From Raillietiella orientalis (taxonomy: Eukaryota): 64,000 bases of DNA. The stretch spans positions 1,178,001 through 1,242,000 of the forward strand of contig JAYWIR010000008.1 of NCBI GenBank assembly GCA_036172245.1, written 5' to 3'. The notes under the pieces are model-generated. The model was not told the origin of the DNA. It worked only from the letters and a program-made list of their open reading frames with translations, and did not search any database. This document shows positions 1-64,000 of this stretch, piece after piece. The position numbers were made by a program, and so were the translations under genes. Each line of letters begins with the position of its first letter. Position 1 is the first letter of the stretch.

Positions 1-956
1 GAAAATTACAGACTTCTGCATAATGAATCATTCTCTGGAAACGCCATCCGAGTTCGTGATGGTCGAAAACACGCCCAAATGCACTTCCCGTGGAATCGAA
101 AGTGCATCTGTGCATGGCGACCCACCTCGGGTAAGGCGCCCGTGCACCACGGAAGCTGCGCTTCTATACGATTTCCAGTGCACTCGGGGGTCCCGAGACT
201 TGGATGCAGCAACTGATTAGGCGGATGAGTTTCGGTTGAGAGCAGACGCACAACCGCCAGGAAGAGGACACGGAAGACAATTCCGTGTTTTCGAATTCGG
301 AAATGAAAAATAATCGCGGTACTTTTTTGATCGGCAGCGATCGGAACTCTCGGAACCATTTGACTGTGTTGTGCACACGAGGAAGATGCTTTATCGGTTG
401 CAGCTGCTTATTAGGAACACTCACGCGCGCTTTCACCGATTCTTACGGCTGCCGAGGTCGTCGCCTTTCGCAAAACTGATGACAGATTAAACAAACGGGA
501 ATGAGGTTTGGTGTTTGCCTTTCTTCGGCAATTTCGAACCTCATTCGTGCCAAATATGAGCGTCGGCGTTAGAACAAACGAGCAAAACTCTTTCAGTCAC
601 ATGCTACAAGTACATTAAATACACCAGCACTCGTACCAGCAAAAGCAACAGGAGAACATCTCGCATACTCGAAGTCATCGCGCTTAAATGACCGCTATTT
701 ACTTCAAGTGTTGGCAGAATTTTACGAAGCGAGGCTTCAAATGACGTAGACGTTGGAATCAATTTACGATGGGGACTTTTGGAAACTTTGTTCAAACCTT
801 CAAAGGTTCGAAACTCCAGATTTTATCATTTGCTTTTGGAAAACATTTCCGGCGCAGCTGGCCGAAAGTTTGTTCCGGTGAAGCATCAAAACCGAACAGG
901 TGGGATACCGAGTCGGGACGGAGTCGGCCTGCATTTGGCAGCCACCACGGGCGAAA

Positions 957-968
957 CATAAAGGATAC
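957..968 (-). other. U12-type (minor spliceosome) 5' splice site in DMC1
   Basis: Exon 3 ends ...GAA AAT ACG TT|GTATCCTTTATG, an exact match to the U12 donor consensus RTATCCTTT, at the point where DMC1 similarity stops. Confidence 0.8.
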
Positions 969-2328
969 AACGTATTTTCTGTATCGATGAAAATGACTTT
1001 TCCACCGCTGTATCCATTATCCCCAGGCAACTGAGCCGTGACGCAAATCGTATGAGATAGCTGCGTTTTTCCAGTACGAAATTCACCAAACACTTCCGTG
1101 ATGGACATGCTTTCTATTCCTCCGCCTAACAGTTTGCTACGGAAAAAGAAGAGTTACTGAAAACACAGAGTATTCGCCTTTGGTGATTCAAGTTCAAATT
1201 CAATAAATATACAGACATATAATTAAATAAACACATGTGCAAGATCCCATTTCATGATGCCTACGAAATCAAAATTTCCAATTTTTCGCATTGCTGTTTT
1301 TTTACCATTCATAAATCATGATCAGATGCCTGGGAGCAGAAAGCATAAGATGATTTTCCCAGTTATTGTGAACGACTAATAGCCCCAAGCATCCCGCGGA
1401 CACGCGTGCAGTAATTACTTCCAGTGACACGGAATTCTGACGCTCACTCAGCGAATCGCCATTTCCCAGACGAGCTCGGAACACACAACAGCATCAGAAT
1501 TGCAATCACTTTTTACGTATTCAATAGATTTATTCAGGGTGCTTTTCTTGATGCGATTTCAAGAGTCACAATCAATAGTTTACGTGTCGCAGTTATGTGC
1601 ATGACCAGGAATTCCGGTTGATAATAAGGTAAAATGCCGCTCCAATGGTAACCCTGTTTCCTCACAAGCTCGTAGTTCACTTCCGTGGTTTTCATCTTTC
1701 CCTAAGTACAATGTCACAGGGCTGTGTCTTTCTGAATAGTGTAGTGAACAGTGTGGTATAAAAGTCTACTTTAAAGCACAGATTCATAGCACCAATGTGG
1801 TGGCAGTGTGTTTATTTTTTGATAACTGAAGCTCAAACTAAAAGAAATGCTCAAATTTCTCAGTCAAGAAGTCCGAGTTTTCTAAATCATTAGAAGCTTT
1901 GATCAGAAGCAACCAAAATATTCGGTTGCTTCTATCAGAATACCTACTCCAATTCTTGGCTGCCTGTTGTAATTCGAAACACCAGTTTTCTCTTATCGCT
2001 GACTTCCAGGGCTGTTAGAAACCCAGTCTCTGTTAACTTGGCAGCTGCTTCTTTAATTTTTTCCACTTTAGCTTCTGATAAACCCTTTATTGCACATAAT
2101 TTCTTGCGTGTGTTCATTTGGATCCCACGTACAGTGCATATACCAGAAGCTTTTAGCTTTTTAATATCTGCAACATTCTGAAAAAACAAAAAGACAGTGG
2201 CAGGAGATGACAGACATACTCACAATGCCATGATTCTGCAGCAGATCAACATCCTGGAAAAAGCTTTCATCGTCATCAACATCTTCCAAGTGGTTACAAC
2301 TAACCACCTGATCACCTTCCATTACCAT
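969..2328 (-). CDS. DMC1: Meiotic recombinase DMC1, 5' part (3 exons; remainder apparently left of the window)
   Basis: Exons 2328-2224, 2177-1948 and 1136-969 join in phase: MVMEGDQ...[58 protein letters not shown]...|[29 protein letters not shown] (Walker A)...[12 protein letters not shown]. The N-terminal motifs and IDTENT are DMC1-type rather than RAD51-type (IDTEGT). Confidence 0.93.
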
Positions 2329-2390
2329 TTATGTGTGTCTTTTAAACAAAATACTACAAAGAACCTATTGAAGAAATTACATGATATATT

Positions 2391-2895
2391 CTAAACTTGA
2401 TCAACAAGCTTAAAACGATTAGGCAACTCGTCAGGTAGAATGTGCATGTAAGTCTTATAGATAGGTGCTGAACTTCCTTGGTAATCTGCATATGCTTGCT
2501 GAACCACAAAATTAGCAAAGTTCAATTGAGCCCTCTCTGATGTCATGAGTACTTTGCCATTCTCCATAGCATAAAGACTTCCATCTTTTCCCATGCCAAC
2601 CTAAGATGCACACATACTATAACTGTAACATCATCATCAACTAACATGATAGCCTGGATGTAGGTGTGGAAGCCTCTGTTTGTGCAAAATTGTGCCTCTA
2701 CTAACCCATTGTCCCTCAAGAACTTTAATTCCACGATGTTTTGCTCGAGGACGCCCAGAATTTCCTTGCAAAGCCCTAGAACCTTTGGATGACATCCTCA
2801 TTTGTTGGAAACAGCATACACCTATGCCATATGTCAAACTAAAATCAAATGATACACTTGACATCACCTGCTTGCAGCAATCTACTGTTATTCAT
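2391..2895 (-). CDS. MRPL27: Mitochondrial ribosomal protein L27 (bL27m)
   Basis: Exons 2895-2868, 2821-2646 and 2600-2391 (46- and 45-nt introns). The protein contains KHRGIKVLEGQWVSRGTIL-KQR-HPGYHVGMGKDGSLYAMENGKV, the L27 core, and ends NRFKLVDQV. Exon 1 is inferred from phase compatibility. Confidence 0.88.
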
Positions 2896-2990
2896 GTTTT
2901 CTTTTGAATCACATAATTTTTACAAAGAACCAAATCATAAACCTGGAAAAAATATTTTTTTAATGAACACTACTTATCACACATAATTGT

Positions 2991-4489
2991 TTAATTGTCT
3001 TCCACATTTCCCCCTTCATCACTGTCAGAGCTTCCAGAAGGTGGTAGCTGTACTGGACCTGGTTTCATAGAGAAAAACAATGCCAAATATTTTTCATACT
3101 TCTATTTTTGCTTTGCTGTTCTTGCAATGATTGCAGCATGTAAGATTCCATTTCAGCAATCTGCTCACTATTACAACATTGTGCATAAGACGCAAGAAAA
3201 TCTATATTTAAATCTAAAAAATGCTTTCCCCATTTGAAAAAAGAAAGATAATGCTCTGCCTCTTCATGGAAACCTAATGAAATAATTGAAGATGTCACAA
3301 AATGATAATTTCTTCTTTTACCCAATATGTACATCACTGCTGCTAATGCTTCCACACAAGTTAGTTTTTGTGGTTTTCCATAATTAACAGGATTAGCAGC
3401 TAGCAGATATGGAAGAAGGCGGGAATGAGAAGAGTGCAGCATTTTGAATGGAACACTTTCTAATTTCGCCCAGGAGCAGTCAATTAGAGCAACACCTTTT
3501 GAAACCAAAAGTGGCTTGTCTTCTGCTGATATATACTGAAACATGACAACAGTTTGCAAGACAATATGAAAAATCATTATAACAGTCATCATGACATTTT
3601 CATGAATGCTACTTAACAGTATACTATTAATATCCTTTAATAATATCCCATGTTACTGATATGAATATCAAAATGTAACTGAAATTTTTCATATGATGTT
3701 TATGAAGAGGTTCTGGGTCAGTAATATCAAATACTGTAATCTGAACAATGGAATTTGAGGGATAACTAATCAGTAAGTAGTACTAGAAACTAACAAATGA
3801 AAACAAAAGGATCTATTTAACAAATAAATGGAAAACCGTCCTTTTCAAAATGAATGCATGGGAAAACATGGGATTAGCACATGAAACTGATACTCTCATA
3901 ATAAAGCCCATCTCTTAATCCAGTACAGATCCCAGTTTATTATAAGAAACAAATTCGCCTCATGTGACAAGTTCCTGCTATTCTACTGTCCACATCAAAC
4001 CTTTGAGCAATGTAGGCCAGATATGCTTACAAATTGCATATCTTGAAAAACAAAAACCTATGGCAAATACATTAAAAAACATGTACTTGTCATATAAATT
4101 GCCCTGGAGAGCTGTTGTCATCTGTAATCGAAATTCAATGAACCTAATCACGTGCTCAGATTAACAGTTTATGGAACAACTTGCATTGTAATACTTACCT
4201 TTGTGGCAGATGGAGAAAGGATTAATCCTGAAAATCTCTGGGTTGGCTTTAGGATACGTAAAACCTTCTTTCTGAAAAGTTTGCGTCCGCTACATTTGTT
4301 TGGATCACATTGTTTAAAATCCCACATTGCAATTCTGAATTCTGAAGTGAAAAAACGATCGAGTATGGTTTGGGTTGACACCTTGGAGAAATGCTACTTA
4401 CTTTTGTAACTCGACGCTTCGTCACTTTGGTTCTCCTCGACGCAAGGATCTTGGGAAACATCTGCTTCTTCCTCGACAGCACATTCCAT
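2991..4489 (-). CDS. TSR3: 18S rRNA aminocarboxypropyltransferase TSR3
   Basis: Exons 4489-4402, 4341-4199, 3535-3322, 3273-3100 and 3058-2991. Motifs IAMWDFKQCDPNKCSGRKL, LIDCSWAKL, RLLPYLLAANPVNYGKPQKLTCVEALAA and FKWGKHFLDLN. The start may extend to an ATG at 4599 via one more intron. Confidence 0.93.
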
Positions 4490-6269
4490 AGCCCGCTCGT
4501 CCTCCCTTTGGATTGAAGCGTAGGCCTAAGTAGAGGACCTCAGCATTTTCTTACAACTCGGGCGCTCCTGTTTTGAATTACGTTTGCATTCAATGGCATC
4601 TCCGTGGAGTAGTAAAATGGGGCTGGCGAAACGAACCAAAAGACTGCTTGCTGAATTCTAACCTAACTAACTTGAGTTTACATATGAATTAACCTTCAAA
4701 GAATAAACCAGACCTGTGGATACCAGTGGAACATGTTCAGTACAAATAAATTTTGTAAACACTTTAGAACAACTTTGAATCATAATGGGCTACTTCAAAA
4801 GGTTTCCAATAAAACATCAAATTTTGTGTGCTACACGCACACCTAAACCGTTCTTTTATGTGAATACACTTCGAACTGTATTTACTTCAACGCGATTTCT
4901 AGGAAATTGTCGATGCCCATCCTCGACTAGCAATTAACTTGACATCGGTTTCGTATATTTCTCTCAGATTCCACGAATGAACCTAATTCCTCCTTTGAAA
5001 TTGGGAGGATCTTCATATTAAGTTTTTTTTTTTTTTCCGTTAAAATCAGTTATTTCGTCATACTGACATTGTTCATCTTACAAATACTTTTTTGCAGCCT
5101 TTGACAGTGTCTGCACTTGTTTAGAAAAATGTTCTTAACGCATCCACAATTTCAGCAAAGATCCGGCTTTCAAGACCATGAACATGGATTAAGGATGACA
5201 CAACAACAGCTTCTCGGTCTTTTGGCTAAGATCAAAGTTTAGGATCACACAATGAAATCTCTTATTAATCTGATTACATACATATACATACATACATTTG
5301 ATTCAAATACGCTGCGAAAATGGAAATCATCGTAGGTTTTCAACTGATCAATGTCTGGTTGGTTCAGGTATTCAATTTTAGCAAAGATTAATTTCAGAGC
5401 CAAACGACAACCGTGACCGACAACTAGGATTTTCAAAAGAGAAAAGAACTACAGTTTTCATAGGCATCAAGCAAATGAAAACTGGATTTCAGTTTCATCC
5501 TATGAAATAGGTTTTTTTCTTTTGCTTGAATGAAAGTCATTACCAAAAATCTTAAAACTGATGAAAAAATTGCCATTTCTTAAGAACTTTTTATTTGAGG
5601 CTCATATTTTCCAACTCGTACATACACAATGAGGATTCATCTTTTTAGGCATAGATGCAATGAACGTGCGAGATAAGAGCAACACAGCTGCTTAATGAAA
5701 AATCCATTTTCGAATTCAAAGTGAATTTTCGCAGGTAGTGGTGGGTTGCTACCATCACACAGTTTCAATTGATGCTTGGGGAACTGAGATTCGCAATCCT
5801 CACTTGGATACATTGGTACACTTGGTGGCAGCACATTTTGCTATACAACATGAATTTCGTCCTAACCTTAATGAAACCGAAAATGTTCTCGATCTAAGAT
5901 ACTTTCGAACCCTCTATCGCCGCAGACGTACCGAGTGAGAGAGTAGCCTCTACGATCGTTGGCATTTCCTAAAAGAAATGCTGATATGCTACTTGAAGCC
6001 GATTTACAGGAGCTTCCCGTTCCAGTCCTCCGAAGAGCTCAACCCTCTGCACTGCTCTCCCGCTTTGGAAGGGTCTTTAAAGCTGGTAGGATATCCTTCC
6101 AGTGCAAGAATGGCCCGGGTCCTGCATTGGACTGCTGGAAGAAGCAGACTTAACGATCGATGCGGTACCTTGGAACATCACTCTTGGTGACCCTTCTTCC
6201 ACTGCCGGAATCTCTTCAAAGGAGGGGAGAGAAATCGTCCTATCTAGCTAGAATTGACCCCGAAGACAC

Positions 6270-9150
6270 ATGCGTTCTGGACACGGTATTGACTCCACAT
6301 CTGCCGATCTACCAGTACTAGTGGCAAGAAAAAAGGAACTGTCGAAATCGTCTCTGACTCTCATCCTCCCAGATGGCTCAACTGACTTTGATTATTGTCG
6401 AGCGCTTTGTTATTCCCAAGGACGTCCGTCTCTCTGTGACCCCTATCCGACGGATGCCATTAAACGTTTCTCTGAGTCGGGTGGCTACTGCCTGCATTCT
6501 GGAATATGTGGACGAGATTTTCCTGGGATCCTCCTTCGAGGGATACATACAGCACCCCATTTCCAGGAGCACAGAGAGCTTCTCAAGAGTCTTTCTTTTG
6601 AGGACCAACTACAAATGGGTGCTCTTCTCCTGTCTTCTCTTCAGTCTTCGGGTGAGTTTCCTTCACCAACGCCAGAGAATTTTCCAACCCACTTCACTTG
6701 TCATGTACTCTTCAAAGCACTTCGAGATCCGATGAACAGACTCAGGTGACAAAGTTTCTTTTCCTGCCCTCCCCCCTTCCTCATTCCTAAGATCCTCGCT
6801 GAAGTTCTCAGAGCTAATTCTCTGAGATCTTTTGCGCTGCTGTCTGCAACAAAGGTACTCCCCGGTCCAGCAACCTGACCACCGGCCGCCGCTTCTTCTA
6901 ATAGGGAGACAGGCGCGCGCGCGTGCACTCGTTCTCCCCGAAGAAGCTCTCTAAGGGAGACAATCCTAGTGGCCCCGTCCCTACTCTTGACGGCATCATG
7001 ACACCTGCTTCGATCCATGATAGTTTGATCACCTGCGTCTACAAGGAATTCGGAACTATTCTTTACGAACTGGGGCTTCCCTGGCGGCGTTTCAGTGGTT
7101 CTTCATCTTTTGGAAGGACTGGGAAAACAAAGGCAGGGCTGCTTCCTGAGAAAAGCACTTAGAAGAGTGATCTCTCCATCGATGAAGTACCTTTGCTATG
7201 AGCTCCACAGACACGATGACTCCTCGCATCGATCATCACAGCCACGGCGTGGAGCTGTTATGATTCCGAACAGAGGAAATGAAGCGATTCGCATTAGACG
7301 CAGGGCAACAAGGAGAGAGCATTTTCCATTTTCCAAGGCCTACTGAGAACCAGCTGTCCTTTTTATGAGCTCCAGAAAGGAAGGTGAGCTTTTTATGAGG
7401 CCCAAGGAACCTCCTCTCTTAGTCTAGAGGGCGAGCCGATTGAATGTTCCACAGAAGCGCTGCATCCCTCAAAGTTCAGGAGGAACGGAACTCGTCTGCT
7501 GGGAACCTTTGCACTAGTACAGGGAAGAGGGATTACGGATATCCGACTGCGACAGTTCTAAGAGAGATGAGTGGAATGCGATGTACAGGGGGAACCACAG
7601 GCGCCTCATGGGGAGCGTCTCATTATGTCTTCACTGAGGGGCTCAGTAGCCGTCGGAGGATGTTTTCTTCCCACCGCAGACAGCTAAGTTTCTTGTAAGC
7701 GAGCGCGCATGTCCGCTTCTGCCATGCAGTCTTTGCTTTGCCCTTGAATGCTATTTCCTCTCTCTAACCGAGAGCTAACAGCATCTATTTTCTCCAAAAC
7801 TCCATCATGACTGAATCTCCTTCTTTGAGAGCCACAGAGTTCACGGTCTGGAGTTCAGTGAGTAGGTGTCCGTTAACGACAGCAAGCAGTTTTTATGAGT
7901 GATCGACACTCCAACGGACGCAGGCGCACAGACATGGGCGAGTTCTGGACTCCTGCTATTGTAGCTGCTGTTCCGAAGGGATACAGTAAAGCGTGAGCTT
8001 TCTTGTTGCAGATGTCTCCATGGCTTTTGGCGTGAAATGGATTTGGGAGTGTCTTCGATCAGCTTCTCGGCTTATCGAGTCCGCATATCCAAGAGAATCG
8101 TCTGGAAGGCTGCAAATCGAGGACGACGACGACGATAGTCTGAGGGGCAGTTGCAATGATAACAAGTGAGTTTGCTTGTCCTTGCATCGCTCATTCCTTG
8201 CTGCCATTATTTGGATGATGTTTTCCAAAATAATGGCTGATGTTTCCCATGCTGATGCACATGAACTTCCGACTCGCCTTATATAGTGCCCTGCAACAGT
8301 GATTCAGGACACTTTCTTTCCCTCTTTCTTGGACTTTTTGACCTTGTTGCAGATCTCTGGCTTTAACATCATTCTTGGCAGCCATGATGGGGCATATTTT
8401 CTGTTTTGTTTATGCACATGCCAGGCCTGATGGGAAACTAAGACCCTATGGAGTTATTATGACTACCGGACTCAGTGGTTCATCTCTTTGAATGATGGAC
8501 GAAGCTGAGGGTGTGGGTTAAGGAACCAGCTGAGTCCCATCGACTACACATGATCTTCAAGAAGCAACAGCCTACAAACATCAAACTCTTGCCCTCGTAT
8601 TACGTGAGAGATTTTCATCGGGATGCTGAGTTTTCTTTCGAATGTGATCTCTAAGTAGGAGGAACTTGAAACCACATCCGCAGTGCAAAGCAGGAAATGA
8701 CGAATGACTTGCGGAGACCAACTGGTGGGCAGTCTATCCCGAACGAAACTTTTTCCGACGAATCCTCATGGAATGGTACTGTTCCCTCATTGTAGGGTTT
8801 GTTTATCTCAAGACCTCTTGCTGACTAAGAATAAGGCATGCAGGGCGCTTCTCTAAGGTTCCTGTTGCTGACATGATGTTTTGCTTTGAGAGTACGCTTC
8901 GATTGCAAACCTATCTGCATTGCTTAATTACCTATGTGGAGGCTTAGGAGAAGTAAGATGGCTGATGTCAAAAGTCACGAACTGAGGAGCTTGTCCACGA
9001 ATGCCTGGAGTGTTCGCACTTTTGGCTTCTCCTTCAGGTGCAACTCTTTGTCTTTAAGAACTGGATCACCTCTGGTGGTGATGGCCCATCATATAGGACG
9101 ACCAGAACAAGTTCTCCAAAGTCCTTTTAGCCACTGTTAGTTGAAATGAT
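6270..9150 (+). mobile_element. Heavily degenerate Ty3/gypsy-like LTR retrotransposon pol remnant
   Basis: Frame-broken motifs in the expected order: PVLVARKK...DGS..FDY.R...DPYP (RT N-terminus, ~6310-6450), RMPLN...ILEYVDEIFLGSSFEGYIQH (resembles MPFGL...YLDDILI.S.SFEEHLQH, ~6450-6560), and ATAYKHQTLALVLR (resembles integrase TTAYHPQTNGLVER, ~8565-8605). No LTRs recognised; boundaries approximate. Confidence 0.45.
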
Positions 9151-9379
9151 GGATGGAGAGTATCCAAAGGTCATCGACAGCAGACAAGACAAGGTCAGAA
9201 AGGACTAAGTTCTGGGGGCAGTATTGCTAAATGTGCTCAGGATCTTTGCTGGCGCCAGACGATCTGAGGAATTAAACCATCTTTATTCTACCCATTAGGC
9301 ATCGTGAACGATTTTTCTTTTTGCTGGTGTAGTAAGTTCCTCTTCCTTTACCAGGATAAACAAGAAGCATGTAATTGAT

Positions 9380-12300
9380 TCATGGTTTATTTTTATTAGA
9401 TCTTCGGCTGTAGGTGTCTGGTCTGTTCTTTCTGAGCTTCCTTTTTTTCTGGATGTTCCGTTTGGTAGACATCTTTCTCCTCCACCAATTCTATTTGAAA
9501 AAGAAACATTAGATTTTCTGTAAGGAAAACAATTCATTCGGTGTTCTCCATGAAGAGGAAAGTAGCTTCGCAATGTGCCGTTGCAACCTCGATATCATTC
9601 TTCTTTCTGTGAGTTTGCCCGTACTTTGTTTGCAAACACCTTGAAGGCGATCGGCATGGAGAAAGCTCATGAGAAACAAGCGGAAAAAAATAGTCCTTCG
9701 GTGCTAAATAATGTTGGATCATGGGCTTTCTCTCAGATCAGCAGAGCTTAACAACACAGCATGATTCTCCATCTTTGTTCAGGTTGCCCAACAGTCACCC
9801 AGTTAAGAAAAATTCTATGGTGTTCCTCTGTGGGCCATGGCAATAGGAACAGTCAGTCCCTTTCAGACTGGAACACATTCCTCCGTCCATAGTGAATTCG
9901 TCTTAGGACTAATTTCCTTGCTGCTTAGGTGACGTCGCCTTTTTTTTTTTTTGTTTTATCAGAAATGAGCTGCACCACATCTGAATTCACGCCTTGCTGT
10001 ATTGGTTCCAGGGTGATAGAATTCGTGGAGAGAACAGGAGCTTCGTCGATACCAGTGAAAGCCACTTCTATTGGTAAAATAAGTTATGAATTGTTCTTCA
10101 CTGTACGGAGAGGCAACCTCAGGAATTTCCATGCATTTCCTTACGTATGTTACCGCTTTTCCAATTTTAGGCACGAATTCTGGAGATATCCTACGCCACT
10201 GCCATGAAATTCAGACCTCAGGGGCTGTCGCGGACAACCGTGAGAAAGAAGCCACTGGCTGTTGTCTCAAACTCTTCACGTCATTGCAACAAATCATCAT
10301 GATTGAATCTTCAAAAATGTGTAGTTGCTTGCACAGGTGTTTCTTCTGCAACTGCCTAACCGTTGGATCAGATGGCAGTTTTCTTCATTCTTTTCTGGTT
10401 CCGATCTGAATGTGCCCTCTTTGCTCGTGCCTCCCAGCATTCCCCCAGAAGCCAGAATTATTCTTCACATTGTATGTGATGTTAAATTCTCTTCATTCGT
10501 AGGTACCAGTTGTAGTTCTTTTGTACCAAACTCCGATGAGGGCGCGCCCATTATTCTTCATTTACTGTATCAAAACTTACTACACCTAACCTTTTCGATC
10601 CTCTGTTATTTACTGTGTTTATGAAATCTTCACGAATTTTTCACCTCCAAGAAGACTGTTGCCACCATTCTACAAGAATTCAATGAAATCGATTTTTGCA
10701 TTCCTCAGGCAACACTTTCTGATGCGCACTTCCCGAAAGTACTTCTGATAAGGTGACTAAGATATAGCTTGGAAACCCTGTTTAGAAGAATGGACGAGAT
10801 CTACAGCCGGAAGTCTTGCCTGACGATGAGAACCGCAAGCATCAGGTGGCTTTCGCGACGCATACTGAATCCCAATTCGTTCCCAAAGTGTTCCACTGCT
10901 TTGAGACGATAGAGAGGCAGATCTTGATCGAAACAAATTCCTAACTCATGTGGAACTTGTTACTGTAAAAGCTCAATTAAACGATTATGGCATCCCTCGA
11001 GATCAGCATCCTTGGGAGTGCTGCCAGAATTGTCATCTTCCTAGTTTCAAGACTGGCCGCTGTTGCAGGCAGCAGAAAGAACGAGCGGTTTTCGCATGAT
11101 TTGGTAAAGAGGAGTTCTTTCCGCTTACCATCACTCAACTACTTATCTATTCTGAGCCAACTGAAGCCGGTTGCAAGAAGGAGGTTGCGATTACGGCTTT
11201 GTGATAACAAAAGAGCTGCTATTCATGAAATGCTAACGGAAGAGGTCGGTGAACAGAGGTTGGCACACGCGCGTTTTCCTAGTGTTGCCAGATCACACCT
11301 AATCTACACAAATTCTCACCTGGATCTTGGTGGCAGCGATTGTCTGTTTCAGTCGCTGGATTCTGAGGACTCCTTTCCTATGCTGCTCCTTTTTGTAATC
11401 CTCTATGAATTTTTCATGCTCCAGGCACTTTCAGGCAACAGACTGACGGCTTGCTCACCTCCCCCCCCCCCCCCCCGCAGTATCCTTACCAAAGCAGAAA
11501 GATTTGATAACGTTTGGAGACTTGCAAGCCTCCTGTTCTCCAGACCCACAATCTCGGTCTCTTTTTCTTCGGTGTCTCTTTCATATTTTTCACTCCAAAA
11601 GTTGATGAGGTTGGCTAGATCCTAGAATGCGCTTAGCTGCGTTGGGCGTAGGTCCTGACCTCACGTGTTGCTCGCTCGCAAAAAAGTTGTCCAGTTCTGC
11701 ATTGATTCGTGTTTCGTTCTCCATTTCTTCTTGTAGGTCCTTGATCTCCAGGCGCTTTTCTTCGTCCATCTTCGCCAGCTGCCTTTCCAGCAAGGATACT
11801 TTGTTACGCATCGCCTTATCGATGTAGCGGATCTCGAACGAGGTTTTCAGACGGATGTCATGGAGTTTATCCTTGAAGGACAAAACGGCCGGTAATCGGA
11901 AGACAACAGAGTGCGAGTTCCTGAAGCAAAGAAGCTGCTCACCTTGGATGTAGCGATGCTCCCATCCAGTCTGCTTATCTCTTCTTCTTTCTCTTTGCCG
12001 ATCCTTGATATCTGACCGAGCAGTTCTTTGATCTTGCTTCTCGAATTCTCATTTGCCATGATTTTGTTGTACACCTCCATAATCTCCATCTCTTCTTTTT
12101 CGAGGAGCCGGGTGAGCGTCTTCGTCGTTCGTGTCTCCTTTATTTCCGCCAACAGGTTTTCGATTCCTTGCACTAAAAACCTCCTGAGCAAAACGAAAGG
12201 GATGAAACCCCACAGTGACCTCCGGAATCAACCGCACTGTGGATCATCATTGAGATGTCCAAATATTGTAAAACAATGAATTCTAGGGGATCCAGAATGG

Positions 12301-12553
12301 CAAGAGATGGGACCATGGAATGGAGCGCAAGCGCGCTCAGGTGCAACTGGCCCTTGAAAAAATGATGACGAAGACCAGAATATTCGACAACATTGACTGC
12401 CTCGGAACAAATAAATGACTCGACGTGACGATGCCCATATTCTTCAAATACCCCCACTCCCATCATCGTCAAGAGTATGAGTTGTTGCACAGTCCATCGA
12501 AAGACCAAAAGAAGACCAATGGGCGTCTTCAGCCCTAATCGGGATAGTTTCAT
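9380..12553 (-). CDS. IQCG: IQ-domain coiled-coil protein G / dynein regulatory complex subunit 9
   Basis: Exons ~12170-11943, 11871-11665, 11621-11490, 11427-11320 and 9490-9380 join in phase: ...EIRYIDK...ENETRINAELDNFFASEQH|DLANLINFWSEKYERDTEEKETEI...|CLEHEKFIEDYKKE...AATKIQ|NWWRRKMSTKR + Lys/Arg tail. This matches the DRC9 layout with a C-terminal IQ motif. The 5' exons (12.2-12.8 kb) are unresolved and the start is a guess. Confidence 0.75.
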
Positions 12554-13604
12554 TCGCCTGAACAGCAGATGAAAGCGCATGCGCCCACATGGTGGATCGG
12601 AATCTCCAGTTTTATTGTCAGAAAATCTCCTTCTTAGAAGGAATTTCTCACAAATTGCGTACTCTACACAGTGCGTCATGACAACACCTGCACGATGCTT
12701 GTATTCTTCCAGTGAATTACAAAATAGATCATCGAAGGAATTGCGCTTCGAAAACAGTTTAGTCCCGTGGGTAGAGCGCATCTCAGTGGGGAGAGTTCAT
12801 CGTGGCAGTTGTGGTTTGTGGGTACAGAAACTCAGGATTCCACGCCACGTTCAGCTCAGTGAAGCTGTCGCTTTGCTGCACTCACAGAGATGGACCACAA
12901 GACGGTGGTGAGCTTTTCAGCAAGCAAACGATGCAGTGCCGTGCAACTAACGTATGAGCATCGTCTTGATGGAACGGTATGAGAATTCTTCATTGCTACT
13001 GTAAACGTGTTGTCGCTGTTGTTGTTTAGGAGAAGAAGCAAAAGAAAATGAATAATCACGGTTGTGCTCCATTGCAGCATCCTCAAGTTCTCCATTTCGG
13101 GTTCGCTCAGAAACATGTCGTGAGCTCAGGCGAGAGAGTAACCAATCCTTAGCGAATTCAGACTGCAATTCAGTGATGATGACAGGAGGTTTGATCAGTA
13201 AGCGCAGGCTGTGACGCGATGCCTCGCCGATGGCAGCAACGATACGCCGCTCACAAAAACTCTCTGTTTCGAAAGCATCCGCTATTGAAAGCCTACTCCC
13301 ACGTTCCCAAGTCAAATAGGATAACGGCGCTTCGTACCTCGAATGCACCCACGAGGAAAGTTTACCTCATCCCACACGTGGACTTAATCCCGGAATCTAT
13401 GAAGGAAAACAATCTGCGTCGAGGATCTCGTCTCGCTGTGAGTCTTTGTTCATTGTACTTCTTTGTCCTCCGTTTCCTCAATTCGAGGTCAGAGTACTGT
13501 ACACTTTACTTTCCTGACCAGCAGGACAGAATCCACACGGCGCCCTGGATATGAATGATCTTTCATGCACTGAACCCCTATCCCCCCTACCCCCCCAAAA
13601 TAAG

Positions 13605-13627
13605 CACACACACACACACACACACAC
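13605..13627. repeat. (CA)n microsatellite
   Basis: About 11 CA units, directly visible. Confidence 0.9.
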
Positions 13628-16600
13628 TTTCGTTTAGAAAGACAGTGAAACAAAGCGCCTTGAACAACCATCTGAAAATCCCAAATGTCCATCATTATTT
13701 TCAATAATTTGTTATCATTCCAGGAGAGCCATGGTTAAAATCTAGGATTCCCTTCAGCTTACATCGAAGAGGGGGAGAAAAAAATATTGCCTATGGATGG
13801 AAAGGTCTTTGATCTCAGAAACAGGCATGTGGTATTCTTCAGGAAGCAATCCCGGAAATAGTGCTCGTAACTGAAGATGGTTAAAGAAATTCATGTCAAC
13901 ACAAGCTATAAAGGGGAAGCTGTTGCCTTAACGAGTATCGATAGATTGATATGCTTCTCGCCAACAACGGACTTTCCTAGAAATCTTAATGTTTTTTATA
14001 ATCATTTACACCCGGTGGTACAAAATTGGGCTTTGTACCGGATGTGCAGAGCTGTTTGCTTGCTTTACGAGAGAATCCCAAGTGAAGAAGTTAACTGCCT
14101 GCTCATAGAGAAACGCGTGAATGTGCTTTGAGCTCTTGCAATAGTGCATTTCCAGATATGCCAAGAAATTTTACACAAATGTCAACCACAGTAGCGCATC
14201 CCTTCGAATTTCGCATGCTCATCCGAGATCAAAACTCCAAATTTTTCGCTGAATGAAGTTCCGATGCTTCACAGCGAAAAGTTTCCCTCGGAGGGGTCCT
14301 TTGAGATCTTTGCAAACATCTGCAAAGGTAAATGTAGACGAGGACACGCAGCTCTTTACTCAAAACTGAAATAAACTGTTTTGAAGGTTCCGGAAGAAAA
14401 TCCTCGCTCTGAGAAAGTAGGACGCGGAAATCCTTTCAGCTGTTTGGAGTTCTGAAGGATTGCAGAAGAGACATTTCGTGCAGGGTTTGAATGATTTCTC
14501 CTTGCTCGAAACGCAGCATCTCAATCGATTTTGAAAGGAAAACTACGTGTGGCCTATCACCTGACAATAGGAAAACAAACAGTCGGAGATTCGGGAAACT
14601 GGATAGTTTTGAAGTCTTATTGTCTATTTGCTTCTGGGTTAAACGAACACTTTGAATAGCTGAGGGCTTCTCAAGAACGTCTCAAGTTTGCACCATGACT
14701 GTAAAGCAGAGCTTCCCTTCGTCATTTAATCTCTCTATGGAATGCATAATGCATTTTACTTCAAACACGCCCACAAAGTTCCAAAGTCACTGAAACGGAT
14801 AAACTGACCGTCAGCATTCCAAAAGAAAGTGACAACGAAATGCTTCTCCTGGGAACAAATAAGCTTTGTAATCCTACAGCTCGTTAATGTAACAAAATCT
14901 CAGATCTGAATCGATTTCGGGTCATGAATGCTGGTAGAGTAGGGTTAATCTGAAAATCTCAATGGCCCTGACATTCAACGGAAAAAAAAAAAAAACACAC
15001 ATCCAAAACTTCATGACGTTAATTCTAAAAGGAAAACACACACGCTAAAGAGCAGATGTGTGTGAAAGTATTTTGGACAGCAACCCGTTCGATCTTGACT
15101 TTCTCGCTCGTTTGGTGAACTGAAGATTTGGGAAACGTCGGTATCTGAGCTTCCATTCGGTTGACTGAAACCGTAATTCCCACCGATTCAACCTGGAAGT
15201 ACCAACCGTATTTTCGTACGCAAGAAACCTCCTTTCGAATGCATCGGCTCGTACAAATGAAACCGCGCAACTGGTTGAGGACGTGTGTGTCCCATGCAGC
15301 TGCAAAATCTCTGGTAGTTAGAAAGGTGGAAAAGAGGTCGATCCTCTTTCTTTTCCAAAGATACTCACAGAGGTCACGCCGCTTTGCCTACTTTTCCACA
15401 GCATGAGACCATGCAATTGAATAATAATTATGCAGTAAATCGAAACTCATTGAAATTGTGTAATGCTAATTGAATTTGCCTTAGTATAGACTAAAGCGAA
15501 AAGAGGAAATAATCTTGTTCTCAGACTTAGTGAATTGCTCCGATAAGTAGGACTCGTGATTTCTCACGGATAACTGATTTTTTCCTTTGTCTTGATTTCC
15601 CAAGATACTTATAAATACACAAAATCTCTCTTTCTGGTAACATGACAAATGGAAAAAAGACGAAACTGAATGTGAAGTTCGAGCCAGACTGATGTATATC
15701 AGTATCAACTTTCTCTTATTAACCTATTCATGAATAGAAGTACTTCTACGCGAGAGAAATCTTTTTCTACGTAAGTTCATCATATTTCTTTTCTATTCAT
15801 TCAGCTCATTTTTAAAAAACAATTTGATTAATTCATAATAAACTACTTTGGAAGGATCATTGATCTCAGCGATTCACTCTAGATTTACTCTCATTTACAA
15901 AAATCTAAGGTATTTTAAAGTAATGTTCCCAATCCTAGCTGATATTAGTACTTATTTGGAGCTTTCTCTCTTTTTTTTTTTCTTGCGCACATCAGCCTGC
16001 AGTTCCATAGAAACCTTACACAGCTTAAAGTGGCTTGGCTCTACACATTCCTAAATAACTGCATATCAGTCAACATGTACTCTTTTTGTATGACTCGTGA
16101 CTTTTGAAGCTATAGAACGATATAAGAGATCCCGACTATATCTCACGACTCTTTAATTCATCACGACTCTACAAATACTTGAACACTGGAACACTGCAAG
16201 ATTTTAATCCTTGGTAATTGAGTCGAAATTTTCATGTTTTCTAATACAAATCCAGATTGGAATCTTTGTTTTTAATTTATCTTTTACATCGATTTCAGCT
16301 AACTTTAAATGCATGACGTATGCTGCTATTATAAATGTGACTCCTTATATCGGTTCCATGGAACTCTTCTAACTTACTAACGGCTTTAATAAATTTCAAA
16401 ACACGGTATATTTTGGTTCATTGTGCCAAAGATCTTCATAATGCGTATACCTACTTTCATAGTTTCCATTTTAAAGAAAGATATCTTGAACTTTCTCTCT
16501 TGCATCCCAAAGTTGAAAAGAAAATAGATTGCATGAATTTGCATGAGAGTTTTTTATCAATCTTAAAGCCTTTTCTTTTCCAATCTATGAATGAAATTCC

Positions 16601-19600
16601 TTAAAGTAGTCTGCTATATCTGGAATACTTATTTGGGTACTTTTCGAAATAAGTAGTCTCCTTTTATTATTCCTTCAAGGAACTTACACAAATGTTAAAA
16701 AAGCAGTTCAGATCTTGGAATACTTGTATGTGGGTGATATCTATATTAGGTATACTCCACATTAACCACAGTTTTCCTTTTAATTTGTGTTTGTAACCAA
16801 AACACTTGTTTCTATTGCCAACACGAAAAATGTCATCTGAATCTCTGCAGTGAGACTTTGAATGAAAAGAAGAAAACAAAATGTATGTATTTCATTCCTG
16901 TGTCCATTTTTTTTGTTGTTCAAACAATTACTTTAACTCCGATCGACTTTAATAAAAAAAATTACTATTGTACCAACCCATTAAATATTCCGTTTCTTGA
17001 TTGTACTATCAAATGTTTGGCAAATGATCATTTCGATCAGATATTTATTACGGGAAAAATATCTATCCCACAATTATCCTCGTTTTTTTGAGTTTTGGAG
17101 CTGGCATCCCTGTTTCCTAAGTATTTGGGATTTTATGACGCGTTTCAGAGTTTCCCACATGGAATAAGCTTCTTTGCCTCTCATGTCTGTCATTTGGTTT
17201 AATTTTCTCAGTTTTAATGCTGACTTATATTGTTGGCTCCTTTGTGCTTATAACATTTAGACTTGCATCATCTCTCTTTCTAAAAGTGCTCTTTAAAACA
17301 AAAAAAGTTCTGTTCACTGTTATTTTAAAACAAACGCAAAGCATCATAATTGGAATTCGCAAGGAACGAAGATTTCAGGTTTTGATAGTGACCCTGAGGA
17401 CAAACGTATTGCTTTTGCAGTTTTCCAAAAACTGAGCCTTCAAAAGAACAAAAAACGGCAAAACATTCTCATTTGCATTTTGAAGACTTGTCAAAAAAAA
17501 AAAAAAACAACTAGCATATGTTACCTATTTCCTTCTTCTTTGATCACCATATCATTTTTCGATTCCTTTTCACTTTTACCATCCAGTAACCAAGGATCAC
17601 TCTCTCTAAATCTGTTAAATTGAATGCAGATACTACTGAAATTTCACTTACAAGTATATTTACCTCGTTTCCCACTTTTTTAAATCAAATACATCTATAA
17701 ATTCTCCATTTGGAGAATTTACAGCATACTTTGCTAAATGGAGTTGATTCAAAGTTCCTTCTAAGACTACTACTATGGGGAGCAGGTCTACTACTTGGGA
17801 TTCCACCATTTTTTCATTTTTAGGTTACTAAACGAAGATTTTCATTTTGACACCAACTCAAGGAACTTGAAAAACAAAAACAAAAAAACATTACTATCAG
17901 TGTGCTGAAAGTCTATGCTCACATAATTCCCATGTTACAGCGTTTGATCAATATTTGTCCAGTTTGAAAAGAGTAAGTAGAAATGAATTCAGGTCAACCA
18001 TAATTTATGAGATTATTGTTCAGCAAATGTTTAGGCAAATCGTAGTTTTAATCCCGGAATTTCCTGGTAAGTTGTCAAGTGCATACTTTCAACAAAAAAT
18101 ATTTTTGTATAGTTTTTCCTGTATTGAATGGGTCTTCACACAGAATCGAACGGTAACCAATATTATGTTTTGAAATACGAAATACTTCACCTTCAACTTG
18201 AAATTCCATTTTCTCGAAAAAGGCTTTTGATGGAAATGCGCGTTTTTGACCATGGCTACGTCGTGTAGGAATGTGTATCAGTCAACAGTTAGTGTTCACA
18301 GAAGGCTAGTTCTTACAGTTGGGAACAGAATTGCCGATCACAGACGATTCGACTATGCAGTAGATTACTTTTATTGATTTGAGTGTACTGATTCTACTTT
18401 TCTCATCTTTAGAATGTTATGCATATCAGCCCTTCAATGCAAGATTGTTGTTCAAAACCGACTGTCTGTTCATTCTAACCGGACACTTACAGAGTTTTCT
18501 TAAAATCTCCAAGATAAGTTTTTCAAAACTTGAATATGAAGCCTTCAAAAATTAGCTAAACTAAACCAATATAATCATTCAATCAGCATCTTTCCTTCTT
18601 AAATTTGTCGTTTAAGTAAGTATAATTGAATGTGACGTATTGCATACGCCGCATGGAAACCCTGCTAGGGCGCGGACAGAACAGTGAATGCAACAACGTG
18701 CCGTTTCTCCTGTTACCTGTGATTTTGATGAATTACACGTATATCTCTAGCTACAGATAAATGAAAAGCACTCTCAATAAACGAAGCAGAAGATTGGCAA
18801 CAGACTCGGTGTAAAGTCCTCCCATCATTTTTACCTCGAAATGCGCGCACCATAATTAGACTTTTTGGTAGGAACTTTTTGGTATTTTGAAATAGCATGT
18901 TGATAATTTAGATGCTATAACTATTAGGTGCGCTTTTTATGAAGCATTTCTGTTTTATGCCTTTCACAAGTTTCATTGTCAATGAATGAAGTCAACATAA
19001 AAACAGTAGGCTTCCCGCAATAGCATTCCAATCGAATTAAGTTTGTATTCATGTGTGCCAAATCTCAAAAAGATAATAAAGCACGTGAAAAACAATCATT
19101 AGTACAGCATCCACTTAATGATCCTAACCTTTCTGCATTCATCTTGCAATTACATGTTTCCTTTCCTAGAAGATGATCATGAGGTTTGGATAATGCTTTA
19201 ACAAAAACAAGAACCTCTCCAGAATGGCTAAAAAATAGTAGAACTTGTTTTGCACATCAGAGTCCAGGTCAGAAACCATAATTTCTGCCTAATGCAGAAT
19301 CTGGCATGCAATGGAATACAATTAAGTTATGATTTACTTTTAAAAGCAATGGAAGTTTCTAAGTGCTTGTTGCTGTTTCTGTAAACAATGTACGTAATTT
19401 AAAACGAATACAAATATAAAAAACATATGCCACAAGTACATGATGCAGCACAAAAAGACTAACACTTCATGTTAGTTGACAAAATATTATTCTTAGGGAA
19501 TGGGCATTTTCATGAGATAGCTTATGCTCAAATAATGACTAAAAAGTTTTGCTATTTGACAAACCTTGAAATCTTAATGCAAGACTATTTCATTGTAATT

Positions 19601-19720
19601 TTTACTGCTGTGAATTTCAAAAAATAACTCCAAATATACTGATCATCAATAATCTATTTGGACTTCATAAAAAGAAACACATCTTCCATGAAAATCAAAG
19701 GAAACTAATAATTCAGTAAA

Positions 19721-21669
19721 TTATTTCTTTGACCACTGTATTCTCTCCTCTTTTTCTTTCAAAACTTCATCAAGATATGGTTCCAAATATCTCACATCCT
19801 ATGATAAAAAAGGTGATACATTTATAATACATTCTACATACATCTTCCATTTTTGTCCACTGCTCTTTAGGTAGAAAATCATGCTGTATATTTAGTTGCA
19901 CAGCACGAAGAATGCGGTATATCCGTTCATCTTGCAGTTGTTGTGGCATTCGTCGTATTGCTTCTTCTACTTCTGGAGTCTCATATCGTAAATCATCATG
20001 TAACAAACCTAATAAACATTAGTAATCAGAAATGAAAATGATCACAATAGTTACAAGATGGTACACAGAAGAACACAAAGAGATCAAATTTTAAAATCTG
20101 TTCATCTTTTTTCGGTTTCTAAAAGTTGTTATGTGTCTGAACAAGTCATCAACAACAGGGATGACTGAAACTGAGGAGTATTCCATAACATCTAATTGGT
20201 AAAATTACAGTTGATTTATTTCTCTGAAAAACTACCCATTTCGACGATTTTCGCTTCATTTTTCAATATAATTTGCATTAAAACTAAAGCTACAAGAGAC
20301 ACCCAAAAGCAAATCTCCCAATAATCGAGTATTTATGAAGGCATACAAAATGAACTAACTAAAATGAGTCCCAAATAAATGTCGATTAATATTTTAATTC
20401 AGAAGAAACTGACTTCACCCATAAAAATAAATATATACTAAGACATCATCCCATAAAGAAGCAATGACGGAAACAAAAGGAATCTGCATCATAAAATGAA
20501 TATATACTATACCAAGAAATCAGTTTTGTGACTGAAATCTCATATGAATAATTTCAAGCATTCTTGAGAGCAAAGAACACAGAAAATTCGGATACAGTTT
20601 TTGTATTATTGCTAAAAACACACCCAGTTGCGGAAGTGTCTCTTTATCTTTTGCAACATAATCTCACTCATTCTTCCTGAAGAATTTTCTAGTCTACATA
20701 CTTTGCCATTCACTCAGCCTGGGACAATATAAGTTAGAAATCATGTGGAGTATGTTGAACAAAACACTCATGCTTTTGTATAATAAAAATTTTGGGAAAT
20801 TTACAACTGCATTGCAGTATCATCAGTGTTGCAGTCTGCATTATAAATGAACAACAAATTCAACACTATAATTAATTACAGGGGATAACAAATAAAATCA
20901 TATTTGACTGACAACAAATTTTCATTTCGAAAACATGTTTGCTGAAATGCTTATGAACCTCATTTCACAAGTCAGTAACTCCTTTTTTTAATCTCCTCAT
21001 ATAAACACACGTATGCACATGGTCAAAATCCTTTGAATATATATGACGAAACAATATTTTAAACGTTGAAAAAGTTAGTCTGATCTAATATGAAAACTGG
21101 CATATTTTTTCCTCTGATGATCATAAAACAAATGAAAATCATAACTAACGCTGATTCAGTTTATTAACATGATTATTTAAACAATACCATAAGAAAGGAC
21201 AATTTACATCAAACAAAGAAATAAAGATAAAGATTACTTAGATAATGATTTTCTTATGGAATTGAAGTTTAGCACGGCGCACAAAATGTATTTGTTGAGA
21301 ATTACATAGTTTGAATGCTACATAAAAACCTTACCTAATTTGTTGTAGCCAGCTTCATGAAACTGCCATCTCCGAAGGGCGTTTCTAAGTTGAGCTAACA
21401 CAAACTTTTGTAACTTGATGTTTCAATAACCATCATTGTGAAAACAACTGTTGATAAATACTTGCTTCACAATTACTTATGATAAAAAGTAATAACTATT
21501 CATTTTGAGAAAGAAATGTAACTATTCTAAATCGCCATCAGGAAACTCTTACGGCAGGAATAATAAAGCTTCCAAAAAACAATACAAAGCAAAGGAAAAC
21601 CCTCATAAAATCTGATCAAATCACCTATTTAGACTCACCAAAAAATCCGAATTTAACTGCGGTTCCCAT
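19721..21669 (-). CDS. UQCRB: Cytochrome b-c1 complex subunit 7
   Basis: Exons 21669-21639, 21394-21335, 20008-19842 and 19798-19721: MGTAVKFGFFAQLRNALRRWQFHEAGYNKLGLLHDDLRYETPEVEEAIRRMP...DERIYRILRA...[37 protein letters not shown]. Confidence 0.95.
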
Positions 21670-24600
21670 TCCTTAACCACACATCAGCACCGAAAGACAG
21701 AGAGAAACAAAACAGAATTATCAGGTATTCCGTTTAGATACGTGACATTTAATAGAAGAACTGTCTTCACAACGAAGCATTGTGTCCTCAGAAAATATTA
21801 TAGATATACTTCTCGAATGAAAGCAATTTATAAATTGTTTGAAAAGCACATGTAAAATGTATTACGAGGATAATTTTTTAGGTTAGGATAACTTATTATT
21901 ATATTTTTGTTGCGATTCCAATATAGCTTCATTTTTTGTTTAAAATGGCAACATATTGTTTGTGTTTCATTTTTATAAAAGTTACTAGAAGAGAAAACAT
22001 CATAACCGACTTTTGATTTCTCATTTAAAATTTCAAACATTTAAGAGTGTAATTAGCCATCTGTATTTGTACTATTTATTTCAATTATTTCCTTTGATTA
22101 ATGGACGAAAGTGGAAATTCTATCCAATCCGTTACCTACTATACTACAAAGAACCAAATTCAAGACGTAAAGGTTCGTAAAGAGCTAATATGTAAATGTA
22201 AATAAATTTTAAGAATCCTAAATAATTTCCTTGTGCTAATGATACTTTATTGTTAACAATATAAGTCAAAGATAAAATGTTCAACTGCTTATTCAAATAA
22301 AATTCATTATGGTAAAAATTCAGTAATAATGAAAATTTGAAACCAACTCTCTTAACTTTATGTACAGTTATTTTCACCCTATATAAAGACAAATTTGGCA
22401 TTAATGTTGAGACAAGATTCCTTGAAAGGACTAAAGAACATCTCAAATGAAGCACACTAAGACAGGCACATTTCACTTCGTCCTTACATGAGTAGAGATC
22501 TCTCATTAATCGCCATTAAAGTGAATCGTCATCAAAGATCTTCCATTCAAGTGTTATTTCTTCATTTTAATAAGAACTTTCTATACAAGTTCATGTTTCA
22601 AACAAATTCTTCATCATATATTTGGACCTAGGAAGTTTCAAAAAGGAATTTCCAAAAGGGATTACAAATTCCAAGTAATTAGATACGAATAATTAATAGA
22701 GAAGGTTTTTATTTAGGGAAAATACATCAACACTGCATTTAATATGTAAAGATCTCATGAAGAAGCCCAAAGGTCAGACCTCTACTGAAAAAGTAATACT
22801 CTTAATTTTCATTTTAATAATGTTTTTACTTCATTTAATGCTTACATAATAGACATTGATTATGATAATGCACAATAAACTAGAATCAGAGAATACTTTC
22901 ACATTGATCTATAAAGTTAATAATAACTAGTCTTATATTCTGGATAGAAAAAGCTTCTAAAACTCGAGAACCAATTACATTATCAACCTCAAAATCGAAT
23001 TCACTTTCCAGCTGCAGTTTAAAAACTTTCAAAATCCTTTTTTAAAACTCAGTCCACAATAGTTTTGAAACCGAACAGCAAAGATAAATGGAGGCATCAT
23101 TTTCTTCATTTTTTCAGAAGTGTTACTTAATATCTCTATTCCCTTAAATAACATATTAAAGAATTTAAACCAAATTCGTTTCACTCGTTTCACCTGTGGG
23201 AGCTTTACAAGCTTCATTCACTTGTGCCATTGAGCAAGAATTTGCTAAAGGGAAGAATGACATCATGTCGGTGTGTGGGAAACACCTTTGACTAACAATC
23301 AATAAAGCAACAACGGCGAAGTTTAAAATGCCCTTTAAATAATGAACGAGTGCGATTCTAAGACTGTAAGACTGTATTCGTTCAAATATGGAAAGTAAGG
23401 TCAAAAACATTACTATACAAGAACTTGAAGGAGGCAGTTCTGTGCCTACCGTTCAAGAATCTTTGCATATAAGCAAAGAAAACCAAAGAGATCCTTAAAG
23501 GAACTGGACTGACCCTTAATGGGAAGACTACTAAGGAATATTGATAACAATTAATACTGTCATAATAGAAAAAAAATTAGTTGTAGTTGGTCGGAGCTCT
23601 CAATTAATTGAGTGATTTTGGTCGAAATTGCATTATTTTCTATGCCTATGTAGACTTGTTTGTGTTTTCTCCGAAATTGGAGGAATTTCGTGATAATCAT
23701 ACTATATCAAAGGTCCTGATGAAGTGTGATGAAGATTTGTTTGTTCAGAGAAATAACATTTTACGTCCATAATCCATGTAAGTACTATAGAAGATACGAA
23801 TTCCAGAGATACAAAGTATTTGCACCTAAGTTCCTCCTTAGCTGCTTGCCTTAAATGCACCACATAATGAGTCTGAAAGCTCTTTTCTGAAATTCAAGTC
23901 AATTGAAAGCTGATGTCAAATAATAACGTATCATAAAATTTGAAGTTCTAGAATCTTCTTATCCGCTTTTATCTATTATATTCCGATAAAACTTTGTACA
24001 TTCGATGAAGGAACTATTGGATTTTTCCACATTCACCATCAATAACAGTTAGTTCCTCTTATTTACTTCATATTAGACTAGTACAAGTTATCCTCGGTTC
24101 GTGCATAGGACTATATATAATTGTTATATATATATATAACAAATCATTTATGCACACCGATATTCGAAACTACTGCTCGAACCAACACAAATATCTGTAT
24201 ATATATATTGTTATTCAAAAACAAAAGATAAAAAAAATAGGGATTGCTTTTTCTGTGAAAAGGATTTACAATATAAGAGAGCCACCCATTTAAAGGAAGC
24301 TATGATCAAGAGCGTCCAAATTTTCTCTTGACCACATTCTGAGACTTGTCTTGTATTTTGTAACCTCAACAGGGTAAGCAACCATACTGACTTTTGGCAC
24401 CAACTCATTAAAAAAAATTCATTATCCTGCTCTTTACAATTGAGCTAAAAGACGATCACAGCTGGGTTCCTCGGAGCAAAAAATCAGAGAACTATGAGAG
24501 AAAGAAAATGCACATTTGAAATGAAACAAGTAACGTTCTATAAATGAATTTCCAAATGCTGAATGAAACACTACCCATGCAAAGAGGGGTCTTCGAACAT

Positions 24601-26790
24601 CCTTGTGATACGTAGTGTTCGGTAAGATCACTACTACTTAGGCATAAAAGGAAATATCAACTCTATTGCTTTAGGTTTTTTTGATGACTATTCTATAGAG
24701 CATCTTCTTGTGGAAAGTTAATAACGATAACTCAGCTTACATTTCTTTTGTGTTTATTCAGGCTCTGTTTTTGGCTATTATTGAGACCATTTCTAATCAG
24801 TATCGTTTTATGTTATATTTTTCATTTTTCTGAAGGTTTAAAGTTTTTCATTCAATGGAACTTGCATACTGATCTAAGGGACTCAATCCTCGTTTATGTG
24901 GAAAGCTTTTCATAATAAACCATCAGCATGTAAAAAAGCTCAAACTTGTCAAGCGTAGTAAAGGGATTCCTAAAGTGTTTTCTACTGCTTTCATATCGTC
25001 TCCTTCACATGTTCCTAGCTCATCAAGTCACATAAGTTTGCTATTTTTATTTTTCCTTTCTCCCCATTGTCATATAGGTTTCAAATAATACAATGTTTGA
25101 ACTCTAACAAACTATAGATTTGTGACAAATACTTAAATTGAAAATCATACTTTTGGGTTATGAACTACATGACAGTCTATAATGCATGCTGTCAAAGTTG
25201 AAAAATCTTGTCTCAACAAATTATCCGTATCTGGGAAAATTCCTTGGTCTGTTCAATTCATATCTCACTGAATTCCCAACCTTGAAATTCTTTCGATTCA
25301 AACATTAAACAAAATGCCACGAATGAAAGAAACAAGAAATTTCCAAAAGTTTTGCGTTTTGTTTCGGCTACGAAGGGAAAAATTGCTTCTGTTTTTGGAT
25401 GACTTTTGATTTATAGAGAGAATACTGAGAAGACAGAAAAGATGGTTCCAAATCCTTCCCTCCTCTCTCTCTTCACTACCCGAAATGGCAATCTCATCGG
25501 TTTAACTGTAACAATAAATAAATCGTGGATTCAAAAATGCAAAAACCATATAAATAAAACCTGAAACCGAACTATTTATGGAGCTCTCCAGTATGGCTTA
25601 ACATGTCATGTTTTCATATCCCTTCACTCCTATGATAGATGCTTCATTTTCCAGGAAGTGTTGTCATAACAGAATGCATAAATTCTCATATTTCCAAGGA
25701 CATACTTGAATAAGGGAAATCTTATAGAAAATTCTGTATCCATATGAGAGGATTTATTTTAATGTGTGTTAATTAATTACCATTAATCAGTTGAAACGGG
25801 GGATCCAAATGAAACAATGCTCCGTATAAATCATTTGCCTTCGGGGCTTTTGGATTCGTGTCTGGAGGAAGATGTTCATAGGAAACACTCTCAGCAGAAC
25901 CAGTTTTGAACAGAAGTTAATATTCTGCAAACGTGCTTCGATTAAATAAATTATATAAAAGGAATCGAAAACGTTTACTTAATTATCAGTGTTCTAAGAG
26001 CTATAAAAATAGGCACCCTTCATTTCAGAATTACCTTATCACAAAAACATATAATAAGTGAACACAGAATTGTTCCAGTATACAGTACATATTAGACAAT
26101 CTGATAAAATTGAAATTTACATATATTTTCTACTCCATGCGATAAGGACCATTCCGTTTTTTCACATGTTGTTTATCACCTCGCATAAGATTATCCATCG
26201 TAAGGAAAAAATAGGCAATCATCAGTGCACACAAAGATTCCGGGGAAGGCCTTGTGGTATGGTACGTGGTCCTCAAGTAGTTTTCATAGTAAAAAAAGAG
26301 CAATTAGGCAGCAGCAGCACCCCCTTCCTGCTCCCCCCCTGGAGATATGCAAGATATCATTATCGGAAATACCTGTTAGGCCACAACGGGAAATGTTGTA
26401 AACACCATGAGTGTTAACATAACTCATTTGTGATATAACCTTGTTATGATCGTTTGAACAATTAAATTGGAACCACGCGAAGGTGGACCGATGTTAATGG
26501 ATATTTGGTTATTTGAATGTTTTCCTTTGATGTCTTCAATAATAATCACAGCTAGTAGGAATGCAATGTACGGTTTATATACCCTGCAATGGTAGGAACT
26601 TTCCATTTTGTGTATTCTGACGTTATGTGTACTTTTCTTTATTCCCAGTTCAAGTTTTAAAATCAAAGTTTGGAACTAAATCTGTTTTACTTGCGGTAAA
26701 TTATATATGCATGTGAAAATGTTCCATAATGGTAGAGTAAACCATCACTTTGCTTTTAAATAAACCGGAAAGTTGGGTCCTTGATGGAAG

Positions 26791-29700
26791 ATGGAAGAAA
26801 AGAAGCCAAGTTTCAATTCAAAGCTGCTGAAAATGCTGGAAAGTTCTAATTCATCTCATGTGTACATCGCATTGAAAAAAATAAGATTGCGGTGTTTAGA
26901 TGAGAGGTGCAAAATTCAGCAATTTCTTAATGAGGGAGGCATGAAAGCACTTATTGATAATTTAGATAAACTCAACGAACGTATTATAAATCTGAGTTTG
27001 GATCTCCTTAGGATTTGTGCCACAGATTTTCAATGCAGAAAACAGGTTTGTTCTTAAGAAGAAATTCCGATAATTAGAAAACTTTTGTTATGAGAAATAT
27101 CTATATAGACAAGTAATACGATGATATAGCATATGTTGTAATCATTAGAACCATATGACATGCTTGCTTTCAAAACTGAAAATGTACAACACAGCAACCG
27201 TTAGTTTAATTTAAAGTTTCCTCATTAATCAACAAAAGAATTTATCTATCGCATTTTTCAGATCCGAGAACGATCTGGTCTTGCAAAGCTACTGCAAATT
27301 TTAAACTGCATAGAGTCTCCCACTACGATTAGGTATGTTATCAGAGTAATCTATGTTTTATCGAAGGATAAAAAAATCTGTGCGTATTTTCACACCCATA
27401 ATGTTTCACAGACACTATTGAAAATTCTGCAAGAAACCACTGAAGAGGAACAAAAGCTGCTGATTTTGAAAACATTAAGGTTACGTATCAAAGGATTATT
27501 GATGCACAGTATGAAGTGCAGCTAATTTGCAACTTTGTAGTTAGGCTTGTGCATGCTTTGTAGTTTAAAAAAAGGGACATTCCAACAGTCTAATATTTTT
27601 CTATGCATCAATTTTTGGATGACAGTGTTCTGAAAAAATCACTAGTTTGAAGATAGTAAATTATTTGATGCATTCTGAAATATTAGGATGCATATTTGGA
27701 TGCAATATATAATAAACTATTACACAATACATGTTTGGAAATAGGATTCATTTCAGATAAGCTATAGATCCACAAAAAGTAATCTGTATTGTCCCAGTTA
27801 ATTGATACTGTGTAAAAAACGTATCCATCTAGGTGTCACCATACAAGGGTATCAATCTTCCCGCTTTTATATTTTGGGAACTTCACAAGAATGATGGCAG
27901 AAATGTTTTTTTCCCTATTTAGAAGCTCAGTCTAGATGTGCTATAAGAAAAAAAAAAATAAATTTCTAAATGGGGAAAACAAGATATCATTATCCTAGTT
28001 CTATGGCTTTGTAATGTGTTACGTTTATTTATCAGTTGCTTTAGATTGCAAAAATATCCCATATAGTAACCAAAAAAGAAAGTTTCTTAAAAGCAAGTGA
28101 AATATATCCAACTATTTGATTAGTGTATTCTGGTGTTTCAAGTAAGGAGTATTGTGTATTTCAGGTATTTTGGTAATAGACCCGAACATAGAGCTTCACT
28201 TTTAAGTACTGGAATTTTGGTGCATCTCTGGAATAACTTGGAGCATGGAAGTAATATTATTCAAGAAAATCAGCTTATGTTACTGGCACTTTTACTTCAT
28301 CCCAGCAGTTGTAGTGCCTTAGAGGAGGTTGAAACAGCTTTTTTATAGTCATATTAATGTGGGCTTAATTAGATTAAACCAATTGAAACTGGTTTAAACT
28401 ATTTGAAAAATAAACTAGATGCTTCTGAATTGGATATTCAGAAAAAAGCTATTGCTTGTATCCACAAGCTGAGTCACATGAAAAATATCCGTCCACATTT
28501 GGGAAAAGTGGGTGTGATTCCAATTATTATTGACTGTTTGCAGAAAGTAGGTAATTCATCCATTTTGAAGCTCCTTGTAGAAATACTATGCCTTCTGGGA
28601 TCTGAATCTGTTAATCGTGTAAAAATTAGAGAAAATGGAGGACTTGAATTGTTATGCAGTTTTCTCAAGAGTGGATCAGATGCACAACTTGAAGGAAAAA
28701 TCATATTTTCTTTGACACATTTTCTTTATGATGATGCTAGCATGAGCATCTTATTTCAGCAGGGAGTCATAGTTGTCCTGAGCAAGATTCTTCGTGTCTT
28801 GTCAGATAAATGTCTCTTATTTTATGCTTCACAGCCTGATGGGAATGAGCAAGGTCGTGTACAAGAGCATAAAGATGTGATAGTGATGAGCAATATTAAT
28901 AATGGTAAACCATTACATGAATCAGAACCAGAAAGTACCGATTCTGTTGGAAATAAATTGAATAGAATTTTTGATATTAACAGTCCTAGTTACAAAGCAG
29001 TACGAGATGAAGTTAGTATGTGGGAGACAGCTTATAATGAAGAATTTGCTAATGTTCCTGGTGTGACTTGGAGTCCAGGACAGTCAACTTTGTATTCTCC
29101 TGATCACTTTCTGACACAGTGGAGTAAACTGTCCTCATCTCGTAGTGCTTCTCCTGCTGAAAGTGATAGTCTCTCTATATCCTGTGATAGTGAATCCTCC
29201 TGTTACTCATCCCCTTCATGTGATGTTAATGTATCAGATTCTGAGTGTTTTTCGCCCGTTATGTTTAGTGAAGGAGAGTCTTCCATAGAAACTTCTGTAG
29301 AGAAAATATCTGCAGCTCCTGCTGAAATTATTCGCCCAGAAAAATCTTGGGTTCCTTTGTCCCAAACAGGTATCAAATCAAAGGAAAAATTGCAGTGGAC
29401 CATCAGTTGCATCTTAACTTTTCTATCAAATGCATCTCAGCGGTCACAACCTCCAGCTGATCTTCTTGAAGAAGAAGTATTGATGGATTTATTGTGGTAT
29501 TTGAGGCACATAGAAGGAGCTAATCCTAAAGCAGGTCGTGTATTTGTTCGCTTATGTCGGTAAGCACAACCAGTCCTTACCTTCTAGGATTTTTGTATCA
29601 TATGCTGTTTGCAGAAATTGCTTTTGCCTGAAACAACTATTACTTATGGACTTCATTCCAAAAACACTGAGCCAGTTGCATCAGGCTACAATGGATGATC

Positions 29701-30669
29701 ATGCTTGTAAACAACTGGAATCCTTAGCTGAGATGATACAGCAGACTTTGACCAAAACTGCAGAATACGGCTATGTAGAAGGCAATGTAGAAGGAGTCAT
29801 GATGAGAGGCCCCCATTGTGATAGAGAGAAGTATATTCGTGGATTGAGTTGCATTGTTAGGTTTGTATCTTTGAATTGATGGCAGTGTACTCACAGAATC
29901 CTATTTTAGGGGAAAGCAACTAAAATGGAAATTGTTTCATAAATTTGATGGCCTGTCAATATTGCTCCAGTTGCTAGACCCACAACGTCTTGATTTTGAT
30001 TTATCTGTTTTTGCAATTTGTGAACTGTGCAAGAATGTTGGGATTCAGTTTCGTTGCCCCCCATGTACACTTTCAGAATCTAACGAGACTCACTGTTACT
30101 ATGACTCAACCAATGGATATGATGTTGTTTTTCAGACAGATGATGGTACATTTGTTCAAGCACATCGAGTACGTGTAGCATCAACATATGAAGTGTTTAG
30201 TGCAATGCTTGAAGGCCAATTTGCAGAGTCTACATCACAGATTGTGAAAATTCATGGTATTTCAAATGCGGCATTTCAAGTATTCCTTCATTATGCTTAT
30301 GGCTGCAGAACATGTTTTACAATCGACATGTATAAGCAGCAGTGTCATGTGATGCTGGAACTTTGTTCTTTCAGCCAGTGTTATATGTTACATGATCTTC
30401 AAGAAATGGCATCTCAGTCTGTCTTACAATTGTTTACAACGGCAACTTTAGCTTTGATTTACCAATATAGTGTGGACAATCCTCATACATCTTTGTTTGG
30501 AGAGCCACTTCTAGAATTAGCATTCCATTTCCTTTTAGGACAAAAACTGAAACTCAAGGATCGTGTGCAAGTTTTTAGAACTCTTTTGCTGCCTGCTACC
30601 AGGGATGACTTCTTAAGCAATCTAAGAATTTTTTTAGAAAATGGAATCATGATAACATCTCAACCATAG
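26791..30669 (+). CDS. ARMC5: Armadillo repeat- and BTB-domain protein, ARMC5-like
   Basis: Exons 26791-27045, 27262-27479, 28165-28327, 28373-29559, 29615-29860 and 29910-30669, all in phase. ARM repeats (IRPHLGKVGVIP, ESVNRVKIRENGGLELL, FLYDDASM), a Ser-rich linker (WSPGQS), and a C-terminal BTB domain (DVVFQTDDGTFVQAHR...VFSAMLEGQFAES...FLHYAYGC). Confidence 0.85.
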
Positions 30670-32389
30670 TTGGTATGATTGAAAGCTTCAAAATAGGTGG
30701 AAGCTGTAAAGACTCATCATGTGATTTCAATTAATTCCTTTTTCATAAGAATATGTGCACTGTCTGGAATTATGTGTAAGAAGTGAAAAATTATTGTAAA
30801 CTGATCATTTATTCTTCATAAATTTTAAACAGATTATTTAAATTATTCCTACTGTGTTAGAGATGTGCAGTATAAACAATTTATTTAACGTTTTTTTTGT
30901 GTGTGCATGTGTGTGTGGCTTTGTGGTATAAGGAGTCAAAGTGATTGCTTTCAGTAAATGCAATGAGCTTTCCTTTGATCATGCTAAGAATGTTTAGAAA
31001 GTTGTTGCAATGTTGGAAGTTTGTGTGAGAAAGTCATCAGCTTTAGCTGGTTGCTTAGAAAATGTAAAAGCAACTCAATCTTTAAAAGATGAGTACATGC
31101 TGACAACTCTTGTCACATTGCACTGTGATTATGCTAATATTGTAATTAAAAAAGTACAAAAACTGGGAACGTGCAAGTTTTTATTCCGATATATACCAGG
31201 AAGACGCCATCTGAATCCTGGAATCCAACAACTCCATAATGTTATTCAGGATTTCAATTCTGGTTTAGTTTGATAAAACTAACCATTTGTCGCTAATGTA
31301 CATAGCATGATCGAAATTGTATACTGCATCAAAAAGGGGAGTGCTTGCATGGCAGCCTTAAATGATGAATGATACGTATGGTTTATGGTTTCAGTTTTCA
31401 ACCCAAAAGTTAGTGAACAACACCTTCTGGTGCATCGAAAATGAAAGCTGATGCAGAATTGTATGTATCCACAGTGAGGGCAATCATCACAAAGCACTCA
31501 AAACCAAGACATTGCAAATGGAAAAAACGTGACAGTTCAAGGGAGGTGGGAGAGATAGGATCGTGGAGTAAGAGCGCCGGTGATAGTTATAGAGCAGGTG
31601 CAAGTTATGGGCCAGTGTTGTATAAGTCATTGAGGGTTACTGTTTGTTACCCGTCGCAACTGTGTTTTCTGTGATCGCCAAGCATCACTCTACAAATGCT
31701 ACTTGGGAGAGAAGAATCCGTCATAGACAGTGCGTCTATGACCTTGCGGCACAGCACATTGCTCTTCACCAGCGTTCGAGTGTTTCGTATTCACTTTGCT
31801 AGCTATTCACTTTACTTGATACCCGAAGGATTGTAGGCGATTGGTTCTTCAGTAACTATGATTTTTTGTGCACGTGGTACCCCTGAATCCATGAAACGGT
31901 CCTCTCGAGCTCAGCATTAAAGCTCCTTTGGTTGGAGTTCGAGAGGAGGAGGAGGGTGGGGAGGGAAGTATTCTCGGCTATGTTCTGAGCCACTATTGTG
32001 GCTGTTTTGGAGGTAGGGCGCTTATCGTTAAACAGTTTTGGGAAAGGTGTGACTTGAGAATGGTTTTCAACCTTAATATTGAGGAAATAGCACGATATTG
32101 ATGAGATTATTCAATTTTGCATGCTGGCGTACAGTTAAACTTTTACTGCAGCGTGCAGCGCAGTGCGCGAGCTGACTTCGCAGATTTGGACCATTTTGAA
32201 ACTTACGCATCTCAAATTCGCCGAACCTTGAGGTGCAGCTGGCAATTCTTGTCATCTTCCGAATTTTTCTCTTATTCTTGTTAAGTTCACAGGCAAAATG
32301 TCGAGAGCTTGGAGGCATTCTTTTGTGCTTTGCTTCAACACTCAGCGAAACAAGCGCATTCTCTTCATTGGAAGAAGAAGGAAAAAAAA

Positions 32390-34015
32390 ATGGCCTTCAG
32401 CGATTACTTTGTAAGGAACGACGACGAAGATTTGAATTTTGCGGGAGCGCGCGTGCTCTCCGGCGCTCGGCTACGCCGCCCGGGGGAAACGCCCTCCCAC
32501 CCCGCCCTGCGCTCCCAGGGATCGGCTGCTCTCTCGCCGTCTCCCGCGCGCATCCTGCTCCTCCGGCTTCTCCCCGAAGTCTCCAAGGGACCTTGTCGTG
32601 CCCTCCGTCCTGAGCGGGTGGTTGTGGAGGAGGCACACCGGGGTCAGCTCGCGGCACCTTCCTTTGGCAGGTTGCCGCTAGGCGCACGGGCGGCTCCATG
32701 AGCGGCCGGGCCGACCTCCGAGCATCCATATGGAGGACGCTCACCCGTGCGGCCCTCTCTTTGTCACCATGCTTCACCCTTCGGAACAATAGGAGGGTCC
32801 TCCAGGAGTAGAGGGGGAGGAAGCGGACCTGCTGACCTCAGGTCTGCCTGCTCCGTCCTGCGCCGGGACGACTTTCTGACTGTCGCCCAGCCACCCGGCA
32901 CGCAGGCCTTCGACTCCGCCAGCAATCTGCTCGCGGGCAGAAATGCCTCCGGGGCCTGCGCCGACCTAGTGGAATACGTGACCTCGCTACGGGTGAAGTC
33001 AGGAAATGTGGATGTTTCTCACATCCTGAGTGTGCGTGCGTATCCGTTTGCAACAGGAGTGCCGGCGCGAAAACTCCCGACGCCGCCCATCCCACTTTCA
33101 CTTCCCGGTGCCGCGGAAAGAAGGCAGCGGTCATTCGGTGTCCACGCTGCCGGCAGGCGGAGCTCTTCGACGCGCCTCCGTCCCTCAGGAGGGAGGTCAC
33201 GCACGCTGAGGCGGAAGCGTTCCGGAGCTCGCCGGGGGTTGCCACCCGGTCACGCCGGGGCGTTTATTTCTAAACTCTGTCTCCAACGTGGTACAAGGAC
33301 AATCAAGCATTGGACCTGCCGGGTCGCCGGTACGCAGACCGACGGGACTCACCTCGACAGCATAAGGGGATGCGAAAAAACAAAAAGAAAAATAAAACAA
33401 AAATACATAAAAAAAAGACTTTGGAGGGAAGGGAGGGGATCACTGCCCGCTGGAGGCGGGGTCCATCCTTCACAGGATCCTGGTCAGCTCGCCGGGGGTG
33501 GTCCTGATGCGCATTGCGCCGACGCCATCGTTCCGACTTCCCTCCGGTCGTCATGGCAAACCTGTTTCGAAGGTAGCGGCTAAGCCGGAACTCTCCGTCC
33601 AGGTATTCCCTCCCTCCCGGCGAAAGCGCATCCCGGCGAATCCCGAAGGTGCGCTCGAGAGGGGGAACCCTCGCGAAACCGTCACCCCGGAGTGATGGCG
33701 GGAGTTGCGGAGTCGCCGCTGGCACAGACGGTGCGGGCGTGTCCCTGGAGACCCGCGGAGAGGTTCGTCTCGCCGTCTGGAGCGCCCGGCCGGGTCGCTG
33801 CTGCCACTTATCGTTCGAGTGGAGCCCGCCCGTTCCCTTTCGCAGAGGTCGGCCAGGGGTCGAGGTCGCCCCTGGATGCGCGCATTCTCCGCGCATCCAG
33901 CGGCCGCGTGCCATGTTATCTTATCGTTCGGGTAACGTGGAGGACGCCACCGGGAAGGACGCCGCGCAGATTTCCTGGACCGCGGAGGACGGCGGCGGCG
34001 GCGTCCCCCTCTTGA
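32390..34015 (+). CDS. Putative orphan 5-exon gene, 200 aa, unknown function
   Basis: Exons 32390-32410 (MAFSDYF|gtaagg), 32671-32746, 32793-33031, 33476-33572 and 33846-34015. All junctions are GT-AG and phase-compatible (603 nt total), with one 46-nt intron typical of this genome. No recognisable domain. Confidence 0.35.
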
Positions 34016-35568
34016 GGAGGCGCTCTGTCTGAGGTTCCGGCTGCGGCCTTGCTGTTTTCCAACTACGGTCCCTCCTCCTCTTGGCGTGCGCCTCCGGGAC
34101 GCCGGCGTTCGCCTTCTCCTGGGCCTCGATGGGCGCGGGGTTCGGCAGCTTTCGCGAGCGCCAGGACACCAGGAAGCTCTGCATCGCTCAGGGACTGCGT
34201 CGCTCTCTTTGAAGTCTCGGGGACTCCTGGATCTCTCCCTCCTTCCCTTGGGAGGTCCCCTTAGTTCGAGGAACCGAGGGCCAGGCGTGGGATGAACGAA
34301 GAGAGCGTACAGTGAGGTTGGCGCTGCAGCGCTCTGAGGGGCGCAGGAGGGTGGATACAGGGGCAGCTGGGAGAGCGGAGGGCATGGGAACGGAGCGCTC
34401 TGCGGGAGGTCCGAAGGCATTCATTCCCTCCTCCCTCCCTGAGGGAGTGAAGAGCGGCAGGGACTTCCCCTGCAGGGATGCGCCTAGGAAGCGAAGCAGC
34501 ACCCCTGCCCACGGGGGAGGTTCCAGGGCATCGCTGGAAGGCGAGGACCGAGGGTGTCCCTCCCTCCACTGCAGCGAGGAGGCTCCGGGAGCCCGGAGGG
34601 CGCGCCTCTAAAGGAGCTGCTTCAAGAGCTCGGGGGATTTTCTGGTCGCGCCCCTTCTTAGAAAACTCCGTATGAGGTCGGCACGACTCTCCCTGGCGCG
34701 TGCTCGGTGGGAGAACCTCAAAATGATCCCCTCATCTTGCCCCTCCGCCGACGCCGGTCACCTGAGCACTGACGGGAGGATCAGCCTGAAGGATTCCCCC
34801 TCCTCCCTCCCGGAGTCAGGGAGACGCGCCTGTCGGTTCCCCGTAGAGCCTCCTCCTCCTCCCGGCCTGCCTTCGGAACGTTCGGGGCGCCCTGGAGGCG
34901 GCCGCCCACGCCCTACATCCGTGCGTCCTTTCTCCGGGAGTTCCGGGAGTGCGCGCGTTCCGCATCGCCCCCCGCTGCCGGGACCATGCGGGCGGTCGTC
35001 TTGCCCCCGGGACGGAGTCACCCGGTTCGCGATGCGTCCGGGACGGGACTCTCTCGAGGTGCCCTGGGATGGAGGCGGCGCCGAGCACGGAGCTCCGACG
35101 CTACGCCCGCTCCTTCCCGTGCGCATCTCCCTTCTGAGCCTCTCGAGATCTTCGAGTGCCGCCGGGAATCCCTCTGAGAAGGCCACTGGGCCTCTCGGAT
35201 TCCCTCTCGAAAGGCCTCCCTTTCCCGCGCCCATCCCGACATCTTCGCTGTAGGGCCGCGTGTTCCCAGGGAGGCGACCAGCTAGAAATTCCGGGTAGAG
35301 CGCCCTCCCACTCGCCCGTTATCTCTCCTGGAGCGAAGGAGGGAGCGGGAGGCCCGAGGCGGGATGACTCATCCTCCTGTCCTCCGGACTTATCGCCGGG
35401 ATCAAAAATGGCCGGGAAGAGGTGGGAGCGCTCCACTCGTTGATCCTCGAGGAGTGCCCGGACCAGAGTCCTCCTCCCGTCCTCCTCCGAGACCGGGAAC
35501 GCTTCGAGGCCTCTTCCAGAGGAAAGCGGATAATCCTGGCGCCTCGCGCTTTTCTCCTCCTGCTAGCC

Positions 35569-38452
35569 ATGGCGCCCTCCGCCGTGCTGCCGCTGCTGCT
35601 GCTGGAGGTCGTCCAGGGATCGATCGCCGCAAGACATCCCGAAGTGCGGTAAGCCATGGTGCGGTAAGGCGAGCCCCACGCCCACCGCTCCGATCCCTGG
35701 ACAGCTCGCGCAAAGGGCGACCCGCTCTTCCTTGGGGATGGGCTGCCCCGGCGGCTTACCGATCCCTGTTCAGGAAGAGTCCCTTCCTCCTCCCTTCACC
35801 CCTCGCGGCTTCCACCCCCCATCCCTTCGTCTAGCGATGGGCCGGTGACCAGCGACCTGCCCCTTGCGACTCCGTGACTCCCCCCTCCCACCGGCGATCC
35901 CCAACCCGCCTCCTTCTCTACCTTCTCCTGGAGCGCTTGCCCTTACGCAGGTCCTCCTTCCTGAGGTAATCCCGAATGCCCTTGGGAGCACCGGGGACGG
36001 GGCCCTCCTTTTTCCGGGCTACATGGACGCCCTCTTTCCGGGGTCGAGAAGGCTCCGTGAGAGGGCGGCTAGCGGGGACGAGCGGGGCCTCCGAGGAACC
36101 GGCGGAAGGCACCCGCATGCCCCGCTGCTAGGTGACTTCCTCCAGGGGTGAGTTGGGCCGTTTCTCCTTCCTCACGATGCCCGAGAGCAGCTGGCCCTCC
36201 CGTCTCTCCTTAGCTTGCGCCCAAGGGTTTCGAGCGGTGAGGCGGCCAAGAGCGGGTCGGCCTGGGGTCCAAACCCGTGGAGGCAGGTCTCTGAAGGAAC
36301 CATGGCCCACGGGAGGGGGCGCACGTGATCGCGCGGGTCGTCCCTTCCAGGATACCCCTGCGGCTGGAATCTGCCCCCGTGGAGAGTGCCGAGCAGTTGG
36401 ACGACCTCCGCAAGGACACCAGTGCCAAGTGGGAGAACAGCATGCGGCTCTTCGGCTCGGAGAAGATCAACGACATGTACCGCGTTCCCCTGATGGAGAA
36501 GGCCGGGGTGAGCGACTTCCCGGGGCCGGCAGGGGTGGTTGAGGAGGAGGAGGAGGAGGAAGAGCGCAGCTGGCGCCAGCATCGCTCCCTCCTTTTCCTG
36601 CTCTGGAGCCCTGGCTTTCCCGAGGGGATTTCCTCCTCCTTCGTCCTTTTCCAGGTGCAGATCATCACCGGCCCCTTCCAGGCGGGTACCCCCCCGCAGA
36701 ACTTCACGGTGCGGTTCGACACAGGGGCGCAGTCCACGGCGCTGCTGTCCTCCAAATGCTCTAAGAATGTCTGCCGTGAGTGCGGGACCGGCCCGGGGAG
36801 GGAGCCAGCAGAGGGGGCAGCGGAGGTCACTTCCAGTGACCAGGTTCGGCTACGACCATTCCATCTCGTCCACGTTCCAGTCAGGAAAGAAGACCTTCCG
36901 GCTGTCCTTTTCCAATCTGGTAGTGTCGGCCCTGCTCGCCACGGACGCGGTCAACGTGAGTGCCGGCGCCCGCGCGGAGGAAAGGGCCGCAGGAGGAGGG
37001 GAGGGAAGGGATTGCTTTCCGTCCCTCCCTCCCGCCTCTCCCAGAACGCCCCGCACCTCCTCTTCCCGAAAAGAGTCCGAGAAGAGTCCTTTCCTCCCTC
37101 CGTGGCCGGTTCCGACGTCCGACAGACGGACAACGGATGGGAAAAGCACGGGGCATTTCCCTCGGCAACCGGAGCGCGCGCTCGCTGCTTCCCGCATGGG
37201 GTTGACCCCCCTCCAGGTGGCACACACCGTCCTGGAGAACTTCACGTTTGGGGAGATCATGCAGGTGAAGGGTCTGAAGCCCGTCTACTGCTTCGACGGG
37301 CTCGTGGGGCTGGGCAACTTCCCCCCCTCCCGAGTGAAGAATCAGCAGTTCTCCATCTTCTTCTCGAGGTTCGTCGCCAAGACGAGGATAGCGCCACTCT
37401 TCGGAATCTACCTTAACAGGTAGCGGCCCTCGACCCCTGCCCCAGGTTCCTATACCCCCGCGCACGCTCATCTGAACTTTTCAGGGATCCCAGGAAACCA
37501 GGAGAGCTTCTCCTGGGAGGGTACCACAAGGACAGAATAGAGGGCACCCTCACCAAGGTCAGGACCCTTCAAAGGGTGCTGTGGAGGATCCCCGTGGACA
37601 GGTGAGTACACCGCCGGGATCGGAAGGGGGAGGAGGCACACGCCACGTTCCATCCTCCCCTTCCCCCCCTCCTACCGCCTCTGAGAGCGAACCCCGCCTT
37701 TTCCCTCTTTTCCGTGCCAGCATCACCGTCGGGTCCAGGAGACCTGGGAGACATAGCCACGACCTCTGCGCGCAGGAGCGCTGCTCTGCGGTCTTCGACA
37801 TGGAGACGTCCCTCATCCTGGGGCCAGCTGCTCAGGTCACCAATCTGAACCGTCGCCTGGGGTCGCGTCGCCTCGTCAACGGAATCTTCACGGTAATTCC
37901 TCGGGAGAGGAGCGGTGGCGCAACTTCCTTCTTCCTCTTCCCTTACTCCTCCTTTCCTTCTCCTCTTTCTCTTCCTCCTCCTCCCTTCCTCCCCCTTCTC
38001 CTCCCTTTCCCTCCCCGGCCACTTCCCGCGGGGCTGCCCCTCCCCCTCCTTCGCTGACGCCTCTCCTCCGCTCCCACCATTCACGGAAGGCCAGCCATGC
38101 TCCCCTTGCCCCCCCTTTCCGGCTGTTCCAGTTCGACTGCCGCAAGGCCACCAGTCTGCCCCCGGTGACCTTCACGATCGGCAGCCGCCCCTTCCAGCTG
38201 TGGTTCAACGACTATGTGATTTTCGTAAGGCCGTCCCCCCCCCTTCCTCCCTCGCCACTCCCTCCCCACCTTCCCTCGCAGAAGCAGATCGGGTCAGTCA
38301 ACCTCTGCCTGAGCGGCTTCGGCGTCCTCGACAGCTTCAACGGCAGCGGGATGTGGATCCTGGGGACGCAGTTCACCAAGAAGTACTACAGCGTCTACGA
38401 TACGCTGGAGGGGTCGGTCAGCCTGGGACTGGCCAGGCACAGCATCTTCTGA
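35569..38452 (+). CDS. Secreted pepsin/cathepsin D-family (A1) aspartic protease homolog with degenerate active-site motifs
   Basis: Nine exons: 35569-35648, 36351-36507, 36655-36775, 36837-36955, 37217-37419, 37485-37601, 37721-37892, 38132-38224 and 38282-38452. Signal peptide MAPSAVLPLLLLEVVQG, then RIPL, GTPPQNFTVRFDTG, FDGLVGLG, GELLLGG, CSAVFDMETSLILGP, CLSGF and WILGTQFTKKYYSVYD. Confidence 0.88.
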
Positions 38453-40379
38453 GGGGAGACTCCTGGGAGGTGCCCGAAGAAAGAGAGGGACCCTCCCCTC
38501 GACGTTTCTGGAGACCTATAGATTTCCAGGGAGAGGAGGATTTTAGGGAGAGGGTGGGGTAGGCTGAGGGAGCGAAAGAGCTTCCTGCCTCGCAAGGGAG
38601 GGCTGGAAAGCCACTCCGTGATCGCGGAGACGCCAGGAGCAGGCGATCCCCTCCTGTGAGGGGTCGCCTCTTTTTCGGAAAGGGTCATTCCCTCTGGAAA
38701 AAGGAAGATAGGGAATGGGGGACACCGAGGACGCCGCCTGTTGAGAAGCGAACGGCCAGGGGCCAGTCGGAGGGGCACGAGTGCCCCTCTCCCCATCACG
38801 GGGACAGCGGAGGAGTAGTCGTTCATCCACCCCTTCCAGGAGTCGCACCCTTTCCTTTCTCCCCTTCGGGCACCTTGTCCCGAGGATAGGAAGCTGCGAG
38901 GCCACTCGCCTCCGCCTGCTGGATCCTTCCACGCGATCTCTCGCGGCCTCTCCGGACGAGCTGCCGCCAGGTCCGCTCGAAGGGAGATTGGTCTTTCTCC
39001 CCCGAGGCAGGGGGAAGAGGAAAGTGCTCTATCCCCTTTTCCCGAGAGCGGGACGCTCTCTCGGATCTTCTTTCCCAGCTCCGAGTCAGCTGGAGGCAAG
39101 TCGCCACGCAAAGGTCGGGACAGAGTCCCGGAGGAGCGGCCAACGGCGCTCCAGGGAGAAGGTGGCGTGCTGCTGCCTGCTGGAAGTGGAGGAACCCCAG
39201 GGAGGTGTCTTGTGTCCTCCCTTGCGATGGCCACTTCCTCCCCCCCTCCATCCCAGAGGGCCAGTGGAGGACAGCGATACCTCACGCCCGACGCTCCACT
39301 GCTCCACCCCCCCCATTCTCCTGGTTTGCTCTTCGTCGTGACTCGTTGTGGGAGGGTATTCGCTGCCCCTTCACCCTGCTTCCCGGATTCGGGTGATGGC
39401 CTCCCCTCCTTCCTCACGAGGATGTGAAGGGACGACGTTCCTTTGCGGGGACGCCCTCGCCTCGCGCGGAAGGAGTTTCTATGGAAACTCCCGCGTGATC
39501 CGTTCCCCTGCGTGGTGGTCCCGGCTGCGCCTACCGCCGCGCCCGTCGCTCCGCGGGAGGGACGCTCCCCTTTCCTCCTTGCGCACCCCTTCCGTGCTCA
39601 CGCTGCTCCCCATCCCCTGCAGAGGAAAAGGACGCTGCTGGCAGTAGCGGCGGAAATGACGGCTCCAACGCGGCGACCAGGAGGAAGAGGAACGGTCGTG
39701 TCCCGGGTCCTGGGCCTCGTACAGGACGTGACGTTCGCCGGAGACCGCCGCCCGGGCGTGCCGGCATGCCCAGGAGTCTCGACGAGGAGGACGCCCCGCC
39801 GTCCTCGATGCGCGGCGCCACCGTCGTCCGCCAGCGCTCACGCAGGAAGGGCTTGCAGCTTCCCCGGAGGGAGGGACGGCGGAAGCAACCGGGAGCTTGC
39901 AGGTTGTGGGGGAGGTGGAGGCGTCGGACGTCCTTGGGAGTTCCGTCGCCGAATCCGAGGCTCCTACCCGACTGCCCGATCACGGGGCAGTCGCGGAGGT
40001 GGGGGCGGTGCGGTCAAGAGAGAAGCCGTGCAATGGGCGACGCCGGTGCTCGAGTCCCGGAGGCAGGGCCGTTCCTGGGGCAGTAGCGCCATCATCGGCG
40101 AACGAAGAGCGAGACTTTCCACACTCCAACCTGGACAACGCCACTCCCATCTCGTGCACTACTCTGCCAGCGTCTCCGAGGTCGGCGCTACGCCAAAGTC
40201 CGAGGGAAGCGCACGCGGTGGCGGGACTGCGGAGCGGCCGGAAGCCTCTCGAACGCTCAAGCAGTCCTGGACTTCCCGGAGGATTGAGCATGTCTGTCCG
40301 TTCCGTCCCAGTGGGATGATCAAGGATCCACTCCCGATAGGAGGATGCCCTGGGCTTCCTCCTCCTCCTCCTCCTTTCC

Positions 40380-40564
40380 TCCCCGACCTCCGCCACTTCC
40401 CGCGGGGCCATCCCTCTCCCTTCTTCGCTGCTGCCTTTCTTCCTCTTCCTTTCACGAAAGGCCAGAGACGCTCCTCCTTTCCTTTCCAGCTACTCCAGTT
40501 CGACTGCCGCAAAGTCACCAGGCTGCCCCCGGTGACCACAATCGGCAACGGCCCTTCCAGCTGT
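40380..40564 (+). pseudogene. Decayed partial duplicate of intron 7 / exon 8 of the aspartic protease gene
   Basis: Aligns to ~38010-38202 (ccacttcccgcggg...ccag|TTCGACTGCCGCAA..CACCAG.CTGCCCCCGGTGACC) with substitutions, a codon deletion and a frameshifting deletion. No other exons seen nearby. Confidence 0.8.
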
Positions 40565-40780
40565 CCCGATCTCAGGAGATGCCTTTTTGTCTTCTCGTTT
40601 CAGGTTCCTTGACCCCGAACCCGAGCTCGGAGCCCCGGGATTCGTCCCGTCTGAGAGCCAACGGTCACCACTAAGCTCGAGTGGTTCCCTCCCCCTTCCC
40701 CCCGCCCCCTCTGCCTTATCTTAGCGATTCCACAAAGCTGCCTCTCCCCCATCTCGAGATGCGAAGGAACGGAAAGGTCT

Positions 40781-43700
40781 TTATTCCTGGAGGACGCCGC
40801 GGAAGAGTGGCTCGATGACCTCCGGATTATCCAGGGTGCTGAGATCGCCGAGGTCGCGATCGTTGTTGGCGATGCGGCGTAGCAGCCTGCGCATGGTCTT
40901 GCTGGAGCGCGTCTTGGGCAAGGCGGCAGCCACGTGGATGAAGTCGGGCATGGCGAGGGCGCCGATCCTGTTGCGCACTGGGAGAGAAGGGCGGGGCCAG
41001 TGAGCAGGCGAGGGTCGCAGCACCTCCACTTTCCCCCTCCCCCCTAATTCCCGCCCGGCTCCGCTCACCGATCTGCCTCAGCTCCCAGGTCTGCTCATCG
41101 CTCCAGGTGACGCCCTCCAAGGGCACCACAAAGCAGTACATGCACTGGCCCTTCACGGAGTGGGTCCGGGAGACCGCGACGACCTCGGACACGGCCGGGT
41201 GTTCCGCCAACACCGCCTCGACCTGCGCCGTGCTCAGCAGGTGGCCTGAGATGTTGAGGGTGTCGTCCACGCGCCCCATGATCCACACGTACCCATCCTC
41301 GTCGCGGTAGGCTCCTGGAGAGGGAGGAGGGGTCAGGGAAGGAGAGAGTGGGGACGGGGGGTGGAGGAGGAGGGCTCCCCTTCTCACCGTCGCCGCAGAA
41401 GTAGGAACCAGGGAACCTGCTGAAGTAGGTGCTCTGGAAGCGCTCGTGGTCCCCGTGCAGAGTCCGTAACATCCCGGGCCAGGGAGCGCGGAAGACGAGG
41501 CTGCCCGACTCGCCCGAAGGGGCTTCGGTGCCGTCGTCGCGCAGGACGGCGGGTTGGACCCCGAAGAAGGGTACGGATGCCGACCCGGGCTTCATGGGCA
41601 CCGCCCCGGGCAGTGGGCTGATGACGTGACTGCCGGTCTCCGTCTGCCAGTAGGTGTCGACGATGGGGCAGCGGCATCGCCCCACGACGCGGTACAGCCA
41701 GTGCCAGCTGTCGGGGTGGATAGGCTCCCCGACCACCCCGAGCACCCGTAGGGACTTGAGCGAGTACCTGCGATGTAGGTCGTGGAAAAGGGAAGGAGAA
41801 GAGGAGGAAGAGGAGGAGAGGAGGAGGAGAGGTCAGGTAGGATGGGATCCCTTGCGCGCTCACCTCTGCACGATCTCTTCGCCCAGCTTCGCCATGGACC
41901 GGATGACTGTGGGCGACGTGTAGAACTTGGTCACCTGGTACCTGTCAATGATTTCCCACCACCTGCCTGGGTGAGGGTGGTGCGGCACGCCCTCGAACTG
42001 TCCGGAGGAGGAGGGATGGCCGGGTGAGACCGGAAAGGCTTTCGCCCAAACTCACCAGGACGCCCGTGGCGGCGTTCAGCAGCGGACCGTACACGCCCGA
42101 CGTGTGGCCGGTGATCCATCCGACGTCCGCCGTGGACCAAAAGACGTCATCGGCGTGCAGGTCGAAGACGTACTCGTGGGTCACTCCCGCGTAGACCATG
42201 TACCCTCCGGTGGCGTGGATCACCCCCTTGGGCTTCCCCGTGGAGCCACTGCCGGGGAACGGAAAGCGAAAAGTTGGGAGCGAAAGGGGGGGGAGGGCAG
42301 GGGCGCCGTGGCGAGAACCGCAACCCACCTGGTGTACAGCAGGAAGAGGGGGTCCTCCGCGCGTACCCACTCGGGGTCGCAGTCGGTGCTGGCCGCGGCC
42401 TGCAGCTCCTCCCAGTCGCCCATCCTCCTGACCTCCGCCTGGGGGCAAATGGATGGGGATGGGGACCTCCGCTATCCAGGATGGGGGGAAAGGGGCGGGG
42501 AAGGTGGCGCGTGGGGGGGGGGGGAAGCGTCCCTGCCCGTAGGTCTCCGCCTCCTCACCGCCCGCGAAAGAAACCGCCGGAGGACGGTTGGGTGGGAGGG
42601 ACGCGCCCTCCCCTCCCCCCCTTCGACCCCCTCGCGTCCCTGCTTTTTGGAGCATGAGACGAGCAGCACTCCGCTCTGGGAGCGGAGCAGTAATGGCCTT
42701 CCTGTCCGCGCGTTCTGGGGAAGAACGGGGCGACTCACCTCCCGTCCTCTGCTCGGCGCTCCCCGCTCGCGCGTGCGGTCCAGGAGGATGCAGCCGACAT
42801 CCAGTCCCGATGAGCGGCACTTCTCCAGGGCTGGGGAAGGAGAGCAGAAGAGAGGAGGGCGCGGGGGAGGGGCGCGCGCAGTACCTTGGACTGCCACGCT
42901 CTTCAGGTCTATGCGTTTCTGGCCCCGGTTGGTGACATCAGAAGTCAGCAGCAGCACGCACCGGGAGTCCAGCATCCTCTCCGCCAAGGAGTCCACGGAG
43001 AAGCCGGCGAACTAGGTGGGAAGGGGAGTAGGGGTCGATGGCGTCAAATGGCGAGGCCTTCGGGGAAAGAAGAGCCCGCCTATCCCATCCCCCCTTGCCC
43101 GACGGGCTTCCAGCGCTGAGGGAAAGAGGGTGAGGAAGGGAGGAGGGGGCGTCCGTCGGAGTCCCGGCTCTGCCCCGGGGATGCCCTCCAGGGAACGCGG
43201 TGCGTCCTCCACGCCCCCGAGGGTCGGAAAGGGTGGGGGGAGAAAGGGGAGAGCGGGGGCAGGTCGGCGGACAGCAGAGTGGCGGAATCCATCCTCTAGC
43301 CTTGAACGCCCGCCGACCCGGAACGGCAGGGTCGCGTTCGGCGCATTCCGCCGCCCGCGGGATTACTGTCTGCTTTCCCCGCTCGCCCCTACCTCCTCCG
43401 GATGGCCCCCGGGAGGGAGGCGCGCGCACACCAACCACGCAAGTGTGGACGGCTCCGATCCTGGCGCAAGCCAGCATGGCGACGACGGTTTCCGGGACAA
43501 CGGGCATGTAGATGGCCACGCAGTCCCCGCGCCTCACGCCCTCGGCCTTGAGGACGTTGGCGAACCTGCAGACGCTCCGGAGCAGCTCCTCGTAAGTCAG
43601 CGTCCTCCTCTCGCTGGGGTCGTTGCCCTCCCTGGGGTGCGGAGAGACTCTCTCTCGTCCGCCTCCACGAGGGGGAGGGGGAGGCGGCAGCAGGGCCCCC

Positions 43701-45654
43701 GGGGCCTCACCAGTAGTAGGCGACCTTGCTCCCGTGCTCCTGCGCGTGCCGGTCCAGGGCGTTGTAGCAGACGTTGGTGAGGGCGCCGCCGAACCACGTG
43801 GCGAAGACCGGCCCCTTGGAGGCATCGAAGTTGTAGCTGAGGATGGGGCCCGAGGGAGGTGCCTGCCAGTGGAACCCCTCCGCCATCTTCTTCCAGAAGG
43901 CCTGCGGGTCCGACACGGAGGCCTTGTAGAGTTTCCTGTAATCGGCCATCGACTTGACCCGGGCCGCCCTCACGACCTCCTCGGAGGGATAGTGCACGAA
44001 CTTGGGGAACAGGATTTCCGTCGAGAAGCTCCTCCGTGGCAACCGTGGCAGGCGAGGGCGCACCCCACGGGAGCTGGCGGAGAGACGAGCGGGTTAGCCC
44101 ACAGGAGCCGGCGGAAGAGGGAAGAAGCTGGAGAGGGCCGGCCCTTCCGAGGCAGATGGAAAGAGCGCCCCCTTTCTCCTCCTGCCTCGGGAGGGTGGTG
44201 CCCAGGAGCTCCGGCGCCGCGCGTCGAGCGGGCTCGTCGGTGGTGACACGACGCGAGCGGCGGCATCCGGGCAGCGGAGACCGGGCAAAGACAGGAAGGA
44301 CGAGGCGGCGAGGAAGCAGGGCAGCGGTTCGTGCCCGGCCCCTCCCTTCGATCCTTCCGCCTCCCGCCGCAGGGGAGTGGGACCATGCACGCGGCGTCCG
44401 AGGACGCAGTTGAACGGCGGGAGGTAGAGGGAACGAGAGCGACGGGAACGACAAGGGAAGGAAAGTCCACGGGAAACTTGGCCAGGGGCACCGCTGACTG
44501 GGAGGGCCGCCGACTCCCTCGGAAGTGGGAAAATTCCGGATGCGAACGGCAGAAGGACCTTTCCTTTTTCCCGGTCTGGCGTGGGGCTCTGCGCGCCGGG
44601 GATGGACGGCGGAGTTCTGCGGGAAGGGGAGGCGGTGACCAACGGTTTCGAGGCAACGACCGGGGAAGGAATGTCGGAGCGCGGGAGCAGCCCTGTGGAC
44701 CGCCTTCTCGCCGGGCAGGGGAGCCCGGCGCGACCAAAAGCGAAGGAGGAAGGGCACCGCCCCAGGCGTCTGCGTGTTCTAGCCGGAGCATTGTCTCACC
44801 TGCAAGTAGCAACGTCCCTGCCTCTCCTCTGCCCCTCCCGCTGCCACGGGGCAACTCAGCCGGCTACCTCCGCCAGCGCGCCCTGGGCAGCGACCAGACC
44901 TCCCGTCCAGCGACCGAAGGCAGCGTGGGGAGGTTCCTGGTGCAGGGAGGTCGCCCGATGGGTCTCTTTCACTCCCACTTTGGTGGGGAAGGACGGACTG
45001 GGAGGGCTGCTTCCCAGTCTCCTCAGCAGGACAGAGAAGAAGGCGTGCCCGCTGACCCGTCTCCCCAGTAACTCGGCAGGCTGAGGGAAGGGACCCATCG
45101 CCCGCGGTGCCTGGAATGCTTTTGGCGACTCTCCCGGATTATGAGAGGGGGGGGGGAAGGATACGGGGCAGGAGGGCTTCTAAGGGAGGAAGAATGGGAG
45201 GACGCGAGATGCACCCCGTCGCGAAGCTGCGTCTTGTCCTGCGAGCGGAACTTCTGGGAGCTTCTCCTCCCCCTCCTCCCTTTTCCCCGAGGTAGCGGCC
45301 CTCCCCTCGGACCCCTCCCCCGAACCGGTACCGGGGAAGAGGATCTTCCTCCTCTCATCCTTCCTCTCCTTGTGGTCCAGGAGCGCGCGCCTCTTCCTGT
45401 GGTGGGAGAAATGCATCCCTGTCGGGTCCCCGGGACGGAAACTAAGGTCTCCTGTCTCTTCCTGGAGAAGCGGAAAGGAGGGGTTGGGCGACCCTCCTTA
45501 CTTCTCCGGGAGGAAGGGAGGCGGGGGAGAATCGCGAGGGAAGGAATGATGGGATCGGCACTGACCTTGAACGCGCGTCCTCGCTGATGAGCGGCTGTGT
45601 GGTGCGAAGGCGTGACGTCACCGCCCGCAGTTCGACAAACGGCAGCTTCCACAT
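40781..45654 (-). CDS. Acetyl-CoA synthetase paralog A (ACSS2-like), complete
   Basis: Exons 44073-43711, 43631-43436, 43011-42885, 42830-42739, 42438-42329, 42248-42056, 41997-41864, 41767-41388, 41313-41069 and 40977-40781, plus an inferred first exon 45654-45566 (gcggccATG, phase-2 donor AG|gtcagt). Motifs [60 protein letters not shown] and LPKTRSSK. Confidence 0.9.
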
Positions 45655-48301
45655 GGCCGCGCTAACCTCAACAGAGGGAGTTCGGAGGTGACCTTGATGC
45701 CCTACACAGGCGAAGCAACCTGAGGCAGACACGGAAGCCAGGTAAGACGGGTTCCTGGAAACTGGGTGTCCCCCTTCCCCCCCCCTCCCCCCCACCTTCC
45801 ACCCAGTCCCTTCGCTCGGCCCCTCCCGCCTAGTGAGCGCGCGCTCCCCTTCTCGCCGCAGGGGCGAAGACTGAGAGCAGCTGGCGAGGCGGTTGCCGCA
45901 AGAGGGGAACGAGAGGGGAAAGAGCGGGAAGGCGCAAGAGAGCCGACGCAGGCACGCGCGCGCCCTCCGCACTCCCCGACGCCTCGGAGCCACCTGATCC
46001 TTCGTTCGCTCCCCGCGCCCCTGGCGGCGGCGGCGGCGAACCCCTTCCAGAGCGTGACAGACGAGAAAGAGTCGCCGCCGGCCTGGGACGAGGGCGGGCA
46101 AGTGGCCAAAGGGTCACTCCTCTTCCTCCGGGCGGGATGAGTCGGACTATCGCGCTGCCATCTTGCGAGGGGCACTCTGGGCGGGAAGGCGGCGCCGGGT
46201 GCCCCCGAGAGAGGCAAGGAGGGGGCGGAGGCCGTGGGAACCCGCGGCCACAGGCCACCACCAAGCGCTGCGGTGGTGCTCGAAACCCCCCGGTGAGGAT
46301 GGGCGCCGTCGAGAATGGGCGCGTCGTGCCGTCAGAGTGGCCCCGCAGGATGACTCTGGGCTTCTCGGAGGCTCCGGATGTGGCCCGGCAATGACTCTCG
46401 GAGGGAGACAGGACGTCCCCGTTGACTAGCCGGAATCGACGAGGGTGGACCCTTCGGTATTCCCCCCTTTCAGGAACCACGGAACTGCGCCTTTCGAGGT
46501 TCCCCTCCCTTTTTCCAGGAGCACACAGCCCTCTCCCTTCGTTCTTCCCAGAGGGGTAAGAGAGGAGCTGTTTCTTCCAGGTACCCTTCGTAGACACCCA
46601 GACAGAGGGTTCCCTTCGGAGTTCTCCCCGAGCAGAAAGCTCTGGGTCACTTCCTGGGGAACGTGGGGTGGGGATCTCTTCGGGGCTCCGTCCTAACTGC
46701 GTTGCATGCCACCCTCGGGAGGTGTGACAGTGGAAAGGGCGTTGCGAGAGCTCCACATGGATCCTGTCCGATGCCCCCAGGGGTTGCAGCGACGGTCCTT
46801 GACCACTTGGAGAACCAAAAAAAAAAAAAAAGCGGAGGATAAAAGCTGGAAAGGAAGCAGCAAGGAGCAGAACTCATATGACTCGATTAGGGGGGAGACT
46901 CCGCCGTCGCTCCCCGCGGGATGTGTGCGAAGACGCTTTCCGTGCTGCTCCCGAGAGATTTTCGGCTTCTCCATGTGGACCGTCCCCGTATCCCCGGGAA
47001 GCGGAGGGCAAGGTCCCCTGCCAACCCGACGATCCCCTCCCTCCGCCGTCCTCCCTCTTCATAGTTCCCAGTGGCTCCCCGCAGGGGTCTCTCCTTTCTC
47101 ATCGGGGCGGAAGGGACTACGCCAGGGAGTCCCACGGCCCCTACTCGTCCTGCGGAGTGGCAGCGGAAGGAGTCGACAGGCGTCTCTGCGAAATTCCAGG
47201 ACGGAGTCCGAATTCTCGAACCTCACCATGCCAACATGCTCCGGTCTACGACTCCCTCCCCCGGCCCAATCCACAAGAGGGCTGCCCTGCCCTTGAGCTG
47301 TTTCTTCAGGTTCCGTCGGTTCTCTGCGAAGACTGCCAGCGGCCAGAGTCCAGAGGCTGCTTTTATCATCATCGTATCATCATCATCATTATTATTATAA
47401 CAAGGCATGCAATCTCCACGAGTAGTAGATCTTGGAGAGTCTGCTCGAGGGGCCCGGAGGGCAAAGCTGTCTTCTCCGATGGGCACCGAACCCCTTGGAA
47501 AGGACGAGCAGGACCTCCGCAGAGGAGAGGAGCCGAGGCAGCGCACCTCTGTTGCGTAAGATCCACAAGGGCGGCCGCGGGGCGCCTTCCGCTGAACTCA
47601 GAGCTGCTGCAAGGGGTGCCAGTCTAGGTGCTGCCATCTGTGCCTTGCTGACGGAAGCTGTGATCTTATTGGAGCGGTCGAACCCTGGTGAGCGCACCTT
47701 TTTGCGCACCCTGCGAATGGATCTCAGCATCTTCCCCCCTCCCCCTCCGACCCCTGTGGCATCTTTACCAGCCCTTGAGACCGAGCGGTTCGCCTTTCTC
47801 CGACCCGGAACTCCCGACGCCGGAAGGAGAGGAGGGGATCGTCGTCAATCGCGCGCGATCCCCGTGCGCTCTGCTGTTCCCCGGAAAGGGCTGCGGAAGC
47901 GACGGTCCCCGAAGAGACCCTTCCTATTGAAGGGAGGGGCTGCGACTTAAGTCCCGCCAGCGAAGCTCCCGGGAGTCGGCGCCCTCGCACTGCCGAGAAG
48001 GGGGGCAGCGCGGAATGGGTTTTCGCGTGCTGCTGCCCACGAGGGTCGAAGAGTGGACTTCCCTTTGCCCGGAGGCGCATCTAGCAAGGAACGCCTCTCA
48101 CCCTCATATTGCCTGTGGGCCTGAGGCCCCTTCTTTCTCCTTCGCCCCGCCTCCTGCGCTTCACCTCTGGAAGAGAGAAGGGAAGAAAACGTTTCTGAGG
48201 ACGGGAGAGGTCAGAGGCTCCTCTCTTATTTGTCCCCCCCTTTCTCCCTTTGCCCTTCCGGAGGTAGTCCCGAGGGGCCTTCGGACAAAGAGGTGGCGTG
48301 G

Positions 48302-51300
48302 CTACTTGGGTCTCATCTCGTCCATGATGGAGTCGATCACCATGGTGTCCTCCAGGGTGGACAGGTCGCCCAGGTCCTTGTCCCGCCGCACGATCTTCCT
48401 TAGTAGCCGGCGCATGACCTTCCCGGAGCGCGTCTTCGGCAGGGCGGCCACGGACTGGACGTGGTCGGGCACGGCAAAGGCGCCAATCTTCTGCCTCACT
48501 GGAAGCGGGGAGACTCGACCTGCCGCACCAGCCCCCTTCTCCCTCCCCCTTCCCCCGGGCACCCGACGCACCCAGCAGCCTGCATTCCGCCGTCAGGGAC
48601 TCCGTCCACTCGATCCCCTCCATGGGCACCACGAAGCAGTACAGGGACTCTCCCTTGAGGGGGTGCGGCTGCGACACCGCCGCCACCTCCGCTATGAGCG
48701 CGTGCTCGGCCATGGCCCGCTCGACTTCGGCCGTGCTCATCAGGTGGCCGGAGACGTTCAGCATGTCGTCCACGCGGCCGGTGACCCAGAAGTAGCCATC
48801 GGCGTCCCGGAGTCCTCCTGGAACGGGGTCTCACGCGCCACCGTCTTCCACCTCCCTCCCGTACCCACCGTCTCCGAACCAGTAGGTCCCGGGGAACCGC
48901 GAGAAGTAGGCGCTCTCGAAGCGGCTGTGGTCCCCATGCAGAGTGGAGCACATGCCCGGCGGTGGGCTCCGGAGGACCAGGTTGCCCTCCTCCCCGCAGT
49001 GGGCCTCCGTTCCGTCCTCCCGGATGACGGAGACGTCCACGCCGAAGAAGGGGAGCGTGGCGCTTCCGGGTTTCGTGGGCGTGGCTCCTGGGAGCGGCGT
49101 GAGCACGGGACCTCCTGTCTCCGTCTGCCAGTAGGTGTCTACGATGGCGCAGTGGCCCTTGCCCACCCGATGATAGTACCACTGCCAGGCTTCGGGGCTT
49201 ATGGGCTCCCCGACGGTGCCAAGAACGCGGAGGGACTCCAGGGAGTACCTGATCCGCCCACGCGAGTCAGGAAGGGAAGGAAAAGGAGCGCCTCGCCTCG
49301 GGGCAGGCCGGGTGGCACTCACCGCTCCACGTGGTCGTCTCCATGTCTCATGAAGCTGCGGATGGCTGTCGGCGCGGTGTAGAACTTGGTGACGCCGAAG
49401 CGGTCGATGACCTCCCAGGGTCGGCCCGGATGCGGGTGGGAGAGCGTCCCATCGTACTGGAAGGGAGGGGAGTCGCTCGTCATGCGATGATGAGGAGATG
49501 GGGGTGGCAGGAAGGGGGAGGGAGGGAGAAGAGACGCACCAGAACGCTGGTGGCTCCATTGAGCAGGGGGCCGTACACCACGAAGGTGTGTCCCGTGACC
49601 CAGCCGACGTCGGCGGTGCACCAGTGCACGTCGTCCGGCCGGTGGTCGAAGACGTACCGGTGGGTGGTCCCGGCGTACACCATGTACCCTCCGGTGGTGT
49701 GGACCAGTCCCTTGGGCTGCCCCGTGGATCCGCTGCAGCCCGGAGGAGGGAAGAGTCCGGCCCCTCCCCCTCCCCGCTCACCTGGTGTACAGCAGGTAGA
49801 GGGGCTCGCAGGCATCCATCCACTGCGGCTCGCATAGGTCGCTAACGCCGTCGACCAGCTCCTCCCATAGGCGAAAGCGCCCCGGGGGGCCTGCCTGAAA
49901 GCTCCCGCAAGTGCACGCTGGGAGGAGGCGGTCTTGGGCCTCACCTGTACCTCCGAATCGGCCTTTCTCTTCAGGTAGTTCAGGATGATGCACGGCACGC
50001 GGAAGCCCATGGCCTCGCAGGAGCTGAGCGCTGCAGAAGGAGGGAGGAAAAGGGTCGGGTCACTCCCAGGGAGATCTCCGCCGCCCACCTGCGTTGGCTA
50101 TCTCCTTCAGGTTGATTAGCTTCTCCCCCCGGAAGAGCCCGTCAGCTGTGACCAGCAGGGAGCACCTCGAGTCGAGGATCCGCTTGGCGAGCGACTCCTG
50201 GGAGAACCCGGCGAACTGGAAGGAGAAAAAGGGGGTGTTTCCCCCCTCCAAAGGACAGGACGGAGAGGGGGGGATTGAGTCCATGTGCCCTGTTAGCGCT
50301 CCTCGGGAGCTCTCCCATGGACCGGGGGGGCCTGTCCCCTCTCCGCTGAGGGGGTTCGGTGAAGCCCTGGGGCGTGGAGCATCCCGACCTCTTCCCCCTT
50401 CCCCATGCGCCCGTCCCGTGGGGCTGGGTGACTGCCACAGAGCCTGCAGGTTGCCTTCGGGCGTGGTTTGACCGGCACCCTCAGAGCCGACTAGCGACGA
50501 CCCGCCCACGCACGTGACAGCCGGCAGAGAGGAATGGTAGGTCACGGACGGGTGCATCCGTGACCTTGGCGCCTAGAGAGTTCTGGAGAGGAGGGTCCGG
50601 AGCTGCTCCTCCAGAGTAGGGTGCACTTTTCCCCTCCCCACTAGCCCTGCGAGGGTGCATCCCCTGCCCTACGGCGCCGCAAGGGTGTCTCTCCGAAGAC
50701 CCCCGAGAGGTTGGGGAAGGGAAGTGGCGTCGTGCCTTACCACCACGGAGTGGACCGCTCCGATGCGGGTGCACGCCAGCATCGCCACAACCAGCTCGGG
50801 GATGACCGGCATGTAGAGGGTCACGAAGTCCCCGCGGCGGACGCCCGCGTCCTTGAGAACATTGGCGAAGACGCACACGCGCCTCAGCAGCTCCTCGTAC
50901 GTGAGGGCATCCTCGCGCTTTCCGTCGCCCGTGAAGCTGAAGGCCAGAGTTGACGCGGGAGGCAGGGTCTCCTTTACCAGTAGTAGGCGACCTTGGACCC
51001 CAGCCCGTTGACCTGGATGTTGTGGTCCAGGGCGCTGTACGACACGTTCGTCCGTCCGCTCCCAAACCACCGGATGTACACGGGGCCCTCCTGCTTGTCA
51101 AAGTTGAAGTCCAGGAAGGGTACTTCTGGGGATCTCTCCCAGAAGTACTTCCTGGCCTCGCGGCCCCAGAAGACCTCCGGTTGCCGCAGCGACAGGTTGT
51201 ACAGGTCCCGGTACTCCTCCATGGACTTCACGTGGGCCTCCCTGGAGATGCGCTCGGGGGGCTGGTAGACCTCACCTCTCGAGAACGCCCTCCTGGCAGC

Positions 51301-51313
51301 GGCGGCGTGGGCC
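48302..51313 (-). CDS. Acetyl-CoA synthetase paralog B (ACSS2-like); first exon not located
   Basis: Multi-exon, with the same intron positions as paralog A. Motifs [73 protein letters not shown] and [12 protein letters not shown]. Stop at 48302; the first located exon starts at a phase-2 acceptor at 51313. Confidence 0.9.
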
Positions 51314-54300
51314 CTGGAACGGTCGCTCTCTTCATCCCAGTGCCACTCTCCCCCCCCCCCCGTCTCCCAATGCACGCGCGTCCAGCCGTCCAGAAACTCT
51401 CGGGTTCCTCTGAGCAGCGCTCCCTTCCATGGTCCTCCCGTTTTTTCTCTCGCTCCTCGGGCGGGGTGTCGCTCTCCCCGCCGACTTCAGCGCCCTCCGT
51501 GAAAGAGCCTCGTTCCGTAGGCGCCACTACCACCCAGGGGATTCCACCCACCTCCCTCCTCTCTGGTAAGCTCCTCCCCAGGACCGACTCCTCCGGACGG
51601 GGGCAACTTTGCCCGCTGCCCACCTCCGCAGCGCCGTCCGTCCGGTCCCTGGAGAGAGGTCGGGGAGCCCCCGAGGCTCCCTGAATGACGACGACGATGG
51701 CAGCGGTGGCACCCTCACGGCGACCCATCGTGGGGGTCCCGTCCACCGGTGCATCGCCGCCTCCGTTCCCACTCCTGGAGCCACCGAATCTAGGGGGAGA
51801 ACGGAGGACTCGCATCCCGGCGCCGCCCCAGATTGCAGGCGGCGCCCGCGAAGGAAGGCTGCTGGGTGAGGAAGAGTGGATGGGGGAGGGCGGCGCCTGC
51901 GGCGCGAGTTGCCGTCGGCAATGAGAGGAAGTCCAGCTCGCGCCAGGAGCACGGGAGGACGCGAAGAGGTTGGTCGCTCAGGGCGGCAGGACAGCAACTC
52001 CAGCTCAAAGGAGTCCGCAGGTGGGGACCTGCGCGACTCTATGCAGAGGGGGAAGAAGAAGAGCGCTCGACCAGAAGATGCTGGGGCTTCCTTCCGGGGT
52101 CCTTCTTCATCTCCCTTCGTCCTGCCTTTCTTCCCGGGATGGCGCTCTGGTAGGAGGTGGTCCGTTAACAAGGGGGGAAAGGGTGAGTGGGGAAAAGTGG
52201 GGTGGAGGAGGTCCTTCTTTCCTCAGAGGCGGCACAGATGCTCTGCCTTGCGCAGAGGAGCGAGCGCAGTGAACCGCCCCACGGCTATTCGGGACGGTCC
52301 AGCAAGCAAATGGAGGCTCAGCCTCCGTGGAAACTGCCTGCACCCGCGCCGTCCTCAGTTCGAGCTCGGACGCTGCCGCGGTTTCCCCGGCGGCCACCAC
52401 TCATTAAATTCATTACATCACATCGCGTCCGATGCGATGCACCGAATCGAAAGGTCTGGAAGGCGCTGCTTCCCTCCGCCTCCCGAGCCCCAGCGTGCTC
52501 GCCTGATCCACTGAATCTCCGCGACCGCATTCAGGTGACTCCGAGAACCGCCCTTGAGCGGGAACGGGCAGCTCGACCTGTCAAAGCTGACCGTCCCAGT
52601 TCACGCCTCCGGAGGATCCCGGTGACCTCTGGGGAATCGTGGCCGGCGAGAGACATTGCGCCGTTTCTTCGCCTTTCGTAAGCGTGGGCGAGCTGCGAGC
52701 GAACGCGGATGACGCTTTGCGTGCGCGTCTCACCCCCCCCCCCCCCACCTTACCCCTTGCCTGCCCGTGGGACGAGCTCGCACTCCGTTCCCGCTCCCCT
52801 TTGGCATACTTCTTCCGGCGCGCTTCAATTGCTCGCTTCGTTGGCAGGTCGGTCGCCGCCGCTCCCGGGAGCCCAAAGAGCTGACCGCGCGTCAACTTCC
52901 CCCTCCTCCCAGTTTTTTGCATTCCTCTAGGGGCGAAGGAGGGTAATTTGAGGTGGTCCCAGCTGGATCGGCGTCCAGAGGTGAAGTTGCCGTCACGGCG
53001 CTCGAACGCCCGTCGAGGAAGGGCGGGGCGGCGAAGAGGACGTCCGGGTCCCCTCATGCGTTTTAAGACAGGTCGTAAGACTGCAGCTGCTCTCGGAACC
53101 TTAAAAAAGTCCCTTTCGTGGAACAGGAAGCGTTCCAGCCCCTCCCTGCCGAGGGGGTATCCTATCTGAATCCTCGTCACCCGAAGAGTGTCGACTGCTT
53201 CACGCCAACACGCCTTTCTTGCGCGGGGAGCATCTCATGTGGGCTCAACGCCTCCATGAGATGCTCATTGTCCTTTGTCCTTCGCAACGCCAACGATCTG
53301 CAGTGGGCGCTCGGGCGTCCGACTGCGCAGGCAGCGAGGAACTTTTTGCAAGGCGCGTTCGCTTCGGAGCCGCAGCGAGCGCTGGAAGGTGGGACCCGAC
53401 TCCGTGGGGAACAGGGCGGCGCGCTTTCATCTGTCCCACTCTCAGCCTCGCTTCAGTCCGCGGACGTGCGTGAGGACCGCAAAGACTGTGGAATGAAGGG
53501 GTGGTAGTGGGGAGAGACGCGCAGTTCCTGTACAAGCTGTGTCGCAGAGACGCGAGCCACTCGAAGCCACTGCAAGGCTCGCAGAGCATCAGGAGGCCAA
53601 CGGAAAAGCAGTGGGATGAGCCACGGAAAGAGGAATTTTCTGGATTATTCCCACGCGACGCAGCCAGAGGGGAAGGATGTCATGCAGGATGGTTCGTCGA
53701 ACAGCTCCGCGCCTGTGAAACGCGGCCATGAAGCGCGGATCTCTGCTACGGAATCTGCAACCGCTTTTTCCTTGAACGTGCGCGAGATGTCAGTGCATGA
53801 CGTCACGATGTCTCCTTTCCCGTTTCAGGTCCGCACGGTGTCCGGCAACGCACCGCCGAGCAGCAGGCGTAGACCGCGGCTCGTAGACCGCTCCAAGGTC
53901 ATGGTCTCGGGTGTACCCCACCCCCACCGCCACATTCCTGCTCTCGACTGCATTACTAGCAGGTTCACGCGGTGTGCGAGTGAATGACGTATGTGACGAC
54001 GTAACCAAAGAGAATCGCCTCATCCATAAAAATTCTTTCTTCTTCGTTCTTCGAACATTCCACAGATGTTCTTCGGAAGGACCTTGCTCTTGGAAATCCA
54101 CTGCGCACAGGAATGCAGGCGTTCGCGTTCCTGGCAGTGGCACCAAGGCGGATGCGTCCCGCAAACGTCGCAGTTCTCCCGAAAGGGGGGGAAAGGGGGA
54201 GATTCCCCCCCCCCCCCCCACACACACACACAGCCCGCTAGACCCGTCGCGGTTGTTTTCCGTTTCCGTGAGTCTCCTTTCGGCTCCTGCTTCGTGGCAG

Positions 54301-55170
54301 AGAGCTTTCACTGCTTTTGGCACCGCGAACCTGCTTAAAAATAAAAACCTGGCGAGCTCCCAAACCAAAAGCGCGCCGAGGTGCACGCGTTTTGGAAGGT
54401 GCACGGTGCACGCGTTGGAAGAGTCCATGGGACTTCCTGAGCGCGATCGCTTCCGCCGCGTCGTAATCGACCGGAGGCGGACGCACGCACGCGCGCGCGT
54501 GCAGCATTCTTCAGCGTGAACGCGCGCGGAGAGCCGAGGTGGGCATGCGGGTGCGCTGCGACCAGGCGCCGAGCAGAGGGCGGCGCGCCGATGTCGGAGA
54601 GGGTTGGATGGAAGCAGGGATTTGCTAAGTTCTTTCTTACAGAGCGTGGAGCAGAGACGCCAACGGCGGAAGGAAAGGGTGGGGCGCCCCAAGGCATCGA
54701 TACGGGAAGCACCGCGCACATAGACTCCCCCACCCCCTTCACCCCTGGAACCAAGCATAGAATTCTTATTGGGAGATGCCCGCTCGAAGCCTCCTCGACC
54801 CACTCTCGATGCTTTTCGAGAGTGGGTCCTGGGGTTCGTCTCTTCTTTCCCTGGTGCTGCTCTTAGGGTCTTCGGCTCACCCTTCCTCCTTTCCTTCTTC
54901 CCTTTCGCTTTCCAGAGAGGAACGGCACATTTCTCGCCCGCGTGCTGTTCCGACAAGCTCGTGCTGAGTTGACCTGCGACGCGTTCCAAGGACTGCGAGA
55001 CGCAGTGGTCCCTCGCAGGACGATCGTGCAGAAAGGTCTCTTGCGAAAAATCTTTCCATCCGCCCGCTTATCGAGGCGTCCATCAAGGAATTCCCAAGGC
55101 ACTTTCCCCCCCTCCCAACCTCCGTTTTTTTTCATCCTTCCGTTTAGGCGTGCGAATCCCCCCCCCCCCC

Positions 55171-55177
55171 AAAAAAA

Positions 55178-55207
<30 letters not shown>
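55171..55207. repeat. Poly(A) run followed by (CA)n
   Basis: About 24 A followed by CA repeats, preceded by a C run. Confidence 0.85.
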
Positions 55208-55210
<3 letters not shown>

Positions 55211-55823
55211 GAGCATGCAGGCGCGAGAGTTGCAACCGTCAGCACCACGTAGCGGCTCGACAAAGCGCTCTCGACAGGAGAAAAAAAAAGATGGAAGAGC
55301 CGAAACACAGCTTACCTAATGGACCAGGGGTGGTCCACCTTACGAAGCGTGCATCCCTTGCTGAGAAGAAAAGGCAGCAGCTGCATCTGCAAAATCATGA
55401 TGTCAGTGATTGTTCCGGGTCATCGGAAAACTTGCTCCCTCCCTCCCCCCTCGTCCTCGTGGCCACCCGAATGCCCCGCCCGACACGGTTGGGGAATCGG
55501 AAGGCGTCCGAGAGACAGACCTCCCAGCGAGAGCTGCCGTGGGGCAGCGAGTCGATCACCCGCGTGATTCGACGGGAGAGAAAGCCGCGGACGCATCCCA
55601 TCATCTTCGAGGACCGCACGGAGGTACCGGCGGGCAGGGAACAGGACAGAGGAACTGATCATCACGATCCGAGCAGATCCACGAGTTTGTTTGTTTTCTC
55701 TCTCTCTCTCGGCGGACGCGGGGGAGCCGAGCGGCCAGCACCGAGCCTCGGACCACACTTGCGGAGCCAAGGAGACGCAGCGAGGCTCCTGACCAATCTG
55801 CGCGCGCCATCAACAATGCCGCG

Positions 55824-55895
55824 TTTTCTTTTTTTCCTTTTTCCTTTTTTTTTTTTTTTTTTCTTTTTTTACCTTTTTTTTTTTTTTTTTTTTTT
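55824..55895. repeat. Poly(T)-rich low-complexity tract
   Basis: About 70 nt of almost pure T. Confidence 0.85.
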
Positions 55896-58886
55896 CGAGC
55901 AAGCATATGCGTCTCCTTCCGCATACCTGATCTGGTCTTTGGGTTTGCTTCTTTCTTTCTTTTTTTCCTCCCTCCTTCCATTGCTCCCTTCCACTCCACC
56001 CCACCCATCCTTCCTGCCTTTCCTTTTTTGTCTCCTCCTTCCGGAACACGGAGGTTCCGTCCTCGGAGGATGGACGCGGCTGTCCACGCCTCTCTCGGCT
56101 CGCGCGTTTCCCACGCGAGGTTTTGCGCTGCGAAGGCTGCGAAGGACGGATTCGAGTTGCCGGAGACGGCCCCCCCTTCCTCCTTCTCCTTTCTCTCCGC
56201 CTCGCTGCGCAGACTGCCCCGCCGTTGTGCTTTCGAGGCGTGCCGTCCGCATCGCCTCTGCCACCACCGCTGCGTCGTCATACGGTCTTCCCGAGAAACC
56301 CTCCCGCTCGAGCGAGAGAGATCAACGGCCGGCAGCACGGGCATGGCGAAGCGGGCGCTCTCTTGAGAACGCAGCGCTGGACCAGGGACTTCCTCAAACG
56401 ACCTCCGGCAGAGGAGGGCGGGGAGGAAACGGAACTCAACTCTCTCCTCCTCCTCCCTTCCTCCTTCTCTCGGCGCGCCGAGAACTCTTCGGACACATGG
56501 GAAACCGCTCGCTCGTTCCAGGGATCGCTCGCGACTGCCAAGGAAGCGGTTTCCAGGGAGATGGTATCGAAAACCACGCTAGGCAGGCGGGACAGCGCTT
56601 TCCCGAAGTCCAGATCCTCCTGGGAACTTCCGGTGTGCTGAGGAAGGGCTTTGCGTCACTTCCGGGGTGCCTCTGAAACGAATGGAACCCGGTTGACCTC
56701 GCAAGCAAATCCGGGTCACCCTCAGGGTTTGTCGTCCCTGAGTATGACTCCCTAAAGCCGTGTGTCGACCCGCGACCCTCCCCTTGCTGCCACATGCCCA
56801 CGAGGGGGTCCAGAAGCCAAGCGCGTGCTCCAGCGGGCAGTGAACGTGCAAGGATCAGTGAACGGCACCTGCAAGGATCGTCCCCTCCTGTAAGGAGCTG
56901 CCGCCTGGTGGCGCATCAGCGTAACTTGCGCTGCCTATGGCAGTCACGGCGGGAATGCTGCAGGGGTTCCTTCTTCAGCACGTCACCTTTTGCACGGGTA
57001 GGGAACGAGGGACACCCATCCTTTCGAAAAAAGAATCTCTCGGGTGGTCTCTCTCGGCTTCATCCCAGGGTCGGATCAACTTCCTCACCCCCTCCAGTCC
57101 CTCGTGGAACCCCTCCTGACGGACCGCAAGACCACACGGTGGTTCGCCCCGGAGTCTAGGTGGAGAGGACGGTCGTCGCATCCTCGGGCGCGAGTGTCAG
57201 CGCCTTCCGAAGGTGGAGTCCTCGTTCCCCGCGGGCGGTTCGGGGGAGGGAAGATCCTGAACCCCTACTTCGGCGCGCAGACGCCGTTCCTCCCTTCCTC
57301 CCCAGCGATGTCGCAGCGATGCGTCCTACGCCCGGGAGCACGGCGGTGCGCTCCTCCCTGGAGGGCCGGCAGTCCACAAGGCGCCCCTAGGGGACAGCGA
57401 AAATGGCCGTGCGGTTGCAGAGCCAGTGGGAGGTTCCACCTGTCGGGGTCACCCCCTCCCCTCCGCAGATGCCCGCTCTCCGTCGGGAGCAGAAGGTGCG
57501 GCAGACACTGCGTCGTACGCGCGCGGGTCATCCGGGAGTCGTCAAGGCCCTCGAGGAGGCGGGCGCTGAGTCTCGATCCCCATCACGGGATTGGACGTGG
57601 GAGAGGAGAGTCCAGAGAGTCTCCAGATGCTTTCGCGGATTAAGTTTTGCTTCCCACGCGGAATCGGCAGGAACGGGAGCGGCCCGTGGCTTCCGGGCTC
57701 GCCTGCGTTCCTGCTGCAGTGGGCTCTGTAGAAGCAGGGTGGCGAGGGGGGTGGGGAGAGAGACGCGCGCACCAACAAGTAGGAGGAAAGCGTTGCGGGA
57801 GAGGTCCGTTGGCGCCCTCCCCGGTAGGCTCCCTCCTCCTCCTCCTCCTGAGCGAAGAGCAGGAGGTCGAGGAGGTGGATGAAGCAGACGCGCGCGCGTC
57901 CTCTACCCCCTCGCCGCCCCGTTTTGCCGGGGTGCGCGACAGGAAGCCACGGTGCCCGGCGACTTCTCGTTCGGCACCGGGAATGGACGAGCCGCCCCCT
58001 CAGGGAGGACTCTGCGCCCCTCCCCGCGGATGGCGCGGATCCGAAGAACCAGAGACGCCACCCTCCCGGGTGGGAATGCACGAAAGATGCTGCGCGGGAA
58101 CGCGTGCTTTTCGCCAGCGGCGCTGCCTGACGATGGACGGCTGCCGACGAGCGGACCCGCAGTGGCGAGACCCAGCGTGAGCGAGCGACCGGCCACTCCA
58201 TAGCTGGAGGCTGGAGCGGATCGATACGGTCGCCCGTCCCAAGGAAGAAGGGTGCTGGCAGCCGCTGCCCAGGGACCAAACCATGGGGTAAAGGGGGAGG
58301 AACGGCAGACAGAAAGTTCCGAGGGGTCCCTCGTCCAGCTAGGAACGCATCTCCATCAAGTCTAGAGAGAAAGAGCCCCCACTTCGCCTCCCTTTCCCGG
58401 AGAACTGGCGTGGCGACGCTGGGCGGCGCCGGCATAACCTGAGCTCGGAGCGTAACCCGTCCGAACCGCTTCTCGCCGCAGGTCGAGCAGCTGAACGGAA
58501 CACGCACCAGCGGAGCAGCTGGAAAGGGCTCCCCGCTGGGGCCAGCGGGGATGCCAAGCCGTCGATCCTTTCAAAGCGGTACGCCCTTGTTCGTGGAGTC
58601 AAGTTGCAGCGGCGGAAGCCTCGTCTCCAGGCGACGCGTCCCAGTTTTTCCACAAAGTCATTGGCGGCAGTGTTCTCGTGACGTGAGCTCGTCGTCGTCA
58701 TTTCGTAGTAGTGTGGATACAGCAGTGGCGCGGCCCCTTTGAGAACGGAAGAAAGCTTGCGCCATTTTTGTTTTTTATTGTTGCCTTCCCATCGATTTCT
58801 CTGAATATTCATACGGCGCATCTCCCCCTCGCTACCTTCCCACGGTGATGTTTCACTCCCGAGAAGGCTGAGGGCGGCTGGCAGCC

Positions 58887-59996
58887 ATGGTCCGAGCCAT
58901 GGAAGACGCTCTCCCCGTCCGAAGGATCGCCCCCCCCAAACTGGGCCCCACCCACCTAAGGGAGAGGATAATCTGCTACCGTCCGATGAGGCACGGCGCC
59001 CCGGAGATGGGCGTCCGGGAAAAGGACGGCAAGGTGATCGCCAGCAACTACGGCCACGGCGGCAGCGGGTGGACCCTGGCGCCCAGCTGCGCCGACCACG
59101 TCATCGACCTGCTTGCGAATTCGAGCCATGGGGCCGAGTTCACGGGGAGCGCGCCGGTGACCGTGATAGGCGCAGGTGTTCTGGGACTGTTCACTGCCTA
59201 CTCCTTGCACCAGAAGGGTTTCCGCAACGTCACCATCGTTGCGGAGCAGTTCGACGGGATTGCATCCAGCTACGCGGGCAGCCTGCTGGCGCCGATGTCC
59301 ATGGACAACGACCAGGAAACGGAGGAAGTTCTCTTGGAGATAGAAATCGACGCTTACAAGTTCTACGAGTCCATCGCCAAGAAACAGCATCCTCACTTCA
59401 AGAGCGGGGTCGCCATCATTCCGGCCTACTTCGGCACCCGGGAGGATTCCGGCCTGGAACCCTACGTTGGTAGGGTCATGGGGCCGGCAAAAGAGGTGAC
59501 TATCGATTTTGGGAACGGCACAACGAGAAGAATGGTCGTGTACGACGACAGCATCTTCATCGACGCGAGCTCCATCATGGAGCAGCTTGCCGACCACCTG
59601 AAGGGGAGGGGGATAACGTTCCTCCAGAAGAGAGTCTCCTCGTTCGCCGAGCTCGAGGGCAAAGTAGTCTTCAATTGCGCCGGTCTCGGGGCGAGGGAGC
59701 TCAGCGGGGACGAGCGACTGGTGTCCGTCCAAGGTCACCTGATCATGTTGAAGGACCAGGACCGGGAGGAGCTGCAGTACATGCTACTGCACCGGTGCGA
59801 AGGGGGTGAAACCGCTTCAGGGCAAGGAGTGAAGCGTTGCGTCTACTTCTTCCCGAAGCGCATGCCGGACACCGGCATCGACGACGTCGGGGTAATTGGC
59901 GGCACCTTCATCGAAGGCGCGACCCCCGCCACACCCAACGAAGAGGAGTTCGCTGTTCTGCTCCAGAACGCCAGAGACTTCTTCGGGATTAAATGA
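58887..59996 (+). CDS. Intronless FAD-dependent D-amino-acid-oxidase-like protein, circularly permuted, 369 aa
   Basis: Single open ORF with Kozak context gcagccATGG. Motif order: CYRPMR, NYGHGGSGWTL, VTVIGAGVLGL (Rossmann), SSYAGSL, VFNCAGLGAREL, VQGHL, YFFP, IGGTF. Confidence 0.88.
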   Translation: MVRAMEDALPVRRIAPPKLGPTHLRERIICYRPMRHGAPEMGVREKDGKVIASNYGHGGSGWTLAPSCADHVIDLLANSSHGAEFTGSAPVTVIGAGVLGLFTAYSLHQKGFRNVTIVAEQFDGIASSYAGSLLAPMSMDNDQETEEVLLEIEIDAYKFYESIAKKQHPHFKSGVAIIPAYFGTREDSGLEPYVGRVMGPAKEVTIDFGNGTTRRMVVYDDSIFIDASSIMEQLADHLKGRGITFLQKRVSSFAELEGKVVFNCAGLGARELSGDERLVSVQGHLIMLKDQDREELQYMLLHRCEGGETASGQGVKRCVYFFPKRMPDTGIDDVGVIGGTFIEGATPATPNEEEFAVLLQNARDFFGIK

Positions 59997-62096
59997 TTTT
60001 CCCCTGCGATCCCGAGTCCCGGGACATTCCGTGGGTCACTACGTTTCAGCTGAGGGCTTTCCGGCAGTCGAAGACACGATGGCACCACGCTTCCTCCGGG
60101 ATCAACCAGAAGCGGAGGCGGAAGGGAGATGCTCTGCTCGCCTTCCAAGCTGGAGGAATCCGTGCGGCGGGGAAGGGCCACCCAGCAGGTGCGCCACGTC
60201 CCACTCCCGGAAGTCGAGAGAGAGAAAATATCACAGCGCAGGGGGACTGGGAGCAGAAAGAACGCGGGAGGCCGAACCCGCGAAGCGATCCTGGATGCGT
60301 CTCGGAAATTCCTGGCGTTCGGTATCGGGAGGGGGAGGGGGAAGCGGGCCCTCCTCGCGGCCAGGCGTGCCTCCTCGCGGGAGTCCGGCACCGATCGATC
60401 GTTGGGAAAGCTCAGACAGTAGGTAAACCCATCGTCGCCTCCGGGGTGCCACGGCAAACAGCCGGCCGCCGCCATGTTTGCGGACGCGGGAGGAATCCAA
60501 TTACGTGCCGGCCGCCTATGTTCTTGCGCCCTTCATGGGGTCGCGGCCCGCCCAAGTTCCGCATGAGCTGTGGAGTCAAGGGACGCGACTCCCCGCGGGA
60601 GGGCGGTGCAGAAACAGCTTTGCAGAGAGGCTGCTGAGTTGGCACGGTGGAATCGAGCCCCCATCGCAGCCTCTCGGTGGCGCACAAAAAAGGACCCATC
60701 TTCTCCTCGCCAGTCCATCTTCCTCTCCCCCTCCCTGCCTTCGCGCCCGACCCTCCCCAAGCCCACGGTTGGGCGGAGGGAGGCACGGATGACCCCCGTC
60801 CGGAGCGGCGGCCTCCGCACCCGCCGTTCGCGCATGCAAGCGAGCTGACGTTATGTCGCTCCAATTTTGCACCGGCAGGCGCGCCTGAGATGCGCCCTGA
60901 CCTCCCTCCTCCCTCGCCAATGCACCACGGGGAGAGCCGGCTCCGGCGTAGCTGACGCCCATCCCTCGGTCCCTCCGCATGCAAACGCAGGAGCTCGTCG
61001 TGCGCGCGCCCAGATGACCTTCGCTGTCGAAGTTCCATCACTTGGAGCTACGCACCCGAACCCGGAAGCAGCAGGCAGCTCCCTCCGACACATCCGGCGC
61101 CTCCTCCGCTGAGAGGGATCGGAGCTGAGACCTACCCGCTGTCCTCCACTTCCCTTCCCCTACCCCTCCCACACTCTTGAGAGGGGGGAAGTGGCACGCC
61201 TCGCTTCCTCCACGACCAGAGGTCAAGATTACTGAGAACCGCCCTCCGGAACACCGCCTGTGGTTCTTATCCTGCAGCCACGACCCCCCTAGTTGATCTT
61301 CCTCTCTTTCCCGCCCCCCCTTCCCTCAGCGAAGTCGGTCTCTCACCTCCTCGGGCACCACCCTACCCTTTGACCTGTTTCTCGTTCAGGAGGTCCTCCC
61401 CCGGGAGCAGCAGCTGTATGCGGTGCATGGGTCCAGGGGCCGGAGGAGCGTGGCAGCGAGGTGGGGCTTTTGGGATGCCCCTTGGATAGACGCAGCCGTC
61501 GGCGTCCTCCTCCGATGCGCAGCGGAAGGAAGCAGGAGCCCTGACCGCTTCCTTGTCGATGACCTCGGTGGTGCGCCCGGGAGAGAACCTCCGAAATCTA
61601 CAGAGGCGACCCGGGATATCCGGGGATGCCAGCTTCAGGGGGGCGAACCGGCCGCTCCAGGGAAAGTCACTACGGTAGACTGCACGACTCATCCGCCGCC
61701 CGTTTCCGTGGCTACGCGGGCGGAGGGGCGCCACGAGCGACCCTCGATCGAGCGCCCACCGGCCCGTGAGTATCCGCGCCAGCAAGCAGCTCGGAGGGGA
61801 AGGCCCGCTTTGCGGGGAGTTACTGCGGCGTATCCGTTTCCCGCCGAGGGACGTGCACTCCGAGCGTCCTCCCGCCCCCACGCCGGCGTCGGATCGCCGT
61901 ATCCTGGGCGACTGACCCCCCTCCTCGCTTTCCACGGTTTCCCTCGGAAACGAATGCAGCTCGAAAAGACCCGGGCTGCCTCGGGCCTTTCCCGCCTACG
62001 GCGCTCCAGGACCCTGCAGCCTCTCTCTACATCTCCCTCTTCATCCCCCTTTTATTTGCGACGGGTGGGCCAGCGCGGAAGGCAGGTTGGCTTGGG

Positions 62097-64000
62097 TCAT
62101 CTCGGAATCAGCCCGGAGACCAGGCTGTCAATGGCTGCCGGGTCCTCCAGGGTGGAGAGGTCGCCCAGGTCGGCGTCGCCACGCACGACGCAGCGCAGCA
62201 CCCGCCTCATGATCTTCCCGGACCTCGTCTTGGGCAGGATGCCGGTCACCTGGATGAAGTCGGGCGCCGCAAACGTGCCGATCCTGCGGGAGACTGCAAC
62301 CCACCCGTTGGGCCCTCGCGCCGCCGCCGCCGCCCCTCTCCGCCCACCCGCTCCCACACTGGGAGGAGGGGTGGACGAAGGCGACGGAGGGGCCGGCGGG
62401 CGAGGTGAGCAAGTTGGGATACGCCGAAGGGGAAGCTGCCGCCCCTCCTCCTCCTCGTCCTTCCGGGAGTAGGAATGGGAAGGGGGGGAGAGAAGGGAGG
62501 AGGGGAAGGGGAAACTCACCCAGCGTTCTGAGGTCCTCCAGGAGCTGCTCCTGGTGCCGGGTAGCAGTGCCCTCGATCGGCACGACGAAACAGTAGAGAG
62601 CCTCTCCCTTGACCGGGTGCAGGCGGGACACGGCAGCGGCCTCGGCGACGAGCGGGTGCTCCGTCAGTACACCCTCGATCTCCGCTGTGCTCAGTAGATG
62701 ACCCGACACGTTCACCATGTCATCCGTGCGGCCGGTGACCCAGAAGTAGCCGTCGGCGTCCCGGTAGGCTCCTGGCGAGAAGTGAATCGAGGGGGCTGCG
62801 TCCCCCACGCGCCCCTGGGCACAACGCACCATCGCCGCAAGAGTAGAATCCCGGGAACGACCGGAAATACAGGTCGGCGAAGCGCCCGTGGTCGCCGTGC
62901 AGGGTCATGGCCATGCCCGGGTTGGGGCGACGCAGAACGAGGGCGCCCGTCTCGCCCGTGGCGGCCTCCCGCCCGTCGCACTCTCTCAGGACGGACGCTT
63001 CCACGCCGAAGAAGGGCAGTGTGGCGCTGCCGGGCTTCGTGGGCGTGGCACCCGGGAGCGGAGCCAGCAGGGGCCCTCCAGTCTCCGTCTGCCAGTAGGT
63101 GTCCAGAACGGAACAGCGGCCCCTGCCCACGAACTGGTGGTACCAGCGCCACACCTCCGGACCGATGGGTTCTCCCGCGGTGCCCAGGATCTTCAGAGAC
63201 TCCAGGGAGCAGCTGGAAAGGAAGCAGGAACCCGGGTTCCTTTACCTTTGGAGTGACCCCAGCGAGACCCACCGGCCCAGTCCCTTTTCTCCGTGCTGCA
63301 TGAACGTGCGGATGGCCGTCGGCGCCGTGTAGAACTTGCTGACCTGGCACTGGTCCACGATGCTCCAGGCGCGGAAGGGGTCCGGGACGAAAAGGTTCCC
63401 CTCAAACTGCGCCACCCCCACCCTGACCCTCAGGCTAACCGTTCCACCCCTTCCTTCCCTCTGTCTTTACCAGAACGCTGGTGGCTCCGTTGAGCAGGGG
63501 GCCGTACACCACGAAGGTATGCCCCATGATCCAGCCGATGTCCGCGGTGCACCAGTGCACGTCGTCCGGCTGGTGGTCGAAGACGTAAGTGTGGGACACT
63601 CCTGCGTACACCATGTATCCGCCCACAGAGTGGACCAGTCCCTTGGGCTGCCCCATGGATCCGCTGGGTAAGAAAACGTTGTCACGAAGGCGCACAGCCA
63701 CCGCGCGCCCCCCAGGGGGGGGGATGGGAAAGAGGAGCCCCGGACCCGCTCTTCTTCCCTCCCCTCTCGCCCTCCTCCAGTAAGTGACCTCGGGGCCAAG
63801 CCAACAGGCTCATCCCTCACCCTACGGTGTGTCTCCCGGTGCTCAGGGGCAGGCAAGGGGAGGAGAGGAGGAGTTTCTGCGGAGGAAGAGACCCTCACTG
63901 CCCGCGCTGCTGACCTGGTGAACAGCAGGAAGAGGGGGTCGCAGGCGTCCACCCACTCGGGAGCGCAGTGCTTCTCGGCGCCCTCCATCAGCTCCTCCCA
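62097..64000 (-). CDS. Acetyl-CoA synthetase paralog C (ACSS2-like), 3' part; 5' end beyond the window
   Basis: Same intron positions as paralogs A and B. Motifs [66 protein letters not shown] and [12 protein letters not shown]; stop at 62097. Confidence 0.9.

Follow-up and report, generated by a model that had tools for sequence, protein, structure and literature searches.

In the assembly, the gene for a permuted FAD oxidoreductase of the D-amino acid oxidase (DAO) family was located between two of three acetyl-CoA synthetase genes arranged in tandem, within the window of 64,000 nucleotides that constitutes the whole stretch of DNA analyzed here (Table 1). The three synthetase paralogs, the flanking two of which had been named "ACS" in the first-pass annotation, belonged to the metazoan ACSS2 type in the tree. 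Each flanking synthetase gene was recovered as 5-8 tblastn pieces with gaps of roughly 45-70 nt, and in paralog 2 the Pfam domains ACAS_N, AMP-binding, and AMP-binding_C lay in separate frames. One synthetase exon showed 59-69% identity to bacterial and animal proteins alike. The oxidoreductase gene itself was intronless and colinear with its bacterial homologs in the alignment, so the earlier description of an intronless gene among intron-rich neighbors was upheld. Its ATG stood in the context gccATGg, the good Kozak context that had been reported, with an in-frame TGA 5 codons upstream.

Table 1. Coordinates of the oxidoreductase gene, its parts, and the neighboring synthetase genes in the window.
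Feature	Position	Strand	Basis or remark
Acetyl-CoA synthetase paralog 1, completing the tandem array of three	40799..43997	-	Pfam, tblastn, tree
Acetyl-CoA synthetase paralog 2, upstream neighbor, intron-bearing	48308..51276	-	Pfam, tblastn, metazoan ACSS2 clade
Permuted DAO-family FAD oxidoreductase, single-exon ORF, 369 codons + stop	58887..59996	+	Pfam DAO, AF2
Residues 1-85, C-terminal segment of canonical oxidases (human DAO ~268-340) placed first	58887..59141	+	phmmer, profile alignment
CYRPMR	58974..58991	+	R32 = human DAO R283, R35 = R286 (profile alignment)
NYGHGGSGW	59046..59072	+	Aligned with human DAO HNYGHGGYG 307-315; invariant in homolog alignment
Residues 86-369, linker + Rossmann FAD-binding start + substrate domain = canonical DAO 1-271	59142..59996	+	Structure, Pfam
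GAGVLG, dinucleotide-binding GxGxxG	59169..59186	+	G95, G97, G100 conserved
Acetyl-CoA synthetase paralog 3, downstream neighbor, runs past window end	62115..64000	-	Pfam, tblastn, tree

The length of the ORF alone is not significant, since the GC-rich half of the window contains 967 stop-free frames and 9 of these reach at least 369 codons; the gene was judged real because of homology. The protein passed the gathering threshold of Pfam DAO (PF01266; score 95.1 bits, threshold 27.9, E 7.9e-27), with residues 91-366 aligned to profile positions 2-297. No equivalog was found among the NCBIfam profiles, the top one being ThiO, whose 64.7 bits fell below its cut-off of 250.8. The AF2 model of the 369-residue protein was of high confidence throughout (pLDDT 95.5, pTM 0.93) and adopted a two-domain fold of the glutathione-reductase-2 type.

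Elsewhere in the window, the GC content switched abruptly at about 32.4 kb, and the AT-rich half carried Rad51, mitochondrial L27, TSR3, and UQCRB. An integrated giant virus was considered for this half and rejected, as these are ordinary housekeeping genes. An ARMC5-like exon had no long homolog, and the ESM Atlas returned only generic ARM clusters for it. Rfam and tRNA scans of the whole window were empty.

Comparison with solved D-amino acid oxidases (EC 1.4.3.3) and D-aspartate oxidases (DASPO, EC 1.4.3.1) confirmed that the window protein is circularly permuted relative to these enzymes. Residues 89-369 of the model superposed on residues 1-271 of human DAO (Z 20.4, rmsd 2.5 Å over 245 residues), and the Foldseek E value of the model was 2.5e-11. 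Human, pig, and fungal DAO together with DASPO were the top structural matches (Z 18.6-20.4), and the fructosyl-amine, sarcosine, and glycine oxidases ranked lower (Z<=17.5). With about 20% identity, the window protein shared the two-domain FAD fold of human DAO (2DU8), pig DAO (1KIF), the Rasamsonia enzyme (7CT4), human DASPO (6RKF), and the Cryptococcus enzyme (9VPF), at an rmsd of 2.5-3.3 Å over 245-254 residues. In the phmmer alignments, query residues 28-83 matched residues 313-368 of D-aspartate oxidase 9vpf and query residues 87-287 matched residues 22-227 of DAO 8hy5, while the family profile aligned with human DAO 2du8 in three segments (27-96 to 268-340, 101-160 to 3-69, and 232-298 to 136-205). 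The motif order claimed in the first-pass annotation, with CYRPMR (residues 30-35) and NYGHGGSGW (54-62) ahead of GAGVLG (95-100), was thus demonstrated by phmmer, by the family profile, and by structure, whereas the canonical enzymes carry the Rossmann motif at the N-terminus and RPxR and HNYGHGG near the C-terminus. Relative to DAO, the chain begins at the equivalent of about residue 268 and finishes at about 271, and a short linker bridges the former ends of the chain. The pLDDT across residues 11-80 of the model was 96-98.

The GxGxxG start, the arginine of RPxR (R32, equivalent to R283), and the NYGHGG loop (G59, equivalent to G313) were in common with DAO and DASPO, and Y320 may correspond to Y228. 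R35 and G95 were invariant in 70 sequences, and R32, G97, and G100 were at least 90% conserved. We take R283 of human and pig DAO to be the arginine that binds the substrate carboxylate, and Y224 and Y228 of human DAO are presumably active-site tyrosines. Y228 was paired with Y320 and Y224 with K316 in a stretch of the alignment where both pairings had low posterior support; with K316 at the place of Y224 and the invariant R317 adjoining it, the substrate may be unlike that of classical DAO. The protein was also found to end soon after GGTF, as had been stated, with FFGIK lying 28 residues on, and the same F[FY]GIK end is native to the bacterial family. Eukaryotic DAO and DASPO members carry a C-terminal peroxisomal targeting signal, PTS1, and no PTS1-like C-terminus was present in the window protein, whose last residues are GIK.

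In agreement with the earlier attribution of the permuted arrangement to bacterial rather than animal FAD oxidoreductases, this arrangement is native to a large family of bacterial proteins. A search of 5.8 billion proteins yielded 805 matches at E<=1e-3, and other searches recovered 2039 representatives and 542 relatives in prokaryote genomes. The best 120 of the 805 matches were colinear with the query over 96-100% of its length (residues ~9-369) at 52-65% identity, all organism names among them were bacterial, and none was eukaryotic, with about a quarter of the database proteins being named. The permutation did not originate with the window gene, as end-to-end colinearity with the window protein was seen in hundreds of bacterial proteins. 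The family spans many bacterial phyla and is concentrated in intracellular bacteria (Rickettsiales, Holosporales, Dependentiae, and Chlamydiae) and in freshwater plankton, and its members are annotated in databases as "FAD-dependent oxidoreductase" or "D-amino-acid oxidase". Of 12 bacterial loci, 2 had a gene of the RidA/YjgF imine-deaminase family directly upstream, in line with amino acid chemistry; the gene neighborhood was unconserved in 10 of the 12, and no conserved operon was found in them beyond the RidA-family gene. In the full-text literature on permuted D-amino acid oxidases, judged partly by titles and abstract openings, the family was undescribed and had no characterized member, and the literature on bacterial DAO and the periplasm contained nothing informative on it.

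Phylogenetic analysis placed the window protein as sister to a trio of Candidatus Tisiphia/Rickettsia-endosymbiont proteins (P0001-P0003, 64-65% identity), both in FastTree (109 rows, SH-like support 97) and in IQ-TREE under LG+C20 (55 rows, SH-aLRT 97). The nearest relatives are proteins of insect-associated rickettsial bacteria, and many residues in the alignment were common to the window protein and this trio alone. The surrounding clade included Bandiella, Cyrtobacter, Finniella, and Rickettsiales MAGs. Thus, the earlier proposal of a bacterial gene, possibly from an endosymbiont, gained support from the phylogeny as well as from the protein search, whose best matches were bacterial and identically permuted. 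Among the papers listed on horizontal transfer from Rickettsiales, Tisiphia, or Torix, the titles and abstract openings held no report of such a gene. The branch leading to the window protein was long in both trees (0.56-0.86 against a median of 0.27-0.35), for which relaxed constraint is a possible cause alongside the shift in composition.

The bacterial members of the family are mostly exported DAO-like flavoproteins, whereas the window copy lies in eukaryote-type DNA, is GC-rich, and has no N-terminal signal. The maximum 15-residue hydropathy within the first 35 residues was 0.25 for the window protein versus 1.87-2.77 for four bacterial homologs, and the homolog alignment of the window protein begins at the mature domain, the hydrophobic leader being cleanly absent. 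Judged by eye, Rickettsiales-type members carried Sec-like hydrophobic leaders, twin-arginine-like leaders were seen in 9 of 32 translated bacterial loci, and 3 of the 32 (two from Polynucleobacter and one from an alphaproteobacterial MAG) lacked a leader.

Our results also showed that the residues characteristic of the family have been kept. Among columns whose conservation was measured in 69 bacterial homologs, the window protein retained 26 of 26 at the level of at least 95%, 43 of 44 at at least 90%, and 78 of 83 at at least 80%, and the five misses at the last level were conservative (G>S, I>V, L>I, G>S, and A>V). These observations bear on the idea that the transferred gene has gone out of use and is an unexpressed relic that is still open by chance. 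That idea would be consistent with the long terminal branch, with the commonness of long stop-free frames in the GC-rich DNA of this window, and with the surroundings of the ORF, where the 1.5 kb downstream contained no AATAAA-type hexamer and the 590 bp upstream no TATA-like one. However, besides the retention of the conserved columns, the frame is unbroken through 369 codons although the amino acid sequence has diverged by about 35% and GC3 has changed completely, and the confident AF2 model covers the full length. In addition, when a Tisiphia gene was evolved neutrally to a GC of 0.607 in a crude simulation that ignores indels and presumes an AT-rich donor, none of 500 replicates remained open and the mean number of stops was 9.7. 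We consider a relic improbable on these grounds.

The composition of the gene is fully ameliorated to that of the local DNA. The ORF had a GC content of 0.607 and a GC3 of 0.80, with flanks at 0.61-0.66 GC and pooled synthetase exons at a GC3 of 0.88, while five Rickettsiales/Holosporales-type homologs (L001, L004, L024, L032, and L051) had a GC of 0.34-0.37 and a GC3 of 0.23-0.26. The GC-rich third positions noted in the first-pass annotation were thereby borne out, and its wording "old, domesticated" fits such complete amelioration. The flanks were also examined for traces of a more extensive bacterial insertion, with only noise found: in a tblastx comparison of 10.7 kb of flanking DNA with 79 bacterial loci, 50 of 509 HSPs lay outside the ORF and none of these exceeded 45 bits. 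Pfam scans of both strands at 51.4-58.9 kb and 60-62.1 kb revealed no domains, and the 7.5 kb before the ORF and the 2.1 kb after it held nothing bacterial. Neither repeats nor target-site duplications were found near the ORF, the only feature being poly-A/poly-T tracts 3 kb upstream. Only one sequencing run, DNA run X1, was found to contain sampled words of the window (7% of them), with no RNA run among the matches, and over positions 55000-64000 its contigs touched scraps of the flanks and not the ORF, a result that bears on neither expression nor the assembly.

Bacterial DNA is often present in assemblies of endosymbiont-bearing invertebrates. This frequency, together with the abrupt GC switch within the window, would suit an explanation in which a bacterial read or contig was misjoined into eukaryotic sequence, but we regard such an artefact or contaminant as very unlikely. 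The gene matches its flanks in composition and differs in this from its nearest bacterial relatives, a divergence of 35% separates it from the closest bacterial protein among the best 120 of the 805 matches, and its export signal is cleanly missing. Furthermore, metazoan-type, intron-bearing genes of the same composition stand on both sides, the intervening DNA contains nothing bacterial, and the ORF is not bracketed by repeats. An ancient, vertically inherited eukaryotic gene, or a transfer from a eukaryote to Tisiphia, is the least probable explanation and hardly credible: eukaryotic homologs could hide in the database because only about a quarter of its proteins are named, and the top ESM Atlas cluster was 89% bacterial rather than wholly so, but the position of the window protein in the tree is several nodes inside a group of AT-rich, export-signal-bearing bacterial proteins, the family covers many bacterial phyla, introns are absent, and no match above 65% identity was found among the best 120 of 805.

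As the gene is intact, stands intron-free among intron-rich genes, and has rickettsial relatives, the most likely reading is an old gene of bacterial descent that a eukaryote still uses. We think it probable that a gene of the permuted DAO type was anciently transferred from a Tisiphia-like Rickettsiaceae bacterium into an animal-like nuclear genome, where it was domesticated and maintained by selection. It would have passed from the bacterium into the nuclear genome and landed inside the tandem array of acetyl-CoA synthetase genes; afterwards, the bacterial export signal would have been lost, the GC-rich composition of the surroundings acquired, and the gene kept intact under purifying selection. 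The encoded flavoenzyme is predicted to bind FAD via the GAGVLG Rossmann start, and R32 and Y320 would hold the carboxylate of an α-amino acid, probably of the D-configuration, whose oxidation to the imino acid would deliver electrons to O2 or another acceptor. Because the signal peptide is absent, the enzyme is predicted to work within the host cell and not in a periplasm.

A more far-reaching proposal, to which we attach only a modest chance, is that an animal domesticated a signal-stripped rickettsial periplasmic flavoenzyme as a cytosolic oxidase of bacterial D-amino acids or peptidoglycan-derived amino acids. Such an oxidase could serve as a host-side tool to control, feed on, or sense intracellular bacteria, and it would be the first eukaryotic member of the permuted DAO family. 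For biochemical study, the window copy offers a signal-free, GC-rich, and easily expressed version of the enzyme.

The window copy, which looks like a transfer from a lineage of Tisiphia-like symbionts that has become fixed in an animal-type genome, has been fully ameliorated, and remains under constraint, can be compared with the bacterial cell-wall and D-amino acid genes domesticated in animals. According to PMC3641634, bacterial transfers fixed in animals are few and tend to involve cell-wall or D-amino acid chemistry, and the terms "amino acid oxidase", "FAD", and "oxidoreductase" are absent from the main text of that paper. Since comparable cases are few and mostly of this chemistry, the window gene would extend what is known of the reuse of symbiont genes by their hosts. 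The domesticated cell-wall genes belong to enzyme families other than DAO, and the window gene has gained neither an intron nor a eukaryotic targeting signal. In the aphid LdcA/AmiD/RlpA and bdelloid rotifer Ddl cases, as cited in PMC3641634, and in the Trichoplax DapF/MurA candidates, a gene of a Rickettsiales-like or other bacterium was fixed among host genes, as here, and the function likewise touches D-amino acid or peptidoglycan chemistry. If the gene indeed provides a host-side tool, it would constitute a parallel to aphid LdcA/AmiD.

We judge it likely that the open reading frame (ORF) is an old, constrained acquisition, transferred horizontally from a Tisiphia-like Rickettsiaceae lineage to an animal-like eukaryote. 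Its ATG is embedded in gccATGg, and an in-frame TGA stands five codons before it. Length alone was no proof of a gene, since of 967 frames without a stop in the GC-rich part of the window, 9 reached 369 codons. The encoded protein matched the Pfam DAO family (PF01266) with 95.1 bits, where the cut-off is 27.9 (E 7.9e-27), and residues 91-366 aligned to profile positions 2-297 of 353. NCBIfam gave no equivalog; ThiO, the top match, reached 64.7 of the 250.8 bits required.

Positions of features in the window and in bacterial loci (L numbers) carrying homologues
Feature	Location	Strand	Remark
DAO-family ORF	58887-59996	+	single open frame, 369 codons
Acetyl-CoA synthetase paralogue 1	40799-43997	-	tandem array
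Acetyl-CoA synthetase paralogue 2	48308-51276	-	tandem array
Acetyl-CoA synthetase paralogue 3	62115-64000, to window end	-	tandem array
Pepsin-type aspartyl protease with introns	~36500-38450	+	Pfam Asp pieces
RidA/YjgF-family gene	L001:5283-5945	-	directly upstream of permuted oxidase gene
RidA/YjgF-family gene	L002:5265-5822	-	directly upstream of permuted oxidase gene
Twin-arginine-like leader	L003, L005, L006, L009, L018, L031, L033, L037, L048		by eye
Sec-like leader, Rickettsiales-type members	L001, L004, L032		by eye
Leader absent, given for Polynucleobacter	L007, L025, L027		by eye
Two gene copies, L032 and L051	641-654 kb and 702-716 kb		same Tisiphia chromosome; prokaryote genome scan

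The first-pass annotation had described a permuted D-amino acid oxidase, and the ORF, the motif order and the permutation were all confirmed; by phmmer, profile and structure, the protein is truly circularly permuted with respect to the solved oxidases. In the phmmer search of PDB sequences, query residues 28-83 aligned with residues 313-368 of the Cryptococcus D-aspartate oxidase 9vpf, and residues 87-287 with residues 22-227 of the DAO 8hy5. The profile of 70 family members matched human DAO (2du8) in three swapped pieces (27-96 to 268-340, 101-160 to 3-69, and 232-298 to 136-205). The AlphaFold2 model, for which the alignment of the 70 members was the input, had a mean pLDDT of 95.5 and a pTM of 0.93, with no segment below 50, and its residues 89-369 superposed on residues 1-271 of human DAO (Z 20.4, rmsd 2.5 Å, 245 residues). 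DAO and DASPO chains held the top ranks in both Foldseek (E 2.5e-11 to 1e-8) and VIA-align, with fructosyl-amine, sarcosine and glycine oxidases below them in the latter (Z≤17.5). The new termini therefore lie at about DAO residue 268-271, and the old ones are joined by a short linker at about window residues 78-90.

In a large bacterial family, this permuted order is the native one. A word-indexed search of 5.8 billion proteins returned 805 matches at E≤1e-3 among 6058 candidates, the best 120 of which had 52-65% identity, 96-100% query coverage and lengths of 355-423 aa. An exhaustive search of 1.84 billion cluster representatives found 2039 proteins at E≤1e-3; stricter thresholds left 589 (≤1e-10) and 115 (≤1e-30), and the full-length representatives were colinear with query residues ~10-368. 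Scanning a single genome for each prokaryote species gave at least 601 pattern matches, at least 542 of them encoding a relative. Among 80 that were retained were Tisiphia, Cyrtobacter, Finniella and other alphaproteobacterial MAGs, Babeliales/Dependentiae, Chlamydiae (about 28-33% identity), Endozoicomonas (31-32%), a Polynucleobacter isolate (50%) and many freshwater MAGs with labels spanning diverse phyla. The Tisiphia endosymbiont of Nemotelus carried two copies, ~60 kb apart on one chromosome and with identical match statistics.

The composition of the gene is local. The ORF had a GC content of 0.607, a GC3 of 0.80 and a CpG observed/expected ratio of 1.0; GC was 0.61-0.66 in the flanks, and third positions were GC-rich like the local DNA, as noted earlier (GC3 0.88 in the synthetase exons). 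Homologues of the Rickettsiales/Holosporales type (L001, L004, L024, L032, L051) had GC 0.34-0.37 and GC3 0.23-0.26. The amino-acid make-up was shifted accordingly, with more G+A+R+P (29.8% against a mean of 24.5%) and less F+Y+M+I+N+K (23.8% against 30.8%). Among the columns conserved in 69 bacterial homologues, the protein kept 26 of 26 at ≥95%, 43 of 44 at 90% and 78 of 83 at 80%, and the five misses at the 80% level were all conservative. In a crude neutral simulation, which had no indels and assumed an AT-rich donor, a Tisiphia homologue taken from GC 0.34 to 0.607 acquired a mean of 9.7 in-frame stops, and none of the 500 replicates stayed open. We infer that purifying selection probably acted on the gene throughout amelioration. 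No AATAAA-like or TATA-like hexamers were found near the ORF. That the ORF is a silent relic is unlikely.

Within this assembly, the ORF is part of a eukaryotic genome. It lies between the second and third of three ACSS2-type acetyl-CoA synthetase genes, each in 5-8 pieces with gaps of roughly 45-70 nt; these paralogues were diverged (62-69% mutual identity) and had short introns in common. Their approximate spliced translations formed one clade (support 100), nested in a clade with ACSS2 from echinoderm, beetle and vertebrate sources (support 99) and separate from bacteria and one green alga, in a tree that barely sampled non-animal eukaryotes. The aspartyl protease was spread over at least three frames (Pfam Asp profile positions 5-40, 79-146 and 268-312), and the other half of the window encoded Rad51, mitochondrial L27, TSR3, UQCRB and an ARMC5-like ARM+BTB gene. 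In the ORF flanks (51.4-58.9 kb and 60.0-62.1 kb), no Pfam domain was found, and tblastx against 79 bacterial loci gave nothing above 45 bits (50 of 509 HSPs outside the ORF); no repeats were found bracketing the ORF. Contigs of one public DNA run, in which 7% of the sampled words were present, covered none of the ORF. An assembly artefact is quite improbable.

Several other features were observed. Contigs of the same run piled up at 56.2-56.5, 57.7-58.0 and 62.2-62.5 kb, which suggests dispersed repeats in the ORF flanks. A poly-A/CA tract (55171-55213) and a 72-nt poly-T tract (55824-55895), with about 650 nt separating them, were located 3 kb upstream of the ORF. At 32300-32500, GC switched abruptly within about 150 bases, from 30-50% over 1-32.3 kb to 56-69% over the rest of the window from 32.4 kb, and exon GC3 from about 0.27 to about 0.88, with animal-type, short-intron genes on both sides; the switch may be a natural boundary between isochores or a join made in assembly. 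Very long stop-free frames in 32.4-64 kb (567, 483 and 425 aa, including 54973-56673 on the plus strand) had no Pfam match and are probably a by-product of 65% GC, not genes.

The nearest relatives pointed to a probable source. Organism names among the best 120 of the 805 matches were all bacterial where given, most rows being nameless. The top three, at 65% identity, belong to endosymbionts, namely Candidatus Tisiphia in two insects and, in a sandfly, a bacterium named 'Rickettsia endosymbiont' (together the Tisiphia trio); nothing closer occurred among these 120, and the window's own protein was absent from the collection. Ten nameless clusters that were looked up led to Candidatus Bandiella numerosa, to names of Rickettsiales and Alphaproteobacteria MAGs, or to none. 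Two phylogenies, one from FastTree with 109 rows of 340-440 aa (every hit from P0001 to P0050, every third from P0051 to P0120, and the representatives P0121-P0160) and one from IQ-TREE under LG+C20 with 55 rows (22 proteins and 32 named loci among them), agreed in placing the window protein as sister to the trio (support 97), inside a clade rich in Rickettsiales/Holosporales. Its branch was long in both, at 0.56 and 0.86 where the medians were 0.27 and 0.35. The window protein is GC-rich whereas the trio is AT-rich, so compositional attraction does not explain a grouping that runs against composition. Many residues were common only to the window protein and the trio, among them those in CYRPMR, IA[SN]NYGHGG, GAGVLG, EIEIDAYKFY and GATPATPN[ED]EEF. 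The proposed bacterial origin was supported by colinear bacterial matches and by nesting in an endosymbiont clade, and the idea of an old, domesticated gene, possibly endosymbiont-derived, gained support from the sister grouping, the local composition and the kept columns. Vertical descent, or transfer in the reverse direction, is very improbable beside this nesting.

When the profile was aligned with human DAO, R32 and R35 corresponded to R283 and R286, NYGHGG to residues 308-313, Y320 to Y228, and K316 to Y224, adjoining R317, which was invariant in the alignment of the 16 closest sequences. The two tyrosine positions lay in a stretch with low posterior support. In DAO, R283, Y228 and G313 have roles in binding the amino-acid carboxylate and amino group. 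A RidA/YjgF-family gene stood directly upstream of the homologue in 2 of the 12 bacterial loci examined, and the remaining 10 neighbourhoods shared nothing. This family deaminates imino acids, which fits an imino-acid product of the permuted oxidase. On balance, residue alignment and gene neighbour favour a predicted FAD-dependent reaction in which an alpha-amino acid, most likely a D-configured one, is oxidised to the imino acid. The extra arginine hints at a possible substrate with an acidic side chain.

Most members of the permuted family, read by eye, had an N-terminal leader, and leader type followed lineage. Hydrophobic Sec-like leaders were seen in Rickettsiales-type members; among 32 translated loci, leaders were twin-arginine-like in nine (Verrucomicrobiota, Actinomycetota, Bacteroidota, Chloroflexota and Patescibacteria MAGs) and absent in three. 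An exported FAD enzyme with a Sec-type leader would be unusual. Most of the bacterial enzymes are putatively exported. The window protein started precisely at the mature domain of its bacterial homologues and had no hydrophobic leader (maximum N-terminal hydropathy 0.25 against 1.87-2.77). In the host, the protein would stay inside the cell unless a signal is encoded by an upstream exon that escaped detection.

Compared with classical DAO/DDO, the window protein is predicted to work alike, yet it falls outside that group because its linear order differs from the defining one, only about 20% of residues are identical, one active-site tyrosine of two appears to be replaced and a PTS1 is absent. 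It belongs to the permuted bacterial family, from which it departs only in lacking the export signal. Full-text term searches of openly available articles, judged from listings, found no description of a circularly permuted DAO enzyme or of the present rickettsial transfer, and neither the enzyme branch nor the transfer seems to have been described before. The kind of event, transfer from bacterium to host, is already known: among transfers from intracellular bacteria to animal hosts, the present case belongs with the aphid, bdelloid and Trichoplax examples, several of which, by the account in PMC3641634, concern D-amino-acid or peptidoglycan chemistry.
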